Sequence record: OL780484.1
Reading direction: 5' to 3' (one strand)
DNA: 64,000 nucleotides
Origin: Escherichia phage vB_EcoM-E33
The position numbers and the translations under genes were made by a program. The notes below the pieces were generated by a model. That model worked only from the letters and a program-made list of their open reading frames with translations. It was not told where the DNA came from and ran no database searches. Shown here piece after piece: positions 1 to 64,000 of the stretch. How positions within the stretch are numbered: position 1 is the first letter of the stretch; each line of letters begins with the position of its first letter.

Positions 1-1316
1 ACGCTGATAGTCATATTATCAACTGAACTACTTCCTGTAGTATTTCCTCTGAACATTAGTGTAGAAGCATTGTTGTGGCCATCAATATTAACCGAACCAC
101 CAACAACATCAATATTACCAGGAGTAACTAACAAACCACCAGCGGTGTTAACGTTTGTAGTACCCTTACCACGGAAATAGTGGTGATAATTGCCACCTTG
201 ATAATAACCTAAAAGAGTTTGACCGTCGCCATACGCGTTATTATCATGATAAGTGACAACCGTCGCCAAAGCATAGTTTTCCGACGGAGGAGTGGTTAAA
301 TCGGTACCGTTTACAGAATAACCCATAACCATTTTTCTAAGACTGGTGGTTTCTGCAGGGCCGTACAGGAAAGTTCTCGTGCCGTTATTAACGCTGAAAT
401 AATATCCATCCTGATGCCATTTTAACCCGGTGTCATTATCGCCAAGAGCAATTGAAGCCGTTCCTAATTCAGAATATCCTTTAGAGTTACCTGGGGTGCC
501 TACAGAAATAGAATGGCCTGCTTTCAATCCACCGGACCAGGTAAATGACCAAAGATAAGCTTCTAAGCCGTCGCCGGCATACCAGGTTATTCCGTCATTA
601 TCTTTAACTTCATGGAAAATGCTCGAACTAACGGCATTTCGCATAACACGAAGGTGGTTAATAGCTGTTTCACTTTCTGCCAATGGGGTATTATCGGCCA
701 TTGAATAGATATCATAATCACCTTTAACCTTTTTATTAGTAATAACTTTATTGGTATAAATTACCGGAGTTGATACAGATTTCCATCCAAAAACTTCAGG
801 GGAAGAAAACACACCATTGCCTGAAAACGCGTAGGTGCTTTCGCCACTTGTCGCATAATCTTGTACGCGAATATTAACTACCTGAGTGGTCGCTCCAGCA
901 TTATTTGGCGAAAAGATAATGCCACGTTCGCGGGATGCGCCGTCAAAAAATCTCAAATGGGACGTCGATGCACTCTTAGAAATAAGCTCGCCACCTTCGG
1001 TCATTATCTGGCCAGCGGCAATAATGTCACGAGTTACACGAGCAATACCGGTTAAATTAAAATCACCTGTTTGGGTAAAGGTACCATTTAGGGTGTAATC
1101 GCCAGTCTGGTTGTAGTTACCGGTATGAATAACATTGCCGTCAATATTACCACCTTTAGCAAAGCCAAGGTCGATAATCGCTCCAGTATCGTCTTTAGTA
1201 AAAAGTAAACGGTCCTTTAAGTTAATAGCCAGTTCGCCTTCAGCCAACTGGGCCGGTGCTGGACGTACACCGGCTACTTTACTTCTTTTAAATTGGATTT
1301 GCTTTAAAGTAGCCAT
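1..1316 (-). CDS. 37: Long tail fibre distal subunit gp37, N-terminal part (gene continues past window start)
   Basis: Minus-strand ORF from ATG at 1316 translating MATLKQIQFKRSKVAGVRPA..., matching recalled T4 gp37 N-terminus; RBS AAGAGG upstream; synteny with 36/35/34. Confidence 0.85.
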   Translation of the reverse strand, partial: MATLKQIQFKRSKVAGVRPAPAQLAEGELAINLKDRLLFTKDDTGAIIDLGFAKGGNIDGNVIHTGNYNQTGDYTLNGTFTQTGDFNLTGIARVTRDIIAAGQIMTEGGELISKSASTSHLRFFDGASRERGIIFSPNNAGATTQVVNIRVQDYATSGESTYAFSGNGVFSSPEVFGWKSVSTPVIYTNKVITNKKVKGDYDIYSMADNTPLAESETAINHLRVMRNAVSSSIFHEVKDNDGITWYAGDGLEAYLWSFTWSGGLKAGHSISVGTPGNSKGYSELGTASIALGDNDTGLKWHQDGYYFSVNNGTRTFLYGPAETTSLRKMVMGYSVNGTDLTTPPSENYALATVVTYHDNNAYGDGQTLLGYYQGGNYHHYFRGKGTTNVNTAGGLLVTPGNIDVVGGSVNIDGHNNASTLMFRGNTTGSSSVDNMTIS

Positions 1317-1324
1317 AATGCCTC

Positions 1325-1972
1325 TTAATAATAACCAAAATCTTGAATAGAATCTTTAATAACAATCTGGTCAAAACGAGGAACGTGTCCTGCGTCAGAG
1401 GCCGGATTCAGCGAAATAAAGTTAGGAGCAGCAAGTACCCCGGTCATTGTTTGCATGTTAGTATTATTTATTTGGACTTGTTTTGCGTTATCTACTAACG
1501 ATAATCCTACTTGAGCTTTAGTAGGGGTGTTGCCTGGGCTGAATACACGACCTGATTCGTCATAAACTTGACGGGATAATGAATCACCCATTACTGTGAG
1601 GCGTTTAGCACCCACTACTGTACTTGGGTCAAATATAACGAACGGTGTACCGTCTTCCGTTTCATATCCAAAAGCACCTTTAATACGGAAAGAAGCCGTG
1701 AACGGGGCCCCGCCAGTTCTTGCTCCTAATTTAATACCATATCCATTGGTATCATTAAAGGTCAGGCCTTTTTCAAAATACACGTTATTCTTATAATTAC
1801 CACCATTTGCTTTTGAAACAAAGTCGTTATCAGCGGCTTGTGGTTTATTATATTCGGTGTAAACTTTATACGTTTTGTAAAGAAGGTCATTTGATACAGG
1901 CGTTAAGGGGAAATTACCTTGGTGCCATAATACTGAACCTCCTGCTGTAGAACCTAATTTTAAATCTGCCAT
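1325..1972 (-). CDS. 36: Long tail fibre connector gp36
   Basis: 215 aa, MADLKLGSTAGGSVLWHQGNFPL...PRFDQIVIKDSIQDFGYY closely matches recalled T4 gp36 (221 aa). Confidence 0.9.
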   Translation of the reverse strand: MADLKLGSTAGGSVLWHQGNFPLTPVSNDLLYKTYKVYTEYNKPQAADNDFVSKANGGNYKNNVYFEKGLTFNDTNGYGIKLGARTGGAPFTASFRIKGAFGYETEDGTPFVIFDPSTVVGAKRLTVMGDSLSRQVYDESGRVFSPGNTPTKAQVGLSLVDNAKQVQINNTNMQTMTGVLAAPNFISLNPASDAGHVPRFDQIVIKDSIQDFGYY

Positions 1973-2005
1973 TTGAGTTTCCTTTGGGAGTTATAGCCTT
2001 TTATA

Positions 2006-2013
2006 TATTTATG
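2006..2013 (-). promoter_or_regulatory. Late promoter-like motif for genes 36/37
   Basis: Minus-strand CATAAATA (one mismatch to TATAAATA) 34 nt upstream of the gene 36 ATG. Confidence 0.45.
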
Positions 2014-2030
2014 GCCGTAGAAAACGAAAA

Positions 2031-2048
2031 AGGAACCCGAAGGTTCCT
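2031..2048 (-). terminator. Intrinsic terminator hairpin after gene 35
   Basis: On the minus strand GGAACCttcgGGTTCC followed by TTTTTCGTTTTC, directly after the gene 35 stop. Confidence 0.7.
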
Positions 2049-3169
2049 TAATATTTTTCTCTAAATTCAGCGACCCAAACCTGACCAGGTTTAGTGCCTG
2101 TTTTATCATATAGCTGGGCTATGGTAGTACCCATATTTTTAGTTTCTGTACCAAAGTTCATACGAATACCGTTAACACCAAATTCAGCGGGTTTTGGCTG
2201 AGGTTCTGATTCAGATATCTCACCGAACATAACATTTCGAACTCCACCTTGTCCGGCCGAAGCTGTTTTTCTGGCATAAAGGGTAAAGTCTGTAGTACCT
2301 TCAGGAACCATTACTACCCGTTCAAATGTCATCCATGCACCAGCAGGAACGTTGGAAGGAACGTCCATATTAACTGTCCCGGTTAAAGCACCTGAGGCAT
2401 TAAAAAATCTAACAGACATCTGAGAGGTCCCGACGTCTTTTAAAGCTTGGTCGCGCATTAATTGAAACTTAAGGTAAAAGAATTCACCTGGTTTCATATT
2501 ATAATCTGTTAATGGGGTTGTAGGAGATTCGGTAGGAAATCGCTTAATTTCATCTCCATCATTGCTTAGATAAGTGCTTTCGTCTTCAACAATTCTGACA
2601 GGATATCCTGTACCACCAACGTCGCTGATATCATCAAATACCACTTCTAATGGGGTAGAAACATCTTCGACCAATACCCCATCATTATAAAGCACATGTT
2701 CCATTACTATAGCATTCCTTCCTGAAACATAAAATGCCGAATAAGACGGCTCGAAGCGGTCTATTAGCCATTTAGATGGAAATGCGGTACTTCCTGCTGC
2801 ACGGAACCAATCGATAAGTTTTTGTGAAGCATTTAATCTACCAGAAGATACTAAACAAACTATTCTATTAGCCGGTATAGAATTTATATACGTTATAAAA
2901 GCTTCAGAAATAACATCAAAATCTTTTGTAAAACTATAAGTTTTGTTAGCCACTATTTTGGGTTCAGCACTAACATCGATTTCTATAAGGTTTAATCCAT
3001 TTTGAAAATTCTGGGAACCGAAGTTCCCATCTTGAAATTTAACATATGCTTTTGTGGTAGACTTAGTACAACTACCAGCTATACTAAGTTTATACCTCAC
3101 AGCATTGTTTTCAGATAATGTAGGAACCTGGACATATCCTTGTCCAAATTCTGCCATAAATCTTTCCAT
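2048..3169 (-). CDS. 35: Long tail fibre hinge protein gp35
   Basis: 373 aa, MERFMAEFGQGYVQ... matches recalled T4 gp35 (372 aa). Confidence 0.9.
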   Translation of the reverse strand: MERFMAEFGQGYVQVPTLSENNAVRYKLSIAGSCTKSTTKAYVKFQDGNFGSQNFQNGLNLIEIDVSAEPKIVANKTYSFTKDFDVISEAFITYINSIPANRIVCLVSSGRLNASQKLIDWFRAAGSTAFPSKWLIDRFEPSYSAFYVSGRNAIVMEHVLYNDGVLVEDVSTPLEVVFDDISDVGGTGYPVRIVEDESTYLSNDGDEIKRFPTESPTTPLTDYNMKPGEFFYLKFQLMRDQALKDVGTSQMSVRFFNASGALTGTVNMDVPSNVPAGAWMTFERVVMVPEGTTDFTLYARKTASAGQGGVRNVMFGEISESEPQPKPAEFGVNGIRMNFGTETKNMGTTIAQLYDKTGTKPGQVWVAEFREKY

Positions 3170-3177
3170 AATACCTC

Positions 3178-6100
3178 TTATTCAATCCACTCAAACTTAA
3201 CGGATTTAGTGACCGGGTCAGGAATAATACGAACGTTACCAATACGTAACCAATCAAGGATTGTAATGTTACCCATTGTAGCGTTATCAGCAGGCAATGC
3301 ACCAACCTCTTCAGCAGAAGGAGGGTTATCTGCCGTATAGACCATAGAGAACGTAGTCCATGCGTTTTTATTTTTCTGCCAGGTACGTGTATAACGAATA
3401 GTACCACCATTCAGTCCTGTAGGATAGCACACCCAATCCTGATAACATGAATCCAATGTATTACCAAACTGAGTTAACGTACCAGGATATTTAACTTCCT
3501 TATCACGAACAGAATAATCAAACCAAGTACCACGTAATTTCTGACCTGATGTACCGAGAACCTCGTCACCAAAACTACCGTCTTCGTTACGATAACGAAT
3601 AGCCGGAGAACTAAATGCACCTGTTTCTGTTAACCAACCAGAAGCATTCCATATCTCGTCAGAAACACCGGCAGGTTTAGTTTGGACCGTATCAATATTA
3701 ACCTGACGTTTAGTTTTCATCGTCCAATAACCAGGGAACAGGTTAAATGTAGCCGAATCATCGATATCGACAGACCAGAAGCCAACGGTTTCTGCAGTAG
3801 GGGCCTGGGATGCTAATGTAGGTTTAACACCAACAGAACGGACGTATTTTTGAGCAACCAAACCATTATTTGCCGATACCTGCCCGGTGGAAACGATAGT
3901 ACCTGAAGTAGTTACGTTTTGCAACGAAGACAGAGCAGAAGCATTTAGTGTGGTTGTAGAAACACCGTTAGAAGTGGTTATACCTGTGATATTAGCATTC
4001 TTAGAAATACTAATGGAACCACTATTAACAGCAAAGTCACCAGTCGTATTAAAGGTCCAGTAGAAAGATTCTAAAGAACCCGGCGATGGAAGATAATGTA
4101 TTTTAAAATCACGAGTTCCGTCGTTTACAGTGCCTAAAGAGAATGTACCTTGCCCTAAACGTTGTTTAACAATAGGATGGAACTTGGCATCCGGGGTCGA
4201 ATTTATCTCGGCAAAAATCGGAGCTAAAGTATCACCTTGAGAGTTCCAAGTACCTGCACCAGATTGGGGTCCTACAAATTTAATAGATTTACCTGAGCTA
4301 ACAGATACATCATTTTTAAAAGTAGAATTTCCAGTTACTTCTAGAGAACCTAAAATAGTGTTGCCGGTAATATTAGCCGTACTAGAAGACACCAGAGGAG
4401 CGGCCAGGTTCAATTGTTTTGTCAACGTTAAAGAACCATTAACCGTTTGGTCAACGTCTCTACGAATGAACTGGAGTGAATCTAGGCCATCCAATTTCTC
4501 GGAGTTCACAGCCGTAGCATTTATAGGTAAAAAGTTCTGTAAAGTTTTATTCATCTCGTAAGATGAAACAGCATAACCTGTTTTAGGGTAGTTAGCTGCG
4601 TTCAGAACAGTATCGTCATTCTCATAAAGGCCTGTACCTGAGTTAAATTTAACACCAGAACCAGTAACTTTATTTCCTGAATAGGTTAAAGCACCTTCGG
4701 TTAGTTTAACAAATCCACGACGAAGTGCAGTAGCTTCCCAAGTGGTTTCAGTTTGTACTACATATTTTAAACCAGAAGGGCTTACAGCCAGAACTTTAGA
4801 AGTTCCTGCGGTTGTTTCGGTATTCGTTGCAACACGAATAATACCTTCAGAACTTTCAGTAGATTTTTTATAATGCAATTTCAAAGGAGTGATGATAGTT
4901 TTATCATCGGTACCAACGTTGACTTCGGTCTGGGTCGCCAGGCGAGCAGTACCACGTTGTGTCTCATTTGCTTCTCTAATATCTAGTGTATAATGGTTCC
5001 ATAAGGTTCCTGATTCAATCAAACCACTGGCTGCTGAGACAGAAGTTCTAGCAGTATCATTAAATCTTGTTTTAACTTTCAACGGAGTTGAAATAACATT
5101 ATCTAACGTACCAGCATCAAATTCTACCTGTGTTGCAATTCTAGCAATACCAGTCAATCCTTCCGTAGCTTTCCTATCATTTAACGTCTTAGGCGTTACC
5201 GCACGAGTATAATCTGTTCCAGTATCAGTTTCCTGTTGCGTAGCAATTTCAATTAACCCTGTACGAGTATCAAGGGCCACACGAGCATGTAATGTTTCCG
5301 GAGAAACAGCACTGTTGGCAAATCCACTTGCAGTTTGACCTGCGTTAACTTCAGATTGGTTAGAAAGATATACTGTACCCTGTTGAACTTGGGTAGCTTT
5401 ATACTGGTCGAGAGCTTTAGGAGAAATAACCAAATTGCCTACGTTCTTATTATAAACGTTAGTACCTACAGTGTCTCTAGCAGTCGCAGGAGTGGTTCCT
5501 ACAGTAGAGGTATATGTTACAATACCTGAAAGACTTTCCGAACCCTGGCGTGCTTGTAGCTTCTTAGGAGTGATGATTGTAGTATCATCTGTACCCGTGT
5601 TAGTTTCAACTTGCGTAGCAATTTCAGCAACACCACGGCGAGTTTCGGTTGCAGTACGTTCGTTTAATTTCTTAGGAGAAATAATCAAATCGTCCTGGAA
5701 TGCGAAGGTTGTGTCCTGGTTCACCTGAGCAGTAGTAGCAATACGAGCAATACCACGACGAGATTCAGTCGCTACACGATTAGCTAAAGTCTGTGGAGTA
5801 ATTGCAAGTTCTTTCTCAGGGTTATTTTCATGGTCAACGTTTGCCTGAGTCTGCGACGCAAGGGCAATAACACCTAAACGAGCACGAGTTAAATCATCTT
5901 TAGAATCTACACGTTCTATAGTAGGAACGTTCTGAGCAACAACCCAATATTTGCCACCTGTAGTGGTGTCTTCGATATAACTCAGTTCAATAACCGGAGT
6001 ATAACTTATATTGCCATTAAAGGTCAGTACGTCATTCAATACCCATTCGGTTTCTGGTGGATATTCTGAACGTTTAGGGAATTGAAGCAACTGGACGGAT

Positions 6101-7227
6101 GAAGCAATCTTATCTCCTACGGCAGCCTTAATATTTACTGTCTGAGCTTTACGGAGATAGTTCAGAGCAATCTTAACGACATCACCCTGGGCCACACCGG
6201 TAGGTAATGTGATATTAATTGTCTGGGGTGTCGTGTTATTAGGACCAAAAACAATAACACTTTCGTTAGCCAAGAGTTCAACATCGTCACGAATTACACG
6301 TAAACGAGTTTGTCGGTCGCCGTCCCAAACATACCATAATTTTTCGGTAGAGTTATAAACAAAGAATCCATCACCTGAAGTACGGAATTCCATGCTATGC
6401 TGGCCAGGCTTACCTAATGAAGATGACGCATCAAATGTTTCAACGATTAAGTGGAATTTACTTCCTAAACCATCGATATCAACGGTTTTAATAATATCAC
6501 CTTGGTTCGCATACTTAGGAAGAGTAAACTTAATTACTGCACCTGAAGTATAACGACGTAAAACGTTATCACCCGCTTGTGATTGGAACTGGGCGGTGTT
6601 CGGTTCTACACGAATACCACGTTCTTCATTAGCTGCTTCCCAGAAATGCCATAAACGGTTGGCAAAGATAATCATATTATAGGAAAAAGGCTTCGTAATT
6701 AAGGTCTCAGTGAACTGGTTACCGAAACGGACAATTTTCTGATTACCACCACCTGGAGCAGAACTAGACTGGAGCTTAATTTCATTATAACCTACACGGC
6801 CACCAATATCCTTGATTACGATGGTATCACCATCAGTAGGGTTAGGAGGCAGGGTAAACGTAGTAAAGCTAGCAGCAGAATCCACAGCAATATATTCACC
6901 GGAAGCCAGCTGGCGTGTAGGAGATGCTACGGTAATCCATTTAGGGTCAGTACGGGTAGCAGTCCAATAACCTGGTACAAAGGCTCCTGCCGGAGCATCG
7001 ATATCACGTTGAGCAACCCAGATACGTTGGTCATGGATTACGGCAAACCCTTTCTTATATCCGCGCGTCTCGTCGTACGCCTGGATGGTGTTCTCATCTA
7101 TAAAGAATTCAACGTTGACGCCGTCGTCTAATACATTGTAATCGGCTTTGGCAACATTGATAACTTTCTCGCCTGCAGCATCGAGTCCGGATGTAGCACG
7201 GAAGGCAGGTTTTAAAATATCGGCCAT
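3178..7227 (-). CDS. 34: Long tail fibre proximal subunit gp34
   Basis: 1349 aa; C-terminal GNVRIIPDPVTKSVKFEWIE and internal repeats (TATETRRG..ATQ) match recalled T4 gp34 (1289 aa). Confidence 0.92.
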   Translation of the reverse strand: MADILKPAFRATSGLDAAGEKVINVAKADYNVLDDGVNVEFFIDENTIQAYDETRGYKKGFAVIHDQRIWVAQRDIDAPAGAFVPGYWTATRTDPKWITVASPTRQLASGEYIAVDSAASFTTFTLPPNPTDGDTIVIKDIGGRVGYNEIKLQSSSAPGGGNQKIVRFGNQFTETLITKPFSYNMIIFANRLWHFWEAANEERGIRVEPNTAQFQSQAGDNVLRRYTSGAVIKFTLPKYANQGDIIKTVDIDGLGSKFHLIVETFDASSSLGKPGQHSMEFRTSGDGFFVYNSTEKLWYVWDGDRQTRLRVIRDDVELLANESVIVFGPNNTTPQTINITLPTGVAQGDVVKIALNYLRKAQTVNIKAAVGDKIASSVQLLQFPKRSEYPPETEWVLNDVLTFNGNISYTPVIELSYIEDTTTGGKYWVVAQNVPTIERVDSKDDLTRARLGVIALASQTQANVDHENNPEKELAITPQTLANRVATESRRGIARIATTAQVNQDTTFAFQDDLIISPKKLNERTATETRRGVAEIATQVETNTGTDDTTIITPKKLQARQGSESLSGIVTYTSTVGTTPATARDTVGTNVYNKNVGNLVISPKALDQYKATQVQQGTVYLSNQSEVNAGQTASGFANSAVSPETLHARVALDTRTGLIEIATQQETDTGTDYTRAVTPKTLNDRKATEGLTGIARIATQVEFDAGTLDNVISTPLKVKTRFNDTARTSVSAASGLIESGTLWNHYTLDIREANETQRGTARLATQTEVNVGTDDKTIITPLKLHYKKSTESSEGIIRVATNTETTAGTSKVLAVSPSGLKYVVQTETTWEATALRRGFVKLTEGALTYSGNKVTGSGVKFNSGTGLYENDDTVLNAANYPKTGYAVSSYEMNKTLQNFLPINATAVNSEKLDGLDSLQFIRRDVDQTVNGSLTLTKQLNLAAPLVSSSTANITGNTILGSLEVTGNSTFKNDVSVSSGKSIKFVGPQSGAGTWNSQGDTLAPIFAEINSTPDAKFHPIVKQRLGQGTFSLGTVNDGTRDFKIHYLPSPGSLESFYWTFNTTGDFAVNSGSISISKNANITGITTSNGVSTTTLNASALSSLQNVTTSGTIVSTGQVSANNGLVAQKYVRSVGVKPTLASQAPTAETVGFWSVDIDDSATFNLFPGYWTMKTKRQVNIDTVQTKPAGVSDEIWNASGWLTETGAFSSPAIRYRNEDGSFGDEVLGTSGQKLRGTWFDYSVRDKEVKYPGTLTQFGNTLDSCYQDWVCYPTGLNGGTIRYTRTWQKNKNAWTTFSMVYTADNPPSAEEVGALPADNATMGNITILDWLRIGNVRIIPDPVTKSVKFEWIE

Positions 7228-7259
7228 TTTATTTCCTTTTCGTTTTCAGGGTATAGAAC

Positions 7260-7267
7260 TATTTATA
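7260..7267 (-). promoter_or_regulatory. Late promoter for gene 34
   Basis: Minus-strand TATAAATA 33 nt upstream of the gene 34 ATG. Confidence 0.75.
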
Positions 7268-7274
7268 GCAAAGT

Positions 7275-7303
7275 GTTTACTTCTTCTAGGGTCGTGATAT
7301 AAT
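7275..7303 (+). promoter_or_regulatory. Early (sigma70-type) promoter for rnh
   Basis: GTTTAC, 17 bp spacer, TATAAT. Confidence 0.75.
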
Positions 7304-7334
7304 GAACCTCTACACTAATTGGACAGAGGTTCAT

Positions 7335-8282
7335 ATGAACGATTTAGATTTTTTACTTCCTGAAGAAGACCAACAAAAAGATGGATTTTTACTCCTAGAT
7401 TTCAGCCAAATCATTATGGCTGCAGCTTTCCAAGAGTTTGGTGAGAATGCTGGATTTCCTAAAGTAACTACAGCAATGCTTCGACACCTCGTGTTGAATT
7501 CAATTAAGAAAAATATTAAAGACTTTAAAAAACAGGGGTACAACCAACTGGTTATTTGTGTTGATAACTCTAAATCAGGTTATTGGCGTCGTCGCTATTC
7601 ACCTTATTATAAGAAAAACCGTGCTAAGGCACGTGACGAATCACCATTTGATTGGGAAGGTTTATTCACAGCAATGCATATTATTGTTGATGAACTGGAA
7701 CAAAACATGCCTTATATTGTTATGAATATCGATACAATCGAAGCTGATGACCATATTGCTGTTTTAACCCGAATCCTCACGGCTTTAGGCCATCCAGTTA
7801 TGATTGGTTCTTCGGATGGCGACTTTACTCAACTCCATAAATTCCCTGGGGTAAAACAATGGTCTCCAATGCAGAAAAAATTCGTCAAAACAAAATCTGG
7901 CGATTCATTATTAGATTGTGTAACTAAGGTTGTTAAAGGCGACCGCAAGGATAACGTCGCGAGTATTAAAGTTCGTGGTGATTACTGGTTGACGATGGTT
8001 GAAGGCGAACGTACTCCTAGCACTCGTGCCAAGGAACTTGAAGCAATTGCTCTGAATTATTACGACCATGATATAATTAAAACACTTCTTACTGAAGAAC
8101 AATATGAACGTTTCTGTGAAAACCAAATCTTAATTGATATGGACTTTATTCCAGATGATATTGTTGCTTTAATTACTGAAAGATATAATACGTATAACAA
8201 ACCTTCGAAATCTAAAGTTTATCCTTATTTCGTTAAATCTGGTTTGTCTAAACTAACTGCTACAGTAGCTGATTTTTATTAA
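7335..8282 (+). CDS. rnh: RNase H (5'-3' exonuclease, FEN-like)
   Basis: Matches recalled T4 rnh (DFSQI..., SSDGDFTQLHK, GERTPS). ORF-track start 7302 lies inside the -10 of an early promoter; ATG 7335 has a GAGG RBS. Confidence 0.88.
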   Translation: MNDLDFLLPEEDQQKDGFLLLDFSQIIMAAAFQEFGENAGFPKVTTAMLRHLVLNSIKKNIKDFKKQGYNQLVICVDNSKSGYWRRRYSPYYKKNRAKARDESPFDWEGLFTAMHIIVDELEQNMPYIVMNIDTIEADDHIAVLTRILTALGHPVMIGSSDGDFTQLHKFPGVKQWSPMQKKFVKTKSGDSLLDCVTKVVKGDRKDNVASIKVRGDYWLTMVEGERTPSTRAKELEAIALNYYDHDIIKTLLTEEQYERFCENQILIDMDFIPDDIVALITERYNTYNKPSKSKVYPYFVKSGLSKLTATVADFY

Positions 8283-8292
8283 GGTGAATATA

Positions 8293-8562
8293 ATGGCTAA
8301 AGAAAAAGTGAAAGTTGAATTCAATCAAGAAGAACATGGTAACACATTGGCACAACTGATTAAGTCTGCTTCCGATACTAAATTAAAAATGGAAGCTTAC
8401 GGTGACGAAATTAAAGATATCAAAGACCGTGCTAAGACTGAACTTGGTGTAGACGGTAAAATGTTTAACCAACTGTTCTCTCTGTACCATAAAGGCACCC
8501 GTGAACGTTTCGAAGACGAAAAAACTGAAGTGGTAGAACTGTATGACACAATCTTTGAATGA
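8293..8562 (+). CDS. dsbA: dsDNA-binding protein DsbA (late transcription)
   Basis: 89 aa from ATG 8293 (ORF track begins at an upstream GTG); size and position between rnh and 33 as in T4. Confidence 0.7.
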   Translation: MAKEKVKVEFNQEEHGNTLAQLIKSASDTKLKMEAYGDEIKDIKDRAKTELGVDGKMFNQLFSLYHKGTRERFEDEKTEVVELYDTIFE

Positions 8563-8845
8563 TTTTGATGGAGCGGTTAATACCGCTTCCGAACCTGTCC
8601 ATGTGCTCGTAAACAAACAACAGAATGGCCTTGATATTGAGGCCTTTGTTGAAGCTGAAGGTTGTAGTTACCTCGAAGCGGCTACCGCATGGTTGGAAGA
8701 GAACAGCATCCCTGAAGGTAACTTTGCTCGTTATTTGCCTGCAGGAATTATTGATAAAATTATGAACGAAGCCATTGATGATAACTTGCTTCGACCTTCA
8801 ATGGCTCGAACGCAAAAAACTAATACTCTGGATTTCTTGTTATGA
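8543..8845 (+). CDS. 33: Late transcription co-activator gp33 (by synteny)
   Basis: 100 aa ORF between dsbA and gene 59, the T4 position of gene 33; sequence not independently recognised. Confidence 0.65.
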   Translation: MTQSLNDFDGAVNTASEPVHVLVNKQQNGLDIEAFVEAEGCSYLEAATAWLEENSIPEGNFARYLPAGIIDKIMNEAIDDNLLRPSMARTQKTNTLDFLL

Positions 8846-9495
8846 TTAAGATTCGCATGCCACCAAACAATAACCGTATGGTGAATGGTAAGAGCGTATA
8901 TTCACTATACTTAATGCTCAAACATCACTTCAATGCCAAATACGACGTTATAAAATATAACTGGGTCATGCGAATCTCTGATACGGCTTATCAAAAACGT
9001 CGTGACAAATATTTCTTTGAGAAATTGAGTGATAAATACACTTTGAAAGAGCTTGCTCTTATCTTCATGAGTAACTTGGTGGCTAACCAAGACGCATGGA
9101 TTGGCGACATCAGTGATGCTGACGCCTTAGTCTTTTACCGAGAATATATCGGTAGACTTAAAAGAATAAAACAAGTTTTTGAGGATGATATCAAAAACAT
9201 TTATTATTTTAGTAAGAAAGTGGAAGTTCAAGCGCTTTCTGAAATTTTTGATTATAATAAAAAAGTTAACTCGAGCTATATTTTTAAGCTCCTTCAATCG
9301 AATGTGATTTCATTCGAAACGTTTATTTTGCTTGATTCATTTATGGATATAATAAATAAACATGATGAACAGACCAACGATTTAGTATGGTCTAAGTATT
9401 CGACTAAATTAAATGCTTATAAGAAAATTCTTATAATCGATAATTTAGAAGCTCGTAAATGGTTCATTGAAACTATCAAATCTTGTAAGTTTTAA
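8842..9495 (+). CDS. 59: Helicase loader gp59
   Basis: 217 aa, MIKIRMP...YNWVMRISD...WIGDISDADALVFYREYIGRLK, near-identical to recalled T4 gp59 (217 aa). Confidence 0.9.
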   Translation: MIKIRMPPNNNRMVNGKSVYSLYLMLKHHFNAKYDVIKYNWVMRISDTAYQKRRDKYFFEKLSDKYTLKELALIFMSNLVANQDAWIGDISDADALVFYREYIGRLKRIKQVFEDDIKNIYYFSKKVEVQALSEIFDYNKKVNSSYIFKLLQSNVISFETFILLDSFMDIINKHDEQTNDLVWSKYSTKLNAYKKILIIDNLEARKWFIETIKSCKF

Positions 9496-9523
9496 TGCTT
9501 CAAACCAACTGTGTTAATATACT
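9496..9523 (+). promoter_or_regulatory. Putative MotA-dependent middle promoter for gene 32
   Basis: TTTAATGCTTCA MotA-box-like motif then a -10-like AATATACT about 15-17 bp downstream. Confidence 0.4.
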
Positions 9524-9584
9524 AACTCAATCTGTTAAAAACTGTTAATAAAATATAACTGCTAAATCTGCTAAGGTAAATAAT
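9524..9584 (+). promoter_or_regulatory. Gene 32 5' leader with periodic CTG(T/C)TAA repeats (putative gp32 autoregulatory operator)
   Basis: CTGTTAA at 9532 and 9542, CTGCTAA at 9559 and 9568, AU-rich, ending at the gene 32 RBS. Confidence 0.5.
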
Positions 9585-10490
9585 ATGTTTAAACGTAAAG
9601 ACCCTTCCCAACTGGCTGCTCAACTGTCTGCAATGAAAGGTGGTTCTTCTTTCTCTTCCGATGATAAAGCTGAATGGAAATTGAAAGATGACAATGGCGT
9701 TGGTACTGCGGTAATTCGTTTCCTACCTTCGAAAAACGAAGAAAATCCATCTCCATTCATTAAGCTCGTTAACCACGGCTTTAAGAAAAATGGTCAATGG
9801 TACATTGAAAACTGTACGTCTACACACGGTGATTTCGATTCATGTCCTGTATGTAAATACATGAACCAGAATGATACCTTTAATACTAATAATGCCGAAT
9901 ACAAACTGATGAAACGTAAAACTTCCTTCTGGGCTAACATCCTTGTTATTAAGGATAGTGCAGTGCCTGCTAACGAAGGTAAAGTGTTTAAATTCCGTTT
10001 CGGTCAGAAAATTATGGATAAAATCAACCAGATGGTTGAAGTTGATACCGATATTGGTGAAGTGCCGGTTGACGTAACATGTCCGTTTGATGGTGCGAAC
10101 TTCGTACTGAAATCTAAGAAAGTTGGCGACTTCAAGAACTATGACGATTCCAAATTCATGGGTCAGTCTGAAATTCCTAACATCAATGATGAAGCTTACC
10201 AAGCTAAATTGATGGAAGAAATGCACGACCTTTCTAAACTGCTCGATTTCAAATCATTCGAAACTAACGAAGCCAAGTTTAAGAAAGTTGTTGGTACAGC
10301 TGCTCTTGGTGGTGCTGCCGCTAAAGCTTCTGCAGCCGCTGATAAGATTGGTGATGACCTGGACGCATTCAGTGCAGACCTTGATGCATATGATTCTAAA
10401 CCATCTACACCGACTCGTTCCACTACTCCTGAGCCGTCAGTAAGTCCTTCTGATGACGATGGTCTGGACGACCTGTTAGCTGGTCTATAA
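9585..10490 (+). CDS. 32: ssDNA-binding protein gp32
   Basis: 301 aa, MFKRK...VIRFLPSKN...[10 protein letters not shown]...acidic C-terminus; matches recalled T4 gp32 (301 aa). Confidence 0.95.
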
Positions 10491-10506
10491 GTTATTGATT
10501 TATAAT

Positions 10507-10531
10507 GGGAAGACTTCGGTCTTCCCTTTTT
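10507..10531 (+). terminator. Intrinsic terminator after gene 32
   Basis: GGGAAGACttcgGTCTTCCC followed by TTTTT. Confidence 0.85.
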
Positions 10532-10542
10532 GGCATTTAATG

Positions 10543-10571
10543 GTTTACAACGCCTTTAAACGTGATACTAT
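10543..10571 (+). promoter_or_regulatory. Early promoter cassette
   Basis: GTTTAC, 17 bp, TACTAT, then conserved leader AGACCTATCAACTA...GAGGAAATAAAATG. Confidence 0.75.
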
Positions 10572-10599
10572 AGACCTATCAACTACATGAGGAAATAAA

Positions 10600-10989
10600 A
10601 TGGAAATCGGTAAAACTTATGAACTTCGTCCTGAATGCATTAAAGACTTTATTGAAATGGACGAATATGAAAATAATAAAAGCATGGTCGACCTTATCCA
10701 AGACAACGGAGGTTGGTTTGAAGTAAAGGATATGTTGACTATGGATGGCGACAAATTTGTGACTGAAATCGAATGTGCAAATGGCGAGATTTATAATGCA
10801 TTTGGGTTGGTGCCAAATTATTTTGAGTTGCATGAAGATGAGTTCTATTGCTTCTGTGAATATGTTGTGGAAGATAAAGAAATCGATGAGCCTATTGCTA
10901 AGGCCGGTGTGACTCAAATCCATTGCATTGTCACCGAACAGAACGTTGACCAAATCATTGAACTTTTGCAAAAAACTTTTAAGGCCTAA
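10600..10989 (+). CDS. Hypothetical acidic early protein (frd.x-like position)
   Basis: 129 aa ORF 29 nt downstream of an early promoter, RBS GAGGA; D/E-rich. Confidence 0.6.
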   Translation: MEIGKTYELRPECIKDFIEMDEYENNKSMVDLIQDNGGWFEVKDMLTMDGDKFVTEIECANGEIYNAFGLVPNYFELHEDEFYCFCEYVVEDKEIDEPIAKAGVTQIHCIVTEQNVDQIIELLQKTFKA

Positions 10990-10990
10990 T

Positions 10991-11251
10991 ATGACTAAAG
11001 ATGATTTCCTGGATGCAGTAGAAAAAGCCAGTGAGAAATTTGAAGTGATGGGTGTACGAGTTCATAAAGACCGAAATTACGGGCTCGATATCCAAACTTA
11101 TTCATTATGGCTTGTAGGTGAACATAGTCTTGTAACCACCTTAGTTATGGGTGTTGATGCCCAACCTTTACTGGTTAAATTTAGAAGTATGGAAAAAGCT
11201 ACCAAAGAAATGATTAAGCTTGGTAAATGGCTTGATAAAATTCAAAAATAA
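10991..11251 (+). CDS. Hypothetical early protein
   Basis: ATG 10991 follows the stop of the previous ORF; ORF-track start 10928 is an overlapping upstream extension. Confidence 0.55.
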   Translation: MTKDDFLDAVEKASEKFEVMGVRVHKDRNYGLDIQTYSLWLVGEHSLVTTLVMGVDAQPLLVKFRSMEKATKEMIKLGKWLDKIQK

Positions 11252-11253
11252 GT

Positions 11254-11282
11254 GTTTACAATGCCTTTAAACATGATACTAT
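11254..11282 (+). promoter_or_regulatory. Early promoter cassette (near-identical copy of 10543-10571)
   Basis: GTTTAC, 17 bp, TACTAT, same leader. Confidence 0.75.
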
Positions 11283-11314
11283 AGACCTATCAACTAATGA
11301 GTGAGGAAAATAAA

Positions 11315-11542
11315 ATGGCTAAGGTTAATATTGATATCGTTGATTTTGAATACACTTACGAAGTTATCCGTAATCGTTATCCTTCTTTAGTTATGACCCA
11401 TATTAAAGATACCCAATTCTGTAGTATGCAAATTGAAGTCCAAGGTCCTCTTGAAGACCTTACCCGCTTTATGGCTGACGAGTATTGTGACGGTATGCAC
11501 CTGGAAGACGCTAAATTTTATATGGGCCTAATTCAAAAATAA
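11315..11542 (+). CDS. Hypothetical early protein
   Basis: ATG 11315 preceded by GAGGAAAATAAA leader; an alternative in-frame ATG at 11297. Confidence 0.55.
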
Positions 11543-11572
11543 GTTTACACCAGGCTATGGTAGTGATACTAT
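11543..11572 (+). promoter_or_regulatory. Early promoter cassette
   Basis: GTTTAC, 18 bp, TACTAT; inverted repeat GGCTAT/ATAGCC spans the -10. Confidence 0.7.
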
Positions 11573-11597
11573 AGCCTTATCAACTAAGGAGAATAAA

Positions 11598-13280
<1,683 letters not shown>

Positions 13281-13341
13281 AAATTCAAATAATCTGTACT
13301 CTGTTTTTGGTTATTATGGTTGGGCTGAATTTGGTGCTATA

Positions 13342-13635
13342 ATGAGAGTTTGCAGAGTTGTTAACAAGTATAAAGAAGACTTTGATGTCAATATCCAACG
13401 TGGAACTATGTGGGGTAATCCATTTAAAGATGGAACCCGCGAGGAAAACATCAAGAACTTTAAAGAATACTTTATTGCTAAAATAAAATCGGGCGAAATT
13501 AAAAGAGAACATCTTGAAACCCTTAGAGGTATGCGTATAGCGTGTACCTGTAAACCTAAGGACTGTCATGGGGATGTGATAGCCCTGGTTGTTAACAAAC
13601 TTTTCAAAGACACGTTCTCATTAGAAGACCTATAA
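13342..13635 (+). CDS. DUF4326-like small protein (nrdA.1-like position)
   Basis: 97 aa; WGNPF and C.CKPKDCHGDV motifs as I recall for DUF4326; weak RBS. Confidence 0.6.
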   Translation: MRVCRVVNKYKEDFDVNIQRGTMWGNPFKDGTREENIKNFKEYFIAKIKSGEIKREHLETLRGMRIACTCKPKDCHGDVIALVVNKLFKDTFSLEDL

Positions 13636-13638
13636 ATA
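13631..13638 (+). promoter_or_regulatory. TATAAATA motif upstream of nrdA (possible late promoter)
   Basis: Exact TATAAATA overlapping the stop of the DUF4326-like ORF, 64 nt before the nrdA ATG. Confidence 0.3.
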
Positions 13639-13701
13639 TCAGTCCATGCTTAACAGGTTCTATGATAGAATAATTATAGAACCTAACATATTGAGGAAAT
13701 T

Positions 13702-15957
13702 ATGCAAGTACAAAAAAGTAGTGGTGTATCCCAAGATTTTGACGCACAAAAAATTATTAAAGTTCTGACTTGGGGCTGTGAAGGAACCCAAATCGACCCC
13801 TATGAATTATACGAAGAAATCAAATCCCATCTTCGTGACGGTATGACTACCAAAGATATCCAAAATCTGACTGTTAAGGTAGCAGCCAACCTTATCTCGG
13901 TTGAAGAGCCTGATTACCAATATGTTGCTGCAAAAGAATTGATGTTTGCACTGCGTAAAGAAGTTTATGGGCAGTTCGAACCACGTAGCTTTATCGACCA
14001 TATTTCCTATTGTGTTAACGAAGGTAAATATGACCCTGAATTGTTGTCTCGATATTCTGCAGAAGAAATTACTTTCTTAGAATCTCATATAAAGCATGAA
14101 CGCGATTTCGAATTGACTTATGCTGGTGCGATGCAGCTTAAAGAGAAATATCTGGTTAAAGATAAAACAACCGGTAAAATCTACGAAACCCCTCAGTTCG
14201 CTATCATGTGTATTGGTATGGCCTTACACCAAGACGAGCCGGGTAATCGTTTAGCACATATTATTCGTTTTTATGATGCTGTAAGTACCCGTCAGGTTTC
14301 ATTACCAACTCCTATTATGGCTGGAGCACGTACACCAACCCGTCAATTTAGTTCTTGTGTGGTTATTGAAGCAGGCGACTCACTGAAATCTATTAACAAA
14401 ACTGCTAACTCAATAATTGAATACATTTCTAAACGTGCCGGTATTGGTATCAACGTTGGTATGATTCGTGCTGAAGGTTCTCGTATTGGCATGGGCGAAG
14501 TCAAGCATACCGGTGTTATTCCATTCTGGAAACATTTCCAGACTGCTGTTAAATCATGTTCACAAGGTGGAATCCGTGGCGGCGCTGCTACTGCTTATTA
14601 TCCTATTTGGCATTTGGAAGTTGAAAATCTGCTCGTTCTGAAAAACAACAAGGGTGTCGATGAGAACCGTATTCGTCATATGGACTATGGAATCCAGTTG
14701 AACGACCTGATGATGGAACGTTTCGGTAAGAATGATTACATTACTCTGTTTAGTCCTCATGAAATGGGTGGTGAGCTTTACTATTCTTATTTCGAAGACC
14801 AAGACCGTTTCCGTGAATTGTATGAAGCCGCAGAAAAAGACCCTAGTATTCGTAAGAAACGTATTAAGGCACGTGACCTCTTTGAATTGTTCATGACTGA
14901 ACGTTCAGGCACTGCACGAATTTATCCTCAATTCGTTGATAACACTAACAACTTCACACCATTTATTCGTGAGAAAGCTCCTATTCGCCAGAGCAACTTG
15001 TGTTGTGAAATTGCTATCCCGACTACTGACGTGAATAGTCCTGACGCTGAAATTGGTTTGTGTACGTTGTCTGCATTCGTATTGGATAACTTCGATTGGC
15101 AGGACCAAGACAAAATCAACGAGCTGGCTGAAGTACAAGTACGTGCACTTGATAACCTGTTGGACTATCAAGATTATCCTGTTCCTGAAGCTCTGAAGGC
15201 TAAGAAACGTCGTAACCTGGGTGTTGGTGTTACGAACTACGCCGCTTGGTTAGCAAGCAACTTTGCTTCTTATGAAGACGCTAACGATTTAACTCATGAA
15301 TTGTTTGAGAGATTACAATATGGACTTATCCGAGCATCCATCAAGCTGGCCGAAGAAAAAGGACATTGCGAGTATTATTCAGACACTAAATGGTCTCGAG
15401 GCGAATTACCTATCGACTGGTACAATAAAAAGATTGACCAAATCGCAGCCCCTAACTATGTTTGTGACTGGACGTCGTTGCGGGAAGACTTGGCTAAACA
15501 TGGCATCCGTAATAGCACATTATCAGCACTTATGCCGTGTGAATCAAGCAGCCAGGTTTCCAACTCTACAAACGGTATCGAACCTCCACGTGGTCCGGTA
15601 AGTATTAAAGAATCTAAAGAAGGTAACTTCCGTCAGGTAGTTCCTAATGTAGAACATAACCAAGGACTCTACGATTACGCTTGGACCCTTGCTAAGAAAG
15701 GTAATAAACCTTATCTTACCCAAGTGGCAATAGCGTTGAAATGGGTGTGTCAATCAGCATCAGCGAATACATATTACGACCCACAGATTTTCCCAAAAGG
15801 AAAAGTTCCGATGTCGGTAATGCTTGATGACCTGCTGTATTTCTGGTACTACGGCGGTAAGAACCTTTACTATCATAACACCCGTGATGGCTCTGGTACT
15901 GATGACTACGAAATCGAAACTCCTAAAGCCGACGATTGTGCAGCTTGTAAGCTTTAA
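13702..15957 (+). CDS. nrdA: Ribonucleotide reductase large subunit NrdA
   Basis: 751 aa; ATP-cone N-terminus and class I RNR catalytic region; matches recalled T4 NrdA. Confidence 0.95.
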   Translation: MQVQKSSGVSQDFDAQKIIKVLTWGCEGTQIDPYELYEEIKSHLRDGMTTKDIQNLTVKVAANLISVEEPDYQYVAAKELMFALRKEVYGQFEPRSFIDHISYCVNEGKYDPELLSRYSAEEITFLESHIKHERDFELTYAGAMQLKEKYLVKDKTTGKIYETPQFAIMCIGMALHQDEPGNRLAHIIRFYDAVSTRQVSLPTPIMAGARTPTRQFSSCVVIEAGDSLKSINKTANSIIEYISKRAGIGINVGMIRAEGSRIGMGEVKHTGVIPFWKHFQTAVKSCSQGGIRGGAATAYYPIWHLEVENLLVLKNNKGVDENRIRHMDYGIQLNDLMMERFGKNDYITLFSPHEMGGELYYSYFEDQDRFRELYEAAEKDPSIRKKRIKARDLFELFMTERSGTARIYPQFVDNTNNFTPFIREKAPIRQSNLCCEIAIPTTDVNSPDAEIGLCTLSAFVLDNFDWQDQDKINELAEVQVRALDNLLDYQDYPVPEALKAKKRRNLGVGVTNYAAWLASNFASYEDANDLTHELFERLQYGLIRASIKLAEEKGHCEYYSDTKWSRGELPIDWYNKKIDQIAAPNYVCDWTSLREDLAKHGIRNSTLSALMPCESSSQVSNSTNGIEPPRGPVSIKESKEGNFRQVVPNVEHNQGLYDYAWTLAKKGNKPYLTQVAIALKWVCQSASANTYYDPQIFPKGKVPMSVMLDDLLYFWYYGGKNLYYHNTRDGSGTDDYEIETPKADDCAACKL

Positions 15958-16010
15958 TAAAATCTGATTATAATTGACTCATGGATGAGTCACTAACAAA
16001 TGAGAATAAC

Positions 16011-17189
16011 ATGTCTACAGTTTTTAATACCACCCCAGTTGATGTTTTAGTCGAACCGATGTTCTTTGGTTCAGGATTGGGTATTGCTCGTTATGATATC
16101 CAACGCCATAAAGTATTCGAAGAGCTTTGTGAGAAGCAGTTGAGTTTTTTCTGGCGTCCAGAGGAAGTTAACTTGATGATGGATGCTGCCCAGTTTAATA
16201 AGCTTCCACAATTCCAGCAAAATATTTTTACCAATAATCTGAAGTATCAATCACTTCTGGATAGTATCCAAGGACGTGCTCCTTCTGCTGCACTTCAAGC
16301 CTTGATTTCAGACCCTAGCCTTGATACATGGGTGGCTACATGGACCTTTAGTGAGACTATTCACTCTCGTTCATATACCCATATCATGCGTAACCTCTAT
16401 ACAGACCCGTCAAAGGTATTTGATGAAATTCTGTTAGATGACGCTATTATGAAACGTGCTGAATCTATTGGTCGTTATTACGACGACGTTATTGAGAAAA
16501 CTCGCTATTGGCAGAATGCTAAAGCTGATATCGAATACCAAAAAGAAATTAATGCAGACGAAGACGATATTGAAGATGCTATTGAGCATGAGATGTATTG
16601 GAAGCGTGAGCTAATGAAATCCCTTTACCTTTGCCTTCATGTAATCAACGCATTGGAAGCTATTCGTTTTTATGTATCTTTCGCATGCACCTTTAACTTC
16701 CATAAAAACATGGAAATCATGGAAGGTAATGCTAAGATTATGAAGTTCATTGCACGTGATGAACAGCTTCACCTTAAAGGTACTCAGTACATTATTCGTC
16801 AACTCCAACTTGGTACTGACGGTGACGAATGGGTTAAAATTGCTCAAGAGTGTGAACAAGAAGCAGTTGATATTTTCATGGAAGTTAACCGTCAAGAAAA
16901 AGAATGGGCTGCTCACCTGTTCAAAGATGGTACTTGCCCTGGATTAAATACTCAGAACATGGGTGCTTTTGTCGATTACCTGACAGTTTCTCGTATGAAG
17001 CAATGTGGCTTACCGTGTCCTATTACTGATGCTCCTGCCCGCCATCCTTATCCTTGGATTCGCGAATACCTGAACTCTGATGCTGTACAGGCTGCTCCTC
17101 AGGAAGTGGAAATAAGTTCTTACCTTGTAGCACAAATTGATAACGATGTCGATGAAAAAGTAATGGCATCGTACAAGAAATATTTTTAA
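16011..17189 (+). CDS. nrdB: Ribonucleotide reductase small subunit NrdB, uninterrupted (no intron)
   Basis: Start set at ATG 16011 (MSTVFNT..., as recalled for T4 NrdB); ORF-track start 15981 has no RBS. Confidence 0.92.
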   Translation: MSTVFNTTPVDVLVEPMFFGSGLGIARYDIQRHKVFEELCEKQLSFFWRPEEVNLMMDAAQFNKLPQFQQNIFTNNLKYQSLLDSIQGRAPSAALQALISDPSLDTWVATWTFSETIHSRSYTHIMRNLYTDPSKVFDEILLDDAIMKRAESIGRYYDDVIEKTRYWQNAKADIEYQKEINADEDDIEDAIEHEMYWKRELMKSLYLCLHVINALEAIRFYVSFACTFNFHKNMEIMEGNAKIMKFIARDEQLHLKGTQYIIRQLQLGTDGDEWVKIAQECEQEAVDIFMEVNRQEKEWAAHLFKDGTCPGLNTQNMGAFVDYLTVSRMKQCGLPCPITDAPARHPYPWIREYLNSDAVQAAPQEVEISSYLVAQIDNDVDEKVMASYKKYF

Positions 17190-17194
17190 GGAAT

Positions 17195-17208
17195 GGGGCT
17201 TCGGCCCC
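17195..17208 (+). terminator. Stem-loop between nrdB and denA (attenuator-like)
   Basis: GGGGCttcgGCCCC immediately after the nrdB stop; only a short T run follows. Confidence 0.5.
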
Positions 17209-17216
17209 TTATTGCT

Positions 17217-17630
17217 ATGAAAGAAATCGCAGACGAATTTAGCTTTATCAAGTACGTCACCCTAGAACTCCAAGATGACGCCACCATAGCTCCACTCACA
17301 GTACCAAATAAACAAAATGTCATATATGCTATAGCGGTTGATGATATACTAGTCTACGTCGGGAAGACTAAAAATCTTCGTAAGCGCATCAACTACTACC
17401 GAACCGCTATTAATCGTAAGGACCAAACGTCGGATTCGACTAAGTCCATTCTGATTCATGAAGCATTAATGGCAGGTAAAAAGGTGGAGTTCTATGCACG
17501 GCAGTGCTTTAATCTGTCGATGACTAACGAACTTGGAACTATGTCAGTTGAGACCATGTCTCTTGAAGAGCCAATGTTCATAAAGAAATTTAATCCACCT
17601 TGGAATACCCAACATAGGATAAAGCAATGA
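17217..17630 (+). CDS. denA: Endonuclease II (GIY-YIG family)
   Basis: 137 aa from ATG 17217: MKEIADEFSFIKY...VIYAIAVDDILVYVGKTKNLRKRINYYR matches recalled T4 DenA; the ORF-track start 17193 would include the upstream hairpin. Confidence 0.9.
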   Translation: MKEIADEFSFIKYVTLELQDDATIAPLTVPNKQNVIYAIAVDDILVYVGKTKNLRKRINYYRTAINRKDQTSDSTKSILIHEALMAGKKVEFYARQCFNLSMTNELGTMSVETMSLEEPMFIKKFNPPWNTQHRIKQ

Positions 17631-18775
17631 TTGAATTATATGATAACTTGATGGCCCTGGTTAAAAACTCGACTAAATCTAAGTTCTTCTTTAAAGACTT
17701 TCAGAGTGCTCTAGGAGTCAACTATCGCATCTTTAGTTATAACTACGCATCATACAGTGATTGGTTGGAAGACGGCGCACTAGAGTGCCGAGGCATTATG
17801 TTTGAAATGGACGAGAAAGGTCCTGTACGTATTGCCGCTCGTCCTATGCAAAAGTTCTTTAACCTCGACGAAAACCCTATGACTATCGGTCTGGATTTGT
17901 CGCCAGAAAATATCGACCTCGTAATGGCTAAGGAAGATGGTTCTCTGATTTCTACATTCATGGACCGACAGTATCTTTCTGTTAAATCTAAAGGCTCTAT
18001 CCATTCATCAATGGTGCATGATTCTTTACGGTTCCTTCGTCTCCCTGAGAACGAGGCTTTTGCCGCACGTCTAGAAGAAATCACCAAAGCTGGGTATACC
18101 TGCAACCTTGAATATGTTGCACCTACCAACCGTATCGTGCTGGCTTACCAAGAAACAAATCTCATCCTGTTGAACGTTCGTAATAATGAAACCGGTGAAT
18201 ATATTCCATATGCGGAATTGTTTAAGGACGGCGCACTGCGTAAGCATTTGGTTGAAAGCTATGAGCTCGCTGAGGGCGATTTCGTAGAAAACATCCGTAA
18301 GCAGGAAGGCATTGAAGGTTTCATCTTTGTACTGAAAGATGGTACGTTCTTTAAACTCAAAACCGCCTGGTACAGTGCACTGCATCATACCAAAGATTCC
18401 ATTAACAACAACGAACGTTTGTTTGAAGTTGTAGTGGCTGGTGGAACTGATGACCTTCGTGGTCTGTTCAGTACAGATTCCTTTGCTATCGAGAAAATCG
18501 ATGCCTTTGAACGCATCCATTTAGATTACCTAGAACAATCATTAGCCTTGTTAGAAGCAGCTTACTCTCAACTCAAAGGTCGCGACCGTAAAGACTATGC
18601 CGTTACTGGACAGCTAATCCTTAAGGACTTCCCAGGGTTGTTCTCTATTCTTATGCAGGCGTACGTAGGCGGTATTAATTATGATACGGTCATGGACCAG
18701 ATTAACTCTGTGTTCTTGAAAAATCATAAGGCCCAAATCCCTGAAAAATATTTGAAAGAAATTGTGGTAGAGTAG
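17627..18775 (+). CDS. rnlA: RNA ligase 1 (gene 63)
   Basis: 382 aa; FSYNYASYSDWL, CRGIMFEM, KEDGSL (lysine nucleotidyltransferase motif I) match recalled T4 Rnl1. Confidence 0.92.
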   Translation: MIELYDNLMALVKNSTKSKFFFKDFQSALGVNYRIFSYNYASYSDWLEDGALECRGIMFEMDEKGPVRIAARPMQKFFNLDENPMTIGLDLSPENIDLVMAKEDGSLISTFMDRQYLSVKSKGSIHSSMVHDSLRFLRLPENEAFAARLEEITKAGYTCNLEYVAPTNRIVLAYQETNLILLNVRNNETGEYIPYAELFKDGALRKHLVESYELAEGDFVENIRKQEGIEGFIFVLKDGTFFKLKTAWYSALHHTKDSINNNERLFEVVVAGGTDDLRGLFSTDSFAIEKIDAFERIHLDYLEQSLALLEAAYSQLKGRDRKDYAVTGQLILKDFPGLFSILMQAYVGGINYDTVMDQINSVFLKNHKAQIPEKYLKEIVVE

Positions 18776-18803
18776 TTTACATCTCCTCATGACGTGTTAG
18801 TAT
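18775..18803 (+). promoter_or_regulatory. Early promoter cassette upstream of the alc-like gene
   Basis: GTTTAC, 17 bp, TAGTAT; -35 overlaps the rnlA stop codon. Confidence 0.7.
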
Positions 18804-18833
18804 AGACTTACCAACTAATGAGGAGAAAACAAA

Positions 18834-19334
18834 ATGAATATGCAAATGATTACTAACGAAATGGTTGTTAAGGCTTTTGGTGACTCTACTGACGGCATCC
18901 AAGTTTTTAAAGGTTCTCGTGCAGTAGGTTACCTGACCGATCTTCGTGTCACTTTAGCTAAAAATGCTAAAAAGAAAATCAAGCAAAAAGAATACTCTAC
19001 CCGTTATGCAGAAGAAAAGCGTGAAGCAATGCCTCAAGCTGTTAACTCTATGGTCGAGTTTCTCCAAAACAACCTTTCCAAATACGATGCCGAGGTGTTT
19101 ATTAATATTAGCCAACCTAATGTTAAAATCTCAGGCATCACGTTCTATTTGATTTGCGACCCATTAAGCGACAAGTTTAATCGCCTTGGCATTTCAAGTC
19201 CTTACCATACCGCTGAAGAATTGTGTTTTATGTTCGAAACGTACAAAATTCAGTGTGAAAATCCTAAAACAGTTCTTATTAATTCCCTGTCACGTGATGA
19301 CATCATCGAGATTATTACCAAATGTCTAAATTAA
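18834..19334 (+). CDS. alc: Alc-like protein (positional assignment only)
   Basis: 166 aa ORF between rnlA and the spanins, the T4 position and approximate size of alc; sequence not independently recognised. Confidence 0.5.
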   Translation: MNMQMITNEMVVKAFGDSTDGIQVFKGSRAVGYLTDLRVTLAKNAKKKIKQKEYSTRYAEEKREAMPQAVNSMVEFLQNNLSKYDAEVFINISQPNVKISGITFYLICDPLSDKFNRLGISSPYHTAEELCFMFETYKIQCENPKTVLINSLSRDDIIEIITKCLN

Positions 19335-19675
19335 GTATTTACCTTTTAGCTGGAGCCATTGCAGTAGGTGCTTACGGTTTTATTTCGTATCAATCAAGTC
19401 GTATTGATACCCTTACTGAAGAACTGAAAACTACCCAGCAAACGGCCAAACAGAATGCCGAAGCCGTAGAGGACCTACGTGGCCAATACTCGGATATTGA
19501 ATTCCGTACTACTGAAATGAATGCCCGAATGGATAAAATTAAGGTAGAAAATGAAAAGCTCCGTAAAGATTCGAAGAAGGCGCACGTGGTGGCAAGTAAG
19601 CCAGGATTGGTCGAAAAACAAATCAACAAGTCCTTCGATTCCTTTACAGAAGACTTCAGGAGCATTACAGAATGA
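19322..19675 (+). CDS. pseT.3: i-spanin (inner-membrane spanin subunit)
   Basis: 117 aa; N-terminal hydrophobic segment (IYLLAGAIAVGAYGFI) followed by a charged coiled-coil-like region. Confidence 0.7.
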   Translation: MSKLSIYLLAGAIAVGAYGFISYQSSRIDTLTEELKTTQQTAKQNAEAVEDLRGQYSDIEFRTTEMNARMDKIKVENEKLRKDSKKAHVVASKPGLVEKQINKSFDSFTEDFRSITE

Positions 19676-19962
19676 TTAAATTATCTGTGGTAGTATTATC
19701 TATTGGCTTGTTAGTTGGATGTGCCCAGGACATCCCTGTAGTGCCTAAGCAACAACTACATCCTTCATGGCCACAACCTATTGCCAAACATAATGTTAAA
19801 TGGCAGGTTAAGGTAATCGATGGTAAAGCTTGGGTTGGAATGCCATTTGAAGATTCCCAAGAACATCGTATTTGGTTGAATGACGTAAAAAGATATGTAC
19901 AAGACCAGAAATCTATGTTATGTTATTATCGTTCTGGACTAAAAGAGGGGAAGTGCAAATGA
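19672..19962 (+). CDS. pseT.2: o-spanin (outer-membrane lipoprotein spanin subunit)
   Basis: 96 aa; lipoprotein signal with lipobox LLVGC; start overlaps i-spanin stop (ATGA). Confidence 0.75.
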   Translation: MIKLSVVVLSIGLLVGCAQDIPVVPKQQLHPSWPQPIAKHNVKWQVKVIDGKAWVGMPFEDSQEHRIWLNDVKRYVQDQKSMLCYYRSGLKEGKCK

Positions 19963-20066
19963 TTGAGACATGCGTTTGCGGTTGGGATGCCGTTAGATTT
20001 GGCGCTGCATTCTTTTGTTTTGGGATTGTGTTCAGCATGTGTATGCATGGTCTTTTCGGAAAGTAG
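19959..20066 (+). CDS. Possible 35-aa hydrophobic Cys-rich peptide
   Basis: ATG overlaps the o-spanin stop (ATGA); translates MIETCVCGWDAVRFGAAFFCFGIVFSMCMHGLFGK; below ORF-track size cutoff. Confidence 0.25.
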   Translation: MIETCVCGWDAVRFGAAFFCFGIVFSMCMHGLFGK

Positions 20067-20095
20067 TTTACAAACTCTTGGGAGCAGAGTATAAT
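20066..20095 (+). promoter_or_regulatory. Early promoter
   Basis: GTTTAC, 18 bp, TATAAT. Confidence 0.7.
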
Positions 20096-20129
20096 GCTCC
20101 TACGGATTATAAAAATTGAGGAAATTATT

Positions 20130-21333
<1,204 letters not shown>

Positions 21334-21334
<1 letters not shown>

Positions 21335-21531
21335 TGAATAATATCGAAAAGATTTTTCGTACAATCGAAGAAATTGAAAAACGTAAATGCTTTTTCTTCG
21401 GCGTATGGCCTTTAACTGATGGACGTATTGGCCTGGATGTTATGGACTATAAAGATGAAGACAAGGTCGATGGTGGTATTTTTAAATCCGCTCCTGAACT
21501 CCTTGCCTTCTTGGAAGAACATTATGTATAA
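21334..21531 (+). CDS. Hypothetical small protein
   Basis: ATG 21334 overlaps pseT stop (TAATG). Confidence 0.5.
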
Positions 21532-21739
21532 CAAACACCACGAAGTTGAAGAAGAAGCTTATAAAGAGCTTCAGAAACTGGTAGGTCAGAATATGTCTCC
21601 TACCCTCATTAACTCACTAGCAGCCCTTCGTAATGACCTCAATGAACGTTACAAAGGCGAGTACTATGTTGAGTTCGTTCCTCTGACTGAAGTCGTTGAC
21701 CGGTTTATTGTTAACGTGAAGGTCCATACAGTACACTGA
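21524..21739 (+). CDS. Hypothetical small protein
   Basis: ATG 21524 overlaps stop of previous ORF; ORF-track start 21419 is an out-of-frame overlap with the upstream gene. Confidence 0.5.
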   Translation: MYNKHHEVEEEAYKELQKLVGQNMSPTLINSLAALRNDLNERYKGEYYVEFVPLTEVVDRFIVNVKVHTVH

Positions 21740-21746
21740 GGTAATT

Positions 21747-22025
21747 ATGTTCCCTACTTATTCTGAAATTGTTAAAGTAGTTTTTAGTCAGATTGTATCT
21801 GATTACCTATACGAACCCGTCGACACGTCGACTGAACTAAAGGTGCATGGTCGTTTGTCTGCTATTCTGGAAATCATGTTCCCGGATGCAGTTGATGCAA
21901 TCACTGTTCAACTCACGCCTGGTGCAGCAATTGCAATTGTCCCATTTAAAATTGATAACCACATTTTGGCTATTTCATGCAAAATGGACTTCCAGAAACA
22001 AACGGTAGTTGTCGAAGCAATTTAA
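21747..22025 (+). CDS. Hypothetical protein
   Basis: 92 aa ORF, RBS GAGG upstream. Confidence 0.55.
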   Translation: MFPTYSEIVKVVFSQIVSDYLYEPVDTSTELKVHGRLSAILEIMFPDAVDAITVQLTPGAAIAIVPFKIDNHILAISCKMDFQKQTVVVEAI

Positions 22026-22027
22026 GT

Positions 22028-22057
22028 GTTTACACTATGGTAGGACTGTGGTATAGT
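22028..22057 (+). promoter_or_regulatory. Early promoter embedded in a stem-loop
   Basis: GTTTAC, 18 bp, TATAGT; 9-bp inverted repeat GGTAGGACT (22039-22047) / AGTCCTACC (22058-22066). Confidence 0.7.
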
Positions 22058-22087
22058 AGTCCTACCGAAACAAATGAGGAAATCGAA

Positions 22088-22642
22088 ATGAGCCAGTTCT
22101 TTGAAGAGCGTAAGTTTTATAAGTTCGTTGGTGAATACACTAAAAACAAATTCACTAATAACGGTGCTTATGGCCTCAATACAGCTTTTGCTAAGTATGT
22201 GGGTATGAATCCGTTTGAAGTTGAAATTGATTACCATAACGGGAAGCCACGTGTAAGCCGAATTCGTGTATATGACGAGATGATGTTTGTCGACCCGAGC
22301 AAAATGACAGGTGATCCTAATGATGCAAATAGTGTTCTTTTTAATTCATCAGGCTTTTTTAGCCATGAATTCGAATACTTTATCGAAGTGGTAGACCCTA
22401 AAGAACTGCAGTTAGTTTTCCAGAACCCTGAAATCAAACCTATTAAAACTCCGGCCGATTGGAAAGTGCTTATTGTTAAAAATGGTAAGATTGAAGTTCA
22501 TTCTCGCCATAACACAAAGGAACAAGCCGATCGTCAGGCTGAAGAGCTTTTGACTAAGTCGTTCCAACAAGTGTGTTATATTGTTAAAGGCGACGTTACC
22601 CAAGCTACCACTACCAAACAACTTAAGTTGGAGACCATCTAA
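22088..22642 (+). CDS. Hypothetical protein
   Basis: ATG 22088 with RBS GAGGA, downstream of an early promoter embedded in a stem-loop. Confidence 0.6.
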   Translation: MSQFFEERKFYKFVGEYTKNKFTNNGAYGLNTAFAKYVGMNPFEVEIDYHNGKPRVSRIRVYDEMMFVDPSKMTGDPNDANSVLFNSSGFFSHEFEYFIEVVDPKELQLVFQNPEIKPIKTPADWKVLIVKNGKIEVHSRHNTKEQADRQAEELLTKSFQQVCYIVKGDVTQATTTKQLKLETI

Positions 22643-22875
22643 TGCTGAGCGAACAACCTATTACTGTAGAGCAGTTCCAAGTTAAAGTTAAAGAATTTGC
22701 TCAGGCCCTGATTAATAAGGTTTCTGTACGTTTTCCTGACGCAACTCTGCGAGTAATTCAGGAATCACCACGTGCGGTATTGGTTATCGTTAATCCTAAA
22801 AATGGCGGCCAGATTACCCAGTTGAAACTTGGTTCTGATGGTCTGGTCGAAGCGCAGCGAGTGTTCATAGAATGA
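22642..22875 (+). CDS. Hypothetical small protein
   Basis: 77 aa, start overlaps the previous stop. Confidence 0.55.
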   Translation: MLSEQPITVEQFQVKVKEFAQALINKVSVRFPDATLRVIQESPRAVLVIVNPKNGGQITQLKLGSDGLVEAQRVFIE

Positions 22876-23417
22876 AAGCAAGCACATACCTTCAGATTGC
22901 ATATCTGATTTCTCAAGAATCAAAATGTTGTTCATGGAAAGTGGGTGCGGTTATCGAAAAGAATGGTCGCATTATCTCTACAGGCTATAACGGTTCACCG
23001 TCCGGCGGTGTTAACTGTTGTGACCACGCTGTGGAACAAGACTGGACCCGTGTTGTGTATGACCCAGCGCGGATGTCGCATAAATCTGTTCTTCTTAAAG
23101 AACACCGCATGGCTCACGCTGCATGGTCATCTAAAAATGAAATCCATGCTGAACTGAATGCTATTTTGTTTGCAGCTCGTACCGGAAGTTCTATTGATGG
23201 CGCTACGATGTACGTGACATTATCTCCGTGCGCCGATTGTGCTAAGTCTATTGCGCAGTCTGGAATTAAAACATTGGTTTATGCTGAGCTCTATGACCGA
23301 AATCCTGAAGGGTGGGACGATATCCTCCGTGAATCAGGCATCGAAGTTATCCAGTATAATCGTACAGGTCTCCGTTCTTTGAACTGGGAATCAATTCAAA
23401 ACTATTGTGGTGAATAA
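22872..23417 (+). CDS. cd: dCMP deaminase
   Basis: 181 aa; CCSWKVGAVIEKNGRIISTGYNG and HAE...SPC.DC zinc motifs; matches recalled T4 Cd. Confidence 0.93.
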   Translation: MKASTYLQIAYLISQESKCCSWKVGAVIEKNGRIISTGYNGSPSGGVNCCDHAVEQDWTRVVYDPARMSHKSVLLKEHRMAHAAWSSKNEIHAELNAILFAARTGSSIDGATMYVTLSPCADCAKSIAQSGIKTLVYAELYDRNPEGWDDILRESGIEVIQYNRTGLRSLNWESIQNYCGE

Positions 23418-23650
23418 TGAAATTTCGTCTAGTTAAATTTTCAGGTCTGAACTCAAAAGGTGAAAACCTGATAGCCTATTCAGTAGAATATAAAAAGTAC
23501 TTTTTCTCTCGTTGGAAATCGTACTATAAATCCGAGTGGGTTCGCGCTGAAATGAAATATAAAACGGTGCCTATTCTTGATAATTGCCATAGCCTATTAA
23601 GAGCTCTAAAAGAGCGTAATGCAACCACTATCAAAACTATTCTGGAATAA
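23417..23650 (+). CDS. Hypothetical small protein (31.2-like position)
   Basis: 77 aa ORF in operon-like arrangement. Confidence 0.55.
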   Translation: MKFRLVKFSGLNSKGENLIAYSVEYKKYFFSRWKSYYKSEWVRAEMKYKTVPILDNCHSLLRALKERNATTIKTILE

Positions 23651-23652
23651 TT

Positions 23653-23952
23653 ATGATTTTAACCGAACAAGAAACTATTCGTCTCCGTGAAAAAGTCAAG
23701 ACTATTTTGTCTGTTGGTTTTCACGAAGTCCTGTTTGAAAAAGCCGATGGTAGCGCCCGTCGTATGACTTGTACTCGCGACTTAGACCTGCTGCCATATA
23801 AAGAAGTCCAGGCCCCTGGACCAGAAGCCAATAAAGAACCTGTTAATTATATCAGAGTATTTGATACTAAGGTTAATGATTGGCGCTCATTCCGTTTCGA
23901 TAAGCTGATTTCTATTAACGGCCTTCAGACTGAAACTCTGCTTGTCCTGTAA
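23653..23952 (+). CDS. Hypothetical protein (31.1-like position)
   Basis: 99 aa ORF. Confidence 0.55.
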   Translation: MILTEQETIRLREKVKTILSVGFHEVLFEKADGSARRMTCTRDLDLLPYKEVQAPGPEANKEPVNYIRVFDTKVNDWRSFRFDKLISINGLQTETLLVL

Positions 23953-24010
23953 TATGCTTTAAGAATAGCGTGTTATTATTAATCTATCAACAAAACAATA
24001 TGGATTAAAT

Positions 24011-24334
24011 ATGGAACTTCCTATTAAAGCGGTCGGAGAATATGTTATTCTCGTTTCCGAACCAAAACAAGCTGGTGATGAAGAAACTACTGCATCTGGT
24101 ATCGTTATTGGCAAACTTCATCAAGGTGAAATCCCTGAACTTTGTGAAATTTATTCTGTAGGACCTGATGTCCCTGAAGATTTTTGTGAAGTAGGTGATT
24201 TGACTCCACTTCCTGTTGGTAAGATTGCTAACGTGCCTCATCCTTTGGTTGCATTGGGTATTAAACAACCTAAAGAAATTAAACAAAAATTCGTTACCTG
24301 TCACTATAAAGCTATTCCTTGCCTTTATAAGTGA
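24011..24334 (+). CDS. 31: Co-chaperonin gp31 (GroES analogue for capsid folding)
   Basis: 107 aa; [15 protein letters not shown]...[15 protein letters not shown] near-identical to recalled T4 gp31. Confidence 0.92.
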
Positions 24335-24342
24335 TATAAATA
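24335..24342 (+). promoter_or_regulatory. Late promoter-like motif upstream of rIII
   Basis: TATAAATA right after the gene 31 stop; about 140 nt leader to rIII. Confidence 0.45.
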
Positions 24343-24480
24343 ATAATATGGATTGGCTGCCGGACTAGTTAGTTAACCGGAGAATCCTAAGCGGTGGACT
24401 ACAACTGAGAGACTTGCCGAAAGGAAGTGAAATTCAGAAGAACGTGTCCACCAATCTTTATCTCGAATTGAGAAACTAAA

Positions 24481-24729
24481 ATGAACAAACAATTGAATCA
24501 CGCTCTTGAACTGCAACGCAACGCTTGGAACAACGGTCACGAAAACTACGGCGCATCTATTGATGTTGAAGCCGAAGCACTGGAAATCCTGCGTTATTTC
24601 AAACATCTGAATCCTGCTCAGGCTACTCTGGCTGCTGAACTGGAAGCTAAAGATGAACTGAAATTTGCTAAGCCTTTGGCTTCAGCAGCTCGTAAAGCAG
24701 TACGTCATTTTATTATTACCCTGAAGTAA
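24481..24729 (+). CDS. rIII: rIII lysis-inhibition accessory protein
   Basis: 82 aa, MNKQLNHALELQRNAWNNGHENYGASIDVEAEALEILRYFKHLNPAQ... matches recalled T4 RIII (82 aa). Confidence 0.9.
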   Translation: MNKQLNHALELQRNAWNNGHENYGASIDVEAEALEILRYFKHLNPAQATLAAELEAKDELKFAKPLASAARKAVRHFIITLK

Positions 24730-24760
24730 GTTAAATCGAGGAGCCGTCGAACTGTTTGAT

Positions 24761-24780
24761 TAATGATTTGCGAATCATTA
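24761..24780 (+). terminator. Stem-loop downstream of rIII
   Basis: TAATGATTtgcgAATCATTA followed by TAGTTTTA. Confidence 0.4.
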
Positions 24781-24807
24781 TAGTTTTAAGACCCCAACAG
24801 TTTTACG

Positions 24808-24836
24808 GTGTACCTCTTGAATGTATTTTGTACTAT
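24808..24836 (+). promoter_or_regulatory. Early promoter downstream of rIII
   Basis: GTGTAC, 17 bp, TACTAT (same variant -35 as at 25206). Confidence 0.6.
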
Positions 24837-24991
24837 CACGCGTCAGAAAAAGGTTATCTGTCTAAGTCGTGGTTGGTATGATGACGAGGTTTATGGTTAT
24901 CCTGTCGTTAAATATCCGAAACCTATGTTCCCCTTGAGGGCTTGCGCAGGCAACGCCAATAAGTCCTGCATCCTAATTTAAGAGATTTAAA

Positions 24992-25153
24992 ATGGCTAAG
25001 AAAGAAGTTAAAGTAGTTGACGGTACCTCTAAACGCGCTGGTTACAAGCGTGCGTCCAACAAGCGTATCAATCAGGTAGTTGATAAGCTTCAAGCTCGTG
25101 CTCGTGCAGTATTGCGTGCAGATGCTGCTTGCTTTGGTAAGCCTCAGGCATAA
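24992..25153 (+). CDS. Possible 53-aa basic protein
   Basis: ATG 24992 at the end of a ~150 nt leader, followed immediately by a terminator hairpin; below ORF-track cutoff. Confidence 0.35.
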   Translation: MAKKEVKVVDGTSKRAGYKRASNKRINQVVDKLQARARAVLRADAACFGKPQA

Positions 25154-25158
25154 GTTAT

Positions 25159-25182
25159 GGGACTCTTCGGAGTCCCATTTTT
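25159..25182 (+). terminator. Intrinsic terminator
   Basis: GGGACTCttcgGAGTCCC followed by ATTTTTGTTT. Confidence 0.85.
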
Positions 25183-25205
25183 GTTTCTAAATCTTTAAAA
25201 AAAGG

Positions 25206-25234
25206 GTGTACATCTCCGGTAGGCATGATACTAT
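25206..25234 (+). promoter_or_regulatory. Early promoter cassette
   Basis: GTGTAC, 17 bp, TACTAT; GTACAT/ATGTAC inverted repeat flanks it. Confidence 0.7.
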
Positions 25235-25275
25235 AGACATGTACCAAATAATACTAAAACAAACCGGAGAATAAA

Positions 25276-25608
25276 ATGAAAACTGTAAATCTGAATGCAT
25301 CTGTTAAAGCTAAATGTTTCAACGGTGAATATCAAGAAACCATGTGGGTCCTGACTGCAGTTGAAGGTGATATCATCGAAGTTGAAACAACTGAAGGTAT
25401 GGGTACTGATTTTACATTCACCATCGAGCTTCACAACTTCTTTACAGGTTGGATTTATGAACTGAAAACTGTAATTACTGGTCGTATTGAAGAAAACAAA
25501 AATGGTGAATTCTATTATGTTAATGCCCGTACACGTGCTGAACGTCTGATTGCTCAGATGAAAAAAGTTGGTAAACTTGATATGAAAAATTGGAATGTTG
25601 TGAAATAA
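25276..25608 (+). CDS. Hypothetical early protein
   Basis: 110 aa, own early promoter and RBS GGAGA. Confidence 0.6.
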   Translation: MKTVNLNASVKAKCFNGEYQETMWVLTAVEGDIIEVETTEGMGTDFTFTIELHNFFTGWIYELKTVITGRIEENKNGEFYYVNARTRAERLIAQMKKVGKLDMKNWNVVK

Positions 25609-25611
25609 ATG

Positions 25612-25640
25612 TTTTACTTTGGTACAGGTTGTGTTATTAT
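25612..25640 (+). promoter_or_regulatory. Early promoter embedded in a stem-loop
   Basis: TTTTAC, 17 bp, TATTAT; perfect 9-bp inverted repeat GGTACAGGT (25621-25629) / ACCTGTACC (25644-25652). Confidence 0.65.
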
Positions 25641-25681
25641 AGACCTGTACCAAATAATACGAAAACAAACTGGAGAATAAA

Positions 25682-26047
25682 ATGAACTACATCAACTTCG
25701 AACGTAAATATGTTTCTAACGGTATCGCTGGTTCTTCTGAAGTTATTTGCCTGTGGAAACACAACAACGGCGCGGTGTGCGAAATCGAACAGTGCATGAC
25801 TCCTAACTACGTTTATATGCGCTTTGAAAATGGTATTACGGTTTCAATCACAATGGAAGGTTCTACTTTTAAAATCGCTTTAGATGATGATTTCCGTCAA
25901 CGTGATTTAGGTACCCATCCTTGCTGGAACGGTGTTAATCGTAAGCTTCTGGTTAAAACTTGGATTCGACACATCCTGAGCAACCGAGCTAAACCTGAAC
26001 ACCTGGAAGCAATCTTTGATGTAGTTCTGAACGAATTCGACATCTAA
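25682..26047 (+). CDS. Hypothetical early protein
   Basis: 121 aa, own early promoter and RBS GGAGA. Confidence 0.6.
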   Translation: MNYINFERKYVSNGIAGSSEVICLWKHNNGAVCEIEQCMTPNYVYMRFENGITVSITMEGSTFKIALDDDFRQRDLGTHPCWNGVNRKLLVKTWIRHILSNRAKPEHLEAIFDVVLNEFDI

Positions 26048-26057
26048 TCTTAAAAAT

Positions 26058-26073
26058 GGAGGCTTCGGCCTCC
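26058..26073 (+). terminator. Stem-loop (weak terminator or leader structure)
   Basis: GGAGGCttcgGCCTCC followed by TTTGAGG. Confidence 0.45.
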
Positions 26074-26088
26074 TTTGAGGAAAATATT

Positions 26089-26376
26089 ATGTTTATGACC
26101 ACTTATTTCGATACTCGTAAAAATTTCTGTGAAGTTGTTTTCTCTAAAGCAGGTAAAGACGTTCCTGCCGACAAACAACCTACTCGTGAATCTATTAAGG
26201 CCTATGCTGATGTTGTATGTCCAGTAGAATTCCGTACTGTTAATGGTCGTGATACCTTAGCAATCACTAAGCTCAACCGTGATATCAATATCGACCCTAG
26301 TGCCGCCCGTGAAGTCAACACCTCTGACATCTACGGCGGTAATGTTAAATCACACGGCTTTCAGATGAGGTTCTAA
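26089..26376 (+). CDS. Hypothetical protein
   Basis: ATG 26089 after hairpin 26058-26073, RBS GAGG; ORF-track start 26056 would include the hairpin. Confidence 0.5.
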   Translation: MFMTTYFDTRKNFCEVVFSKAGKDVPADKQPTRESIKAYADVVCPVEFRTVNGRDTLAITKLNRDINIDPSAAREVNTSDIYGGNVKSHGFQMRF

Positions 26377-26570
26377 TGCAACTATTTTTATCGCAAACAG
26401 TCCAGTTAAAAGGTGTAGGTATTCCTGGAATGATTTCAAAGGTTCTACCTGCTTTTAAATTAGGTAATGTTACTATTAAAGAAGCCTACACCGTCCTATG
26501 GGTCGATGGAACTGAAGATGTTCGCATGGGTGGTGAACTGTCTGTAATCAAATGTTTAAAGCGAGGATAA
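26376..26570 (+). CDS. Hypothetical small protein
   Basis: 64 aa, start overlaps previous stop. Confidence 0.45.
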   Translation: MQLFLSQTVQLKGVGIPGMISKVLPAFKLGNVTIKEAYTVLWVDGTEDVRMGGELSVIKCLKRG

Positions 26571-26571
26571 T

Positions 26572-26784
26572 ATGGTTAAGAAATTGATTCAGAAATTATT
26601 AGGTACGGAAATGGTCGAAGTGACTTATCGTGTGACTGATTTATCTCCTGTGCATCCGCAAGATGAACCATATACTAAAACAATTAAAATGCTGAAATCT
26701 GATGGCGGATTATCTATTGAAGACCGTCTACCTGGTTATGGTCATTGGGCTGATGTCGAAATTATAAGTGTCAAAGATGTCTGA
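26572..26784 (+). CDS. Hypothetical small protein
   Basis: 70 aa ORF with RBS AGGA. Confidence 0.5.
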   Translation: MVKKLIQKLLGTEMVEVTYRVTDLSPVHPQDEPYTKTIKMLKSDGGLSIEDRLPGYGHWADVEIISVKDV

Positions 26785-27235
26785 GTTAGAAATAAGAAGC
26801 AATTTTCCATGGCCATCGTGTGCATTAAGTAACTTTGCTAAATGGCCTTTCGTTATGGATGGTATCCAATTTGGAGGGCTCGAAGGATTCCTCCAAGGGT
26901 GTAAGGTGAGAAATCATGAACAACAAAAACGTATATTTGGGATGTCCGGTCTGGCCGCACAACAAACTGGAAGAGCTTATGCAAGAGCTGCGGACCGTGG
27001 GACGCTTTTCTGGCTTGGAATTCCCTTTTCAAGATACTCTACATCATGGAAAGAGTTGTATACAAATGCATATTTTGAAGCAGCGCTCCAAAACAAAGGA
27101 TTCCGCGACGCATTACAAGCTACAAAGGGCAAAGTTTTAAAGCATTCGATGGCGAGCCACCTTACAGAATGTGATACAATACTAACTGAAAAAGAGTTTA
27201 TCGACATCCTAAACAAATTGAGAGATTTATTATGA
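26777..27235 (+). CDS. NADAR-like (YbiA/DUF1768-like) protein
   Basis: LSNFAKWPFVMDGIQFGGLEGFLQGCK resembles the N-terminal signature I recall for E. coli YbiA (FSNFAAWPIKVDGKTWPTSEHYFQAQKF); start ATG 26777 or GTG 26768. Confidence 0.6.
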   Translation: MSELEIRSNFPWPSCALSNFAKWPFVMDGIQFGGLEGFLQGCKVRNHEQQKRIFGMSGLAAQQTGRAYARAADRGTLFWLGIPFSRYSTSWKELYTNAYFEAALQNKGFRDALQATKGKVLKHSMASHLTECDTILTEKEFIDILNKLRDLL

Positions 27236-27870
27236 AACCAGTTATCTTAACAGATATCGATGGAGTATGTTTAAGTTGGCAGTCCGGCTTGCCTTATTTC
27301 GCACAGAAATATAATTTGCCTTTAGAACATATTTTGAATATGATTCAGGACGAACGTTTCTTATCTCCTGGTGAGCTGTTTAATTGTGATAATGAATTAG
27401 GCGCTCGTTTAATCGAGAAGTACAATCAGTCAGATTTTATTCGTTATCTGTCTCCTTACATGGACGCATTAAAACATATCAACAAGCTCAAAAAAGACTT
27501 CGATTTTGTAGCCGTGACTGCGCTAGGCGACTCAATTGATGCACTGCTGAATAGACAATTCAATTTGAATGCTTTGTTCCCTGGCGCATTCAAGGAGATT
27601 CTGATGTGTGGTCATTCAGAATCAAAAGAAGACCTCTTCATAAGAGCTAAAAATACGTACGGTAAACGTATTAAGTTTTATGTTGATGATTTGGCTCACC
27701 ACTGTGATGCCGCATCTAATGTTCTCATGGATATCCAAGTTTATTGGTTGGCTCGTGGTGAACGTGACTTTAAACCTAATTTGGCCGTAAAGGTTAATTC
27801 ATGGGACGATATCGCAGCAATCGAATCCCTTCGTAATAATGCCGCAGTTGAATGGATTGCTCGAGGTTAA
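27232..27870 (+). CDS. HAD-superfamily hydrolase-like protein (possible nucleotidase/phosphatase)
   Basis: 212 aa; N-terminal ILTDIDGV (HAD motif I) and later YVDD; ATGA overlap with the NADAR-like gene. Confidence 0.6.
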   Translation: MKPVILTDIDGVCLSWQSGLPYFAQKYNLPLEHILNMIQDERFLSPGELFNCDNELGARLIEKYNQSDFIRYLSPYMDALKHINKLKKDFDFVAVTALGDSIDALLNRQFNLNALFPGAFKEILMCGHSESKEDLFIRAKNTYGKRIKFYVDDLAHHCDAASNVLMDIQVYWLARGERDFKPNLAVKVNSWDDIAAIESLRNNAAVEWIARG

Positions 27871-27871
27871 T

Positions 27872-28021
27872 ATGTTTGTAGTTCATACAATTTCAGACTA
27901 TGGTCCTACCACTACAATGGATTATGGTCATGTAAACCAGTTTATTCGTCATGTGAATCATGATTACTCATTTGATGTAAATCCGGCTAAAGACCATCCT
28001 GTTTGGCGCGAATGCGTCTAA
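27872..28021 (+). CDS. Hypothetical small protein
   Basis: ATG 27872 directly after the HAD stop, RBS GAGG; ORF-track start 27839 is an overlapping extension. Confidence 0.35.
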   Translation: MFVVHTISDYGPTTTMDYGHVNQFIRHVNHDYSFDVNPAKDHPVWRECV

Positions 28022-28109
28022 CAGGGATTCATTTATGTCCACTTTATGTCCAAGTTCAAATCTGATGGGCGAATGAGATTTGTGTTCTCTTATCATAAGC
28101 GATTAGACT

Positions 28110-28135
28110 TGCTTTTGGCTGATGTGGCTTATAAT
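28110..28135 (+). promoter_or_regulatory. Putative middle promoter for DNA ligase
   Basis: TGCTT, 15 bp, TATAAT. Confidence 0.4.
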
Positions 28136-28160
28136 AGAATCCATGACTAATGAGGTGATT

Positions 28161-29687
28161 ATGATTTTAGATATTTTAAACGAAATTGCTGCTATTGATT
28201 CTACTAAAGCTAAAGAAGCCATTATTGCTCGTGAAAAGGACAATGAGCTTCTGAAACGTGTTTATCGTATGGCTTATACCCGTCGTCTGAACTACGGTAT
28301 TAAAAAGTGGCCAGAACCTGGATTTACATCTCAATCCTTTGGTATGATTACTCTTGAAGACCTTCTTGATTTCGCTGAATTCACATTAGCCACACGTAAG
28401 ATTACGGGTAATGCGGCTATTGAAGAACTGGCTCAAATCATTGCTGATGCCAAGGCCCCGGATGCCGAGGTATTACGTCGTGTAATGATGCGCGACCTTG
28501 AATGTGGTGCATCGATTTCTATTGCTAACAAGGTTTGGAAAGGTTTAATCCCTGAACAACCGCAGATGTTGGCGAGTTCTTATGATGAAGCTTTGATTAA
28601 GAAAAATATTAAATGGCCAGCGTTTGCTCAATTAAAAGCTGATGGTGCTCGTTGTTTTGCCGAAGTTCGTAACGATGGTGTGACATTCCTTACTCGTGGT
28701 GGTAACGAATATCAAGGGCTTAATCTTTTGGCGGCTGAATTAATGGCCATGACCGAAGAAGCTCGACAACGCCATCCTAATGGCGTTATGATTGATGGCG
28801 AATTAGTTTACCATACTCCTAAGGTAGAACCTAAAGCATCTAATGATTTGTTTAGTATGTTTGACGAGGAACTTCCTGAATTAAGTAAGGCTAAGGAATT
28901 CCAAACTGCCGCCGATCGTTCTACGTCAAATGGATTGGCTAATAAGGCTCTTCAAGGAACTATTTCGGCTACTGAAGCCGCTGGTATGGTATTACAGGCA
29001 TGGGATTATGTCCCACTGGATGTCGTGTATTCTGAAGGCAAAATTAAAGGCGATAAGTATGATGTACGCTTTACAGCCTTAGAACTTATGGTGGCTCATA
29101 ATGTCGTATTGCATGGTACAACGCGGGTTGAAGCTATCGAAAACCAGTGGGTTAATAATCTTGAAGAAGCTAAAGTCGTTTATAAGAAATATGTCGACCA
29201 GGGCCTGGAAGGTATTATCCTTAAGAACATGGACTCCTACTGGGAAAACCGCCGTTCTAAGAATCTTATCAAGTTCAAAGAAGTAATCGATATTGCTTTA
29301 GAAGTGGTGGGTTATTATGAACACTCGAAGGACCCTAACAAGCTAGGTGGTGTCGAGTTGGTATCACGTTGTCGTCGAATTACAAGCGACTGTGGTTCAG
29401 GCTTTAAAGATACCACCCATAAGAAAGATAAATCAGGTAAAAAAGTATTGATTCCATTGGAAGACCGTCCTGATTTAGACCGTGAACTTCTTATGAAACA
29501 AGCTCGTGAAGGTAAATTGATTGGCCGTATTGCCGACTGTGAATGTAATGGTTGGGTTCATTCTAAAGGACGTACCGATACTGTAGGTATTTTCCTTCCA
29601 ATTATTAAAGGTTGGCGTTTCGATAAAACAGAAGCTGATACATTTGAAGATGTATTCGGGTCGTGGGACCAAACAGGACTTAATTAA
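28161..29687 (+). CDS. 30: ATP-dependent DNA ligase (gene 30)
   Basis: Start at ATG 28161 (MILDILNEIAAID..., RBS GAGG); KADGAR adenylation motif; matches recalled T4 DNA ligase. Confidence 0.93.
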   Translation: MILDILNEIAAIDSTKAKEAIIAREKDNELLKRVYRMAYTRRLNYGIKKWPEPGFTSQSFGMITLEDLLDFAEFTLATRKITGNAAIEELAQIIADAKAPDAEVLRRVMMRDLECGASISIANKVWKGLIPEQPQMLASSYDEALIKKNIKWPAFAQLKADGARCFAEVRNDGVTFLTRGGNEYQGLNLLAAELMAMTEEARQRHPNGVMIDGELVYHTPKVEPKASNDLFSMFDEELPELSKAKEFQTAADRSTSNGLANKALQGTISATEAAGMVLQAWDYVPLDVVYSEGKIKGDKYDVRFTALELMVAHNVVLHGTTRVEAIENQWVNNLEEAKVVYKKYVDQGLEGIILKNMDSYWENRRSKNLIKFKEVIDIALEVVGYYEHSKDPNKLGGVELVSRCRRITSDCGSGFKDTTHKKDKSGKKVLIPLEDRPDLDRELLMKQAREGKLIGRIADCECNGWVHSKGRTDTVGIFLPIIKGWRFDKTEADTFEDVFGSWDQTGLN

Positions 29688-29857
29688 TGAAAGTTTATTT
29701 AGAAACAATTGTTATATCAAATACAAATATTACGGCAGTCTCTCAAATCATCCTTGATTTTGAGGACGAAATAGCTTTTGCTGATTTTAAAGATACCTTC
29801 GATGGCTATGAAAAAGGCCCTACATTCGAAGTATATCGTACACTGTTACCACTTTAA
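29687..29857 (+). CDS. Possible 56-aa protein
   Basis: ATG overlaps ligase stop (TAATG); ends just before a hairpin; below ORF-track cutoff. Confidence 0.35.
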   Translation: MKVYLETIVISNTNITAVSQIILDFEDEIAFADFKDTFDGYEKGPTFEVYRTLLPL

Positions 29858-29874
29858 GGCCTTCGGGCCTTTTC
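29857..29874 (+). terminator. Terminator-like hairpin upstream of alt
   Basis: AGGCCttcgGGCCT followed by TTTTCT. Confidence 0.6.
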
Positions 29875-29877
29875 TGG

Positions 29878-29885
29878 CATAAATA
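29878..29885 (+). promoter_or_regulatory. Late promoter-like motif upstream of the alt genes
   Basis: CATAAATA 23 nt upstream of the alt paralog 1 ATG. Confidence 0.45.
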
Positions 29886-29907
29886 AGGTTATTAAAGAGG
29901 AATTATT

Positions 29908-31803
29908 ATGTCCGAACAATTGAATGAGGTATTTGATGGTGATATAAATTTATCTGCTGTCAATTTAAACCCTAAACTTAAAGTCCCACAGATTTGGAAT
30001 ATAAAGGCTGAAGGTAACGAGAACCTTGTTGCCCGCATGGTTTCATATACTTCCGAAGGCGATGTAATTCGTCAGGTTAAGCCTGGTGACAAGTATGTTC
30101 ATGTCGTTTTAATGAGCCTATCGGCTAAAGGTTCTCCTGCCGAACTCAAAGGTGGATTAGGTACCAATCCTATTTCCGCTATTCGTTCTATATTTGATAT
30201 CGTCTATGAACAGGTCAAGGCCCTTCGTATGGACGCTGTTATGTTCCGTTTTCCTACCAAGAAAATGAAAGGGCAGGAAAAAGCTATACAGAGGGTATTG
30301 GCTAAATTAATAGCCTCTAGAGCAGGCGGACAGTTTAAAGTTCTTGATGCCTTGTATCAATTCACCGGTAAGCATTCGTATGTTTTTATCTATCGTAAAA
30401 ATAAAAATATAGAATCTATAAATGGTATTCCTAATATTAATTTAGAATTGTATACTAAAGTCGAATCTGAAGTCGGTGACGTGTATGTTTCAAAGAAAAC
30501 AGGCGAAGATGTTACCAAACTAGAAGCTATAGCTAAGTCCATAGACGAAATAGAAAAATCACGTTCTGATAAAACTGTTATAACCAAAACAAAGGTTTCT
30601 AAACGTGCTGCTATCAATGCTTTATATCCTACAGCAGAGCCTACAGGATTGAGTAAATTTTCGGCAGAGCACAAAAAAGCTTATGCAGATTATTCTGCTA
30701 CTAGTTCCGTTCATTCTTCTGAAGATTCTAAAGAAAGCCAAATAGCTTTAGCCAGTAATAAAATATTAAAAGACACCTCTAAAGAAATGGCAGAATATTT
30801 GGATTATATTTTTAACGGTGTTAATCCATCATTTGAAGTAGACGAGCGCAAACTTAAACTAATTGCTGATATAAAGTTTGCTTTAGAGGCATCAGATTCT
30901 TTAGATAAATCTAATAGTGTCATAGAGGCTTTAAAATCAGGTAAATCTCATGTAGACATTCTTAGACTAGTCGCTGCGGCCCTTTTAGATGATTCAGTTA
31001 AAGGTACTTGGGCTAGAGAATCTAAAATCAAGGAAGTAATAAAATCCTTAGTAGCAGTTTATACAAAATCTATCCAACCATTGTTTAAGATATCTGATAA
31101 TCCTAATTTATCCAAACCTCAAGAAGAGGCAGTCAAAAAGTATACTCGTGGCGGCTACAACCATATAAACAACTTTTTGCTAGGTAAAACAGATACCACC
31201 GATGAAATGATAAAAATGATGGGTGAGTTGGATTCTACATTTGAAAATGGTACAAAACTTCCTAAAGGAACCATAGTGTATCGTTCTCAGATAATGCCTA
31301 CCGAAATGGCTTTGAATTCTATAAAACATAAGGTGATGTATCTTCCTATTTTTGCATCAACTTCATTGGCTCCTAATATTTTCGGTGAAATGGGTCATGC
31401 TCAATCCAACTTAGACCCTGAAGCTCTTTCTAGCGATATAGATAGTAATCTTGAAGACACCATTAAAAGTGCGACCGGAAGTGCTAGAGATACCATTAAG
31501 CTAGGGTTAATTATTAAAGGTGCTGATAAAATTAAGGTTATTGTGCCCGGTGACTTGGCTAATTGGTCTACAGAAACCGAAGTAATTCTTCCTCGTGGGG
31601 TTATGCTTAAGATTAATAAAGTATACGGTGCTTCCAAGGGACCTATGGGTTCAATTGGTAAATATGTTTTAGTGGAATGTGAAGTTGTAGCTACCGAGCA
31701 AATCACAGAGGAAAATTCATATAGCACCGGATTCTCGTTTGGAAATTATGATAGAATTATGTATGAAGATTCTATGGAAAAATTAGCAAATTTATTTAAA
31801 TAG
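29908..31803 (+). CDS. alt: Alt-like ADP-ribosyltransferase, paralog 1
   Basis: 631 aa; N-terminal region resembles recalled T4 Alt; C-terminal R/S-T-S/E-x-E motifs (VYRSQ, FASTSL, TETEVILPRG). Confidence 0.85.
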   Translation: MSEQLNEVFDGDINLSAVNLNPKLKVPQIWNIKAEGNENLVARMVSYTSEGDVIRQVKPGDKYVHVVLMSLSAKGSPAELKGGLGTNPISAIRSIFDIVYEQVKALRMDAVMFRFPTKKMKGQEKAIQRVLAKLIASRAGGQFKVLDALYQFTGKHSYVFIYRKNKNIESINGIPNINLELYTKVESEVGDVYVSKKTGEDVTKLEAIAKSIDEIEKSRSDKTVITKTKVSKRAAINALYPTAEPTGLSKFSAEHKKAYADYSATSSVHSSEDSKESQIALASNKILKDTSKEMAEYLDYIFNGVNPSFEVDERKLKLIADIKFALEASDSLDKSNSVIEALKSGKSHVDILRLVAAALLDDSVKGTWARESKIKEVIKSLVAVYTKSIQPLFKISDNPNLSKPQEEAVKKYTRGGYNHINNFLLGKTDTTDEMIKMMGELDSTFENGTKLPKGTIVYRSQIMPTEMALNSIKHKVMYLPIFASTSLAPNIFGEMGHAQSNLDPEALSSDIDSNLEDTIKSATGSARDTIKLGLIIKGADKIKVIVPGDLANWSTETEVILPRGVMLKINKVYGASKGPMGSIGKYVLVECEVVATEQITEENSYSTGFSFGNYDRIMYEDSMEKLANLFK

Positions 31804-31811
31804 GATAGATT

Positions 31812-33893
31812 ATGACCCAATTAAATGAAGTGTTCGAGTCCGAAGGTACACTGCCTGTTGTGAACTTGAACCCAAAACTTAAAGTACCTCAGATTTGGAA
31901 GATTGGAGACGCGGAGTCTCAGTTAGTAGCACGTATGGTATCCTATGCTTCTGAAGGCGATGCTATTAAACAGGTTAAGATGGGTGATAAATATGCCCAC
32001 GTTATCCTTATGAGCCTTTCAGCTAAAGGTACTCCAGCAGAACTTAAAGGTGGCTTAGGCCCTACTCCTATTGATGCTATTAATACCATTTTCGACGTAG
32101 TATTCGAACAGGTTAAAAAGCTTCGTATGGATGCCGTGATGTTCCGTTTCCCTACTAAGAAAATGAAAGGTCAAGGCCCTATCGTTCAACGGATTATCCA
32201 ACGTTTGGTAGCACAGAAAACAGGTGGACGTTTTAAAGTAGTTCCGGCTATGTACCAATTTACCGGTAAACATACTTACATCCTGGTAGTTCGTAAACAA
32301 GCTGATATAGAAGATATCAAAGGTATGCCTGGAATTAATGCTGAATTGTATACTAAGGTAGATTCTGATGTCGGTGAAGTTTATATTTCTAAAAAAGAAG
32401 GCGTGCAGGTTACTAAAGAAACTGCTATCGCCGGTAGTATTGCTAAGGTTGAAGAACGTCGCACTGATAAAATGGTTATAACCAAGACTAAGATTTCTCG
32501 ACGTGCTATTGCAGCAAGTCAATCGTTAGAATCTTATCGTAATGAAAGTGAGCTGTTTAAGAAATATGAAGCTACTGCAGTAGATTTTAATAAACCGGCA
32601 ACAGTTCCATTAATCCCTGAGGCTCAGGAAATGGTTACTAATAACAATTCTCCTGCGGCTAAAAATAAGGTTGCTAATATAGTGGCTGAAGGCACTGCTG
32701 AAGAATTGCATTACGATTATAAAATGTTCCCACTTCACGGTATTGGCGAAATCCAAGAGAAAATTAAAGAGAAAATTCTTACAGCAATAAAAAACGAACC
32801 TTTGACATCTGTTAAAGCTCTAGAAAAATATGCCTCTGCTATTAATACCATTTTCGAAGAATATAAAGGCGAGTGGCTGGCTATCCATAACAGAACTCGT
32901 AAAGGCCAACCTGATGACCTTTGGAACGAATTGACAGAGGCCAAGTGGAAAGCAGCCAAGACTAAGTTCATTAAAAAACGCGTGTATAGTTTTGCTGGTG
33001 TGGGTGGTGGTATTATGGTTGATATTACTATTGCTCGTGAAGGTTCTAAATATACTCCATCACAAAAGCGTGGTATCAGAGAATATTGTGGTTCAGGATA
33101 TACAGACATAAATAATCTTCTTTTAGGACGTTATAATCCTCAGAACTATGAGGTTATGAGCGAAAAAGATATCGAATCCGCTGTAAATAATTTAGATTCA
33201 GCTTTTGAAAATGGTGACCGTATACCGGAAGGCATTACAGTTTATCGTGCCCAGAGTATGACTGCTCCTATATACGAAGCACTAGTTAAAAATAAAGTGT
33301 TTTATTTTAGAAATTTTGTATCTACTTCTTTAACTCCTATAATTTTCGGACGTTTTGGTGTTACGCACGCTGGTATTGGTCTTTTAGAACCGGAAGTTCG
33401 CAACGAATTGACAGTTGATAAAAATGAAGAAGGAATAACTATTAATCCTAATGAAATAAGAGCATATAAAGAAAATCCTGATTATGTTAAAGTTCAAATA
33501 GGATGGGCTATTGATGGGGCCCATAAAGTTAATGTCGTATATCCAGGAAATCTCGGAATAGCAACTGAAGCCGAAGTTATTCTACCGCGTGGATTAATGG
33601 TCAAAGTTAATAAAATAACAGATGCTTCTAATAATGATGGAACAACATCTAGTAATACAAAACTCATTCAAGCTGAAGTTATGACAACAGATGAGCTTCA
33701 AGAATCTGTGGTATATGATGGTGATGTACTAATGGAAACCGGCGAGTTGGTCGTATATCAAGATGACTTCGATACTTCCGAAAGCCCCTTATCTTTTGAT
33801 TCATTTGTTAAATCTACACGGTTTGATGTACTGCCTCTTTTGGCTTCATGCATAGACCTCTATGACATCCCAGAAAAATTCATCCAAGGGTAA
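31812..33893 (+). CDS. Alt-like ADP-ribosyltransferase, paralog 2
   Basis: 693 aa; shares N-terminal ~230 aa with paralog 1; VYRAQ, FVSTSL, TEAEVILPRG. Confidence 0.85.
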   Translation: MTQLNEVFESEGTLPVVNLNPKLKVPQIWKIGDAESQLVARMVSYASEGDAIKQVKMGDKYAHVILMSLSAKGTPAELKGGLGPTPIDAINTIFDVVFEQVKKLRMDAVMFRFPTKKMKGQGPIVQRIIQRLVAQKTGGRFKVVPAMYQFTGKHTYILVVRKQADIEDIKGMPGINAELYTKVDSDVGEVYISKKEGVQVTKETAIAGSIAKVEERRTDKMVITKTKISRRAIAASQSLESYRNESELFKKYEATAVDFNKPATVPLIPEAQEMVTNNNSPAAKNKVANIVAEGTAEELHYDYKMFPLHGIGEIQEKIKEKILTAIKNEPLTSVKALEKYASAINTIFEEYKGEWLAIHNRTRKGQPDDLWNELTEAKWKAAKTKFIKKRVYSFAGVGGGIMVDITIAREGSKYTPSQKRGIREYCGSGYTDINNLLLGRYNPQNYEVMSEKDIESAVNNLDSAFENGDRIPEGITVYRAQSMTAPIYEALVKNKVFYFRNFVSTSLTPIIFGRFGVTHAGIGLLEPEVRNELTVDKNEEGITINPNEIRAYKENPDYVKVQIGWAIDGAHKVNVVYPGNLGIATEAEVILPRGLMVKVNKITDASNNDGTTSSNTKLIQAEVMTTDELQESVVYDGDVLMETGELVVYQDDFDTSESPLSFDSFVKSTRFDVLPLLASCIDLYDIPEKFIQG

Positions 33894-33896
33894 ATA

Positions 33897-36020
33897 ATGG
33901 AAAATTTAAACGAAGTTTTTGATAGTGATTCCGCTAAAAACTATCCAGTAACAAATCTTAAACCGGGTTCCGGTATTCCACAGATTTTCTCTATCCAAGC
34001 GCCAGGTAACGATAACCTGGTTGCTCGTATGGTATCTTATGCGTCTGAAGGCGATGCTATTAAAATGGTTAAGCCAGGCGATAAGTACGTCCATGTCATC
34101 CTAATGAGTTTATCTGCTAAAGGCGCCCCGGCAGAACTCAAGGGTGGTTTGGGTACCGATCCACTCGGTACACTGAACACCATTTTCGATACCATATATG
34201 AACAAATAAACAAACTTAAAATGGACGCGGTTTTGTTCCGTTTCCCTACTAAGAAAATGAAAGGTAAAGGTCCTACCGTTCAGCGCGTATTAGCTCGCTT
34301 GGCTATGGCTCGTACCGGTGGTAAGTTTAAAGTTGTTGACGACATGTTCCAATTCAGCGGAAAACATACCTACGTTCTTTTAGTACGTCGTGGTGCTAAT
34401 ATTGAAGATATCAAGGGTATGCCTGAAATTAATGCCGATCTTTATACTAAAGTTGAGTCTAAAGTTGGCGAAGTGTATGTTTCTAAGAAAACCGGCCAGG
34501 CTGTAAGTAAGGTCGAAGCCGTAGCGGCATCTATTGCACAAGTTGAAGAGAAACGTACTGATAAGGCTGTCATTACTCGTACTAAGATTTCGCGTCGTAT
34601 GGCAGCGGCGGCGCAGTATTCTACTGCTGAGCCTGAAACTTTGTCCCCTAAAGAATTGCAGGTTTATAACGAGTTTGAAGCTTCTGTACCGGTTCACACG
34701 GCTGAAGGCCCTGAGAATGAAGGTATTGAACAGATTAGTCAGAACTTTAAAAAAGGTGCTATTACCAAAATGCGCCAGGCTTCTCAGTTTAAATCTAAGA
34801 GCGAGGACCTTGCCAACTTTAGATACACTATTGCTCTCACACACGCTTTAATGACTGATAGTAAATTTAAACTAAATTATGCTAATAGAGATAAACAAGG
34901 GTTTGAAATTTACTCTAATAATATGGCATTTTTTAATACAGAAGTCGATAGACTTTTAAGTGGCCTTTCGCAAATCAATACAACCAATAGTCTGGATATT
35001 ATTAAGAAAATTGTTAATAACCTGAGTACCCGTTTTAAGGGTTCCCCTTCAGAGAAAGCATCTAGAATTGCTTTCGCTATGGAAGCCGTTTATAAACTGG
35101 TTAACGATTCTATTAGTGATGCATATGCTTATTCAGGCGAGCTCATTAAACCTAAGGACCTAACCAAAGACGAAAGCAATGCTATTATTGAATATTGCGC
35201 GGCTGAATATGCTCCTATGAACTTATTCCTTTTAGGTAAACCTGAATCCGAAAACAATACAACGGCTATTAAATTGATTAAGGATTTAGACTCGGCATTT
35301 ACTAAGGGTATTAAACTTCCTAAGGGTACTATTTTGTATCGTGGTCAGGATTTGCCATACAAAATTCTGCGCCATAATATCGATAACAAAACATTTTACT
35401 TTAAGAACTTTGTGTCAGCCTCACTAAAACCTAACATCTTTGGTGAATTTGGTAAAAATTATATGGCCCTCGACAACCAAGCCGTTTTTGTTGGCGGTGA
35501 AGGTTCTTTGTCCTCAGCTGATGAGTTGTTTAAATTGGCTAGTGGTAGTTCATCTGATGTGGGTGAAGTCGATGACGAAGAGGTAGAATGGGAAGAAGAC
35601 GAGTTCGGTAATCCAATTGCACCTGAAGGTCCTGCGGATAGAATTGCTGAAATTGGTATGGTTATTCGAGGTGCTGAAGCAGTTAAAGTTATCGCTCCTG
35701 GTGACCTTACAGAATATGCCGAAGAAGCAGAAATTATCCTTCCGCGTGGATTATTGTTGAAGGTTGATAAAGTAGCGGCTTTTGCCATGAATGATAGAGT
35801 ATCTCACAAATACCTTATGGAAGCTACCGTAACGCCTCCTTCAGAGCTCAGCGAATCTGTTTACGATGGCGACCATTTGATGGAAACTGGTGAAGTTCGC
35901 CTGATGGATGGATTCAGTCAATTCTTGGTTAATGAATCCGTTTCTGAAAGCAACGAAGCTATGGAAATCCTTGCCGCGTCTTTGGATATCTCTTCTTTAT
36001 CAAATAAATTCAAAATGTAG
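33897..36020 (+). CDS. Alt-like ADP-ribosyltransferase, paralog 3
   Basis: 707 aa; shares N-terminal region; LYRGQ, FVSASL, EEAEIILPRG. Confidence 0.85.
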   Translation: MENLNEVFDSDSAKNYPVTNLKPGSGIPQIFSIQAPGNDNLVARMVSYASEGDAIKMVKPGDKYVHVILMSLSAKGAPAELKGGLGTDPLGTLNTIFDTIYEQINKLKMDAVLFRFPTKKMKGKGPTVQRVLARLAMARTGGKFKVVDDMFQFSGKHTYVLLVRRGANIEDIKGMPEINADLYTKVESKVGEVYVSKKTGQAVSKVEAVAASIAQVEEKRTDKAVITRTKISRRMAAAAQYSTAEPETLSPKELQVYNEFEASVPVHTAEGPENEGIEQISQNFKKGAITKMRQASQFKSKSEDLANFRYTIALTHALMTDSKFKLNYANRDKQGFEIYSNNMAFFNTEVDRLLSGLSQINTTNSLDIIKKIVNNLSTRFKGSPSEKASRIAFAMEAVYKLVNDSISDAYAYSGELIKPKDLTKDESNAIIEYCAAEYAPMNLFLLGKPESENNTTAIKLIKDLDSAFTKGIKLPKGTILYRGQDLPYKILRHNIDNKTFYFKNFVSASLKPNIFGEFGKNYMALDNQAVFVGGEGSLSSADELFKLASGSSSDVGEVDDEEVEWEEDEFGNPIAPEGPADRIAEIGMVIRGAEAVKVIAPGDLTEYAEEAEIILPRGLLLKVDKVAAFAMNDRVSHKYLMEATVTPPSELSESVYDGDHLMETGEVRLMDGFSQFLVNESVSESNEAMEILAASLDISSLSNKFKM

Positions 36021-36049
36021 TTTACAACACCACAAGGATGTGGTACTAT
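36020..36049 (+). promoter_or_regulatory. Early promoter
   Basis: GTTTAC, 18 bp, TACTAT; -35 overlaps the stop of alt paralog 3. Confidence 0.7.
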
Positions 36050-36077
36050 TACCTTACACAAACATGAGGAGAACATT

Positions 36078-36368
36078 ATGAAATCTGCATTCCGTTTTAA
36101 TGGTCAAGAACTGGTAGTTGAAAACGTTATCCCTGCTTCTGAAGAGTTTGACAGTGCAGTGGGTAATGAATTACGTCGAGTTTTCGGTGAAGACAAACAG
36201 TTTGATATCCGACCTGTTGAGAATTTTTCTTATCCAGAACAAACCGAAAACATTTTTAACGGTGTAGTGACAGGACAACTCGAATCCGAAGCTCCTATTT
36301 CGGTTACGGTGTTTGTTAAAAAGCAACCACTAATGACCACAGCAGGTTTCATTTCGTTCCGTAAATAA
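36078..36368 (+). CDS. Hypothetical protein
   Basis: 96 aa ORF with own early promoter, RBS GAGGAG, followed by a bidirectional terminator. Confidence 0.55.
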   Translation: MKSAFRFNGQELVVENVIPASEEFDSAVGNELRRVFGEDKQFDIRPVENFSYPEQTENIFNGVVTGQLESEAPISVTVFVKKQPLMTTAGFISFRK

Positions 36369-36375
36369 ACCCCTA

Positions 36376-36402
36376 AAGGAGAGCATATGCTCTCCTTTTT
36401 TG
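36376..36402. terminator. Bidirectional terminator between convergent plus-strand early block and gene 54
   Basis: AAAGGAGAGCATATGCTCTCCTTTTTT palindromic hairpin with flanking T/A runs. Confidence 0.85.
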
Positions 36403-37332
36403 TTATAACAACCTCGATATTCCACTATTAACCAATCCTGTTAATCCACTAGAAGCTCCTGAAAGTCGGCTTAATTTAGCTACTGAAGAACTCAGGGAAT
36501 TGCTCTCACTTATACCCGCCACGCCTTTAAGGACTTTATCTTCCAACCATTCATAAGCAGCTTGTTTGCCAACTGCACCAGTCTGTACACTTCTATAAGC
36601 AAATGTAACATCAAATGAAGCAATTTGGTTATCACCGTCGTAAGATAATTCCGGGGAAGATACGCTCATTGGAACGCAACCATTAAGCATTACTACCGTA
36701 TGTGGTAATCCATTACGGGAATGAAGGTTGACTTGAATGTCAGCTTCAACATCCTCCGGTAATGCTCTTAATTGTGTAATAGGGTCTTGAACACTATTGA
36801 CCCAATCATTAAAAGCACGGTAGTTAGCAGCTTCAGAATCCATACGGAAGCTTAATACTAATGGAGAATATTCTCTTCCGGTAATTTTGATGTTAGGTGA
36901 GTTGTGGTTCAAATCCATTTCATAGTTCAAAGTATTATCCGGGATTTTAACGGCGTGGACTAAAAGACCTGCCGTAGGATAGGCCATATTGAAAAAATCC
37001 ATCAGATATGTACCTACTTCAAACTCTCCTAGTAAGCTCTGCACAACCCTGGATGACATAGCTCCAATCAAATATTTACTTATGCCTGACTTACGAATCA
37101 ACTTCTGAGTGCCCGCTGTCACTAATGTCGTAACACCTTGGGTCAACTCTCCTTGTGTAATACCAAACAAATCGCTATTCAATGGGATATTGTTAAATAA
37201 AGCTCCACCGAACTGGTCGAGGAGCGTCTGAGATTTAGAAGAAGGAACTGTGGCAAATACCACACTAAACAGGTTATTCCTTTGTAGGTCAATATTAATT
37301 GCCTGATTCTGAAATTCTTGTAAAGTATACAT
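36403..37332 (-). CDS. 54: Baseplate tail-tube initiator gp54
   Basis: 309 aa, MYTLQEFQNQAINIDLQRNNLFSVVFAT... matches recalled T4 gp54. Confidence 0.92.
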   Translation of the reverse strand: MYTLQEFQNQAINIDLQRNNLFSVVFATVPSSKSQTLLDQFGGALFNNIPLNSDLFGITQGELTQGVTTLVTAGTQKLIRKSGISKYLIGAMSSRVVQSLLGEFEVGTYLMDFFNMAYPTAGLLVHAVKIPDNTLNYEMDLNHNSPNIKITGREYSPLVLSFRMDSEAANYRAFNDWVNSVQDPITQLRALPEDVEADIQVNLHSRNGLPHTVVMLNGCVPMSVSSPELSYDGDNQIASFDVTFAYRSVQTGAVGKQAAYEWLEDKVLKGVAGISESNSLSSSVAKLSRLSGASSGLTGLVNSGISRLL

Positions 37333-38420
37333 TAGAATCCTTCCGTATAAAGTGAGCCACGGTTCAGAGTAATAATTTCACGGAAAGTAACTTCTAAACT
37401 AAACGTAGATGGTAAGTTAGGAGCAATAGCCAATCCGTTAAAATGGCCGTCCGGAGTTTTATCAAAACGGATACTCTGGATTTGGCATGGGCCAAAAATA
37501 TCTTCACGACCATCATATGAACTGCTATCACCAAAGTTTCGGATATACCAAATGGTTGGGTTACTTACCACAATAACATTAGAAAGGAAGCTTGTAATAC
37601 TTTCCCCTAATAGCTTACCATCAAACTTGTCAATAGCTTCTTTTTTAAATGTAGAACGATACCAAGTATCAATCTTCTCTTTTAATTCACCTGCGAAAGC
37701 CGAATTACCCGTTTCGCCGTAAGAATAATAGTTGAAGATTTCGTATATTTTAATAATCTGGATAAGGTCTTGGGCATTTCGTGGAGTCATTTCCCAAGTG
37801 AATACCTTAGTACGGTTATCCGGACCGGCGTACATACTACGAGCTGTAGTGTATATCTGTTCGCCTGAATCAGCCATTACGCCGTTAGTCACAGATTCTA
37901 ATGCACCAAATACCGCGGTACTAGCAACGTTACTTAAAATACCTGTAGCAGTACCACCGCCTTTAGTAATTAAGGACTCACCAACATCATTAAATTTGTG
38001 TGATACGGAATCCACATCAGATTTAGAACGAGGTAAAAGGATATTAGCTAAGGCTTGGCTATCAAATTTAACGCCCTTAGTATTTCCACCAAATAAGTTT
38101 TTAACAGCACTATATGTTCCACTATTGCCTGTTAATTTGCTGGCTGCACTTGAGAACTTTTTAGTCATTTGACTCGAACGGTCGTTACGCAAATCCGGAG
38201 ATACACGAGAACTAAAATTATATGCGGTAAAAAGCAATCCATTTTTATAGAGGTCGTTTAATACCATATCGGTTGAGGTATCATTACCTGAAGCCCGCTC
38301 AGCTGGATACTGAGCGGTTACCGTGGTTTTTATTGGTGGTGTTTTAGATTGACCTGCGGAGGTCTTTGAACCTCCTTTAAACAAGGAGGCTACATCAAAG
38401 TCAAGTTCTTTTACTTTCAT
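37332..38420 (-). CDS. 48: Baseplate tail-tube cap gp48
   Basis: 362 aa; T4 synteny (29-48-54) and size. Confidence 0.85.
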   Translation of the reverse strand: MKVKELDFDVASLFKGGSKTSAGQSKTPPIKTTVTAQYPAERASGNDTSTDMVLNDLYKNGLLFTAYNFSSRVSPDLRNDRSSQMTKKFSSAASKLTGNSGTYSAVKNLFGGNTKGVKFDSQALANILLPRSKSDVDSVSHKFNDVGESLITKGGGTATGILSNVASTAVFGALESVTNGVMADSGEQIYTTARSMYAGPDNRTKVFTWEMTPRNAQDLIQIIKIYEIFNYYSYGETGNSAFAGELKEKIDTWYRSTFKKEAIDKFDGKLLGESITSFLSNVIVVSNPTIWYIRNFGDSSSYDGREDIFGPCQIQSIRFDKTPDGHFNGLAIAPNLPSTFSLEVTFREIITLNRGSLYTEGF

Positions 38421-38428
38421 TATTAATC

Positions 38429-40165
38429 CTAATTAACTTTAGTAGCTTGACGCATACCAGGAGCAGGAGTAGAGGACTGTGGAGGCATATTATAGCTTGT
38501 CTTACTCGTTTTCTTGATATTCGTTTGCTGATTTATTTGAGTTGGAGCTTGCTGACTATATTTAGCATTTTCCTTTGCTCTCATTTGCTCATCAACCTTT
38601 TTAACCTGGGTATTTTCAGGAGATTCCGCTACAGAAGCAGGTTTAGGCTTTTCAGCTTCATTAAATTTCTCTAAAGATTTATTCATCTTATCAAGTAATT
38701 GCTGGATATTAAGGTCTTTCGGTGCCCCACCTTTAGCCATAATAGGGTCGGCCAATTGTTTCTCGATATCAGCTTTAAATGCTTTAGCATTTTCGATATC
38801 TTTAGAATCTGGCTTCATTATATTATCAGCGGTTTGTGTCAAACGAATAATATCAGCCTGAGCTTTATCACGTTTCTTGAAATACTCTAAACGTTCTTCT
38901 TCAGGGAGGTCACGGAAGCTTGTGTCAATTCCACCTGCGCGTAATTGGTCGGCTTGTTCTTTAGTAAGATTACCGTATTTCTCTGCCTGGTTTATAAGCT
39001 CAGGTTTATCCTTATACTTCTTATTCATTTTCTCGGCTGTTTCTAAAGCCTCGGCAGAACGTCTATCATGGTACTTGGCCACTTTAGTTTGGTCTTCATC
39101 GTCTAAAGTGGCTCCGGTATTTTGCTGATATGACATTAAAGCAGAAGCCTCTACGTTTTCAGCTAAATCACCCATACCAGGTATTTTACTTAAAATAGCA
39201 GAAATCAACTTAGAAATACCAAGCATTAAAAGTTGTGCCATATTTTTGGTAAGATTAACCATACCACGAATAATAGCTTCAGCCAGACCTAACCAGTTTC
39301 CTTCACTAAACATGGCTTCAGCATTCTTGGCCCATGTCATTAGCCCTTCAAGTAATGGTCCCCACTCTTTAAACTTATCGTTAAATTCTTTCCACCCTGA
39401 CTCAAATTGGTCCATGAAATATTGGAAGTATACGCGAATGGCATCTATACCAAATATTAAAAGGACTAAACCTGCTGCGAGTTTAGCAGCTTCAGCGGCA
39501 GCGGTAATGGTATACTTAAAAAGCATGCCTGAAATTCTATCAGCGACGCCTATAGAAGCTTTAAATCCCTTTTCAGTTATTTTAGTAAGGGCTTCGATTT
39601 TCTCGGAAAGAGAAGTCTTATCACCTTCTTTACCTTCATCTGAATTTTTAGGAGGCTCAGGCATAAATTCGGCGTCAGGTTTATTATCTTCAGGTGGAAG
39701 AATATCTTCAACAACAGCAGGAACTTTAGGAGTTTCGGCCTTAGGTTCTTCTGGAATAGAGTCTTCAATAACCTTTAATGAGCTCCCTTCCGGTGGAATA
39801 GAAATACCAGAAAATTTAGCCTCCAACATATTAGAAAGCTTATTAATCTTTTCGTTTAATGCATCCGAAAGAGCTTTAGACTGTTGGGTTTGTTCTGATA
39901 TGGCTTCGGCCGTTAATTCTGTTCCAGCGACAACATCTTGGACGCTTTTGTCTACTCGGTCTACAGAATTAATAATCTGGTTAGACTTTGTCTCAACAAC
40001 TTCAGAGAGCAATTCAGACGCCGCCTGGGAATCGGATAAAACATCTGATATATTTCCTAATTCGTCGTTCTGAGTTTGGGCTAGCGCCTCAGCACGACGC
40101 TGAGGAGCCATTTCTTCAATCAGTTTATTGCGACGAAAACTATTCTGATTAGATTCGTTCTTCAT
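38429..40165 (-). CDS. 29: Baseplate hub / tail length determinator gp29
   Basis: 578 aa; T4 synteny and size (T4 gp29 about 590 aa). Confidence 0.85.
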   Translation of the reverse strand: MKNESNQNSFRRNKLIEEMAPQRRAEALAQTQNDELGNISDVLSDSQAASELLSEVVETKSNQIINSVDRVDKSVQDVVAGTELTAEAISEQTQQSKALSDALNEKINKLSNMLEAKFSGISIPPEGSSLKVIEDSIPEEPKAETPKVPAVVEDILPPEDNKPDAEFMPEPPKNSDEGKEGDKTSLSEKIEALTKITEKGFKASIGVADRISGMLFKYTITAAAEAAKLAAGLVLLIFGIDAIRVYFQYFMDQFESGWKEFNDKFKEWGPLLEGLMTWAKNAEAMFSEGNWLGLAEAIIRGMVNLTKNMAQLLMLGISKLISAILSKIPGMGDLAENVEASALMSYQQNTGATLDDEDQTKVAKYHDRRSAEALETAEKMNKKYKDKPELINQAEKYGNLTKEQADQLRAGGIDTSFRDLPEEERLEYFKKRDKAQADIIRLTQTADNIMKPDSKDIENAKAFKADIEKQLADPIMAKGGAPKDLNIQQLLDKMNKSLEKFNEAEKPKPASVAESPENTQVKKVDEQMRAKENAKYSQQAPTQINQQTNIKKTSKTSYNMPPQSSTPAPGMRQATKVN

Positions 40166-40676
40166 TTAAGATATCCATGATTTTAAGCAATCCTTTGATA
40201 GGACCATTAGGACCAGGGATAGCTACAGTAGAAGTTATATCGTCGGCCCATGTAGCAACAAAGGCAGGCATATCCAGAAAATCTGGTACATCATCACCAA
40301 GATAAAGAGATTGTAGTACACTATCAACAGGACCAAATGTTTGAAATGGTTCGTGTGATTTAAATTTAAATGTCTTACCTTGGAACTGGAATTCAAGTCG
40401 TTGGCAAATATAAAGGTCATTTAAATTATATGTGAATCCATCTTTAGTTACTTTTTCTTTTAATCGTCCGTTGAATTCTAAAAGGTGTAAAGCAGCAAAA
40501 TCTGTTTCTGCTGCAGACAGTCCTTTACAAATGGATTCCATTGTCATATAGAGGGCCTTGTAAGGGTCCTTTTCATCTTTAACCAATTTCTGGTGTTTAA
40601 GACCCAATTTAGGAATGGAAATCTCTTTGTCACCCAGCGTTATTTTCTTGATCGGGAGTATCAGTTTTAAGTTCAT
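40149..40676 (-). CDS. 28: Baseplate hub distal subunit gp28
   Basis: Start set at ATG 40676 ([11 protein letters not shown]...); overlaps the 3' end of gene 27. Confidence 0.75.
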
Positions 40677-41799
40677 TTTTAACCTTCGGCGGTTCTTCAA
40701 TCTTAATAGGCTTACCATTAGTAAACATATAAAGGTTTGTAATTGATGTATTGTTACTCACTTCATGAATAACTTCGTCTACATAAAAATCGTACTGGAA
40801 TTGGTTTTTAGGGTCATAGAAATTAATCTTATCGCCTGGAGTTAGTTCAAAGTTACCATATACCTTACAATGAGCGTATCCATCGTATTGGGCCATAGTA
40901 ACTAATCTATCGGCTTCTTCAAAACCGTTTCGGTAGGTATAATCAGAATATCCACCGGAGCGAGAAACCAATATACTGTTTTGCCCGTCACCAAAAGTAA
41001 TTCGTGTGGCGTTTTTGTCTAAGAAAGAGTGGGCGTATACAGTAGCGTTTTCATATGGTTTTCTGGAATGTTGGTTGGCTTTAGTTAACCATTCAAAATC
41101 AAATGCGATAGGTGTATCCATATCTTGAACGTATTGACCTATTAATCGCGGCTCACCCACTACAAAATTAATAGGCTCTTGGTTAACCATAAATTCGTAG
41201 TCCATGATAGAAATACCATCTATATCTTCCCAGACAAATACAAATTTATCAGATTCAACGGCCATACCTACTTCTCGTACAAATTCCATATAACGGTCCA
41301 TTGAATCACACCAAGGAACATTAGGAACGTAAACGTTTATCCCGTTCAAAGGAGGAGCAAGAAGCGGACGGTCTTGATAAATAACACCAATCATTTCAGT
41401 TAATGTTTCTTGAACACTCGGGAAGAACATACGACTAAATTTAAGATTCTCTAAAAAGTGGATTGGGGCGAGTTGTATTGTTATGATATTGTCGCCCTTC
41501 GAATCCACTCCTACAGCAAAGTGTTTACTTCCATAAATTCTTGATTGGGTACGTTCAGAGTTAGCATTCTTAACAGAAATTTGAATAATCTGCTCACCGT
41601 CCATTTTAGTATGAAGGTTCTTTGCATCATAAAACTGAAGCAACCCTTCATTACTACCGTAAAGCCCATCTCGCATTGTTAGAGTAGTAAATGTCGCGCC
41701 TAGTTCAACAAAACGATGCTCTAACCAGGCGTCATAATCTTCGTAAAGGCGTATACTAATATTAGGAAAGCCTTCACGTTGCATAGTTTTTGAACTCAT
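40630..41799 (-). CDS. 27: Baseplate hub subunit gp27
   Basis: 389 aa; ...[39 protein letters not shown]... matches recalled T4 gp27. Confidence 0.92.
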
Positions 41800-42548
41800 T
41801 TCTTAAGGTCCTTTTCAACCAAAGACAAAGCAATACCGCGTTCGATTGGAATCATCTGCATAATGCTTTCTAATGAATAATTGTTCTTTACCAATAAATG
41901 GTTTATTTGGTAAAATAAAAATATCTCATCCGGATTGACTATAAGCTTAAACACCTCTAAAATATCGGTATACGTAATTGTTCTACGATTACAGCACCCA
42001 TATTTGAGTTCGAAATGAATAGGGCTAGTTTGTTTAACTATATCCTCTAAAGTGGATAAGTCTATAGCATCTATTACGGCTAATTGGTCTTCTTCAGAAA
42101 GGTCAGTCCAATTATATTTCCCGTTTTCATCTTCCACGGTTTGGAGGGTGTTCAGAATCAATTCGGATTTGTCTTGATATTCTATTTCTGGAAATTTGAA
42201 TGTTAGCTTCAAGCCGGCCACTTCAATTGTGGGATTATCTAACTTGGTCTGTTTCAAATTGAATAAAACTTGTCTATCCTTTTCACACTTACTACAAGTG
42301 TATCGGATAGGAATTTTGGTCTTGCCGAGTGATGACGTATAAAGTTCAATGAACATATATGGGCGCCATGACATAGGATATTCACCGAAGTATTCTTCCA
42401 GTAACTCATCTAAAATTTGTTTTTGCTCTTCAGGCGATTTATTATTCATGTCATTTCGAATCAAAATAAAATCACGATAATCAGCTACTGTAAAAGGTTT
42501 AAATCGGTGGACTCCATCAGGCATTTCACAACGTACTATATTAGCCAT
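41796..42548 (-). CDS. 51: Baseplate hub assembly protein gp51
   Basis: Start set at ATG 42548 ([12 protein letters not shown]..., RBS AAGAGG), giving 250 aa as in T4 gp51; ORF-track start 42599 runs through the promoter. Confidence 0.75.
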
Positions 42549-42568
42549 AGGGTGTCCTCTTATTGATG

Positions 42569-42576
42569 TATTTATA
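42569..42576 (-). promoter_or_regulatory. Late promoter for gene 51
   Basis: Minus-strand TATAAATA 21 nt upstream of the gene 51 ATG. Confidence 0.65.
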
Positions 42577-42580
42577 AATA
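42573..42580 (+). promoter_or_regulatory. Late promoter for gene 26
   Basis: Plus-strand TATAAATA 19 nt upstream of the gene 26 ATG; shares 4 bp with the gene 51 promoter. Confidence 0.65.
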
Positions 42581-42598
42581 AGCTTAAAGGAGAAGACA

Positions 42599-43222
42599 AT
42601 GAATTATACTTTTGACGTAAAAATTAAAAACAAAACCATAAAATGCAGAGCATTTACCCTCAGAGAGTATAAGGACTTGCTCCAAGCTAAATTAGAAGGC
42701 AGAATAGAGTCCTTTATCAATGAACTCATTTCGAATTGCACAGATGCTCGTGATTTAAACAAGCAAGAATCTGAGCTCCTGGTGATAAACCTGTGGGCCC
42801 ATTCATTAGCTGAAGTGAATATAGAACGTGAGTGGAGTTGTAGTTGTGGCCGCTCACAGGTTGTCCCTATGACACTAACTCGAGCAACATTGGGTAAAGA
42901 GCCGGATGTTATTAAAGACTTTGGCAACTTTAAAATTGTTTTCAGATATCCTAAACTCTTTGAAGATAAAAATAGAGCTATGATGGTCGCAGGGTGTATC
43001 GATTATATTTTAACTTCTGCAGGCGAAAAGCTTCTTCTTTCCGATTTAAGCGATGCGGAACTTGATGACCTTTATTCTGTGATAACAGAAAAAGATATAA
43101 AAGAAGTTTATGATGCACTAGTCGCCCCTAAGCCTATTTTGGCTATACCTATTTCTTGTGAATGTGGTGAACACACCGTCCACGTTATTGAGGGACTTAA
43201 AGAGTTCTTTAAGGTGATGTAA
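42599..43222 (+). CDS. 26: Baseplate hub subunit gp26
   Basis: 207 aa; divergent from 51 as in T4; size match. Confidence 0.8.
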   Translation: MNYTFDVKIKNKTIKCRAFTLREYKDLLQAKLEGRIESFINELISNCTDARDLNKQESELLVINLWAHSLAEVNIEREWSCSCGRSQVVPMTLTRATLGKEPDVIKDFGNFKIVFRYPKLFEDKNRAMMVAGCIDYILTSAGEKLLLSDLSDAELDDLYSVITEKDIKEVYDALVAPKPILAIPISCECGEHTVHVIEGLKEFFKVM

Positions 43223-43611
43223 TGAATATCAATAAAATGTATTCAGATTTAGACCCTGAAATGAGGACGTCTTGGAATAGAGACGTCGCTAAAGCTACAG
43301 GTGCTCGCGCAGTAAAAAATAGTTTGTTAGGCATTATTACTACTCGCAAGGGTTCGCGCCCTTTTATGCCTGAATTCGGTTGTGACATCAGCAACCAATT
43401 GTTTGAGAATATTACTCCATTAATCACAGACACCATTAAGCGTAATATAGTTTCCGCAGTGCGGAACTTCGAACCTAGAATTTCTGCTCTAGCTGTAGGT
43501 GTGACACCTGTGTACGATGATAACTCGATTATCGTGACCGTTCAGTTTAGTATCGTTGATGACCCAGATACATTAGAGCAAATTAGAATCCAGCTCTCGC
43601 AGAGTGGTTAA
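43222..43611 (+). CDS. 25: Baseplate wedge subunit gp25
   Basis: 129 aa; INKMYSDLDPEM...LLGIITTRKGSRPFMPEFGCD... matches recalled T4 gp25. Confidence 0.92.
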   Translation: MNINKMYSDLDPEMRTSWNRDVAKATGARAVKNSLLGIITTRKGSRPFMPEFGCDISNQLFENITPLITDTIKRNIVSAVRNFEPRISALAVGVTPVYDDNSIIVTVQFSIVDDPDTLEQIRIQLSQSG

Positions 43612-43669
43612 TTGCTGTTCAAATGAATAGTGTATAATGGTCCTATGGTTATTACACAGGAAACATGCG

Positions 43670-44104
43670 ATGAGTAAAGAGATTGAGTACAAGTTGGAGT
43701 CGTTTCAAGATGCTTTGGATGAAGATTTAAAGATTGATGGAACTCGTTTACAATATGAAGTACAGAACAACGTTTTGCTGCACAGCAAATGGCTAAGGCT
43801 GTATACGAATTGTAAGAAAGAAATAATGAGATTAGAAATCCAGAAAAAGACCTCACTTAAGAAGCGATTAGATTTCTACACGGGACGTGGAGAGCCTGGT
43901 GATGAGGTTTGTATGGACCAATATGAGAAATCTGAATTAAAGACCGTTATGGCTGCGGATTCTAGTGTAATTAAAATCGACACATCAATTCAGTATTGGG
44001 CTTTATTACAAGACTTTTGTAGTTCAGCACTTGATGCTATTAAGGCGCGTGGTTTTAACCTTAAGACCATGCATGAGATGAGACAATTTGAGGCGGGCAA
44101 ATGA
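43670..44104 (+). CDS. uvsY: Recombination mediator UvsY
   Basis: Start at ATG 43670; KSELKTVMAADSSVIKIDTSIQYWALLQDFCSSALDAIKARGF matches recalled T4 UvsY. Confidence 0.92.
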   Translation: MSKEIEYKLESFQDALDEDLKIDGTRLQYEVQNNVLLHSKWLRLYTNCKKEIMRLEIQKKTSLKKRLDFYTGRGEPGDEVCMDQYEKSELKTVMAADSSVIKIDTSIQYWALLQDFCSSALDAIKARGFNLKTMHEMRQFEAGK

Positions 44105-44205
44105 GTTATCGTAAACCAGTCATCAATAAATGCCCTAAACCATCTAAAGAGCGGATGGACGAACTCCAAAAATTCATTAATGCTGCTTTAGCAAGTAATA
44201 AATAG
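44101..44205 (+). CDS. Possible 34-aa protein (uvsY.-1-like position)
   Basis: ATGA overlap with uvsY stop; MSYRKPVINKCPKPSKERMDELQKFINAALASNK. Confidence 0.4.
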   Translation: MSYRKPVINKCPKPSKERMDELQKFINAALASNK

Positions 44206-44233
44206 GTATGTAAGTTAAACTAAGGAGACAATC

Positions 44234-44401
44234 ATGTCAGATAAGATTTGCGTTGTCTGTAAAACTCCAATCGATGCTGCATTGGTTGTTGAAACAGAAA
44301 AAGGTCCGGTTCATCCGGGCTCATGCTATAATTACGTTCAAAGCCTGCCTGTTACGGAAAACACTGAAGAACAGCTGAACGAAACCCAATTACTACTTTA
44401 G
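44234..44401 (+). CDS. Small Cys-containing protein, possible zinc ribbon (uvsY.-2-like position)
   Basis: 55 aa with strong RBS AAGGAGA; CVVC...HPGSC; followed by a terminator. Confidence 0.5.
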   Translation: MSDKICVVCKTPIDAALVVETEKGPVHPGSCYNYVQSLPVTENTEEQLNETQLLL

Positions 44402-44430
44402 TCTAGTGTGTATAGCCATTTATGGTTATT

Positions 44431-44458
44431 GGCCCTTCCGAAAGGTTGGGCCTTTTTT
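44431..44458 (+). terminator. Intrinsic terminator after the uvsY operon
   Basis: GGCCCTTCCGAAAGGTTGGGCC followed by TTTTTTG. Confidence 0.8.
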
Positions 44459-44460
44459 GT

Positions 44461-44688
44461 TTAGAAATCTTCCTCTTCCTCGTCGTCCATCGACTCCAAT
44501 TCAGCTCTCTTACCAGCCAATGCATCACGCACGCTAATATCGTCCGAATCACGAAGTTCAGCTTCCTTACTACGAGTTTTGTAATACTTCTCTAGTTCCT
44601 TCAGACCGTCCATAGTCTGACAAGAACCAATTTTAGCCATGAAGCTTTCAATAGATGCTTCTTGAATAACTTCTTTAAAGGTTTTCAT
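44461..44688 (-). CDS. uvsW.1: UvsW.1
   Basis: 75 aa acidic C-terminus ORF immediately downstream of uvsW, as in T4. Confidence 0.7.
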   Translation of the reverse strand: MKTFKEVIQEASIESFMAKIGSCQTMDGLKELEKYYKTRSKEAELRDSDDISVRDALAGKRAELESMDDEEEEDF

Positions 44689-46181
44689 AAATCCACCTGT
44701 TTCATTACGTAATTAAATTTCTCATCAGCATAACGTTGAATACGTTCTAAAGCGTGTTTGAGGGCGTAGTTCAAATGAACATATTTCTTTTTAGCCGTAG
44801 CTGATTTAGGCTTAACACCCATGTCGTCGATGATATCCCACACCTGTGCTGTTGATTTAGAGGCATGTTTACGGAGTACACGACCAATTGTCTGGAGTAC
44901 AATGATTTTAGATTTTACTGGATGGGCAAATACAACGTGGTGAAGGTTCTTAACGGAAATACCAGTAGAGAACACACCATAACTTGCCACAACAATAATA
45001 CCCTTACCATTTTCCGCCATTACTTTCAGAGCATTACGCGTTTCGGTATTAACTTCACCTGATACGTAATAAACTTCTTTATGTTGCTCTTTAACCATTT
45101 CAAAAAGAGTTTTACCGTGTTCGATGTTTTTAAACATCAGGAATACGTTCTCTTCTTTCTTAGCGAGTTTAACAGCTAAATTAGCAACCCATTTATTACG
45201 ACGAGTAGCCTTAGTAATGACCTTGATTTCTGATTGGTAATCTTTACCTTTCATTTTAACCGTGAATTCGTCTGGGTATCGAAGGAAAATACTGTTGATT
45301 TTAAGGTCAGTAACCTGTCCTTCTTCCATTAACTGGGAGGTGGATACTGGCTTAAACACATCACCAAACAAACCCATATATTGCATTAAATTAGCTTTAC
45401 CATCTTTTAAAGAACCAGACAAACCGAATTTAAACATACAGTTGGTTAGGCCTTCGATGATAGTAGAAATAGATTTACCTGTAGCCAAATGGCATTCGTC
45501 GTTCATAAACATACCGAACTGAGCAAACCATTCTTTAGGTTGCTTGATAGCGGTTTGATAAGTTGAAACATAAATCATTGCATCGGAATCACGAGCAGTA
45601 CCTGAACGAATACCAAGCATTGCGGCTTTAGGGAACAGACGATAATCGATGAAGTCGTTAATCATCTGGTCGACAAGTGCAGTAGTAGGAACTAAGATGA
45701 GGATTTTACCTTCATAGTTCTCAACGTAATATCGACTCAGGAGCGCCTGGATTAATGATTTACCTGCGGATGTAGGTAAATTCAGAATTGCACGACGTTT
45801 TGTCAGGCCGTTGTATACGGCTTCATTCTGATACCAATGAGGCTCAATCTTGGTAGACCCTGAATAAATTTCTTGAGAAGCTACCCATGAATCAAAATCT
45901 TCACGAGAAATATCTTCCTGTTCAAGAATACGTGGGTCAATCCACAGAGAGTATTCAAATTGTTCAGCGAACTTTTTAATTTGAGGGACCAATCCATAAG
46001 GAAGTTTACGGTTGTAATCCAGAAGGCGAATACGTCCGTCCCATTGGCCATAACGAAATTTAGGGTTGAATTTATATCCATCAGCTTCAAAGCTAAAATA
46101 GTCTCTGAGTTCGTAGAATGTAGATTCATCGCATTCAATACGGACATGACTAAAATTATCAAAATGTACTTGAATTTGCAT
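44685..46181 (-). CDS. uvsW: UvsW DNA helicase (SF2)
   Basis: 498 aa; helicase motifs (LPTSAGKS Walker A, DECH) and T4 synteny. Confidence 0.9.
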   Translation of the reverse strand: MQIQVHFDNFSHVRIECDESTFYELRDYFSFEADGYKFNPKFRYGQWDGRIRLLDYNRKLPYGLVPQIKKFAEQFEYSLWIDPRILEQEDISREDFDSWVASQEIYSGSTKIEPHWYQNEAVYNGLTKRRAILNLPTSAGKSLIQALLSRYYVENYEGKILILVPTTALVDQMINDFIDYRLFPKAAMLGIRSGTARDSDAMIYVSTYQTAIKQPKEWFAQFGMFMNDECHLATGKSISTIIEGLTNCMFKFGLSGSLKDGKANLMQYMGLFGDVFKPVSTSQLMEEGQVTDLKINSIFLRYPDEFTVKMKGKDYQSEIKVITKATRRNKWVANLAVKLAKKEENVFLMFKNIEHGKTLFEMVKEQHKEVYYVSGEVNTETRNALKVMAENGKGIIVVASYGVFSTGISVKNLHHVVFAHPVKSKIIVLQTIGRVLRKHASKSTAQVWDIIDDMGVKPKSATAKKKYVHLNYALKHALERIQRYADEKFNYVMKQVDL

Positions 46182-46195
46182 AAGTAATTCTCAGT

Positions 46196-46203
46196 TATAA
46201 ATA
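46196..46203 (+). promoter_or_regulatory. Late promoter for inh/hoc
   Basis: TATAAATA 34 nt upstream of the inh ATG. Confidence 0.65.
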
Positions 46204-46209
46204 TAGTTA

Positions 46210-46217
46210 TATTTATA
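46210..46217 (-). promoter_or_regulatory. Late promoter for uvsW
   Basis: Minus-strand TATAAATA 29 nt upstream of the uvsW ATG. Confidence 0.65.
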
Positions 46218-46236
46218 CACCAACAAGAGACTAATT

Positions 46237-46908
46237 ATGGATACTCAATATATTGAAGAGCTTCGTGCACTCGAAGATAAAAAAGAAGCTAAAGCTAAGT
46301 TAATCGAATACGGCGAACAGTTTGGTTTAAAACTTAAGAAAACCCGTTCGTTTGATAATTTGATTATCGATATCTCTGAAGGCCTTAAAGCCTTGGCTGA
46401 CGAACCACTTCCGGAAACCGAAGGGTTGTCCATTTCTGATTTGATTGATGCTGCTGATGAACTCACTGGTGATAAAGATTTTATCGAAGGTGTAGAACCA
46501 GCTAAAGAAGAAGCAACCCTGTTGTTCGATGCCCCTGAGGCTGCAGTAGAAGTCGTTGAGGTAGCCGAACTTCCTAAGGTAGAGATTATCGAAGAGGATG
46601 TTCCATTTGACGAAGAGAAATTCAAAGGGGCTATAGCCAAGGTTGTTGAATCTGAAAAACCTGTATTCTCTTTACCTGAAAACTTCAGTCCTAATCTTTT
46701 GCTTATCGGTAAGAACCCAGGTTATTGCACCGTTCCTTGGTGGATTTACCAATGGATTTCTGAGACTCCGGATTGGAAAGAACGTCCAACTGCTTTCCAA
46801 CATCCTTCTGCCCACCAAACATTATTTAGTCTGATTTATTACATTAATCGTAATGGTTCAGTATTAGTACGTGAAACTCGTAACTCATCTTTTGTCACTT
46901 TAAAATAA
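46237..46908 (+). CDS. inh: Inh, inhibitor of prohead protease (by synteny)
   Basis: 223 aa ORF between uvsW and hoc, T4 position and size of inh; late promoter upstream. Confidence 0.7.
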   Translation: MDTQYIEELRALEDKKEAKAKLIEYGEQFGLKLKKTRSFDNLIIDISEGLKALADEPLPETEGLSISDLIDAADELTGDKDFIEGVEPAKEEATLLFDAPEAAVEVVEVAELPKVEIIEEDVPFDEEKFKGAIAKVVESEKPVFSLPENFSPNLLLIGKNPGYCTVPWWIYQWISETPDWKERPTAFQHPSAHQTLFSLIYYINRNGSVLVRETRNSSFVTLK

Positions 46909-46917
46909 GGGTTTATT

Positions 46918-47766
46918 ATGGCTTATACCGTAGATATGGCTCCTTTGGCGGCTACGGCCGTTATTGGAGCAACAACCAATTTCACTGCGACCGGTTCCGG
47001 TGCTGCAGCTGAAGGTACCGAATCATTTGTCTGGACCGTTGATGGCGTTCCTCAATCTTCTGTGACTGCTGCAATGGATTATGTTGCTGTTGGCCCGGCA
47101 GGCAGCAAGACTATTAAAGTTGTTGCAACAACTACACCGGCGGACGGCGAACCAGAAACAGCTGAAGCCGAAACAACTTTAACTATCCAGAATAAAACCA
47201 TTTCCGGTGTTTCTGTGACATTAACCCCAGCTTCGATTAATGTTCCGGAAGGCACTCCAGCTTCTTTTAAAGCGGATGTGGTCGGCGCTCCTGCCGGCGC
47301 TACTTTTGCCTATTCTTGGAAGAAAGACGGTTCTCCTGCAGTTGGCACCACGGATACTCTAGCAATCGACACAAGCACTGAAGGTTCACAGGTTATTGAA
47401 GTTTCTGTTGTGGTTTCGGCGACTGATTATGACCCTGCGACTGTCACAAAAACCGGTAATGTAACAGTCACGGCTGAAGTCGCACCAGTTCCGGATGGTG
47501 AACTACCTTACGTTCATCCGCTGCCGGTACGTAATTCGGCTTATATTTGGTGCGGTTGGTGGGTTATGGACGAAATTCAGAAAATGACTCTTGCTGGTCA
47601 AGACTGGAAAACAGATAACCCAGATAGCCCGTATTATTTGCACCGATACACACTTCAAAAAATGATTACCGACTATCCAGAGGTTGATGTACAAGAATCT
47701 CGTAATGGTCGAATTATTCATCGCACCGCTTTAGAAGCTGGTATTATATACGATTACGTTTACTAA
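46918..47766 (+). CDS. hoc: Hoc-like outer capsid decoration protein (Ig-like repeats)
   Basis: 282 aa; two Thr/Val-rich repeats then a Trp-rich C-terminal domain; T4 synteny; shorter than recalled T4 Hoc (376 aa). Confidence 0.8.
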   Translation: MAYTVDMAPLAATAVIGATTNFTATGSGAAAEGTESFVWTVDGVPQSSVTAAMDYVAVGPAGSKTIKVVATTTPADGEPETAEAETTLTIQNKTISGVSVTLTPASINVPEGTPASFKADVVGAPAGATFAYSWKKDGSPAVGTTDTLAIDTSTEGSQVIEVSVVVSATDYDPATVTKTGNVTVTAEVAPVPDGELPYVHPLPVRNSAYIWCGWWVMDEIQKMTLAGQDWKTDNPDSPYYLHRYTLQKMITDYPEVDVQESRNGRIIHRTALEAGIIYDYVY

Positions 47767-47770
47767 TTAT

Positions 47771-47789
47771 GGGCCGCAAGGCCCATTTT
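47771..47789 (+). terminator. Intrinsic terminator after hoc
   Basis: GGGCCgcaaGGCCC followed by ATTTTG. Confidence 0.75.
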
Positions 47790-47810
47790 GCATTAAAGTA
47801 CAAAATTCCT

Positions 47811-47840
47811 GTTTACAAGTTAAAAATTCTATGTTAAGAT
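47811..47840 (+). promoter_or_regulatory. Early promoter (weaker -10)
   Basis: GTTTAC, 18 bp, TAAGAT. Confidence 0.5.
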
Positions 47841-47869
47841 GGGTTTACCAACTCAACGAGAGAATTGAT

Positions 47870-48079
47870 ATGGATAAGGTTAAAGTACATTTTTTACACG
47901 AATCTGGGTTGAATTTTATAGAAATTGCTAAAAAAATGGGCGGGACCGCTAAGGATATGGCCAAAGCATGGGTTGATGTAGAACAAGCCAAGGCCAAATT
48001 TAAAGCGAAAGAAAAGGTTGTTTATCGTAAAAGATTGAACAACAAGGTTCGGCGCAAAGCGCGTTCTGGTTCAAAGTAA
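47870..48079 (+). CDS. Small basic protein, possible DNA/RNA-binding (24.x-like position)
   Basis: ATG 47870 with RBS GAGAGA behind an early promoter; Lys/Arg-rich C-terminus. Confidence 0.5.
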   Translation: MDKVKVHFLHESGLNFIEIAKKMGGTAKDMAKAWVDVEQAKAKFKAKEKVVYRKRLNNKVRRKARSGSK

Positions 48080-48081
48080 TA

Positions 48082-48107
48082 TGCTTTAAATTTAGGTGTG
48101 ATATAAT
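48082..48107 (+). promoter_or_regulatory. Putative middle promoter for rnlB
   Basis: ATATGCTTTA (good MotA-box match), 15 bp, TATAAT. Confidence 0.45.
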
Positions 48108-48193
48108 GGGTCTAGGTCCTTCCGTTAAACCATTTGGCTTGGTGACAGAAGACTACTAGCTCTTCTATTTAATTATATTTATTATGGTGATTT

Positions 48194-49201
48194 ATGTTCA
48201 AGAAATATAGCAGTCTCGAAAACCACTACAACAGTAAGTTTATCGAAAAACTCCGTACTAACGGTTTGACTGGTGGTGAATGGGTAGCACGTGAGAAGAT
48301 TCATGGAACCAACTTTAGTTTAATCATAGAACGTGACGCAGTCACATGCGCCAAGCGCACTGGCCCTATCCTCCCTGCTGAAGATTTCTATGGTTATGAA
48401 ATTGTACTTAAGAACTATGCTGATTCTATTAAATCTGTTCAACATCTAATCGAATCGATTAATTACCAGTCATATCAGATTTACGGCGAATTCGCTGGGA
48501 CAGGTATCCAGAAGAATGTGGACTACGGCGATAAAGACTTTTATGTGTTCGATATCCGAGTTACTAAAGAAGATGGCTCAGAATCTGTTCTAACCGATAC
48601 ATTGATGGAAGCCTTCTGTATTATCCATAAGTTTAAGGTAGCTCCATGTCTGGCCACTGGTAGCTTTGAAGACCTTATTAAACTTCCTAATGATTTTGAT
48701 TCAGTTGTTCCTGATTATAATTTTGCAGTGGATAACGCAGGCTTAACTATTGCAAACTCAACCGATTTTATTCCTAAGGTAGAAGGTAAGGTATTCACGG
48801 CTGAAGGCTTTGTATTGAAACCTGATGTTCCTACCTGGCTTCCAAACGGAAATCGTGTGGCGATTAAATGTAAGAACTCTAAATTCAGCGAGAAGAAAAA
48901 GTCTGATAAGCCTATTAAAGTTGCAGTGGTATTGTCCCAAGACGATATGGATTTGATGTGGCAATTCACCGATTATGTGACTGTTAACCGCATTAACAAT
49001 GTCATCAGTAAGATTGGCGAAGTATCGCCGAAGGATTTCGGAAAGGTGATGGGCTTGACAGTCCAGGATATCCTTGAAGAAGCCGCCCGTGAAGAATTGG
49101 AATTAACTGATGCGGAAAATCCCGTTGAAGTTAAAAAGCAGCTCGTTGAGTGCGTAAAAGAAACATTAAGACATGTATGGATTGAACTAGTATCCAAATA
49201 A
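48194..49201 (+). CDS. rnlB: RNA ligase 2
   Basis: 335 aa; N-terminus [20 protein letters not shown]...EKIHGTNFS (adenylated Lys motif) near-identical to recalled T4 Rnl2. Confidence 0.93.
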
Positions 49202-49209
49202 ACGATAAA

Positions 49210-49236
49210 GGGACCTTACGGTCCCTTTTATTTTTC
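49210..49236. terminator. Bidirectional terminator between rnlB and the gp24 paralog
   Basis: GGGACCttacGGTCCC followed by TTTTATTTTT. Confidence 0.8.
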
Positions 49237-50508
49237 TAAAGGCGGTAATTTTACGCCGAGATAAGAACTCAATTGACTTTGATTAGCCATTTTGTCCATA
49301 TCAGAACCATCAATAATGCGGGCTTCTTTATCGTCCTTAGCGACGGTATAAGGGTTTGCAGTCAATGCATAACGAGCAAGCAATGCTACTGTAGGTTGTA
49401 AGCTTTCCGGGTCAACAATAACCTTAAATTCACCAACTGAAGTATCACCTTCTTCGTCAACCACATTCAAACCTTCCGTATAAGGCGCATAATATAAAGA
49501 TGCGACCGTCTGTCCTTCACCCATCTGGGCATTTACACCAACAATAACATAATCACATGGACTATTCATATCAGCATAAAGTGGTAGGCCATTCTTTAAT
49601 ATACCATAAGCCAATTCGTCCTGGTCTTCCTTTTTCTCAACCCAACCAGAGGCGGCGAGAATAGCAGCACAACGAGAACTAGCTACTGCATAAGTCCCGG
49701 CAAAAGAAGTCTGTCGTTGGACGGCAGAGTTCATCTCACACATATAATAATATAATGTGCGAGCACGGTCCTGGGCATTATCGTAGCGAGGGTTGGTAAG
49801 GTCTAATACACCCTTTTCAGAAACACCCCGGACTTTAAAACGAGAGCTCACGGTAATTAATGACTGTAATACATCCTTATTAATTTCTTCTGCCATTTGA
49901 ATGCCTAGCAGATTTTCAACGAAATTAGGAGCATTAAACCCGTTAGATTCTAGGTCTTGGGCTAATTCGACTGTCAATGAAGTTTTCAGTTTACGTGATT
50001 TAACTTCAGATTGCCATTTGTCGATACGGAATCCGGTTTCAGCAATTTCAGGATGGCCTTGTTCAAATTTAGAAGTAATAGCAGCATCCGACACCATACG
50101 GATATGGCCGGCTGCCACTGCTTCAGAAATAACTTCGCTGAGGTTGGTTTCTGTGGTTCCGGCGAAAGGAGATGCTTCTAGAACTTTAAACACTACGCTT
50201 TCAAACTGGAACATATCACCGACCGCATAAGCTGTAGATGAATCAGTAAATTCTGGAATATTTTCACGTTCCGTCATACCAATCTGGCCCGCAAATGTTG
50301 CTCCACCAAGATAAGTCATTTTGTCGTCAGGATTCAGTACACGTACCCCATACAGAGCAGCAACCGGTTGATTTGTTTTTTGTTCAGCAACTAGGGCTTT
50401 AAAGATTCGTTTATTAGTTGCTTGGGTGTATGAAAGAAGAGCAGGACGGCCAACCGAGCTGGCAGCCGTCAATGTGGATTCTTTAATTAGGTCTACAATC
50501 TTAGACAT
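49228..50508 (-). CDS. Head vertex protein gp24 paralog (divergent second copy)
   Basis: 426 aa; same family as gp24/gp23 (LTVELAQDLESNGF, YYAPYTEGL, VAKDDKEARIIDGSDMDKMA); start overlaps stop of upstream gp24 by 1 nt. Confidence 0.85.
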   Translation of the reverse strand: MSKIVDLIKESTLTAASSVGRPALLSYTQATNKRIFKALVAEQKTNQPVAALYGVRVLNPDDKMTYLGGATFAGQIGMTERENIPEFTDSSTAYAVGDMFQFESVVFKVLEASPFAGTTETNLSEVISEAVAAGHIRMVSDAAITSKFEQGHPEIAETGFRIDKWQSEVKSRKLKTSLTVELAQDLESNGFNAPNFVENLLGIQMAEEINKDVLQSLITVSSRFKVRGVSEKGVLDLTNPRYDNAQDRARTLYYYMCEMNSAVQRQTSFAGTYAVASSRCAAILAASGWVEKKEDQDELAYGILKNGLPLYADMNSPCDYVIVGVNAQMGEGQTVASLYYAPYTEGLNVVDEEGDTSVGEFKVIVDPESLQPTVALLARYALTANPYTVAKDDKEARIIDGSDMDKMANQSQLSSYLGVKLPPLEK

Positions 50509-51791
50509 TAATCAGCCTCGTAAATAATTGCCGGAAGTTTAACGCCAACCAGATAAGACATATTGCTCTGTCCAGCCATTAAATCCATATTGGTTGCATC
50601 GATAACACGAGCTTCTTTATCGTCTTTAGCCACGGTGTACGGGTTAGCTGATAGTGCATAACGAACCATCAGAGAAATAGAAGGTTGTAATGAATCCGGG
50701 TCAACAATAACCTTATAAGCACCGACGTGTTCTTGGTCATCTAAATCTAAGCCTTCGGTATAGGGAGCGTAGAAAATAGAACCGACAACTTCATTACCGC
50801 CGTAATTCTCTTTAACACCAACGGTAACATAATCTAATGGACTGTTAACGTCACAAAACAGAGGCAGACCATTCAACAAATATCCGTATGCAGTTTCCGG
50901 AAGCCAATTATTATCTTCGGGTTTATGTTTTAACCAGCCAGAACCTGCAAGCATTGCAGCCACACGACTTGAAGCCACAACAAACGTGCCAGAATAAGAA
51001 GTAGTTTTCTGGATTTCAGAATTCATCTCACAAACGAGTTCATAAAGTTTACGTGCAGATTCAGGAGCACTGTCATAAGACAAATCGATGATGCCGTTAT
51101 CAGATACACCAGTAACTTTATAACGTTTGGATACGGTTATTAGAGATTGCAGAACGTCTTTATTAATTTCATCTGCCATTACTGTAGCCAAGAGGTCTTC
51201 TAAGAACGCCGGCGCGTCAAAGCCATTTGATTCCATATCCTGCGCTAATTCTACAGTCAAAGCCGTCTTCAATTTACGGGTCTTAACCGGAGCATTCCAT
51301 TTATTAACCTGGAATACAGCATCAGAGATTTCTACATCACTCGCTTCAAATTTAGTGGTATGGGCAGCATCAGGAACCAGACGACATGTTAATGACACTA
51401 AACCTTCTTGAAGAGCATCAGCCAATTCTGTGGCGCTAGTGGACGCGAGTGGGCTTGCTTTAAGAGCCTTATAAACCACATTCTGGTACTTGAAATATTC
51501 ACCCTGAGCAATCGCCTGGGCCTTATCTGTGAGTTCTGGGATAGTTTCACGGTCTTTAGAACCAACTTCACCACCATAAGAGGCACCTGTCTGGAAACTA
51601 AATTCATTATCAGGGGTAAGATATTTGACACCATACAGTGCAGCAATAGGCTGGCTAGTACGTTGTTCGGCGATAATATCACGGTAAATCAATTTGGTTG
51701 TAGCACGGGTCAAAGCAACAAGATTAGGGCGACCCAATGAGTTGCTGGAAGTAGTTGTTGACTCGCGCAGTAATTCGTTAATCTTTGCCAT
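50508..51791 (-). CDS. 24: Head vertex protein gp24
   Basis: 427 aa, MAKINELLRESTTTSSNSLGRPNLVALTRATTKLIY... near-identical to recalled T4 gp24. Confidence 0.92.
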   Translation of the reverse strand: MAKINELLRESTTTSSNSLGRPNLVALTRATTKLIYRDIIAEQRTSQPIAALYGVKYLTPDNEFSFQTGASYGGEVGSKDRETIPELTDKAQAIAQGEYFKYQNVVYKALKASPLASTSATELADALQEGLVSLTCRLVPDAAHTTKFEASDVEISDAVFQVNKWNAPVKTRKLKTALTVELAQDMESNGFDAPAFLEDLLATVMADEINKDVLQSLITVSKRYKVTGVSDNGIIDLSYDSAPESARKLYELVCEMNSEIQKTTSYSGTFVVASSRVAAMLAGSGWLKHKPEDNNWLPETAYGYLLNGLPLFCDVNSPLDYVTVGVKENYGGNEVVGSIFYAPYTEGLDLDDQEHVGAYKVIVDPDSLQPSISLMVRYALSANPYTVAKDDKEARVIDATNMDLMAGQSNMSYLVGVKLPAIIYEAD

Positions 51792-51819
51792 TGCGCTTTC
51801 CTTATTGAGGGTATATGTT

Positions 51820-51827
51820 TATTTATA
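51820..51827 (-). promoter_or_regulatory. Late promoter for gene 24
   Basis: Minus-strand TATAAATA 29 nt upstream of the gene 24 ATG. Confidence 0.7.
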
Positions 51828-51833
51828 AAAGTT

Positions 51834-51863
51834 GTTTACAGCAAGATTCTCACATGTTACTAT
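51834..51863 (+). promoter_or_regulatory. Early promoter reading antisense to the late capsid block
   Basis: GTTTAC, 18 bp, TACTAT. Confidence 0.7.
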
Positions 51864-51892
51864 AGACATATCAAAACATGAGGAGATTAAAA

Positions 51893-52159
51893 ATGAACAA
51901 GTTAAACTTTATTCGTACTACTCTTTCCGCTCTTGATAAAGACATCAAAGCTCTGGTAGAAAAATTCGGTAACAATCCTAATGGTAATGCAGTGAATGCC
52001 TTAGTTAAGAAATACGAAGCCATGGCTTATGCTACCGACTTCTGGTGGAACGGTGAATACTCTACCCATACCAAAGACAAATCTGGTAACTGGCTGAAAA
52101 TCCAAGAAAATCGTATTGACTTCCGTGATATCATCAACCGCCGAGTTAAGATTGCATAA
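51893..52159 (+). CDS. Hypothetical early protein encoded antisense to the late capsid block
   Basis: ATG 51893 with RBS GAGGAG behind an early promoter; lies where T4 has segD (as I recall) but shows no endonuclease motifs. Confidence 0.55.
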   Translation: MNKLNFIRTTLSALDKDIKALVEKFGNNPNGNAVNALVKKYEAMAYATDFWWNGEYSTHTKDKSGNWLKIQENRIDFRDIINRRVKIA

Positions 52160-52174
52160 TACAGAAACAAGAAT

Positions 52175-52192
52175 GGGAGACCGAAGTCTCCC
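52175..52192. terminator. Terminator hairpin between the 51893 ORF and gene 23
   Basis: GGGAGACcgaaGTCTCCC; on the minus strand the loop reads UUCG and a T-rich run follows. Confidence 0.7.
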
Positions 52193-52208
52193 ATAATAAG
52201 GTTATATC

Positions 52209-53768
52209 TTAGATACCTTTAACATATACGCGACGGAAGTAACCATTCAGACCAAGGCTGTTAACGATGTCAGGCATACCATTCTGGATACGTTTGGTAG
52301 GAGCCTGAGCAGCAGGGTCAGCGAACGGGTTGATACCGATACCGTAACGAGTTTTGAAGCCCATTACCGGTTGGAAGTTCTTCGGATCGGAACCACGCAG
52401 CGGGGTCAGTGCAACGTACGGAGCATAGTAGATACCTGCGTCCATTTCGTTAGCGCCTTTATAACCGATGGTGAAGTAATCGGAACGTGCATACTGGTCG
52501 ATGTAAACGCGATATTTACCACCAAGAACACCGGCAAATACTGCTTTGGTTGTGTCAACGTTGAAACCTTGACCCAGACCTTGAGCTGCATAACTTACAG
52601 AAGTATCAACTGCAGCCAGTACGTTAACTACGTTACGGGAAGCGATGATGAAGTTACCAGCACCACGACCGGTCTGACGAGCGATTTCGGCTGCTTCTTT
52701 ATCAATCTGGAACAGAAGGGCTTTAAAGCTCTCACCGGCCCAACGAGCACCACGGATATCAATCGGGTCCTGGAAGTCAAACACACCAGCTTTAGCGCCA
52801 ACGGTGTTGGTCATACCAGATTTACCAACCTGTGCAGAGTAGTTAATCCAATCGATAACTTCACGGTTGATTTCGAGCATAATTTCGGTAGCAAGGATAC
52901 CGGACAGTTCAGCATCTGCATCCATACCGTGTACTGCACGAAGGTCCTGTGCCAGTTCGATAGAGTAGCTTGCTTTCAGCTGACGGGATTTAGCTTCGAT
53001 AACTTGTTTGTCGATGCGGAAGCCCATTTCGTTCCACGGGTTATCGGTAGAACCGTTAAAGCCTTCCTGAAGTTCGGCGATAGAAGTAGCCATACCTTCA
53101 GCCAATTCAGCCAACTTACCAGCTTCAATCAAAGCGGTAACAGCAGCATCCAGTTTAGCGGCATCAGTAGCAGCAGCATCAACGGTTACGGCTTCAACAG
53201 CCTGGAAGTGTGCAGCACCGGTAGCTTCGAAGAAGTGAGAATAAATTTTACCAACTTCCAGAACTTTGCTTGCCGCCAGTGCTTCGAAAGTTTCAGCAGC
53301 ACCCTGACCAGAGAACATAGCGTCTGGAGAATACATCGGATGGAAAGCTTCTTTAGCGCCAGAAGCGATAGGGTCTTTACCATAAACTGCACGAAGGGCA
53401 AATACCTGGCCGGTAGGGTTATTCAGAGGCTGAACACCACAAATATCAAAAGCAATCAGATGAGGAATAGCACGACGAACCATACCCATTACTGCCGGCC
53501 CAATCTGAGTTACAGCACCAGAAGTCTGGCCAGCTGCGATATTGGTAGCATCATAACCGTGGTCACCACCAATTTCAGCTTCGGTCAGGAAAGAACCAAA
53601 TGCTTCAGAGATTTTTTCATCACGATATTCCGGAGCAGTCAGGATGTCTTGTTCCTGGTTTTCGAAAATTTTAGCGATGATAGCTTGTTTAGAAGCACCC
53701 ACGATTTCAGGAAGGGCTTCGTTTTCCAGCAGAGCGGACCATTTTTGAACTAATGCATTCTTTTTCAT
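52209..53768 (-). CDS. 23: Major capsid protein gp23
   Basis: 519 aa; long near-identical stretches to recalled T4 gp23 (AEIGGDHGYDATNIAAGQTSGAVTQIGPAVMGMVRRAIP...). Confidence 0.97.
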   Translation of the reverse strand: MKKNALVQKWSALLENEALPEIVGASKQAIIAKIFENQEQDILTAPEYRDEKISEAFGSFLTEAEIGGDHGYDATNIAAGQTSGAVTQIGPAVMGMVRRAIPHLIAFDICGVQPLNNPTGQVFALRAVYGKDPIASGAKEAFHPMYSPDAMFSGQGAAETFEALAASKVLEVGKIYSHFFEATGAAHFQAVEAVTVDAAATDAAKLDAAVTALIEAGKLAELAEGMATSIAELQEGFNGSTDNPWNEMGFRIDKQVIEAKSRQLKASYSIELAQDLRAVHGMDADAELSGILATEIMLEINREVIDWINYSAQVGKSGMTNTVGAKAGVFDFQDPIDIRGARWAGESFKALLFQIDKEAAEIARQTGRGAGNFIIASRNVVNVLAAVDTSVSYAAQGLGQGFNVDTTKAVFAGVLGGKYRVYIDQYARSDYFTIGYKGANEMDAGIYYAPYVALTPLRGSDPKNFQPVMGFKTRYGIGINPFADPAAQAPTKRIQNGMPDIVNSLGLNGYFRRVYVKGI

Positions 53769-53789
53769 GTGTTGTATAACCTTATTAAA

Positions 53790-54605
53790 TTAAGAAATTC
53801 GTGATGCTGCGATTGCAGACAGGTCCGCGAAGGACAGGGTAGGCTTAGCGCCTTTTTCTTCAACTGCTTCTGAAATGTAATTCAGTGCCGCAGCATCGTC
53901 TACATTTTTATTTATAGCGGCTTCGGTGATTGGGTTTTCAACGTCAGACTGACCTTTAACCATTTCAACAATAGCGCCAATTTTTCTACCGAATGCATCG
54001 GAATAATCCATGCCTTCTACCAGAGAACTAACTTTTTCTTTTTGGGATTCAGTCAGGTCTTTAGTTGCTTCCGTAACAGCAACTTCACGCTGTACGTAAT
54101 TAATATACGCGTCGCGCTTACCAACTTCTTCGAACAGACGAGCGGTTTCATCTTTCTGCTCTTGGAGTTCTTCTTCCATTTCAGCAACAACATCTACTGC
54201 TTCTTCTGGAACAACCACATTGTGTTCAACAAACAGTTCTTTCATACCCATCAACATGGATTCGAACAGTTCGGCTTTAATACCTTTATCAACAGCCAGC
54301 TGGTTTTCAGCCATCCATTCTTTAGCAACGTGGTCAAGGAAACGACCTGCAGCTTCTTGGATTTTCTTATCGGCTTTTTCTTCAGCTTCTTCTTTATTTT
54401 TCTCGACTTCTTCTTCCGCTTTTTCAGCGATTTTAGCGATGTGAGATTCAGCCAGTTTCACGGCGTGTTGCTTGACGGTAGCTTCGAATACAGTGCCGAA
54501 AGTTTCTTTTGCTTCCGGAGAAATATTAACTGATTCGAAAATACTGTCAAGAGCAACGGAAGCATCAATATTCTGTGCTTCGGCGATCAGTTGTTCTTTA
54601 AGCAT
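53790..54605 (-). CDS. 22: Prohead core scaffold protein gp22
   Basis: 271 aa, MLKEQLIAEAQNIDASVALDSIFESVNISPEAKETFG... matches recalled T4 gp22. Confidence 0.9.
   Translation of the reverse strand: MLKEQLIAEAQNIDASVALDSIFESVNISPEAKETFGTVFEATVKQHAVKLAESHIAKIAEKAEEEVEKNKEEAEEKADKKIQEAAGRFLDHVAKEWMAENQLAVDKGIKAELFESMLMGMKELFVEHNVVVPEEAVDVVAEMEEELQEQKDETARLFEEVGKRDAYINYVQREVAVTEATKDLTESQKEKVSSLVEGMDYSDAFGRKIGAIVEMVKGQSDVENPITEAAINKNVDDAAALNYISEAVEEKGAKPTLSFADLSAIAASRIS
53909..53916 (-). promoter_or_regulatory. Candidate late promoter for gene 23 (inside the 3' end of gene 22)
   Basis: Minus-strand TATAAATA about 140 nt upstream of the gene 23 ATG; no closer match found. Confidence 0.4.
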
Positions 54606-54635
54606 TTTGTAGTCCTGTTGTTTAGATAATAATAT

Positions 54636-55271
54636 TTATAACGCTTTTTTCATGGCCTCTGCGAGAGCCATAAAGGCGTCATCGGCACTGGTATCGGTTT
54701 CTACCGTTTGTGATTCTGTAATTTGCTTCGGAGTTACATAAGCATCAGGAGCAGATGGTCCCCATACTGCATCAACACCGACGGTTAATTTATAACCTTC
54801 GTTTACACGCTTATATCCTTTATTGGTTTCAGTTAAAGAACCAAGACCGCGAGAACTAACACCAGGAACCCAGCCAGCTCGGATATTTGCAGCTAGTTTA
54901 TCACCCGGGCCATGGTCACCTTCGATGATACGTGCACGTCCATAAACATCATTACCTTTCCACCACATATCTTCAATAATGATAGCAGCTTGCATAGGGT
55001 CAACGTTAGCACGAGGTGGGTGGTTTAATTCTCCTAAAGCTTGTTTAGTAGCAACCTGTTCTGCCATATAATCGGCAACGGCTTTTTCCAAAATAGGTTT
55101 TGGGTAAAGGCGTTTATTACGGTTAACTACCTCTGCTTGCATGAAAATGCCTTCTATATAAAGGCCGGGAGCAAGCCCAGAATTTTTTCCATCATGAGAT
55201 TCCAACATAGGAACCCCATCGATAATTTCACCTGGTTGTCCCCAATGTTCGATGAGCAATTCAGGTTTCAT
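54636..55271 (-). CDS. 21: Prohead protease gp21
   Basis: 211 aa; near-identical to recalled T4 gp21 (LLIEHWGQPGEIIDGVPMLESHDGK...). Confidence 0.95.
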   Translation of the reverse strand: MKPELLIEHWGQPGEIIDGVPMLESHDGKNSGLAPGLYIEGIFMQAEVVNRNKRLYPKPILEKAVADYMAEQVATKQALGELNHPPRANVDPMQAAIIIEDMWWKGNDVYGRARIIEGDHGPGDKLAANIRAGWVPGVSSRGLGSLTETNKGYKRVNEGYKLTVGVDAVWGPSAPDAYVTPKQITESQTVETDTSADDAFMALAEAMKKAL

Positions 55272-55699
55272 TAGTTAAGTCCAAAAGCTTTACGTTTAGA
55301 ACGGGCTTTCTTACGCTTACGTTCGGCACGTACTTGAGTAGACGGATTAGCACGTTTGGTTTTAGATGCTTTACGAGCAATCTGACGGCGTTTTGCTTTA
55401 GATAAACCTGTCGTTTGGAACGCATTACGTTGACGGGTTTTAATATCTTTAGTACGAGTAAGCTCACCTTTAGAGGAAACGTGTTTAACGATAAATTCGT
55501 TAAGAGCCATTGATTCATTTAAAGAACCAAGAGCGATAGCACATTCGATATCGCCTTCAGCAATCATGTTCTCTACAAGATTATTTATATCGCTTTTCTC
55601 GAGCGCTTCAGAAAGAGCAGCAAAACGTCCCTGTGCTTCTGGAATTTTGGCCTCTACGCTTTCTAGAGTTAATTCGTAATCATCAGGGATAAGGAACAT
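55271..55699 (-). CDS. 68: Prohead core protein gp68
   Basis: 142 aa; T4 synteny (20-67-68-21). Confidence 0.75.
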
Positions 55700-55944
55700 T
55701 ATTCGTCGTCCTCGTCATCATCCGCATCGTCAGATTCTTTTTTGTCTTTCTTATCTGCTTTATCGGATTTTTCGTCGTCTTCGTCATCTTCGTCAGCTTC
55801 TTCGCCTTCAATCATAACGGAGCGAGCAATTTCTGCTTTACGGGCTTCAATCAAAGCGGTTACTCGAGATTCGATAAGCGGGGCTGCTGCTTTACGAACT
55901 GCTACGAGGTCGTTTGATTTAATAGCTTCGATTAAATCTTCCAT
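55699..55944 (-). CDS. 67: Prohead core protein gp67
   Basis: 81 aa with highly acidic C-terminus; T4 synteny. Confidence 0.75.
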
Positions 55945-57518
55945 TAGAAATCCTCTTCTTCTTCATCTGGGTTTTGGAAACGAGCCTCTTTAGACTCTTC
56001 TTCAATTTGCTTAGCTTCTTGATTAATTTCTTCGTCGGTCATTTGGAGGAAATCTTTCATAGCCGTTTGATGTGAAATATACTTACCAATAAATGGTTCA
56101 GCCATCGTTAGCATATTGATTCTGCGTTCCATGATTTCAGCATCTTTCATTTCACTGAAATAGCTATCACGGTTAAACGTAACTTTAATATTATTTATTT
56201 CCTTTTCCCACTCATCTTCTGTAATAATCTTTTTAAGAATGAGGTTTGTTTTTAACGGGTCTAGGAAAATTTCTTCAAATTTGTTTTGTAGTTGACGAAT
56301 CCATTTAGAGAATTTTAATTCGTCACGAGTGATTGCTGTACCGGCATCAAACATAACACCAGAATTAGACTCGCTAGGGATACGTGATTCAGGAACACGC
56401 AACGCACGGTAAAGTGCTGTGCGGAAATAAAGAACGTCATCCATATCACTCATACCAGTAGCACCTGGCATTGTATCAACTTCTGTTACCGCTTTACCAT
56501 CACGACGTTGCAACCAATAGTCTTCAGTCATGGACATATTGTGTTGTTGGTTTTTAATTTTACCTGTCGAAGCATCATACACCACACGGTTTTTCATCGT
56601 GTTCATGATATGTTGCATTTGTGCTGCAGCCTTACGTGAAGGCATATTACCTGTATCGATATAAAACACACGACGGTCAGGAGCACGTGTAATACGGTAG
56701 ATGACCATTGCGTCTTCCATCAATTTAAGCTGGTTTGCAGGCTTAATAGCACGTTGCAAATAGCCAATGATGTTTTTACCACAACAATCTAATAATCCAG
56801 AATGAGCATAAACCACTGCAGCACGAGGAATTTTAACTTTAGTCCCGGCTGAATAAATGCGTCCGTCAGCGCAATAACTTTCATGGCCTGTATCATAAAC
56901 GAAAAACTCGCGATATCCGTCTACAACTTTAACGCCATCTTCCATACGTGTAACGATTTCACGAATATATTGGACTTGGCGTGGGTCTAAGCGACGAAGC
57001 TCTTGTACGCCATCTTTCATTTTTTTAGGGTTTATAATTTTATGAAAGAAAATTCTTGAGTCTACATACCAGCGTTGGAAATGGTCAGTACCTTTACGTT
57101 GGAAATTTAAAAGGTTTAAAACTTCACTGAATTCGGCCAAGATTTTATCTTTAATTGCTTGACTAAATTCTGTCCCGTCTAAATTCAATGCAACTACTTC
57201 TTTATCATCCTCATAGACAATAGCGTCAGACACAATTTCCTGTACGGCGTTGTCGACTTCATAGTTGTTCATTAAATTACGGTAGGTATCAATAAGTTCC
57301 CTGGTATTTTTAACTTCAGGCTCATTACTACCAAACATCTGTTGCATAAGAGCATTATAAGGAATATTTTGCTCTCGTGTCTCAATTTCGCGAGCGCCAT
57401 CATCAAGCTTAGGTGCGGTGACAGACTCTAAATTGTTATTAATTTGTTGTTTATATTCTTTTTCGTCTTCATTAGCCCATGGCTTAAGAAAACTTAATAT
57501 TGTATTAAAGTTTGCCAT
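55944..57518 (-). CDS. 20: Portal vertex protein gp20
   Basis: 524 aa; T4 synteny and size. Confidence 0.93.
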
Positions 57519-57566
57519 TAGAGTCTCCGATGAATGGGATAAGGAGCCGAAGCTCCTTGATAATTC

Positions 57567-57574
57567 TATTTATA
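57567..57574 (-). promoter_or_regulatory. Late promoter for gene 20
   Basis: Minus-strand TATAAATA 49 nt upstream of the gene 20 ATG, with hairpin 57541-57558 in the leader. Confidence 0.65.
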
Positions 57575-57575
57575 C

Positions 57576-58067
57576 TCATTCCCACCAATCGATAGCGAAC
57601 GTAGATTCGAAAGTTTCTACCTCGTTGTTGCTGTCCCAATCCATCTGGACTTCACCAACGTTAGTAGGCCATAAGCCGTAAATTGTAACTTCTTTGGTCA
57701 CAGTCTTGCCGTCACGATGGAACTGGCGAACTACTGCTTGTTTCTTATATTCTGCAGGTGCTGCACCGGTAATTTCATTGGTCATACCGTGACAGAGATT
57801 CTGCCAATCGACAATTGCTTGACGGGTGTCATGTGCATCATCGTTATAAATGGTAATGGTCCAATCATCAAACGTACGGTCACCGGCTACGTTAATTTTA
57901 CGGTTCATGTAGCCAACCGGTACTTTTTCTACAATGCCTGCTGGCATTGGTGCTGCTTTACATTTAAAGCTAAAGTTTTTACCAAGAAATGGAATTTCCA
58001 CTTCGAAAAGGTTAGGGCGTGCAAAGTCACCTGACTCAAATGCACGAGTGATATCTGTCAACTCCAT
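57576..58067 (-). CDS. 19: Tail tube protein gp19
   Basis: 163 aa from ATG 58067 (MELTDITRAFESGDFARPNLFEVEI...), matches recalled T4 gp19; the ORF-track start 58097 would run into the upstream hairpin. Confidence 0.93.
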   Translation of the reverse strand: MELTDITRAFESGDFARPNLFEVEIPFLGKNFSFKCKAAPMPAGIVEKVPVGYMNRKINVAGDRTFDDWTITIYNDDAHDTRQAIVDWQNLCHGMTNEITGAAPAEYKKQAVVRQFHRDGKTVTKEVTIYGLWPTNVGEVQMDWDSNNEVETFESTFAIDWWE

Positions 58068-58119
58068 GGGATGCCTCTTAAGTCGGTTCCTGGACACACC
58101 AGGAACGTTCTGATTAATT

Positions 58120-58127
58120 TATTTATA
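58120..58127 (-). promoter_or_regulatory. Late promoter for gene 19
   Basis: Minus-strand TATAAATA 53 nt upstream of the gene 19 ATG, with hairpin 58085-58106 in the leader. Confidence 0.65.
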
Positions 58128-58252
58128 ACAGTTGATAAATCATATTCCTAAAGAATAATCAACCCCAGGCGCAATTCTGCGTGATGTACGCTGTAACCAA
58201 ACTCATGGTATAATGGTTTTAGGTTCTTTATATTACAGCCTGGGATAATAGA

Positions 58253-60235
58253 TTATACTAAAGGTCCAATCAATTCATCAAAATCAGCACCAGTGCTCGT
58301 TGCAACGAAGTTCAACGTGATGTAGTTAATAGAACGGGCCGGTTTAACGTAGATATTAGCAATAAACTCATTACGGTCGATAACCGCAGGGGTGTTCACT
58401 GTAGTATCACAAACCACACGTCCTTCATAAATCCCACCAAGTGCCTTAATACCATCTAAGTACTGAGAAACTTCCATACGGAAGCTTGAACGAGTGAAGT
58501 TGTCGTTCAATTCAAACAGTTTATATTTAGAGGCATCACCGATATTTTTCTTAAGCATGTTGAACAGACGGCGAACGTTAATGTGGTCCATCGGAGATGG
58601 AACTTTGGTTGCAGTCTTATCACCAAACAATACGAAACCATCGCCACCAGCAAAACCAACAACTGGGTTAATAGCTTCTTGGTACATGCGGTCACGTTGA
58701 GCTTGGCGCGGTTCAATTGCCAATTTCAGAACGTTAAGAATCTGGCCACGGTTATAACCTGCCGGAGACATCCAAGGCTGAGAAACATCATCAGTACGTG
58801 CACACAAACCAGCCATATCAGCGGCCAGAGGCACCCAACGGTTTACGTCATTATATTTGTCATACTGATATTTATAGTTACCATCAATAGCAGCATAAGT
58901 GGTGCTAATGTTCATGTTGTTGGTATCGAAAGTACCTGCACCGGTACGCCAGTCGATAAGATTATCTACTGCACGAGTCAATGGAACGTTAACCAACAGT
59001 CCTTTAGGAGGAGAAATAAATGCCAAGCAATCCTGACGTTCATCAGCAATACTAACAACGTGTTTCTGGACGGTAGAAGCAACTTCATCACCTTCACCGG
59101 CAACGGCACCAGCAATCAAAAGGTTAATATGGAGTGCTTCACGGTCGGCAAACAAATCCCAACCCTGCATCAAATCACTCGCAGTAACCTGATCGTTAGC
59201 AGATACACCACCCATAAGATTGATGATACCACTAAAACCGGCCGGCCAGTTCAGAGAGGTAGCGAAGATATAGTTCGAAGTGCCTTTAGCGAAATAATCA
59301 TCCAGATAGATGTTATTACCGTAAACGTCTTTTTCGCCTTCTTTGGTAGAAAGTACGACGGATTCTACGATTGCACCATCACGACGAACAATAATAGCAT
59401 ACTGGTTATCGGACTGAGGGCCGTAGTTGAATACCGCTTTAGCTACAGAAGCACGAGTACCACCGTTTGGATAAATATCCAACATTTTAGTAGAACCAGC
59501 ATCATAAGCCGCTTTAGAAACAATTTCAACTTCCAGAGTACTACCAATTTCACCAGGATAAAGGGCGACCACACCAGGCATACCAAACTGTTTAAGAGAT
59601 GCTTGGAACTCCAGGGAAGTAATAGCTTCTTCACTGTTCTCTGCTTCAGTCAACAGAATACCGGAATCGGTTACAATTTTACCGACAGTAATAGTACCAG
59701 AAACACCGGAAGAGGCAGAAGTAACTTCAGCAGTCCACGCAGGGCCTAGGTTCGGATACTGGTTAACAGAACGAGCATAAGAAATAATCTTGCCGGTAGG
59801 AATAAACACTGATAGAATTTTACCGTCTGTATCGACCGAAGTTACACGACCTTCAGATTCAACAACAGTCTGGTTATATTTGATATTAATTTTATCGCCT
59901 ACCGCATAGTTAGAACCTGCAGTAGTAATAGCGGTTTGGACGTTACCCGCTACCGGAGACGCGTTTTTAGCGAATTCACGGTTAACAACACGAACAGTAC
60001 GAAGGTCGTTACCATACTGGAGGAAGTTCATACCCGACATGAAGTAATCAGCAACTTCGTTATTAGGACCTCCAAATAAGTCGACCAGTTCAACTTCATT
60101 AGTAATCTGAGTTACCTGGAAAGCAGGGCCCCACTGGAATTTACCAACCAGCGCTGCACGACCCGTTGCGTTACGAACGACAGTACTCTGTACGGACGTT
60201 TCTTTGAGCTCAATGCCCGGTGATAATAAAGACAT
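58253..60235 (-). CDS. 18: Tail sheath protein gp18
   Basis: 660 aa; T4 synteny and size (659 aa). Confidence 0.95.
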   Translation of the reverse strand: MSLLSPGIELKETSVQSTVVRNATGRAALVGKFQWGPAFQVTQITNEVELVDLFGGPNNEVADYFMSGMNFLQYGNDLRTVRVVNREFAKNASPVAGNVQTAITTAGSNYAVGDKINIKYNQTVVESEGRVTSVDTDGKILSVFIPTGKIISYARSVNQYPNLGPAWTAEVTSASSGVSGTITVGKIVTDSGILLTEAENSEEAITSLEFQASLKQFGMPGVVALYPGEIGSTLEVEIVSKAAYDAGSTKMLDIYPNGGTRASVAKAVFNYGPQSDNQYAIIVRRDGAIVESVVLSTKEGEKDVYGNNIYLDDYFAKGTSNYIFATSLNWPAGFSGIINLMGGVSANDQVTASDLMQGWDLFADREALHINLLIAGAVAGEGDEVASTVQKHVVSIADERQDCLAFISPPKGLLVNVPLTRAVDNLIDWRTGAGTFDTNNMNISTTYAAIDGNYKYQYDKYNDVNRWVPLAADMAGLCARTDDVSQPWMSPAGYNRGQILNVLKLAIEPRQAQRDRMYQEAINPVVGFAGGDGFVLFGDKTATKVPSPMDHINVRRLFNMLKKNIGDASKYKLFELNDNFTRSSFRMEVSQYLDGIKALGGIYEGRVVCDTTVNTPAVIDRNEFIANIYVKPARSINYITLNFVATSTGADFDELIGPLV

Positions 60236-60264
60236 TTTGAATCCTCTTGGTTATGCTTTATTGT

Positions 60265-62574
<2,310 letters not shown>

Positions 62575-62578
<4 letters not shown>

Positions 62579-63441
62579 GGGTTTCTCCTTGGTGCTGGAG
62601 GCGCTGGCTCGACAGGCACTGGAATATCTTGTGAATATGTTTGAATGGACTTACCGTCCCATTCTTTTTCTTCTACACCTCTAGGAACCACTTCGCTATC
62701 AACCGATTCGAAATTACCTTCAGGAGCGAGTTCCTTTGAGTTGGCAAAGAAATCAAGATAAATGGTTTTAATTTCGCCTTCCATTTCCTTCACAGGAGGA
62801 TATAACCAACCATTAACCTCAAACATCATAGACCACTCTAAGCGACGTCTAGAAGTGGTATCACCTTCTAATTGTTCATCCATTGCTATAGATTGGAACA
62901 CAATACGGATATCACGGTCAAATTTAATTTCGTTTGTATAGAGTTCAGTGATAGTTGTATTGAAGTGAGGTTGGAAATAAGGCATAATCTGTTCTACAAT
63001 TTGGAACATATCATCTTGGGTTCTAGTGTAAATACCCAGTTCGAAAATCATTTTAACCGGAGTAGGAGAATATTGGCTGACACGCTTACGTGGGTCGCCA
63101 TTCTCAAATTGAATTTGTGTTCTGTTTTGAAGGGCTGTTTTATATTGTGAGTTGTAAAGCATATCAACCATTTGGAGGTTCATACGCGGAAGAACTGTTT
63201 CCACTTTAGCTTTTTGTTCGGCCCGTTCTTTAGCTGTCATATTAGGATTTGGAATATTCTGTACTGCCGTCCATTTACCCAAATTTGCCATAAATCTTTC
63301 TTTAGAAGCATATGTAATAGGAACCTTAATAAATTTAAGTCCTGTATCTTCTCTTTGACGTGCTACTTGAACATGGGAAAATAAATCACCCATCAAAACA
63401 ATATAGCGACGTAGCGAACTATTATACCAATGTCCAAACAT
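62575..63441 (-). CDS. 15: Tail sheath stabiliser / tail completion protein gp15
   Basis: Start at ATG 63441 (MFGHWYNSS..., RBS GGAGG), as recalled for T4 gp15; the ORF-track start 63444 is a TTG. Confidence 0.9.
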
Positions 63442-63454
63442 CAAACCTCCTAAA

Positions 63455-63473
63455 ATGGCGCACCATGCGCCAT
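63455..63473 (-). terminator. Hairpin between genes 14 and 15
   Basis: On the minus strand ATGGCGCAtggTGCGCCAT then TTTT then GGAGG RBS and the gene 15 ATG. Confidence 0.55.
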
Positions 63474-63480
63474 GTATTAT

Positions 63481-64000
63481 TTAATCATCTAAAAAAGCAT
63501 CATCAAATGCTGTAGGAGGAGCATCCTCTCCTCGTCCATTAATTACAACATAAGGATGTACGAATTCCGCCGCTTCAGCATTAATCTCATTGACCTCTTC
63601 ATATTGAATGTCGGAGATATCAGCCAATCCGTCGATATTCTTAACAGGCATTAAATCAAGCTCACTAAACTCAGGGATATTAATACCTTCATTTCTCTGT
63701 AATTCAGGGCGAAGTTCTTCACCATTGTAAATGAACTTGGTAGCGGTGATGCGCCGCTGGACGTTAGCTCCTACTTGATAGAATGGGTCGTAAGGTTGTA
63801 CCCAGTTAATTTCGAATAGGCTGTTGTCCATTGGGAAATAAATCAAATCACCTGAAACAGGTTCAGTGCCATTGCATTGATGTTTAAAAAGGTTAGGGTT
63901 AATTGTGATTGTTACTTCATCATTAACCATCATACCGAACTTACTGAAATAAGTATTGTCACCGGAATAACCTTCAAAGGAATCCAAATAACCTGCAAAT
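63481..64000 (-). CDS. 14: Neck protein gp14, C-terminal part (gene continues past window end)
   Basis: Open reading frame runs to the window edge; position upstream of gene 15 as in T4. Confidence 0.8.

Follow-up and report, generated by a model that had tools for sequence, protein, structure and literature searches.

Early promoter-leader cassettes in a Dhakavirus genome: probable T4-type promoters and occasional recombination substrates

INTRODUCTION

The 64,000-nucleotide stretch of Escherichia phage vB_EcoM-E33 (OL780484.1) analyzed here, hereafter the window, carries closely similar promoter-leader sequences in front of unrelated genes. Why are these sequences so alike, and are they mobile modules or resident regulatory sites? 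The first-pass annotation read them as early promoters with conserved leaders, and likened them to the promoter-early-stem-loop (PeSL) elements proposed for T4-type phages as recombination substrates for modular gene shuffling. PeSLs have been described in RB49/phi1, PST/T4, and nt-1/KVP40 (Arbiol 2010, PMC2839356; Comeau 2014, PMC4122927), and JS98 comes up in that work solely on account of PeSL-like sequences at the g43 locus. By megablast, the window is ~98% identical to phage WG01, and its genus is Dhakavirus, the JS98-like T4-type coliphages.

RESULTS

Detection of the cassettes

An exact search of the window for GTTTAC-N16-19-TACTAT returns five matches, all on the plus strand, against 0.02 expected. 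When two mismatches are allowed, the bare two-hexamer pattern falls to chance level (12 matches against 8.9 expected, and 8 against 9.0). The signal is therefore not carried by the hexamers alone, and the mismatch-tolerant pattern was dropped as evidence and replaced by an extended profile. A generic sigma-70 scan was likewise dropped because its 48 sites in the window represent no excess over the 54 found in shuffled sequence, which leaves the extended profile alone to discriminate.

The profile was made from an alignment (A1) of the 12 listed sites including their flanks and was used for an nhmmer search of the window. All 12 sites are recovered at 22–47 bits, and a thirteenth match appears at 7270–7319 with 21 bits. 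Every one of these matches is on the plus strand, the next-best match scores 8 bits, and no other exceeds 10 bits. The annotation had counted at least 13 plus-strand sites, and this number stands, with the one at 7275 joining the 12 that were listed. It had also held that the similarity runs past the promoter hexamers. This is indeed the case, as the sites share TGn, ATAGAC after the -10 element, (C)TAyCAAC, and a Shine-Dalgarno (SD) sequence followed by an A-rich spacer and ATG. Within the set, 24808 and 47811 stand out as weakest. An Rfam search of the window found no family.

Anatomy and promoter identity

T4 early promoters have an UP/-35/TGn/-10 architecture with extra consensus regions (PMC2988021), and the T4/PST early-promoter consensus is TTTACW-N17-TAYWAT (PMC4122927). 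A promoter scan finds TGn and TTTAC(A/T) hexamers at the sites, and 11 of the 13 fit the T4-type early promoter well, with a GTTTAC-like -35 element, a 17±1-bp spacer, TGn, a -10 element of the form TAnnnT, and A/T-rich sequence upstream. Site 24808 has no proper TGn, and the -10 element of site 47811 (TAAGAT) is weak. Hexamers (GTTTAC ... TGn TAyWAT), spacing, and A/T-rich upstream sequence are thus held in common with T4 early promoters (PMC2988021, PMC4122927), whereas the sequence favored in Dhakavirus is TACTAT running on into AGAC(C), with a CTATCAACTA leader.

Each of the 13 sites would be a sigma-70-dependent T4-type early promoter fused to a short leader. The order of parts begins in A/T-rich sequence, where the gene upstream has its stop codon, and continues with the -35 element GTTTAC, a 17/18-bp spacer ending in TGn, and the -10 element TAnnAT. 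The segment ATAGAC/CTAyCAAC, which would be transcribed first, comes next, and the ATG is preceded by an SD (GAGG or GGAG) and an A-rich spacer. This composite is present and repeated in the window, and at 11254, 11543, 18775, 22028, 25612, and 36020 the stop codon lies 0–5 nt from the -35 element. PeSLs are a repeated composite of the same kind, in which a stem-loop often spans the promoter boxes or lies between them.

Each part is under its own functional constraint, set by contacts with RNA polymerase, by a leader that is A/C-rich and unstructured, and in several cassettes by the RegB/S1 cleavage site GGAGRAYARAA. At the level of sequence and comparison, it is because each part is separately constrained by function that ~45–60 bp appear alike at unrelated genes and that junctions are shared with T4.

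Gene context and conservation

The cassettes, the terminators, and the genes between the twin copies described below are all on the plus strand. The cassettes lie upstream of, and in the same orientation as, the T4 early genes rnh, frd.2, frd.3, frd.1, alc, 30.8, 30.7, and alt.-3. The fronted genes had been described as small and of unknown function, which holds in part, because rnh and alc are also among them. Profile matches reveal T4 counterparts at equal junctions for seven window sites (frd.3, frd.1, alc, cd.3/cd.2, 30.8, 30.7, and alt.-3), and the T4 record annotates the early promoter Pe133295 at the cd.3/cd.2 junction. The same cassettes were found in Mosigvirus, Marfavirus, and Karamvirus (one genome each). 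A search of viral_contigs for distant counterparts, both with Cd.3 as query and with a degenerate form of the promoter, yielded nothing beyond close Dhakavirus or T4 relatives.

The reading as early promoter plus leader is therefore supported both by sequence and by counterparts at equal T4 gene junctions, and it is from these two sources that we infer promoter activity and start sites. Because the junctions are conserved across genera, the cassettes appear to act as resident regulatory sites and not as mobile elements. A transposon or MITE-like origin was rejected, since the sites lack terminal repeats and target duplications and recur at the same junctions across genera.

The rnh cassette (7275–7337; -35 GTTTAC at 7275–7280, -10 TATAAT at 7298–7303, ATG at 7335; 21 bits, TGn present) is kept in eight of eight Dhakavirus relatives and has a counterpart in T4 and in Mosigvirus. 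The cassette at the cd.3/orf212 junction (22028–22090) occupies the same junction as T4 Pe133295. Another (20066–20132) precedes a small ORF upstream of pseT, and at its ATG there are 444–480 extra bases in WG01, PSD2002, IME08, VR5, JS98, JS10, and dhaeg. The weak cassette at 47811–47872 (25 bits), placed via the WG01 annotation, precedes a gp24.3-like ORF downstream of hoc. The cassette at 51834–51895 precedes a small ORF, homologous to WG01 ORF178, that is antisense to and between the late genes 24 and 23. In the rIII/30.9 gap, the promoter-like site at 24808–24836 (22 bits) has no adjacent SD or ATG and is doubtful because its -10 element sits on a replacement junction and is missing in JS98-type genomes. 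Rfam returned nothing for this gap at E≤1, and folding there is not in excess (z +0.7).

The twin pair and the AnYang deletion

The annotation had singled out near-identical ~60-bp copies at 10543 and 11254, and the likeness is real. Over the stretch from GTTTAC to CAACTA, 43 of 45 bases agree. A 4-base indel follows, and then a common GAGG-AAATAAAATGG with matching SD and ATG, for 57 of 64 aligned columns in all. Copy 1 (10543–10602; -35 at 10543–10548, -10 TACTAT at 10566–10571, SD GAGGAAA, ATG at 10600) precedes frd.2, whose ORF is 61% identical to T4 Frd.2. Copy 2 (11254–11317; -35 at 11254–11259, -10 at 11277–11282, ATG at 11315) precedes frd.3, with 69% identity to T4 Frd.3. Directly upstream of copy 1 is the intrinsic terminator after gene 32 (10507–10526; GGGAAGAC-TTCG-GTCTTCCC and then a T-run), the second-best terminator-like site in 7–27 kb.

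Between the copies lies a module (10600–11251) that consists of frd.2 (10600–10989) and orfX (10991–11251). Gene order in T4 is frd.3 and then frd.2, whereas in the window frd.2-orfX comes before frd.3. Among relatives, frd.2 is a divergence island, and for LQ5, PSD2002, and IME341 megablast homology starts exactly at 11254.

Phage AnYang has neither frd.2 nor orfX. The 711-bp module is gone, and a hybrid cassette stands at the junction. When compared with a synthetic product of deletion between the twins, AnYang gives a single-piece match with 100% coverage and 96.4% identity, and a further alignment (A2) places the crossover between frd.2-type CATGAGG and frd.3-type AAAATAAAATGGCT. The deletion is represented by one phage (n=1; two database records of the same phage), and an assembly artifact may be an alternative source. 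As judged from sequence, the loss fits recombination between the twin copies, and at this locus the proposed role as recombination substrate gains support from both the hybrid junction and the single-piece match. PeSLs show the same arrangement, in that neighboring copies bracket small non-essential genes and a relative carries a deletion with a chimeric junction cassette (compare RB49 ORF192 with phi1). Recombination of neighboring copies in which the ORFs between them are lost and a single chimeric element stays behind was found in this one case.

The twin spacers tell of exchange as well. They differ at 0–2 positions in the window, WG01, and PSD2002 (where the two are identical), at 4 in IME08 and Bp7, and at 5–6 in JS98, JS10, dhaeg, and VR5. 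The frd.3 promoter spacer has been homogenized to the frd.2 type in the WG01 clade only. Tandem duplication was rejected as the origin of the twins because the flanked ORFs are unrelated and the frd.3 spacer varies among relatives.

Hybrid cassettes and breakpoints elsewhere

In VR5, P(frd.3) carries a leader of the frd.2 type and P(alc) carries the leader of alt.-3. The loss of 30.8 and 30.7 in JS10 begins just past the -10 element of P(30.8), is joined through a consensus leader, and has its left end at 25238, inside the 30.8 cassette. In the window, the leaders at 25206 and 25612 form a second near-identical pair, with 43 of 46 bases identical downstream of the -10 element. A synthetic deletion test with this pair found no natural deletion variant among the top 30 matches. 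A T4 pair, the alc and alt.-3 cassettes, is identical at 53 of 54 positions.

Breakpoints of insertions, deletions, and replacements were then counted in eight relatives at gene starts with and without a cassette. They are not enriched at cassettes (6 of 11 cassette gene starts versus 16 of 34 others, Fisher p=0.47), and most inserted segments in relatives have no cassette (frd.1/frd, frd/td, cd.1, nrdA.1, and others). Cassettes are partly converted or swapped between loci, and are not the main site of gene gain or loss in the genus.

Hairpins joining the spacer to the leader or SD

Several cassettes had been described as embedded in inverted repeats. Six of them do carry hairpins (11543, 18775, 20066, 22028, 25206, and 25612; fold z -2.6 to -4.3), but the description fails for the twin pair (z -0.13 at 10543 and +1.36 at 11254). 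At 51834 and at the alt.-3 cassette (36020–36080; a small ACCACA/TGTGGT hairpin within the spacer, z -1.31), the fold is not significant.

Two of the six place the 3' arm over the SD/AUG and the 5' arm upstream of the start site. In the alc cassette (18775–18836), CTCCTCAT in the spacer can pair with ATGAGGAG in the SD region (duplex -16.5; fold -17.6, z -4.34), and in the 30.8 cassette (25206–25278; z -2.62) CTCCGGT in the spacer is the complement of ACCGGAG in the SD region. The other four carry the 3' arm at the -10 element or +1 and not at the SD. These are the frd.1 cassette (11543–11600), with GGCUAUGGUAG/ACUAUAGCC around the -10 element and a fold of -15.6 kcal/mol (z -2.96), and three with inverted repeats across the -10 element: GGGAGCA/TGCTCC(T) at 20066 (z -3.74), GGTAGGACT/AGTCCTACC at 22028 (z -2.73), and GGTACAGGT/ACCTGTACC in the 30.7 cassette (25612–25684; z -3.98).

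Cognate spacer-leader duplexes average -12.35 kcal/mol versus -7.65 for non-cognate ones, and none of 5000 permutations reaches the observed mean, in a sample of partly orthologous cassettes that are not fully independent. In 17 of 21 strong cases the fold of the sense strand is more stable than that of the antisense strand, with a baseline difference of about 0. Five genera have spacer-leader or spacer-SD hairpins, with arm sequences that differ, and the SD itself forms the 3' arm in alc, 30.8, Karamvirus 30.7, and T4 alc/30.8.

None of the cassette-internal hairpins was called terminator-like, and a terminator function was rejected because they have no U-tract. Only two separate hairpins were so called, the one at 10507 and the intrinsic terminator after 30.9 (25157–25178), which is the best terminator-like site in 7–27 kb and is directly upstream of cassette 25206. 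In the mechanism that we propose, transcripts read through from upstream would fold the hairpin, the promoter spacer being complementary to the leader start or the SD. Transcripts begun at the cassette's own promoter would have no 5' arm, so their leader would stay free. The hairpins probably mark read-through transcripts, a function that we infer.

There is precedent in the T4 genes e, soc, 49, and I-TevI, where late promoters are embedded and expression is delayed. Longer transcripts from upstream fold the hairpin, which blocks translation of early read-through RNA, and those from the embedded promoter do not (PMC3014915). As in those genes, the promoter lies inside or between the hairpin arms and the 3' arm falls on the SD or start (alc, 30.8), an arrangement also present at T4 alc/30.8 and Karamvirus alc/30.7. 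In contrast, the T4 examples use late (gp55) promoters and the embedded promoters of the window are early-type, and four cassettes of the window have a 3' arm that reaches over the transcript start and not the SD. Because the embedded promoter is early here, the same logic would confine expression to immediate-early times.

RegB sites

The strong RegB consensus is GGAGRAYARAA, cut as GG*AGRAYARAA (PMC3014915). Cassettes 11543, 25206, and 25612 end in GGAGAATAAAA, a perfect match to this consensus (the frd.1 and 30.8 cassettes were recorded as ending in GGAGAATAAAATG). These three cassettes thereby share exactly the RegB/S1 target of T4 early mRNAs and are putative cleavage sites. The site is partial at 18775, 36020, and 51834, where GGAG is the SD, and is absent from twins 10543 and 11254 (GGAA). 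Since the twins use GAGGAAA instead of GGAG, they are probably not RegB targets.

DISCUSSION

We consider it likely that the 13 sites are T4-type early promoters with short leaders that occasionally act as recombination substrates, six of them with a hairpin feature tied to read-through. A strict PeSL interpretation would go further. On that view the sites are mobile elements composed of promoter and terminator, their stem-loops halt transcription arriving from upstream, and recombination among them through mini-circles accounts for most differences in gene content within the genus. Their composite anatomy does equal the published figures (PMC2839356, PMC4122927), cassettes 10543 and 25206 each have a true terminator directly upstream, and the AnYang deletion, the hybrid cassettes, and a gene order divergent from T4, with twin promoters on either side of frd.2-orfX, are all compatible with it. 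We nonetheless regard it as unlikely, given junctions conserved from Dhakavirus to T4, Mosigvirus, Marfavirus, and Karamvirus, and inserted segments that mostly have no cassettes. The window also departs from described PeSLs in that its promoters are T4-like and not TTGACA/TATAAT, its stems are not of the G-run/C-run type, and indels are not enriched at its cassettes in the eight relatives. Modular shuffling of the PeSL type, as first suggested, is therefore partly supported. It is favored by the AnYang deletion and by hybrid or converted cassettes (VR5, JS10, and the WG01 clade), and opposed by the unenriched breakpoints, by twins with no stem-loop, and by hairpins that are not terminator-like.

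At the other extreme, selection on strong early promoters and leaders could be the only force, with no recombination role and with twin identity due to chance retention or local duplication. A known function exists for every conserved block (UP, -35, TGn, -10, SD, and RegB site; PMC2988021, PMC3014915), and the T4 counterparts at the same junctions and the unenriched breakpoints agree with this account. What makes it very unlikely is that the AnYang junction is a hybrid of both copies, exactly as predicted by crossing-over within the repeat. Moreover, the twin spacer is free of RNA polymerase constraint, yet is identical in PSD2002 while differing at 5–6 of 17 positions in JS98-type genomes, VR5 has swapped leaders between unlinked cassettes, and the T4 alc/alt.-3 pair is almost identical. 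It is similarly improbable that the inverted repeats work in DNA, as cruciforms or hairpins for promoter opening, as targets of recombination or endonuclease VII, or as sites for a dimeric regulator. Although the arms flank or include the -10 element and so place it in a loop, and the crossovers of RB49 PeSL mini-circles were mapped in or near the stem-loop (PMC2839356), arm sequences that vary by promoter and genus argue against a common protein site. G.U pairs favor the sense strand in the 17 of 21 cases, which indicates a single strand, most simply RNA, and a 3' arm that is the SD has an obvious meaning at the RNA level. The crossovers seen here fall in the -10/ATAGAC core for JS10 and in the SD-ATG segment for AnYang, where the pair involved lacks an inverted repeat.

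The preferred reading, then, is that the cassettes are an already known kind of element, the T4-type early promoter with a short mRNA leader. Being direct repeats of ~45–60 bp, they would occasionally serve phage homologous recombination as substrates. Most gene gains and losses in the genus bypass them, which makes their part in genome change an occasional one and not the driving force. For the plasticity of T4-type genomes, this extends the promoter-cassette picture to a fourth lineage, Dhakavirus. It also adds a clean example in a sequenced isolate with two direct copies, one relative of which has no intervening module and retains a hybrid cassette. In the engineering and annotation of therapeutic Dhakavirus phages, the cassette profile serves to mark immediate-early transcription units and to predict sites of spontaneous deletion such as frd.2-orfX.

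If real at the RNA level, the hairpins are a testable layer of early-gene control that the T4 reviews covered by this analysis do not describe. We tentatively suggest that in the Tevenvirinae many early promoters may be built into hairpins that form only on read-through, with the promoter spacer as 5' arm and the leader start or the SD/RegB site as 3' arm, which would limit translation and RegB exposure to mRNAs begun at the own promoter, and that the PeSL stem-loop may be such a device. If true, the stem-loop of PeSL-type elements would report transcript origin and would not be a terminator or a recombination signal. The arrangement would mirror that of genes e, soc, 49, and I-TevI, whose hairpins embed late promoters, and genes such as alc, 30.8, and 30.7 would be confined to the immediate-early period of infection.

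Early-Promoter Cassettes in a JS98-Like Phage

Megablast searches with 10000-13000 and 7001-32000 identify the window as a JS98-like T4-type coliphage of the genus Dhakavirus. Its closest relative is WG01 (~98% identity), followed by QL01, IME281, Bp7, IME08, JS10, and JS98. The conventional T4 map runs opposite to the window plus strand, on which the order is rnh-dsbA-33-59-32-frd.2-orfX-frd.3-frd.1-frd-td-nrdA-nrdB-denA-rnlA-alc and, further on after alc, pseT-cd-31-rIII-30.9 to 30-alt paralogues-alt.-3, then late genes. T4 has the different order 32-frd.3-frd.2-frd.1; in the window, a module of frd.2 and orfX (a small ORF at 10991-11251) precedes frd.3 and lies between twin promoters.

Several other local differences were encountered. 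A segG-like homing endonuclease gene (~685 bp) sits between 59 and 32 in PSD2002, Bp7, VR5, and AnYang and is lacking in the window (9493-9537). The nrdA.1 homologue (13342-13630; a DUF4326-like protein per Karamvirus annotation) is precisely missing, as 287 bp, from PSD2002, IME08, and VR5, and neither edge carries a cassette. Relative to the window, the 30.4 region (26572-26778) shows a tandem paralogue gain of ~220 bp in WG01, PSD2002, and dhaeg. At 29908-36000, Alt-like ADP-ribosyltransferase paralogues stand in tandem, three in the window and two or three in relatives; homology is broken several times within them, at 30608, 31796-31926, and 33049-33763.

The first-pass annotation had proposed at least 13 plus-strand promoter cassettes sharing more than two hexamers. 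Exact GTTTAC-N16-19-TACTAT occurs five times in the window, always on the plus strand, versus 0.02 expected. Because the bare two-hexamer pattern with two mismatches shows no excess over chance in the window, and neither does a generic sigma-70 scan (48 sites vs 54 in shuffles), the hexamers alone are not the signal. A profile made from the twelve sites of that annotation and their flanking sequence recovered each of them (22-47 bits) and added a thirteenth, before rnh at 7275 (21 bits); the next match reaches only 8 bits. This agrees with the proposed count. Site 24808 is doubtful as a cassette: no SD or ATG adjoins it, and its -10 coincides with the junction of a replacement (44 versus 137 nt). 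As had been claimed, the sites also share TGn, ATAGAC after the -10, a CTAyCAAC leader, and an SD with an A-rich spacer. The near-identity of the twins at 10543-10602 (copy 1, frd.2) and 11254-11317 (copy 2, frd.3) likewise holds, with 43 of 45 bases common from the -35 hexamer to CAACTA, then a 4-base indel and a common SD-to-ATG segment (57/64 aligned columns in all). The leaders at 25206 (30.8) and 25612 (30.7) form a second near-identical pair (43/46 bases), which the first-pass annotation had not singled out. The repeated-cassette observation is real.

The rIII/30.9 gap (24730-24991) comprises ~260 nt of non-coding sequence, and T4 and a Mosigvirus have almost the same sequence over its last ~110 nt. 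In JS98, JS10, dhaeg, and VR5, 137 nt take the place of 44 nt of this gap. Rfam gave no match to this gap, and its folding is not in excess (z +0.7).

The ORFs behind the cassettes are homologues of T4 early genes, including Frd.2 (61% identity), Frd.3 (69%), Frd.1 (72%), Alc (50%), 30.8 (78%), and 30.7 (93%). The same profile matches T4 at seven corresponding gene junctions, and the T4 record has an early promoter, Pe133295, between cd.3 and cd.2, the counterpart of site 22028. Equivalent cassettes precede the same genes in one Mosigvirus, one Marfavirus, and one Karamvirus. The cassettes share the UP/-35/TGn/-10 anatomy of T4 early promoters, with its additional consensus regions (PMC2988021), and the T4/PST consensus TTTACW-N17-TAYWAT (PMC4122927). 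Furthermore, the 3' ends of 11543 (frd.1), 25206, and 25612 (GGAGAATAAAA) exactly fit the strong RegB/S1 site GGAGRAYARAA (PMC3014915). Judged by sequence, the cassettes belong to the T4 early-promoter class. By sequence and by comparison, the homologues, shared junctions, published anatomy, and RegB fit together show the cassette to be a complete unit of immediate-early expression, with a known function for every conserved block. Transcription would be expected to initiate at these sites.

Within 51834-52160, an early-type cassette fronts, and presumably drives, a small ORF homologous to WG01 ORF178; the ORF is placed between the late head genes 24 and 23, in antisense orientation to them.

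Hairpins Pairing Spacer and Leader

Several cassettes had been described as embedded in inverted repeats. When folded from -35 to ATG, this is true of 11543, 18775 (alc), 20066, 22028, 25206, and 25612 (z -2.6 to -4.3), but not of the twins (z -0.13 and +1.36); structure at 36020 (alt.-3) and 51834 was also not significant. In every case the promoter spacer pairs either with a segment immediately past the -10 or with the SD, as in the arms of alc (CTCCTCAT/ATGAGGAG) and 30.8 (CTCCGGT/ACCGGAG). This was the least expected result.

Pairing was assessed in 37 cassettes, partly orthologous and not fully independent, from the window, three other Dhakaviruses, T4, Mosigvirus, Marfavirus, and Karamvirus. 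Among these partly orthologous cassettes, spacers pair with their own leaders at a mean of -12.35 kcal/mol, versus -7.65 kcal/mol with other leaders (Mann-Whitney p=4e-7), and 0 of 5000 permutations reached the observed mean. Duplexes at -16 kcal/mol or lower occur in 13/37 cognate pairs versus 0.7% of non-cognate pairs. At one and the same junction, the arms vary by genus: those of frd.1 are GGCTAT, GGGCTAT, ATAGGGCTA, GTGTAGAGG, and GGGTA, and those of Karamvirus alc extend to 12 bp (CTCCATTTGGTT/AACCAAATGGAG). Owing to G.U pairs, the sense strand is stabler than the antisense strand in 17 of 21 strong cases, against a non-cognate baseline difference of ~0.

All cassette-internal hairpins lack a U-tract; nearby, only two separate hairpins, at 10507 and 25157, look like terminators. 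The cassette hairpins are most economically read as RNA structures that would form only when transcription reads through from upstream; transcripts begun at the embedded promoter would lack the 5' arm. Hairpins over the translation start of T4 genes e, soc, 49, and I-TevI are a parallel, but they embed late promoters (PMC3014915). RNA structure also shields GGAG from RegB (PMC3014915). We infer a function for the cassette hairpins.

Probable Recombination Between Cassettes

The predicted product of a crossover inside GATACTATAGACCTATCAACTA, which is common to the twins, was built and searched against the phage collection. AnYang matches it in a single piece (100% coverage, 96.4% identity), whereas every other Dhakavirus in the collection matches in two. 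In AnYang, a lone cassette stands between gene 32, with its terminator, and frd.3. The junction follows copy 1 to CAACTACATGAGG and copy 2 from AAAATAAAATGGCT on, and is thus a hybrid cassette with its crossover in the SD-ATG segment. T4, Mosigvirus, Marfavirus, and every other Dhakavirus examined have frd.2, so a deletion is the simplest reading of AnYang.

The frd.2 ORF (10600-10950) is itself a divergence island, with 66-84% nucleotide similarity or none in PSD2002, JS98, JS10, dhaeg, Bp7, and VR5, between flanks 96-99% identical. Its 5' boundary falls exactly at the cassette ATG, and JS98, JS10, and dhaeg carry a tandem paralogue (frd.2a/frd.2b).

Across 17 spacer positions, the frd.2 and frd.3 cassettes differ at 0-2 in the window, WG01, and PSD2002; the figure is 4 for IME08 and Bp7 and 5-6 for JS98, JS10, dhaeg, and VR5. 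This pattern makes the twin identity a derived, converted state. In VR5, frd.3 has an frd.2-type leader and alc has the alt.-3 leader (alc promoter at 20610-20683 of the VR5 record). JS10 lacks 30.8 and 30.7; the deletion begins right after the -10/ATAGAC of the 30.8 promoter and joins to 30.6 via a consensus leader. T4 has its own twin pair, alt.-3 and alc (AF158101 2030-2107 and 15273-15343, minus strand), identical at 53/54 positions from -35 to SD though 13 kb apart.

The first-pass annotation likened the cassettes to promoter-early stem-loop (PeSL) recombination substrates. The AnYang deletion, the hybrid cassettes, the converted twin spacers, T4's own twin pair, and the changed gene order around frd.2-orfX favor this view, but a dominant role is not borne out. 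Among 45 gene starts from 7 to 37 kb, scored for indels or replacements in eight relatives, breakpoints are not enriched at cassettes (6/11 gene starts with versus 16/34 without; Fisher p=0.47). In the same relatives, inserted segments mostly do not carry cassettes; cassette-free examples include the segG-like gene, the frd.2 paralogue, ORFs between frd.1/frd and frd/td, nrdA.1, cd.1, and a nrdB intron. At cassette 20066, start-codon regions are joined across a 444-480-bp indel through an overlap of just 5-14 bp, and no deletion variant of the 25206/25612 pair was found among the best 30 matches listed.

The cassettes resemble PeSLs in composite anatomy and in one relative's deletion with a chimeric junction. 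They depart from PeSLs on three points: a stem-loop is missing from the focal pair, the internal hairpins do not look like terminators, and cassettes show no enrichment of indels. PeSL papers deal with RB49/phi1, PST/T4, and nt-1/KVP40 and name JS98 for g43 alone; none of the four papers that a full-text search for PeSL brought up concerns Dhakavirus. The earlier interpretation holds for the kind of element and, in part, for the mechanism. The twins and AnYang provide one good natural example of cassette-mediated deletion, and a limit is now set on how general it is.

Follow-up and report, generated by a model that had tools for sequence, protein, structure and literature searches.

In the stretch of Escherichia phage vB_EcoM-E33 DNA that we analyzed (OL780484.1; 64,000 nucleotides, here called the window), the early gene alc is preceded by a predicted hairpin that pairs its Shine-Dalgarno (SD) sequence with a segment of its own promoter. 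We consider it probable, at roughly 60%, that this hairpin acts as a promoter-dependent mask of the ribosome binding site (RBS). The SD is predicted to be masked in read-through RNA and open in RNA started at the alc promoter, so that Alc synthesis would be tied to the gene's own early promoter and probably only the transcripts begun there would be translated.

Early promoter and predicted hairpin between rnlA and alc

The gene upstream of alc is rnlA (RNA ligase 1; 17627 to 18775), identified from the ORF listing and by its Pfam domains RNA_lig_T4_1 and T4_Rnl1_C, and it ends with a TAG stop codon at 18773 to 18775. Downstream, alc (18834 to 19334) encodes an inhibitor of host transcription of 166 amino acids that matches the Pfam family ALC (PF17527; E value, 1.2e-40) and shares 51% identity with T4 Alc, bearing out the alc-like identity proposed for this gene in an earlier, sequence-only reading. 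Both genes, and all elements described between them, are on the + strand. The intergenic region is only 58 nt long, and the rnlA stop codon abuts the -35 hexamer of a T4-type (sigma-70-type) early promoter. According to a consensus scan, this promoter is composed of TTTACA at 18776 to 18781 (GTTTACA if G18775 is included), a spacer of 16 to 17 nt, and the -10 hexamer TAGTAT at 18798 to 18803, extended by TG at 18796 and 18797. Promoter geometry alone places the expected transcription start at A18810 (18809 to 18811), 7 nt past the -10 hexamer. The promoter hexamers are kept in all orthologues, GTTTACA being invariant across 33 aligned orthologous regions, and the record of Morganella phage MP1 annotates a promoter at the site equivalent to the alc -35. 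rnlA and alc are neighbors in most of the genera examined, with an extra ORF lying between them in Gaprivervirus and in Acinetobacter phage 3014.

The two arms of the hairpin, TCTCCTCAT (18782 to 18790) and ATGAGGAGA (18818 to 18826), pair perfectly over 9 bp as an inverted repeat and enclose a loop of 27 nt. The 5' arm, recovered by direct reading, repeat enumeration, and folding, lies within the promoter spacer and constitutes an anti-SD sequence. The 3' arm, recovered by direct reading and folding, contains the alc SD GAGGAG (18820 to 18825), located 8 nt ahead of the ATG at 18834. The arms flank both the -10 hexamer, which is inside the hairpin loop, and the expected start, which falls about 20 nt 3' of the 5' arm and 7 to 9 nt 5' of the 3' arm. 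Thus, the sequence-only reading was correct in describing a perfect 9-bp repeat, in placing its arms around the -10 of an early promoter (TTTACA-16-TAGTAT in the consensus scan), and in assigning the SD of the downstream gene to the 3' arm. It had further proposed that transcripts from this promoter lack the 5' arm, and they would indeed do so, because this arm is located in the stretch that separates the -35 from the -10. A 9-bp inverted repeat is not by itself rare in the window, where 19 perfect repeats with a loop of 3 to 40 nt were counted, compared to 10.6 ± 2.9 in shuffled sequences. The alc repeat exceeds chance by its position, by its fold, and, above all, by covariation in orthologous loci.

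The folding energy of the window hairpin ranged from -15.6 to -17.6 kcal/mol (z, -3.6 to -3.9), and the minimum free energy and centroid structures both paired 18782-18790 with 18818-18826, whereas the RNA started at the promoter lacked a stable fold (-4.2 kcal/mol; z, +1.1). Similarly, the mean unpaired probability of the SD was 0.24 in a 190-nt read-through RNA versus 0.79 in the promoter-started RNA. Folding of the two transcript forms therefore gave an SD-pairing hairpin in the former and a mostly open SD in the latter, in agreement with the RBS occlusion that had been postulated for read-through RNA. The residual openness of the SD in the 190-nt context and the modest stem, with just 9 bp closing a 27-nt loop, count against masking. 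A search of the whole window against Rfam 15 returned no match at the gathering score, and the signals around the alc site were sub-threshold noise.

Covariation of the arms in orthologous loci

The same geometry was found upstream of alc in 14 families of arm sequences, including that of T4, and the pairing spreads from T4 to phages of Klebsiella, Enterobacter, and Erwinia. The arm sequences differ between families; the 5' arm starts at most 1 nt from the end of the -35 in most of the 14, and the 3' arm ends 3 to 8 nt ahead of the ATG in all of them. When arms were combined within their own family, the Watson-Crick stems had a mean length of 10.7 bp, versus 5.7 bp when arms were taken from different families, and none of 20,000 permutations reached the observed sum of own-arm stems. 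For the pair counts, we relied on a seed alignment kept in register (A3) and on a second alignment, in which non-seed sequences were fitted to a covariance model (A5). Paired cells made up 96% of the seed alignment, and its covariation score was 0.28, compared to 0.13 in shuffles. The 20 non-seed sequences gave 93.6% paired cells (67% when shuffled), double changes in 10 of 13 pairs, and a covariation score of 0.604, compared to 0.204 when shuffled (0 of 500) and to at most 0.21 in slid controls. G-U pairs were in modest excess over A-C mismatches (14 versus 5 cells, corresponding to roughly 8 versus 3 to 5 events). Because this covariation extends across genera, we conclude that the pairing itself is under selection. 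A plain MAFFT alignment of the 33 promoter regions (A2), in which the 3' arms were out of register, was not used for pair counts, and a first model search covering all loci (A4) was discarded since minus-strand echo hits and unrelated promoters were mixed in.

The helix, 9 bp long in the window phage, reaches 10 to 18 bp in its relatives. In T4, the equivalent region forms an 18-bp helix including three G-U pairs (-29.5 kcal/mol; z, -4.4), and the T4 promoter-started RNA is unstructured. Furthermore, 12 additional orthologous regions all form an SD-pairing hairpin, with energies of -15.1 to -25.4 kcal/mol and z scores of -3.1 to -7.1. The unpaired probability of the SD was lower in read-through RNA in every class-1 locus, for instance 0.01 versus 0.56 in promoter-started RNA for T4 and 0.01 versus 0.82 for a Karamvirus.

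Among the orthologous loci compared, SD pairing is absent in Mosigvirus, Morganella phage MP1, and Aeromonas phage phiAS4. In Serratia phage 92A1 and in loci L025, L027, and L031, a strong hairpin surrounds the -10, but its 3' arm stops 15 to 18 nt short of the ATG, so that the SD remains uncovered. These exceptions count against masking, and a hairpin placed between rnlA and alc might thus have a different function. These SD-free hairpins resemble that of seg43(25) in Aeromonas phage 25, a stable structure just upstream of an uncovered RBS, unlike the window hairpin, in which the alc SD is inside the stem.

Within the window, the alc promoter is the only one of 11 early promoters to pair a strong spacer/SD stem with a large shift in accessibility. 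The promoter at 47811 shows a similar shift, arising from a 6-bp pairing. SD masking as a general property of early promoters was thus ruled out, being restricted among the 11 to alc and, more weakly, to 47811. Two other repeats were also set aside. The one at 51846 to 51887 had been called similar but imperfect, and this holds as a description (6 + 4 bp with an internal loop), but a functional element is not supported: its fold is weak (-10.9 kcal/mol; z, -1.9), close relatives carry uncompensated changes in its 5' half, and two self-complementary CATG motifs account for part of it. The start of rnh (7302 to 7334) harbors a perfect 9-bp repeat following a similar logic, which is lost in loci L087 and L089 and in other genera and is therefore treated as lineage specific or due to chance.

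Proposed mechanism and rival explanations

In the mechanism that we propose, a strong early promoter is embedded in the hairpin, and its spacer, otherwise unconstrained in sequence, would encode the anti-SD. The polymerase would start about 20 nt beyond the anti-SD and thereby produce an immediate-early alc mRNA with an open RBS, which would be translated. RNA entering from upstream would represent nrd-denA-rnlA transcripts of the delayed-early or middle class and would contain both arms. Such RNA would fold, the helix would bury the SD, and little or no translation of alc would result. In 1990, de Smit and van Duin reportedly found that RBS helices this stable cut translation by orders of magnitude. 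Hence, Alc synthesis would cease together with early-promoter activity, despite continued transcription across alc.

Read-through RNA, the existence and amount of which we infer, would originate from transcription across rnlA, which is co-oriented with alc, and long transcripts of this kind would carry both arms. No terminator-like site was found on the + strand between 18520 and 18834. Candidate upstream promoters are located at 11543 and at 15950. The latter is a putative MotA-type middle promoter identified by pattern match ahead of nrdB (AGCTTTA, 12 nt, TATAAT; 15950 to 15974, + strand) and is a possible source of nrdB-denA-rnlA read-through into alc. A terminator-like C(UUCG)G hairpin at 17195 to 17208 may reduce this read-through. 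The late promoter motif TATAAATA is absent from the + strand of the window between 13631 and alc, as well as from the 1.5 kb upstream in T4, and a late promoter ahead of rnlA was dropped as a source. Since no consensus late promoter lies upstream of rnlA in these stretches, read-through RNA would have to stem from early or middle promoters farther upstream, on the far side of the C(UUCG)G hairpin, which weighs against masking. In time-resolved omics data on T4, alc is classified as early RNA and early protein, rnlA and nrdB as early RNA and late protein, and denA as middle RNA and late protein (PMC9697503 supplement). These timing classes of alc and its upstream genes provide circumstantial support for masking.

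Early promoters combined with stem-loops are known in T4-type phages as promoter-early stem-loops (PeSLs) and have been read as terminators or attenuators and as recombination sites (Arbiol et al. 2010; Comeau et al. 2014; PMC2839356; PMC4122927). The alc hairpin could be a cassette of this type, which would attenuate or terminate rnlA transcription and act as a recombination site, with the SD pairing being incidental. Indeed, the alc locus resembles a PeSL in gathering a stop codon, a strong early promoter, a stem-loop, an SD, and an ATG in a short intergenic space, and stem-loops are present around the -10 of other early promoters of the window (22039 to 22066, 25618 to 25654, and 20080 to 20101). 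There are also signs of cassette exchange between promoters: alc of VR5 has the same 5' untranslated region as the promoter at 36020 in the window, and the stem-loop of the alc promoter in L025 and L027 also occurs at the window promoter at 22028. Moreover, the hairpin of the alc orthologues L011, L025, L027, and L031 leaves the SD uncovered. However, in the window, the stem joins the spacer to the SD, its loop holds the -10 and the start, and the SD is reached by none of the five stem positions described for PeSLs (upstream of the -35, over the -35, between the boxes, over the -10, and from the -10 to the start; PMC2839356). The words "ribosome" and "translation" do not occur in that 2010 paper (PMC2839356). 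The 3' arm is followed by AAAACAAAATG and, as in most orthologues, not by a U-tract; loops measure 12 to 29 nt, and the stems are not G/C rich. The alc site thus departs from an intrinsic terminator, which is defined by a G/C-rich stem, a short loop, and a U-tract, and, owing to its 27-nt loop and the lack of a U-tract behind the stem, it does not come up in the terminator scan. In addition, PeSLs are associated with hyperplastic regions, variable ORFs, and indels, whereas the alc element lies between the conserved genes rnlA and alc, outside such regions. Finally, a pure terminator would not predict that the 3' arm falls on the SD in 14 independent arm families despite the sequence constraint on the SD, and we regard this explanation as unlikely.

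Translational coupling, which we hold to be quite unlikely, would imply that the alc SD in polycistronic RNA opens only once the stem is melted by a ribosome finishing rnlA, Alc being made in proportion to RnlA and not silenced. In 15 of 16 families, the 5' arm follows the rnlA stop codon at a distance of 5 to 11 nt, so that terminating ribosomes could touch the helix and might loosen its base. Takyar and colleagues reportedly found in 2005 that the ribosome unwinds mRNA up to about 5 to 6 nt past the A-site stop codon, which would open just 0 to 2 of the 9 to 18 bp. The gap is 10 nt in T4 and L037 and 21 nt in L068, the one family outside this range, and T4 Alc is an early protein, whereas RnlA is a late one. 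A role in RNA stability or processing, with no translational switch, is more improbable still: the hairpin would either keep RegB from cutting the GGAG in the SD or serve as a 3' stabilizer of a processed rnlA message. RegB does cleave GGAG in early SD sequences, secondary structure is protective (PMC3014915), and the window SD contains GGAG. Nevertheless, the hairpin persists in T4 and in several further families although their arm has no GGAG (GAGGAC, GAGGAA, and GAGAGG), and the promoter-started transcripts, which are those that need to be translated, lack the protecting arm. The location of the -10 and the start site between the two arms would also suit a DNA-level palindrome, either a protein-binding site or a cruciform modulating the promoter, and about 10 perfect 9-bp repeats per window are expected by chance. 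Yet the sense strand accepts G-U pairs (three in T4, as well as G-U-preserving transitions in L074, L075, L030, and L081), and the arm sequences covary instead of being conserved, which speaks against a sequence-specific protein site. The permutation test rules out chance (0 of 20,000), and we consider a DNA-level or fortuitous origin extremely unlikely.

Relation to RBS-sequestering hairpins of T4

RBS masking as such is not new. Sequestration governed by promoter choice is established for the T4 genes e (lysozyme), soc, 49, and I-TevI (PMC3014915), and further cases are I-TevII, I-TevIII, segB, and mobE of phage Aeh1 (PMC3014915; PMC2988022). The published cases concern late genes whose hairpin holds a late or, occasionally, a middle promoter, and their translation is delayed until late in infection (PMC2988022). 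As in e, soc, 49, and I-TevI, the alc SD is predicted to pair with an upstream segment in long transcripts, and the promoter is inside the hairpin, its transcripts being devoid of the 5' arm. In the known T4 cases, the proximal transcripts are translated and the long polycistronic ones are silent; for alc, the same is predicted from folding. Unlike these genes, alc is immediate-early, its internal promoter is a sigma-70-type early promoter, and the spacer of this promoter itself serves as the 5' arm. The likeness to T4 genes claimed in the sequence-only reading thus stands with regard to mechanism but not to timing. Since the known cases are late and alc is early, alc would represent the same mechanism with inverted timing, its translation being ended at early-promoter shut-off and not delayed. 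A literature search on the alc/gene 63 promoter returned nothing relevant; T4 papers from before 2000 and Miller et al. 2003 were outside its scope and may mention the alc element.

A broader reading, which we find rather doubtful, is that the spacer anti-SD represents a distinct design that would render alc translatable only while its own promoter fires, a shut-off timer limiting the inhibitor of host transcription to the first minutes of infection, and that PeSL stem-loops more generally would be mainly translational insulators between early cistrons and not terminators.

RBS-masking hairpins of T4 are known from reviews as a means to delay late genes within early transcription units. The same device is now found at an immediate-early gene, where it is built into the early promoter and conserved by compensatory changes, which points to the opposite use, namely, ending the translation of an early protein. 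T4 itself carries a concrete and easily testable version of the alc element. Overall, the case of alc suggests that at least some of the promoter and stem-loop cassettes of T4-type phages should be reexamined for translational instead of transcriptional effects.

Promoter and hairpin between rnlA and alc

The phage is a Dhakavirus, a JS98/QL01-like T4-type coliphage, and phage QL01 is 99.7% identical to it over the region. The plus strand carries the open reading frames (ORFs) of nrdB (15981-17189), denA, rnlA (17627-18775, stop codon 18773-18775), and alc (18834-19334), followed by pseT.3, pseT.2, and pseT; Alc, RnlA, and DenA were assigned by Pfam. Mechanical ORF calling starts denA at 17193, probably too far upstream; its true start is likely ATG 17217 (MKEIADEF...). 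A consensus scan placed a T4-type early promoter on the same strand, abutted by the rnlA stop codon, with a -35 TTTACA (18776-18781), a 16-nt spacer, and a -10 TAGTAT (18798-18803) preceded by TG.

The sequence-only reading had described a perfect 9-bp inverted repeat bracketing this -10, and its coordinates proved exact: TCTCCTCAT (18782-18790) is the perfect reverse complement of ATGAGGAGA (18818-18826), 27 nt away, and the loop contains the -10 and the expected start site (about A18810). As that reading also held, the 3' arm harbors the Shine-Dalgarno (SD) sequence of alc, GAGGAG, with the ATG 8 nt downstream. Since the -35 ends at 18781, the promoter spacer begins with the 9-nt 5' arm, which RNA initiated at the alc promoter cannot include, again as claimed.

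The bare hairpin folds at -15.6 kcal/mol (z -3.9 versus shuffles). Comparing read-through with promoter-proximal RNA, as had been suggested, set a hairpin (18775-18850; -17.6 kcal/mol, z -3.6) against an RNA from 18810 onward that lacks stable structure (-4.2 kcal/mol, z +1.1). We then expressed SD accessibility as the unpaired probability averaged over positions -14 to -5, in a 190-nt read-through RNA versus one that begins 7 nt downstream of the -10. The predicted values were 0.24 versus 0.79 in the window, 0.01 versus 0.56 in T4, 0.01 versus 0.82 in Karamvirus, and 0.00 versus 0.75 at the upstream-of-alc locus L043, with the same direction across all class-1 loci. The modeled folding thus agrees with the claimed occlusion of the ribosome binding site (RBS) in read-through transcripts. 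According to established work on RBS structure (de Smit and van Duin, 1990), helices this stable should cut initiation by orders of magnitude.

A perfect 9-bp inverted repeat is by itself not rare in the window: there are 19 with 3- to 40-nt loops versus 10.6 ± 2.9 in shuffles, an excess due in part to canonical intrinsic terminators (25157-25178, 36375-36398, 49207-49228, and 52173-52194), which have 9-bp G/C-containing stems, 4- to 6-nt loops (UUCG-type in two), and T-runs. Among the 11 good early promoters of the plus strand, only that of alc has a strong spacer/SD stem, and its accessibility shift is the greatest, followed by promoter 47811 (0.23 versus 0.72); the shifts of the others are small. 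At 47811-47872, spacer AATTCT (47826-47831) pairs with AGAATT (47860-47865), which adjoins the SD of a 69-aa ORF. This is a weak candidate, and the sole other window promoter with an alc-like predicted shift.

The similar but imperfect arrangement claimed at 51846-51887 (promoter 51834, ORF 51893-52159) does show partial pairing, 6+4 bp with an internal loop. However, it is weak (-10.9 kcal/mol, z -1.9), and its 5' half varies without compensation among close relatives, and we rejected it as a conserved element. The ORF in this region (51834-52159 together with its good early promoter) encodes 88 aa without a Pfam match and sits between genes 24 and 23, oriented opposite to them, a position occupied in the same odd orientation by T4 segD (PMC2988022).

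At the start of rnh (RNase H), a perfect 9-bp repeat, ATGAACCTC (7302-7310) and GAGGTTCAT (7326-7334), has the SD as its 3' arm, while the 5' arm falls partly on the -10 and start site of early promoter 7275 (region 7275-7337). This repeat is lost in close relatives L087 and L089 and absent from other genera; it serves as a negative control, indicating that such repeats are not retained automatically. Elsewhere, 13631-13684 packs a late-promoter consensus, TATAAATA (13631), a MotA-box-like TGCTT (13647), and a 9-bp inverted repeat, AGGTTCTAT/ATAGAACCT (13655-13684), just 5' of an SD. The palindromic pair TATAAATAT / ATATTTATA at 46196-46217 matches the late-promoter consensus on both strands and is consistent with putative divergent late promoters.

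Hairpins upstream of alc in other phages

Regions upstream of alc gathered from annotated phage genomes, IMG/VR contigs, and metagenome contigs gave 59 distinct sequences. The same hairpin architecture recurred with differing arm sequences in 14 families, among them window/JS98 (TCTCCTCAT/ATGAGGAGA), VR5 (TCTCCTCATG/CATGAGGAGA), T4 (CCTCGTGTTGTGTTA/TGACATAACATGAGG; 15 bp including 3 G-U pairs, extendable to 18 bp), Winklervirus (TCCTCATTTCGTT/AACGAAATGAGGA), Karamvirus (TCTCCATTTGGTT/AACCAAATGGAGA), Kanagawavirus (CCCATTTTGTT/AACAAAATGGG), Klebsiella phages (ATCCTCATCAG/CTGATGAGGAT), and those of the collected loci L032/L034, L036, L037, L043/L048, L067, and L068. In most of the 14, the 5' arm starts ≤1 nt from where the -35 hexamer ends, and 3-8 nt separate the 3' arm from the ATG. 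The T4 region folds at -29.5 kcal/mol (z -4.4), and in 12/12 further orthologous regions folded individually the SD-pairing hairpin was the minimum free energy structure (-15.1 to -25.4 kcal/mol, z -3.1 to -7.1).

In an alignment-free swap test, we paired each family's 5' window with 3' windows taken from other families. Watson-Crick stems averaged 10.7 bp for own arms versus 5.7 bp across families, and the observed own-arm sum was out of reach of all 20,000 permutations. In an in-register seed alignment, 96.2% of cells were paired, with a covariation score of 0.28 versus 0.13 shuffled (0/500; slid controls ≤0.10). A covariance model built from the seed was then used to align 20 sequences from outside the seed, T4 and a locus sharing the window's promoter region among them. 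Here 93.6% of cells were paired versus 67% shuffled, 10 of the 13 pairs had changes on both sides, and covariation scored 0.604 versus 0.204 (0/500; slid controls ≤0.21); such a model-fitted alignment is biased towards the model's structure, whereas the swap test is independent of any alignment. These comparative data are the decisive evidence that the alc hairpin exceeds chance.

PeSL cassettes and variant lineages

Promoter-early stem-loop (PeSL) cassettes of T4-type phages combine an early promoter with a stem-loop in one of five positions relative to it, read as a terminator or attenuator and as a recombination site (PMC2839356; PMC4122927). The SD lies in none of the five stem positions, whereas the alc stem includes it; the words "ribosome" and "translation" are absent from the 2010 PeSL paper (PMC2839356). 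PeSL-like stem-loops occur in the window at 22039-22066 (GGTAGGACT/AGTCCTACC), 25618-25654 (TTTGGTACAGGT/ACCTGTACCAAA), and 20080-20101, and early promoters with PeSL-type stem-loops around or before the -10 at 22028-22090, 25612-25684, 20066-20132, 11543-11600, and 36020-36080; these stem-loops leave the SD unpaired. The alc 5' untranslated region of VR5 (locus L014, 775-834), ccttacacaaacatgaggagaacatt, is that of window gene 36078 (36050-36077; promoter 36020), and the alc promoter of loci L025/L027 has stem-loop ATGGTAGGACTGTG..TAGTCCTACC in common with window promoter 22028 (22034-22066). Judging from these shared segments, genes appear to swap promoter halves (cassette exchange).

Spacer/SD pairing was missing upstream of alc in Mosigvirus, Morganella phage MP1, Aeromonas phiAS4, and Acinetobacter phage 3014. 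In Serratia phage 92A1, L025/L027, and L031, a strong hairpin surrounds the -10, its 3' arm ends 15-18 nt before the ATG, and the SD is free. In the Serratia-phage loci L008 and L055, the SD pairs with an A/T-rich segment 5' of the -35, with 1-3 G-U pairs, which is suggestive only because A/T-rich segments pair readily. These variants resemble PeSL cassettes. Gaprivervirus VR25/VR20-like loci (L006, L024, L026, and L028) have an additional small ORF between rnlA and alc, itself annotated "inhibitor of host transcription" and preceded by hairpin AAGGGGtgtacaagCCCCTT, with the -35 in its loop and then a T-rich run; this element is a true terminator-plus-promoter cassette.

Alternative roles and probable promoter-dependent masking

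The alc element lacks a U-tract, has a long loop, and lies between conserved genes, so we did not class it with typical PeSLs; the missing U-tract and a 3' arm that consistently falls on the SD also disfavor a terminator or attenuator. Coupling of alc translation to rnlA is possible because the rnlA stop codon is so near the stem (5-11 nt in 15/16 families), but a terminating ribosome should melt just 0-2 pairs, and stop-to-stem gaps of 10 and 21 nt occur too. Protection of the SD from RegB does not explain all families, as some have no GGAG in the arm. A DNA-level site does not fit arms whose sequences covary and tolerate G-U pairs on the sense strand, the G-U excess being modest.

Candidate sources of read-through RNA would be the early promoters at 10543-11543 and, before nrdB, a MotA-like box (AGCTTTA, 12 nt, TATAAT; 15950-15974); no consensus late promoter was found upstream of rnlA, either between 13631 and alc in the window or within 1.5 kb upstream in T4. 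Between the nrdB stop and denA ATG 17217 (17187-17230), GGGGCTTCGGCCCC (17195-17208) forms a hairpin with a C(UUCG)G tetraloop and is followed by TTATTGCT; this terminator-like hairpin may limit read-through towards rnlA and alc.

The mechanism nearest to the alc hairpin is the RBS masking established for T4 e, soc, 49, and I-TevI (PMC3014915, section 29). According to PMC2988022 (section 12), every gene so regulated is a late gene carried on long transcripts of the early or middle period. Two 2010 reviews and the PeSL papers leave the T4 alc hairpin unmentioned, and older T4 literature may describe it already. Time-resolved omics of T4 class Alc as early in both RNA and protein, RnlA and NrdB as early in RNA and late in protein, and DenA as middle in RNA and late in protein (PMC9697503). 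These classes fit, without proving, Alc translation uncoupled from its upstream neighbors. Overall, predicted folding and strong covariation support the promoter-dependent RBS masking proposed in the sequence-only reading for alc, an immediate-early gene with an early internal promoter, and the logic would therefore be inverted relative to the late-gene cases of T4.

What the first reader, a model, noticed from the sequence alone, without database searches (positions are those of the whole stretch)
26777..27870. NADAR-like and HAD-like gene pair immediately upstream of DNA ligase
ORF 26777-27235 carries LSNFAKWPFVMDGIQFGGLEGFLQGCK, closely resembling the N-terminal signature I recall for E. 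coli YbiA / NADAR (DUF1768) proteins. Some NADAR proteins are reported to remove ADP-ribose from guanine bases modified by DarT-type toxins. The next gene, translationally coupled by an ATGA overlap, has a HAD motif I (ILTDIDGV) and a later DD motif, consistent with a phosphatase or nucleotidase. A coupled ADP-ribose-removing enzyme plus phosphatase in an early region of a phage that itself injects ADP-ribosyltransferases could be an anti-defence or ADP-ribose recycling module.
Basis: partly seen in the sequence, partly recalled or inferred. Interest (0 to 1): 0.6.

Follow-up and report, generated by a model that had tools for sequence, protein, structure and literature searches.

The report
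Known anti-DarT NADAR plus HAD phosphatase
These are the T4-family genes 30.3 and 30.2: the first is AdfN, an already characterised enzyme that strips ADP-ribose off phage DNA to defeat the bacterial DarTG1 defence. The second is a conserved phosphatase of unknown substrate that published T4 data show is not needed for that job.

Summary
Window 26777-27235 encodes a 152-aa protein and 27232-27870 a 212-aa protein, joined by an ATGA overlap, upstream of DNA ligase and Alt. The window is a Dhakavirus, a T-even phage.

Gene 1 is the ortholog of T4 gp30.3 (Pfam PF08010, E 3.6e-64; 86% identical over the full length). T4 gp30.3 was published as AdfN, a NADAR ADP-ribosylglycohydrolase that removes DarT1's guanine-ADP-ribose from phage DNA. 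E36, K43, the phage-type H123 and the C-terminal helix are all intact. The model matches only the three solved NADAR structures.

Gene 2 is the gp30.2 ortholog, a HAD-fold enzyme with a helical cap. All four catalytic motifs are conserved (DxD 8-10, T96, K132, DD 152-153). It is closest to 5'(3')-deoxyribonucleotidases (Pfam NT5C) but scores below that family's threshold, so its substrate is unknown.

The proposed coupled module is not supported. Adjacency is confined to T-even relatives, and in other T4-like genomes the genes lie about 55-60 kb apart. Short overlaps are the norm along this gene string. In a published T4 transposon screen under DarTG1, 30.3 insertions are lost (log2FC -7.25) while 30.2 insertions are neutral (-0.12). 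The finding is correct but already known.

The parts
26777..27235 (+). adfN (T4 gene 30.3 ortholog): 152-aa NADAR-family DNA ADP-ribosylglycohydrolase, full length
   Evidence: PF08010, E 3.6e-64. 86% identical to T4 gp30.3 over 152/152 aa. AF2 pLDDT 94. Foldseek hits only YbiA 2b3w, G. lovleyi NADAR 8bat and PnNADAR 8bau. hhalign against YbiA gives probability 91%.
26825..26836 (+). LSNF motif (L17-F20) of the NADAR N-terminal signature
   Evidence: Invariant in the 40-sequence family alignment A5. Aligns to FSNF of YbiA.
26882..26905 (+). Catalytic helix EGFLQGCK: E36 (26882-26884) and K43 (26903-26905)
   Evidence: Both are invariant in A5 and identical in T4. The E36A and K43A mutants of T4 AdfN lose most activity (PMC11825919).
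27143..27145 (+). H123, the last-strand charged residue that is His in the phage gp30.3 subfamily of NADARs
   Evidence: Invariant in A5. The subfamily rule is stated in PMC11125620.
27188..27232 (+). C-terminal helix (last ~15 residues) that is missing in the inactive RB69 allele; intact here
   Evidence: Helix 138-151 in the model. Aligns end-to-end with T4. RB69 truncation data in PMC11825919.
27232..27870 (+). T4 gene 30.2 ortholog: 212-aa HAD-superfamily phosphatase with a helical C1 cap; lacks the ~80-aa C-terminal tail of T4 gp30.2
27253..27267 (+). HAD motif I, DIDGV: D8 nucleophile and D10 general acid/base
   Evidence: D8, D10 and G11 are invariant in A4 (40 sequences). D8 and D10 are also invariant in the distant set A6.
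27517..27519 (+). HAD motif II Thr (T96)
   Evidence: Conserved in 90% or more of sequences in A4, and lies at the end of strand 91-97.
27625..27627 (+). HAD motif III Lys (K132)
   Evidence: Invariant in A4 and A6.
27685..27690 (+). HAD motif IV, DD (D152 D153), Mg2+ ligands
   Evidence: Invariant in A4, at the end of strand 147-152.
27232..27235 (+). ATGA start/stop overlap between adfN and 30.2
   Evidence: Read directly from the sequence. The same overlap occurs in T4.
26777..26784 (+). 8-nt overlap (ATGTCTGA) between the upstream gene 30.4 (26572-26784) and adfN
   Evidence: In the T4 transposon screen, 30.4 insertions are mildly depleted under DarTG1 (log2FC -1.79, adjP 0.014), consistent with polarity on 30.3.

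Best explanation
Two neighbouring but functionally separable early genes of a T-even (Dhakavirus) phage.

(1) 26777-27235 is adfN (= T4 30.3). It encodes an orphan NADAR ADP-ribosylglycohydrolase. During infection it cleaves the N-glycosidic bond between ADP-ribose and guanine that the host toxin DarT1 places on phage DNA. This releases ADP-ribose, restores a replicable template and so neutralises the DarTG1 defence. The catalytic residues are E36 and K43 on the EGFLQxxK helix and H123 on the last strand, and the C-terminal helix is needed for full activity. The sequence, fold and residues are shown here. The chemistry and phenotype are shown for the 86%-identical T4 protein and are inferred for this allele.

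(2) 27232-27870 is the 30.2 ortholog. I infer that it is a Mg2+-dependent HAD phosphomonoesterase. In the standard HAD mechanism, D8 forms the aspartyl-phosphate intermediate, D10 acts as acid/base, T96 and K132 hold the phosphate, and D152/D153 hold Mg2+. A four-helix aromatic-rich cap (about residues 14-90) would close over a small substrate. The most likely substrate is a (deoxy)nucleoside monophosphate, as in the NT5C 5'(3')-deoxyribonucleotidases, but it is not established.

The two genes share a polycistronic early transcript and an ATGA junction because of T-even gene packing, not because they form an obligatory enzyme pair.
For: AdfN identity:
- PF08010 scores E 3.6e-64, and the protein is 86% identical to T4 gp30.3 with no truncation.
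- E36, K43 and H123 are invariant in 40 homologs.
- The AF2 model has pLDDT 94. Its only real PDB matches are YbiA, G. lovleyi DarG1-type NADAR and PnNADAR.
- hhalign against YbiA gives 91% probability, E 1e-6, and 6 of 40 members hit Pfam NADAR.

AdfN function in T4:
- PMC11825919 reports the genetics, the E36A/K43A mutants and in vitro de-ADP-ribosylation of DNA.
- PMC11125620 reports in vitro activity of T4 gp30.3.
- HIDEN-SEQ gives 30.3 log2FC -7.25, adjP 0, under DarTG1.

gp30.2:
- All four HAD motifs are invariant or nearly so.
- The best PDB sequence hit is cdN 2jao, aligning DvDGvlvkWqsgL to NMDGVLADFESGL.
- NT5C is the commonest Pfam hit among distant relatives (6 of 36). One of them (P0359) scores 28.6 bits, above the 24.8-bit cut-off.

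Independence of the two genes:
- In T4, 30.2 is non-essential (72 of 72 sites hit).
- Under DarTG1, 30.2 insertions are neutral (log2FC -0.12, p 0.61, 71 sites).
- Only 19 of 80 AdfN loci have a gp30.2 relative within 6 kb. 15 of 28 T4-like gp30.2 loci and 0 of about 50 distant ones have AdfN within 6 kb.
- The same IMG/VR genomes carry both genes about 55-60 kb apart.
- Short overlaps or 1-nt gaps are general in this string.
Against: No biochemical or genetic test was done on this particular allele or phage. The window's gp30.2 scores below the curated Pfam cut-off for NT5C (13.4 against 24.8 bits). It has no significant hit to any generic HAD Pfam model, so the family assignment rests on motifs, structure prediction and bridging relatives. 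Structural neighbours of similar score include dehalogenases, sugar phosphatases and pyrophosphatase, so the nucleotide substrate is a guess.

PMC11825919 reports that AdfN-T4 works fully only during T-even infection and suggests an unidentified T-even co-factor. gp30.2 was absent in exactly the settings where AdfN failed (uninfected E. coli, T5, Bas25). The co-factor idea is therefore excluded only by the transposon data from T4 on one DarTG1 system. I identified that supplementary table as the DarTG1 one from its position in the file and from the 30.3 value, not from a header.
Confidence: 0.8

Rival explanations
1. AdfN and gp30.2 form a translationally coupled two-enzyme anti-defence or ADP-ribose-recycling module, and gp30.2 processes the product of AdfN or is the 'additional T-even protein' that AdfN needs.
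For: The ATGA overlap is conserved between this phage and T4. The genes directly abut in T-even relatives (14 of 80 AdfN loci). Both genes occur in nearly the same set of about 1450-1500 phage genomes. AdfN-T4 fails outside T-even infection, where gp30.2 is absent.
Against: In the T4 transposon library on DarTG1, 30.2 gives log2FC -0.12, adjP 1 over 71 sites, against -7.25 for 30.3. The adjacency is lost in most T4-like lineages, where the genes sit about 55-60 kb apart in the same genomes. The gp30.2 family extends to distant T4-like marine contigs with no AdfN within 6 kb. Free ADP-ribose has no phosphomonoester for a HAD phosphatase to remove. Co-occurrence is uninformative because both genes are near-core in Straboviridae.
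Confidence: 0.06
2. gp30.2 is a polynucleotide 3'-phosphatase (end-healing enzyme) that prepares nicks for the adjacent DNA ligase, like the HAD domain of T4 Pnkp.
Against: The model has a large helical C1 cap between motifs I and II (helices 16-86). From general knowledge of HAD enzymes, this type of cap encloses small substrates, whereas Pnkp-type domains are capless. The Pnkp matches align only about 125-129 residues, against 160-180 for capped enzymes. T4-like phages already encode PseT. In distant relatives the gene is not near a ligase.
Confidence: 0.06
3. gp30.2 is a non-phosphatase HAD enzyme, such as a haloacid dehalogenase or an epoxide/azetidine hydrolase.
Against: It has the phosphatase-type DxD motif, with Asp at nucleophile+2, and a DD motif IV for Mg2+. 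Both are invariant. From established HAD enzymology, dehalogenases lack these and are metal independent. No plausible halogenated substrate exists in a phage infection.
Confidence: 0.02
4. AdfN's main role is not DNA repair. Instead it hydrolyses soluble ADP-ribose-derived immune signals, or reverses ADP-ribosylation made by the phage's own Alt/ModA/ModB.
For: Iyer et al. [quoted passage not shown] Alt lies 2.7 kb downstream here.
Against: Direct experiments on the T4 ortholog show removal of ADP-ribose from DarT1-modified DNA and a DarTG1-specific phenotype. 30.3 is non-essential without DarTG1. An additional substrate is not excluded.
Confidence: 0.08

Closest known systems
T4 AdfN (gp30.3), anti-DarT factor NADAR; Johannesman et al., Nat Commun 2025 (PMC11825919)
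   Same: It is the ortholog: 86% identity over all 152 residues, with the same E36, K43, H123 and C-terminal helix. It holds the same position between 30.4 and 30.2, with the same ATGA and 8-nt overlaps.
   Different: There are 21 substitutions, none at invariant family positions. Activity and DarTG1 phenotype have not been measured for this Dhakavirus allele.
DarG1-type NADAR antitoxins (G. lovleyi NADAR 8bat) and E. coli YbiA (2b3w), NADAR superfamily PF08719
   Same: Same fold (Foldseek TM 0.59-0.67) and the same SNF...E-x3-Q-x2-K signature.
   Different: The gene is an orphan with no adjacent DarT toxin. The last-strand catalytic residue is His rather than Asp (DarT-linked) or Glu (YbiA). 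The sequence does not reach the Pfam NADAR threshold on its own. T4 AdfN cannot replace DarG1 in uninfected cells.
5'(3')-deoxyribonucleotidases cdN/mdN and bacterial homologs (Pfam NT5C, PF06941; PDB 2jao, 6g2n, 4mum, 3bwv)
   Different: The window protein scores 13.4 bits against the 24.8-bit cut-off, and sequence identity is 14-18%. Other HAD IA enzymes score equally well structurally. No substrate data exist.
T4 gp30.2 (NP_049815), hypothetical protein; PHROG 420
   Same: It is the ortholog: 72% identity over the HAD domain and the same genomic position.
   Different: T4 has an extra C-terminal tail of about 80 aa, rich in P, N and Y, that is absent here (212 aa against 278 aa). Tail length varies widely in the family.

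Membership tests
Phage gp30.3 / AdfN family (Pfam PF08010) | Profile match above the curated threshold | tested here: met
   215.1 bits against a cut-off of 36, E 3.6e-64, covering 2-138 of 138 profile positions.
Phage gp30.3 / AdfN family (Pfam PF08010) | Full-length protein with the C-terminal helix (its loss gives the inactive RB69 allele) | tested here: met
   Aligns to T4 AdfN through the last residue. Helix 138-151 is predicted at high confidence.
Phage gp30.3 / AdfN family (Pfam PF08010) | Removes ADP-ribose from DarT1-modified DNA and confers DarTG1 resistance | not testable with these tools
   Shown only for the T4 ortholog (PMC11825919; HIDEN-SEQ).
NADAR superfamily (PF08719 / YbiA-like) | NADAR alpha+beta fold | tested here: met
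   The only Foldseek PDB hits with probability of 0.98 or more are 2b3w, 8bat and 8bau.
NADAR superfamily (PF08719 / YbiA-like) | Catalytic Glu and Lys on the E-x3-Q-x2-K helix, plus a charged residue on the last strand | tested here: met
   E36, Q40, K43 and H123 are invariant in A5. His is the phage-subfamily variant.
NADAR superfamily (PF08719 / YbiA-like) | Sequence-profile match to NADAR models | tested here: inconclusive
   The single sequence gives no PF08719 hit and TIGR02464 only at E 0.093. The family profile against YbiA gives hhalign probability 91%, E 1e-6. 6 of 40 members hit PF08719, best E 1.5e-7.
DarTG1 toxin-antitoxin operon | NADAR gene adjacent to a DarT ADP-ribosyltransferase toxin | tested here: not met
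   The neighbours are 30.4 and 30.2. There are no PADLOC hits. The nearest ART is Alt, an RNA-polymerase-modifying type. This fits the published 'orphan antitoxin' description.
HAD superfamily | Four catalytic motifs: I DxD, II T/S, III K, IV DD | tested here: met
   D8/D10, T96, K132 and D152/D153 are invariant or conserved in 90% or more of 40 homologs. D8, D10 and K132 are invariant in distant relatives.
HAD superfamily | Rossmannoid core with a cap inserted after motif I (C1) | tested here: met
HAD superfamily | Match to a generic HAD Pfam model (PF00702 / PF13419) | tested here: not met
   There is no hit for the window protein even at E of 1. Only 4-5 of 36 distant relatives hit weakly.
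NT5C 5'(3')-deoxyribonucleotidase family (PF06941) | Profile match above the curated threshold | tested here: not met
   13.4 bits against 24.8, E 0.074. The relative P0359 passes at 28.6 bits. I therefore describe the protein as NT5C-like and do not file it as a member.
NT5C 5'(3')-deoxyribonucleotidase family (PF06941) | Dephosphorylation of dNMPs | not testable with these tools
   No biochemical data were found for gp30.2: zero papers mention 'gp30.2'.

The most novel reading that the evidence does not exclude
gp30.2 is a conditionally required helper of AdfN or a separate anti-defence enzyme. It might be needed against DarT1 variants or hosts other than the one screened. Alternatively it might be a nucleotidase that destroys a phosphorylated nucleotide or ADP-ribose-derived immune metabolite. 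Either role could explain why AdfN-T4 works fully only in T-even infections.
Probability: 0.05. Interest if true: 0.6.

Novelty: already known. Interest (0 to 1): 0.15.

Why it matters
The result mainly confirms existing knowledge. It shows that this Dhakavirus carries an intact allele of the published anti-DarTG1 factor AdfN, so the phage is predicted to resist DarTG1. This is useful for annotation and for host-range prediction. The only open biology is the substrate and role of gp30.2. It is a near-core, non-essential HAD phosphatase of T4-like phages that no paper in the searched library mentions by the name 'gp30.2'. The identity of the T-even factor that AdfN seems to need is also still open. 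The available data argue that gp30.2 is not that factor.

Tried and rejected
- Single-sequence searches of the PDB gave only marginal hits: YbiA at E 1.2 and cdN at E 0.25. Family profiles improved this only slightly, to E 0.02 and 0.057. Structure prediction and hhalign were needed.
- NCBIfam and PADLOC gave nothing significant.
- Rfam found no RNA family in 25000-30000. Minus-strand ORFs inside the two genes are short and have no support.
- I looked for fusions or neighbourhoods that would reveal the gp30.2 substrate. Long relatives (P0303, P0353, P0246, P0291) carry no informative extra Pfam domains. Two context look-ups were uninformative. Recurrent neighbours in distant viral loci are, on my reading of the representative sequences (not profile-tested), a PhoH-like ATPase, a clamp-loader-like protein, an RNase H-like protein and tail-fibre genes. 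This looks like T4-like synteny, not ADP-ribose metabolism.
- I rejected genome co-occurrence as evidence of coupling. Both genes are near-core in Straboviridae, so co-occurrence does not discriminate.
- I rejected the ATGA overlap as evidence of coupling, because overlaps and 1-nt gaps run through the whole 30.6-30.1 string.
- Literature searches for gp30.2 returned nothing relevant.
- The promoter/terminator scan found no convincing terminator between 25200 and 29700, so a shared transcript is plausible but not shown.

Full report
**What is there.** The window is a T-even phage. Region 26000-29700 is 98.9% identical to Escherichia phage vB_EcoM_FB and 97% identical to phage Bp7. Bp7 belongs to the genus Dhakavirus, subfamily Tevenvirinae. 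On the + strand the gene order matches T4's 30.8-30.1, 30, alt.1, alt. The finding's two ORFs are real. ORF 1 runs 26777-27235 (152 aa). An upstream GTG at 26768 could also start it, but ATG 26777 matches the T4 start. ORF 2 runs 27232-27870 (212 aa). The two are joined by ATGA. DNA ligase follows at 28122/28161-29687, and an Alt-type ADP-ribosyltransferase lies at 29908-31803.

**Gene 1 is adfN.**
- It matches Pfam PF08010 (Phage_30_3) at E 3.6e-64.
- It is 86% identical to T4 gp30.3 over the full 152 residues.
- In a 40-sequence alignment reaching down to 36% identity, the invariant positions include L17-S-N-F20, E36, G37, F38, Q40, K43 and H123.
- The AlphaFold2 model is confident (pLDDT 94).
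- Its only meaningful PDB neighbours are the three solved NADARs: E. coli YbiA (E 1.7e-4, TM 0.67), Geobacter lovleyi NADAR and Phytophthora NADAR bound to ADP-ribose.
- The family profile aligns to YbiA with hhalign probability 91%, E 1e-6.
- 6 of 40 members hit Pfam NADAR directly.

**This gene is already characterised.**
- Johannesman et al. (Nat Commun 2025, PMC11825919) renamed T4 30.3 as adfN, 'anti-DarT factor NADAR'.
- They showed that it is necessary and sufficient for T-even resistance to DarTG1, and that E36A and K43A cripple it.
- They showed that the RB69 allele, which lacks the last 15 residues, is defective.
- They showed that the purified protein removes ADP-ribose from DarT1-modified DNA.
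- Suskiewicz-group work (Toxins 2024, PMC11125620) reported in vitro guanine de-ADP-ribosylation by T4 gp30.3. It also noted that phage NADARs carry a His where YbiA has Glu and DarT-linked NADARs have Asp. That His is H123 here.
- A T4 transposon screen (HIDEN-SEQ, bioRxiv 10.1101/2025.11.20.689424) found 30.3 insertions lost under DarTG1.

The window allele has every residue and the C-terminal helix that these studies identify as required. I therefore predict it is active, but this is inference from orthology.

**Gene 2 is the gp30.2 ortholog, a HAD phosphatase.**
- It matches PHROG 420 at E 1.5e-70.
- It is 72% identical to T4 gp30.2 across the first ~195 residues. T4 has an extra tail of about 80 aa that is absent here.
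- Pfam gives only a sub-threshold NT5C hit (13.4 bits against 24.8).
- Across 40 homologs the four HAD motifs are invariant or nearly so: D8-x-D10-G11, T96, K132 and D152-D153. W16, S18, R108, N111 and R175 are also invariant.
- D8, D10, R108 and K132 stay invariant in relatives of 21-40% identity.
- The model (pLDDT 94, pTM 0.88) is a Rossmannoid core with a four-helix cap inserted after motif I.
- The best PDB sequence hit for the family profile is mouse cdN. It aligns the extended motif I, DvDGvlvkWqsgL, with NMDGVLADFESGL.
- In the exhaustive representative search, 417 clusters match at E of 1e-3 or better. NT5C is the commonest Pfam family among distant members (6 of 36). One of them, P0359, passes the curated cut-off.

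The Asp at nucleophile+2 and the DD motif mark a Mg2+-dependent phosphatase rather than a dehalogenase; this follows from established HAD enzymology. I therefore describe gp30.2 as an NT5C-like small-molecule phosphatase, most likely a nucleotidase. I do not file it in PF06941, and the substrate is unknown.

**Are the two genes a module?** Four lines of evidence say no.
1. The ATGA overlap is not special. The string shows a 1-nt overlap (30.6/30.5), a 1-nt gap (30.5/30.4), an 8-nt overlap (30.4/30.3), the 4-nt overlap (30.3/30.2), a 1-nt gap (30.2/30.1) and a 1-nt overlap (30/alt.1).
2. The adjacency is lineage-specific.
   - Among 28 T4-like IMG/VR loci holding gp30.2, AdfN abuts it in about 7 and lies 0.3-1.2 kb upstream in 6. 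It is absent within 6 kb in 15.
   - None of about 50 distant gp30.2 loci has AdfN nearby.
   - Conversely, only 19 of 80 AdfN loci have gp30.2 within 6 kb.
   - Several complete genomes carry both genes about 55-60 kb apart. One example is UViG_2706796756, with gp30.2 near 131 kb and AdfN near 72 kb.
3. Both genes occur in about 1450-1500 phage records with nearly identical host distributions. That reflects near-core status in Straboviridae, not coupling.
4. The HIDEN-SEQ supplementary table gives the clearest evidence.
   - Under DarTG1, gene-30.3 has log2FC -7.25 (adjP 0).
   - Gene-30.2 has log2FC -0.12 (p 0.61, adjP 1, 71 sites), and gene-30.1 has -0.01.
   - Gene-30.4 has -1.79 (adjP 0.014), which is plausibly a polar effect on 30.3.
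   - 30.2 is also non-essential on K-12 (72 of 72 sites hit).
   - I identified the table as the DarTG1 comparison from its position in the file and from the 30.3 value, which matches the main text.

Johannesman et al. note that AdfN-T4 works fully only in T-even infections and may need another T-even protein. gp30.2 would be the obvious positional candidate, but the transposon data argue against it for T4.

**Verdict.** The coupled-module idea is not supported. The novelty class is 'already known' and interest is low. What remains open is the substrate of gp30.2. No paper in the searched library mentions 'gp30.2' by that name.

Noticed in passing
window 27872-28160 (stop at 28019-28021): Gene 30.1 (DUF3045) carries an in-frame TAA where T4 and the closest relatives (L085, L086, L090, otherwise identical here) have Glu: CVEQGFIY becomes CV*QGFIY. 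The 92-aa protein is cut to 49 aa. This appears to be a strain-specific nonsense allele.
   Followed up: partly
window 26916-27140 (+), inside adfN in the +1 frame: This 74-codon ORF is homologous to T4's annotated internal gene 30.3' (61% identity, against 86% in the adfN frame). It stays open in most close T-even relatives. It is shortened in one of them (L002) and absent from more distant AdfN genes, so it is probably not a conserved coding frame.
   Followed up: partly
window 25236-25281 and 25642-25687: The upstream regions of the 30.8 and 30.7 homologs share a direct repeat of about 46 nt, TATAGAC(A/C)TGTACCAAATAATAC(T/G)AAAACAAAC(C/T)GGAGAATAAAATGAA. It spans a -10-like element, the leader, the Shine-Dalgarno sequence and the start codon. 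It looks like a duplicated early promoter and leader cassette.
   Followed up: no
window 25157-25178: A strong terminator-like hairpin (9-bp stem, GC-rich, followed by a T-run) sits right after the small ORF 24992-25153. It probably marks the upstream end of the transcription unit that contains adfN and 30.2.
   Followed up: no
window 26572-26784 / T4 gene 30.4: In the published T4 transposon data, 30.4 insertions are mildly depleted under DarTG1 (log2FC -1.79, adjP 0.014). 30.4 overlaps the adfN start by 8 nt here and in T4, which suggests polarity or translational coupling of adfN to 30.4 rather than to 30.2.
   Followed up: partly
proteins P0124-P0126, P0133, P0135, P0139: Many close relatives carry shortened or fused AdfN products. 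One example is a 91-aa fragment in phage UGJNEcP4, whose gp30.2 is 99% identical to the window's. AdfN may be broken repeatedly in nature, as in RB69, although some cases could be annotation or assembly artefacts.
   Followed up: no
loci L030-L081: In distant gp30.2-family loci from T4-like environmental contigs, the commonest neighbour (20 loci) is a protein I read as a PhoH-like ATPase. Proteins I read as clamp-loader-like and RNase H-like also recur. I identified these by eye from the representative sequences, not by a profile search.
   Followed up: partly
T4 L001:3478-4311 versus window 27232-27870: The C-terminal tail of gp30.2 is highly variable across the family, from 0 to about 140 residues. 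It is often rich in P, N and Y and looks disordered. This phage has the short form, which ends in a single helix.
   Followed up: no
proteins P0210, P0221: PF08010-type (phage-like) NADARs also occur on long bacterial contigs, including a 995-kb Bacteroides sp. contig and a 424-kb contig. These could be prophages or cellular homologs.
   Followed up: no

Follow-up and report, generated by a model that had tools for sequence, protein, structure and literature searches.

Gene content and layout of the alt locus

The window analysed here comprises 64,000 nucleotides of Escherichia phage vB_EcoM-E33 (sequence record OL780484.1). Within it, an array of three genes, A1, A2 and A3 (Table 1), is flanked by gene 30, which encodes DNA ligase, and by gene 54; the three genes are separated by 8 nt (A1/A2) and 3 nt (A2/A3). 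A previous sequence-only reading had described three consecutive ORFs of 631, 693 and 707 aa with similar N-terminal decapeptides; these lengths are exact, all three ORFs are on the plus strand, and MSEQLNEVFD, MTQLNEVFES and MENLNEVFDS can be read from the translations. A position test for the Alt family confirmed the gene order gene 30/alt.1, A1-A2-A3, alt.-3/gene 54. The alt.1 homologue is a small conserved ORF with the ligase gene on one side and the array on the other, a location that matches T4 alt.1 and the alt.1 of IME08 and JS10. The alt.-3 homologue is the last, conserved gene of the co-oriented block and its location is shared with T4, RB5, JS10, SP18 and Kpn BM7.

Table 1 Features of the E33 alt locus and the head maturation protease gene, in window coordinates
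Feature	Position	Strand	Description
alt.1 homologue	29687-29857	+	56 aa; PHROG 1976 at 8e-25
Stem-loop GGCCTTCGGGCC followed by a short T-run	29859-29876	+	just 5' of the promoter motif
Promoter motif CATAAATA (putative)	29878-29885	+	22 nt 5' of the A1 ATG
A1	29908-31803	+	631 aa; Alt-like ADP-ribosyltransferase, rare effector type
A2	31812-33893	+	693 aa; Alt, T4 Alt orthologue by sequence; 'alta' of JS98/JS10/IME08
A3	33897-36020	+	707 aa; Alt paralogue, 'altb'; by sequence, orthologue of the second alt in many Tequatroviruses
alt.-3 homologue	36078-36368	+	96 aa, DUF5498; Pfam PF17602 at 7e-34; PHROG 1739
Bidirectional terminator-like hairpin	36375-36398	.	10-bp stem (5 GC pairs), then a T-run
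Gene 54	36403-37332	-	convergent to the alt block
gp21-type head maturation protease	54636-55271	-	PHROG 207 at 3e-76

Family assignment and catalytic residues

The three genes had been proposed to belong to the Alt family, and both Pfam PF03496 (ADPrib_exo_Tox) and PHROG 802 (Alt-like) match all of them. The PF03496 scores (49.1, 124.4 and 63.3 bits for A1, A2 and A3) exceed the gathering threshold of 23.4 bits, with E-values between 6e-13 and 5e-36 (A2, 4.6e-36; A3, 2.6e-17, the A3 match being broken into two stretches), and the PHROG 802 E-values span 1e-204 to 1e-262 (A2, 1e-262; A3, 3e-250); with values so low, chance matching is not a concern. The catalytic residues of the R-S-E clade, in A1 numbering, are conserved in the homologue alignment at R459 (72/73 sequences), S484 (73/73), S486 (70/73), E556 and E558 (73/73 each), and their equivalents are present in all three copies. 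The motifs quoted earlier as evidence of an intact active site in every copy were found as given, namely VYRSQ/FASTSL/TETEVILPRG in A1, VYRAQ/FVSTSL/TEAEVILPRG in A2 and LYRGQ/FVSASL/EEAEIILPRG in A3, so that the alignment revealed no copy lacking a catalytic residue. A3 has S-A-S instead of S-T-S, as do 3/73 sequences, and carries a long acidic insertion between S-A-S and ExE. The ADP-ribosyltransferase (ART) domain of A1 has a confident fold in the predicted model; the structure model covers A1, and the assignment of A2 and A3 is based on alignment and Pfam. By sequence, A1, A2 and A3 are thus intact members of the Alt family.

Other ARTs of this clade differ from the Alt copies in several respects. 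The C3 exoenzymes, Vis and the enzymatic components of binary toxins (iota Ia, CDTa, Vip2, CPILE-a) share with them just 15-20% sequence identity, lack both the N-terminal module described below and gp21 propeptides, and, instead of being packed in a phage head, are secreted or use a pore or secretion system for delivery. T4 ModA and ModB belong to the same clade (Alt/VIP2, R-S-E) and also modify host proteins (PMC5512222), but they consist of the ART domain alone (about 200 aa), are encoded at another locus and, in contrast to Alt, do not reach the cell by injection from the head.

Domain architecture and divergence among the copies

Judging from sequence and model, each precursor would open with a propeptide ending in L-N-E, continue with an N-module of about 225 aa (PF26846), a helical middle that differs by type and an ART domain with the R-S-ExE signature, and close with a tail behind a second L/I-x-E motif. 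In A1, the N-module spans residues ~8-232, the middle ~233-400 and the ART domain ~401-601, and most of the conserved C-terminal tail is absent. Assignment of the N-module to PF26846 (Tevenvirinae_ADPRT) in the three copies relies on precomputed matches for homologues of each type (P0001, 97% identical to A1; the A2-type 694-aa protein of QL01; and the A3-type altb of JS10) and on the 63-68% amino-acid identity that the copies share over their N-terminal ~232 aa, which bears out the conserved region of ~230 aa noticed before. At the DNA level, the N-modules are 64-66% identical (MAFFT alignment), rising to 69-76% in ungapped repeat blocks. This module is joined almost exclusively to ART-like domains (72 clusters). 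We consider it improbable that the module, beyond a role in packaging and ejection, adopts a GNAT-like acyl-CoA N-acyltransferase fold and acts as an enzyme or binds a ligand, which would make the proteins bifunctional.

Beyond the N-module the copies diverge. The middles (aa ~233-400) share 11-21% identity and are essentially unalignable, and the ART domains share 34-38%. The sequence-only reading had placed the divergence in the central ~250 aa; the middle does diverge, but full divergence spans ~170-190 aa, the ART domains being divergent yet alignable. The dN/dS values of all three types are 0.04-0.08, ART domains included (A2, 0.04-0.05; A3, 0.04-0.07), and every copy is held under purifying selection.

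Predicted packaging and processing signals

T4 gp21 cuts Alt at ITE-6 and LTE-619 (PMC5694885). The glutamates matching these two sites are found in 73/73 and 71/73 sequences, respectively. Cleavage is predicted at the N-terminus after LNE-7 in A1 and LNE-6 in A2 and A3, and at the C-terminus after ITE-601 in A1, LQE-631 in A2 and LSE-653 in A3; the A1 propeptides would therefore be residues 1-7 and 602-631. In the A1 model, disorder begins exactly past ITE-601, at residues 602-621. The suggestion that the N-termini resemble the T4 head-packaging signal is borne out in sequence, as all three carry a predicted T4-like propeptide and the L-x-E motif. A gp21-type protease and a gp22 scaffold are also encoded within the window, and the former is expected to trim both ends of A1, A2 and A3. 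By homology with T4 Alt, the precursors would enter the prohead core, lose both termini to gp21 and yield mature enzymes of ~65, 70 and 71 kDa, which would be ejected along with the DNA. In Klebsiella T4-like phages, virion mass spectrometry detects the single Alt homologue in abundance (PMC13119998); our literature search for virion proteomics of a phage with multiple alt copies found data from single-copy relatives only.

The combination of a conserved packaging determinant with variable injected cargo follows the same logic as the T4 internal proteins IPI-IPIII, whose CTS-like propeptides are removed by gp21 as predicted for the Alt copies, and as the MuF-fused effectors (PMC9026906, PMC9503650). 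There are differences: the capsid-targeting sequence of the internal proteins has about 10 residues whereas the Alt copies also conserve a folded module of ~225 aa, and MuF bears many effector types whereas the Alt N-module nearly always accompanies an ART-like domain.

Putative expression signals

The late-promoter-like motif reported ahead of the first copy is CATAAATA, which lies at the site homologous to that of T4 and equals the T4 late promoter TATAAATA with one mismatch (C for T at the first position). At the aligned position behind the same hairpin, T4 and SP18 carry the canonical TATAAATA and 6/6 Dhakaviruses carry CATAAATA. We regard CATAAATA as the positional homologue of the T4 alt late promoter and as a putative promoter. 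No similar, usefully placed motif was found 5' of A2 or A3. The hairpin GGCCTTCGGGCC is kept at the same position in T4 and in 6/6 Dhakavirus loci compared. The terminator scan did not accept it, and it may be a weak terminator or an RNA-stability element. The hairpin at the other end of the block separates the alt.-3 homologue from gene 54, which is on the opposite strand. From the sequence and T4 homology, late transcription would start from CATAAATA, run through A1, A2, A3 and the alt.-3 homologue and stop at this downstream hairpin. The positional promoter homologue, the short intergenic junctions and the terminator-like structure after the block support a single late operon.

Counterparts in T4 and other Tequatroviruses

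T4 alt sits at the corresponding locus, flanked by gene 30/alt.1 and alt.-3/gene 54, with the hairpin and the late promoter in the same position, and T4 Alt has the same architecture, that is, N-propeptide, N-module, helical middle, R-S-ExE ART domain and C-propeptide, with both gp21 motifs. A2 shares 49% identity with T4 Alt as a whole and 61-62% within the ART domain, which is 93% identical to that of RB5 Alt and sits in the largest ART cluster (45/73 representatives). On these grounds A2 is taken as the T4 Alt orthologue. Nevertheless, the N-modules of the three copies are only 42-46% identical to that of T4 Alt, and the middles of A1 and A3 are unrelated to its middle (10-15% identity).

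The statement that T4 has a single alt needs correction. In the T4 annotation (where NP_049811 is Alt), alt.-1/alt.-2 are recorded as a decayed second copy of the initial part of alt, so that T4 has one intact alt plus a relic as compared with the three intact genes of E33, and around 500 Tequatrovirus records contain an intact second alt. The A3 type has full-length homologues, ~50% identical, in 519 records of phages, among them RB5_192 'alt.-2'; A3 and RB5_192 both lie downstream of alt and are 47% (middle), 59% (ART) and 65% (C-tail) identical, although the RB5_192 N-module is nearer to that of RB5/T4 Alt (67%) than to that of A3 (46%). A3 is accordingly, at sequence level, the orthologue of the intact second alt found in hundreds of Tequatroviruses, where it is mostly annotated as 'hypothetical protein'.

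The T4 relic shows that a second copy can decay, and proteins reduced to the N-module are known (P0114 with 371 aa, plus several representatives with lengths of 118-230 aa). Together with S-A-S and the acidic insertion in A3 and the shortened tail of A1, this might suggest that only A2 works as an injected enzyme, A1 and/or A3 being dead, non-packaged relics or non-enzymatic internal head proteins. We find this very unlikely, since the ORFs are full-length, the catalytic residues and both cleavage-site glutamates are intact, the low dN/dS extends to the ART domains and the A1 ART domain folds confidently in the model.

Dhakavirus relatives and prior knowledge

The novelty implied for the triple array does not stand. 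The window is 97-98% nucleotide-identical to WG01, PSD9, PSD2002 and LQ5, and WG01, PSD9, PSD2002, ABTNLS3 and LQ5 (genus Dhakavirus) carry the identical A1-A2-A3 arrangement, at 97-98% nucleotide identity, in their deposited genomes, where the genes are labelled ADP-ribosyltransferase or Alt-like (WG01, PSD9, ABTNLS3, LQ5) or hypothetical (PSD2002). Alt paralogues and multi-copy alt loci have been in the literature since 2006. The three-gene arrangement is hence real but already known. Other relatives differ: the alta and altb of JS98, JS10 and IME08 are 93-100% identical by region to A2 and A3, with JS10 and IME08 lacking A1, and MX01 and QL01 lack A1 but have, between A2 and A3, a 681-aa protein of a fourth type that shares 91% identity with A3 in the N-module and only 32% in the ART domain. 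PspYZU05 has its own alt triple. A1 is a rarer type otherwise known from Shigella phage SP18, to whose copy it is 63% identical. We found no experimental characterisation in the literature for the Alt genes of JS98, JS10, IME08, WG01, PSD9, LQ5, MX01 or QL01.

Domain exchange at the alt locus

Regional identity matrices and the discordant N-module and ART trees show that the two domains have differing histories. In 17 sequence pairs the N-modules are at least 85% identical and the ART domains less than 45%; between A2 and RB5 alt, nucleotide identity of 85-98% is confined to aa ~400-620; and the terminal parts mostly track phage lineage. Between genera, the ART domain alone thus appears sharply swapped, and effector domains and N-modules would recombine independently among phages. 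By sequence, the alt locus is a variable cassette array, in which A2 and A3 would be the ancestral pair common to Tequatrovirus and A1 would have joined upstream in the WG01 lineage.

Function of the three Alt copies

Function is assigned to the three genes by homology. Altogether, the locus is probably a late-expressed operon whose three products are mono-ADP-ribosyltransferases of the T4 Alt family, specific for arginine, packaged in the head and injected; in the host cell they would use NAD+ to ADP-ribosylate arginines of host proteins. The known targets of T4 Alt include RNA polymerase alpha and MazF. T4 Alt also aids T4 evasion of type I Mokosh, a defence against which it cannot be interchanged with Bas37 Alt (bioRxiv 10.1101/2025.11.20.689424, 2025 preprint).

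Since the middles of A1 and A3 are unrelated and the ART domains share so little identity, the copies would most likely act on different proteins of the host or its defences. It is plausible that their target ranges differ, and the array probably widens the host-target range of the phage. Equivalent copies might instead simply deliver more injected enzyme to an unchanged set of targets, RNA polymerase alpha among them, as could be argued from the family, the R-S-ExE arginine-specific motif type and the predicted packaging signals common to all three, and from reviews describing T4 Alt as non-essential and promiscuous. Such a dosage effect seems unlikely to us: recent dosage duplicates would be far closer to each other in their middles and ART domains, each type is kept across genera (A3 in the Tequatrovirus second alt, A1 in SP18) with dN/dS <0.1, and the Mokosh results show that Alt variants cannot replace each other.

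Returning to enzymes with separate targets, it is tempting to speculate, though only tentatively, that the alt locus is a polymorphic-effector system akin to polymorphic toxin loci. A delivery scaffold (the N-module and the protease-removed termini) would be retained, exchangeable ART 'warheads' and target-recognition middles would be swapped across genera, and each type, A1 and A3 included, would act against a different defence or takeover target, with a GNAT-like N-module having its own activity as a further layer.

Alt is a textbook case of a phage enzyme delivered with DNA. Given its link in 2025 to Mokosh evasion by non-interchangeable variants, phages with two or three divergent, maintained Alts offer a ready panel for finding the host or defence targets of each type. 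The modular pattern also indicates cut points for chimeras, the ART domain appearing independently swappable and the cleavage sites being conserved.

Organization of the alt locus

The three consecutive Alt-like ORFs (A1, A2 and A3) that lie between the DNA ligase gene (gene 30) and gene 54 of Escherichia phage vB_EcoM-E33 are all intact and are separated by gaps of 8 nt (A1/A2) and 3 nt (A2/A3). Their products belong to the Alt family: the Pfam domain ADPrib_exo_Tox was matched with bit scores of 49 (A1), 124 (A2) and 63 (A3), at a gathering cut-off of 23.4 bits, and PHROG 802 ("Alt-like RNA polymerase ADP-ribosyltransferase") at 1e-204 to 1e-262. The tandem trio described in the sequence-only reading was thereby confirmed, and its ORF lengths, N-terminal decapeptides and motif strings all agreed with our translations. 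The window and T4 share the gene order 30 - alt.1 - alt - alt.-3 - 54, gene 54 being convergent to the alt block beyond a terminator-like hairpin.

Features of the window discussed in the text
Feature	Coordinates	Strand	Remarks
ATP-dependent DNA ligase	28122-29687		Upstream of A1-A3; Pfam DNA_ligase_A_M
alt.1 homologue	29687-29857		Upstream of A1-A3; 56 aa; PHROG 1976
Late-promoter-like motif CATAAATA	29878-29885		A1 ATG 22 nt further on
A1	29908-31803	+	Intact ORF, 631 aa
A2	31812-33893	+	Intact ORF, 693 aa
Direct repeat TGCTATTAATACCATTTTCGA, first and second unit	32075-32095, 32837-32857	+	Perfect, 21 nt; within A2
A3	33897-36020	+	Intact ORF, 707 aa
DUF5498/alt.-3 homologue	36078-36368		Downstream of A1-A3
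Terminator-like hairpin	36375-36398		Bidirectional; between alt.-3 homologue and gene 54
gp24-like gene, first	49228-50508	-	426 aa; PHROG 138
gp24-like gene, second	50508-51791	-	427 aa; PHROG 138
gp21-type protease	54636-55271

Across all of its length, the 6.7-kb region shows 96.7-98.5% identity to phages PSD2002, WG01 and LQ5 (Escherichia), PSD9 (Shigella) and ABTNLS3 (Salmonella). WG01 belongs to the genus Dhakavirus (Straboviridae, Tevenvirinae). In its RefSeq record the same three genes are labelled "Alt-like RNA polymerase ADP-ribosyltransferase", and they also appear in the gene table of the LQ5 paper (PMC12895675). Two genes, named alta and altb, are annotated in JS98, JS10 and IME08. 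According to the T4 record, alt.-1 and alt.-2 "reflect an old duplication of the first part of gene alt", and paralogous alt duplications were described in RB49, 44RR and T4 by Nolan et al. 2006 (PMC1524935). The triple arrangement is therefore already in the databases and alt duplication already in the literature, so that the earlier proposal of three injected ADP-ribosyltransferases with potentially different host targets remains reasonable but loses its implied novelty. What the present analysis adds is an orthology map of the copies, the finding that each of them keeps both protease sites, and evidence for a recombining cassette array.

Anatomy, catalytic residues and packaging signals

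Alignment of A1-A3 with T4 Alt and 70 database homologues revealed four regions: an N-module (aa ~1-232; 63-68% identity among A1, A2 and A3), a middle region (aa ~233-400; 11-21%), which is all-helical in the predicted A1 model, an ART domain (aa ~401-600/650; 34-38%) and a C-terminal tail (VYDGD.LMETGE...) that is conserved in A2 and A3 and is short and different in A1. The N-module corresponds to Pfam PF26846 "Tevenvirinae_ADPRT" in precomputed matches; a Pfam search with a library lacking that family (E up to 10) and a PDB profile search gave no match for the N-module or middle domains.

The intact catalytic motifs claimed for each copy were borne out by the alignment, as R459 (72/73 sequences), S484 (73/73), S486 (70/73), E556 and E558 (73/73 each) are all retained in A1, A2 and A3. 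In A3, S-A-S replaces S-T-S, likewise in 3/73 sequences. The three proteins would be expected to act as arginine ADP-ribosyltransferases. A strongly acidic insertion, GEVDDEEVEWEEDEFGNPIAPEGPADR, lies in A3 (window 34593-36017) between the S-A-S and ExE motifs, so that the ART domain is interrupted and the Pfam match falls into two stretches; the Dhakavirus altb genes conserve this insertion (ART domain 98-100% identical).

In T4, mass spectrometry has shown that the head maturation protease gp21 trims Alt by six residues at ITE-6 and by 63 at LTE-619 (Ali et al. 2017, PMC5694885; review PMC9026906). The glutamate aligned with T4 E6 is present in 73/73 sequences, preceded by L in 70, and that aligned with E619 in 71/73, preceded by L or I in 70. 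The N-terminal site reads LNE-7, LNE-6 and LNE-6 in A1, A2 and A3, respectively, and the C-terminal site ITE-601, LQE-631 and LSE-653. Because both cleavage sites are conserved, the confidence of the predicted A1 model drops exactly at 602-621, and the window encodes both a gp21-type protease and the gp22 scaffold, the most economical reading is that all three copies are incorporated into the prohead and trimmed by gp21, with predicted mature masses of 65.3 (A1), 69.5 (A2) and 71.1 kDa (A3); ejection with the DNA would then be expected. Our literature searches found no virion proteomics of a multi-copy alt phage.

The window also holds a further head-component duplication: two tandem gp24-like (vertex/major-head-fold) genes, whereas a single gene 24 is annotated in T4.

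Orthology and maintenance of the copies

Sequence comparison identifies A2 as the orthologue of T4 Alt (ART 61-62%, middle 36%, tail 51-53% identity) and as the alta of JS10 and IME08. By the same comparison A3 is altb, and its orthologue in many Tequatroviruses is the intact second alt that follows alt: 519 phage records match A3 over 80% or more of the effector region, the Tequatrovirus copies being ~50% identical, and RB5_192 shares 47% (middle), 59% (ART) and 65% (tail) identity with it. The T4 relic alt.-1/alt.-2 keeps N-module sequence only, and it most likely derives from a gene of the A3 type because it occupies the same position. The two-copy state is older than the Tequatrovirus/Dhakavirus split.

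A1 represents a rarer type, with identity in the effector region reaching 99% or more in just 7 phage records and staying below 60% in all others. It is nevertheless not an orphan, as Shigella phage SP18 carries a full-length, 63% identical homologue in the same first position. In MX01 and QL01, A1 is missing and A2 and A3 are separated by a gene of a fourth type (681 aa), and Pseudomonas phage PspYZU05 has its own set of three tandem copies. The N-module occurs in 1,201 phage records, and in a spread sample of 60 of these it was found at one place in 29, at two in 27, at three in 3 and at four in 1.

Pairwise dN/dS values (Nei-Gojobori) were low for every copy, namely 0.078 for A1 against WG01, 0.040 and 0.050 for A2 against WG01 and IME08, and 0.038 and 0.068 for A3 against the same two relatives. 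All three are under purifying selection and no copy looks like a decaying paralogue.

Modular exchange within the alt genes

The N-module and ART-domain trees are discordant, with N-modules grouping largely by phage lineage and ART domains by type, across genera. The N-modules of T4 Alt and RB5 alt and alt2 are 67-99% identical, those of the three PspYZU05 copies 80-82%, and those of the Dhakavirus types 63-91%. Among the 73 representatives, N-module identity of 85% or more goes together with ART-domain identity below 45% in 17 pairs, and the fourth type of MX01/QL01 has an N-module 91% identical to that of A3, yet only ~20% identity in the middle region and 32% in the ART domain. Another clear case is RB5 alt (L008, the RB5 locus, 2217-4310), whose nucleotide identity to A2 reaches 85-98% only across aa ~400-620, against 40-72% upstream and 54-75% in the tail; this is a recent, clean inter-genus swap of the catalytic domain alone, and it also sets RB5 Alt apart from T4 Alt (ART 64%).

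Exchange is also apparent between close relatives. The window and WG01 are 97% identical overall, yet synonymous differences cluster in the N-modules of A1 (dS 0.60, against 0.07 in the middle and 0.00 in the ART domain) and A3 (0.29 versus 0.04 elsewhere in the gene), as compared for window 29908-30600 and 33897-34260 with 3174-3870 and 7163-7525 of the WG01 locus (L001). Recent in-genome gene conversion could be ruled out as the source: the N-modules of A1-A3 share 64-66% DNA identity (69-76% in ungapped blocks) with no long identical tracts, and the differences from WG01 do not preferentially match an in-genome paralogue (30 vs 37, 33 vs 28, similar). They look instead like patchy allelic exchange with unsampled phages as donors. 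Altogether, the sequence evidence suggests that the alt locus behaves as a recombining cassette array.

Clustering of N-modules by genome might reflect co-adaptation with the capsid. However, SP18 departs from lineage clustering, with just 43% identity between its two N-modules; this weakens a strict rule and leaves co-adaptation as a tendency at most.

The N-module family itself is narrow, with only 72 clusters at 50% identity among 1.84 billion representatives. The module is always N-terminal, and an ART or degenerate ART-like domain follows in nearly all cases, which leaves its use as a general delivery handle for many effector types unsupported. P0174, a metagenomic representative of 541 aa with the N-module at residues 1-162, shows no recognisable ART motif and no Pfam or PHROG domain in its remaining ~380 residues, and may be the only case of the module joined to a different effector.

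Within A2, one unit of the direct repeat TGCTATTAATACCATTTTCGA falls in the N-module and the other in the middle domain, each encoding AINTIF. The length of the repeat is far above chance expectation for a 6.7-kb region; possible explanations are a recombination footprint or microhomology.

Functional implications and transcription

T4 Alt modifies RNA polymerase and MazF and contributes to evading type I Mokosh; the Mokosh-related defect is complemented by T4 Alt but not by Bas37 Alt (bioRxiv 10.1101/2025.11.20.689424 for Mokosh). By analogy with this difference between two Alt proteins, diversification of targets among A1, A2 and A3 is plausible. No functional work on additional alt copies was found in our literature searches.

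The late-promoter-like motif noticed ahead of A1 is indeed present: CATAAATA closely follows a GGCCTTCGGGCC hairpin, at the position where T4 has the same hairpin and then the canonical TATAAATA before alt. The canonical form is also found in SP18, whereas CATAAATA occurs in 6/6 Dhakaviruses compared. Since no canonical late promoter occurs in 28000-37500 and no one-mismatch variant is usefully placed ahead of A2 or A3, a single late transcript A1-A2-A3-alt.-3 ending at the hairpin downstream of alt.-3 is the likely prediction. No credible late promoter of their own precedes A2 or A3; the TTTAAATA at 31795 is just 9 nt upstream of the A2 ATG.

Across window 1-64000, ARAGORN detected no tRNA genes. 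Canonical TATAAATA late-promoter motifs number 16 in the 64-kb window, an enrichment over the 6.2 expected, and form a cluster at 51.8-60.8 kb on the minus strand, in front of the head and tail genes.
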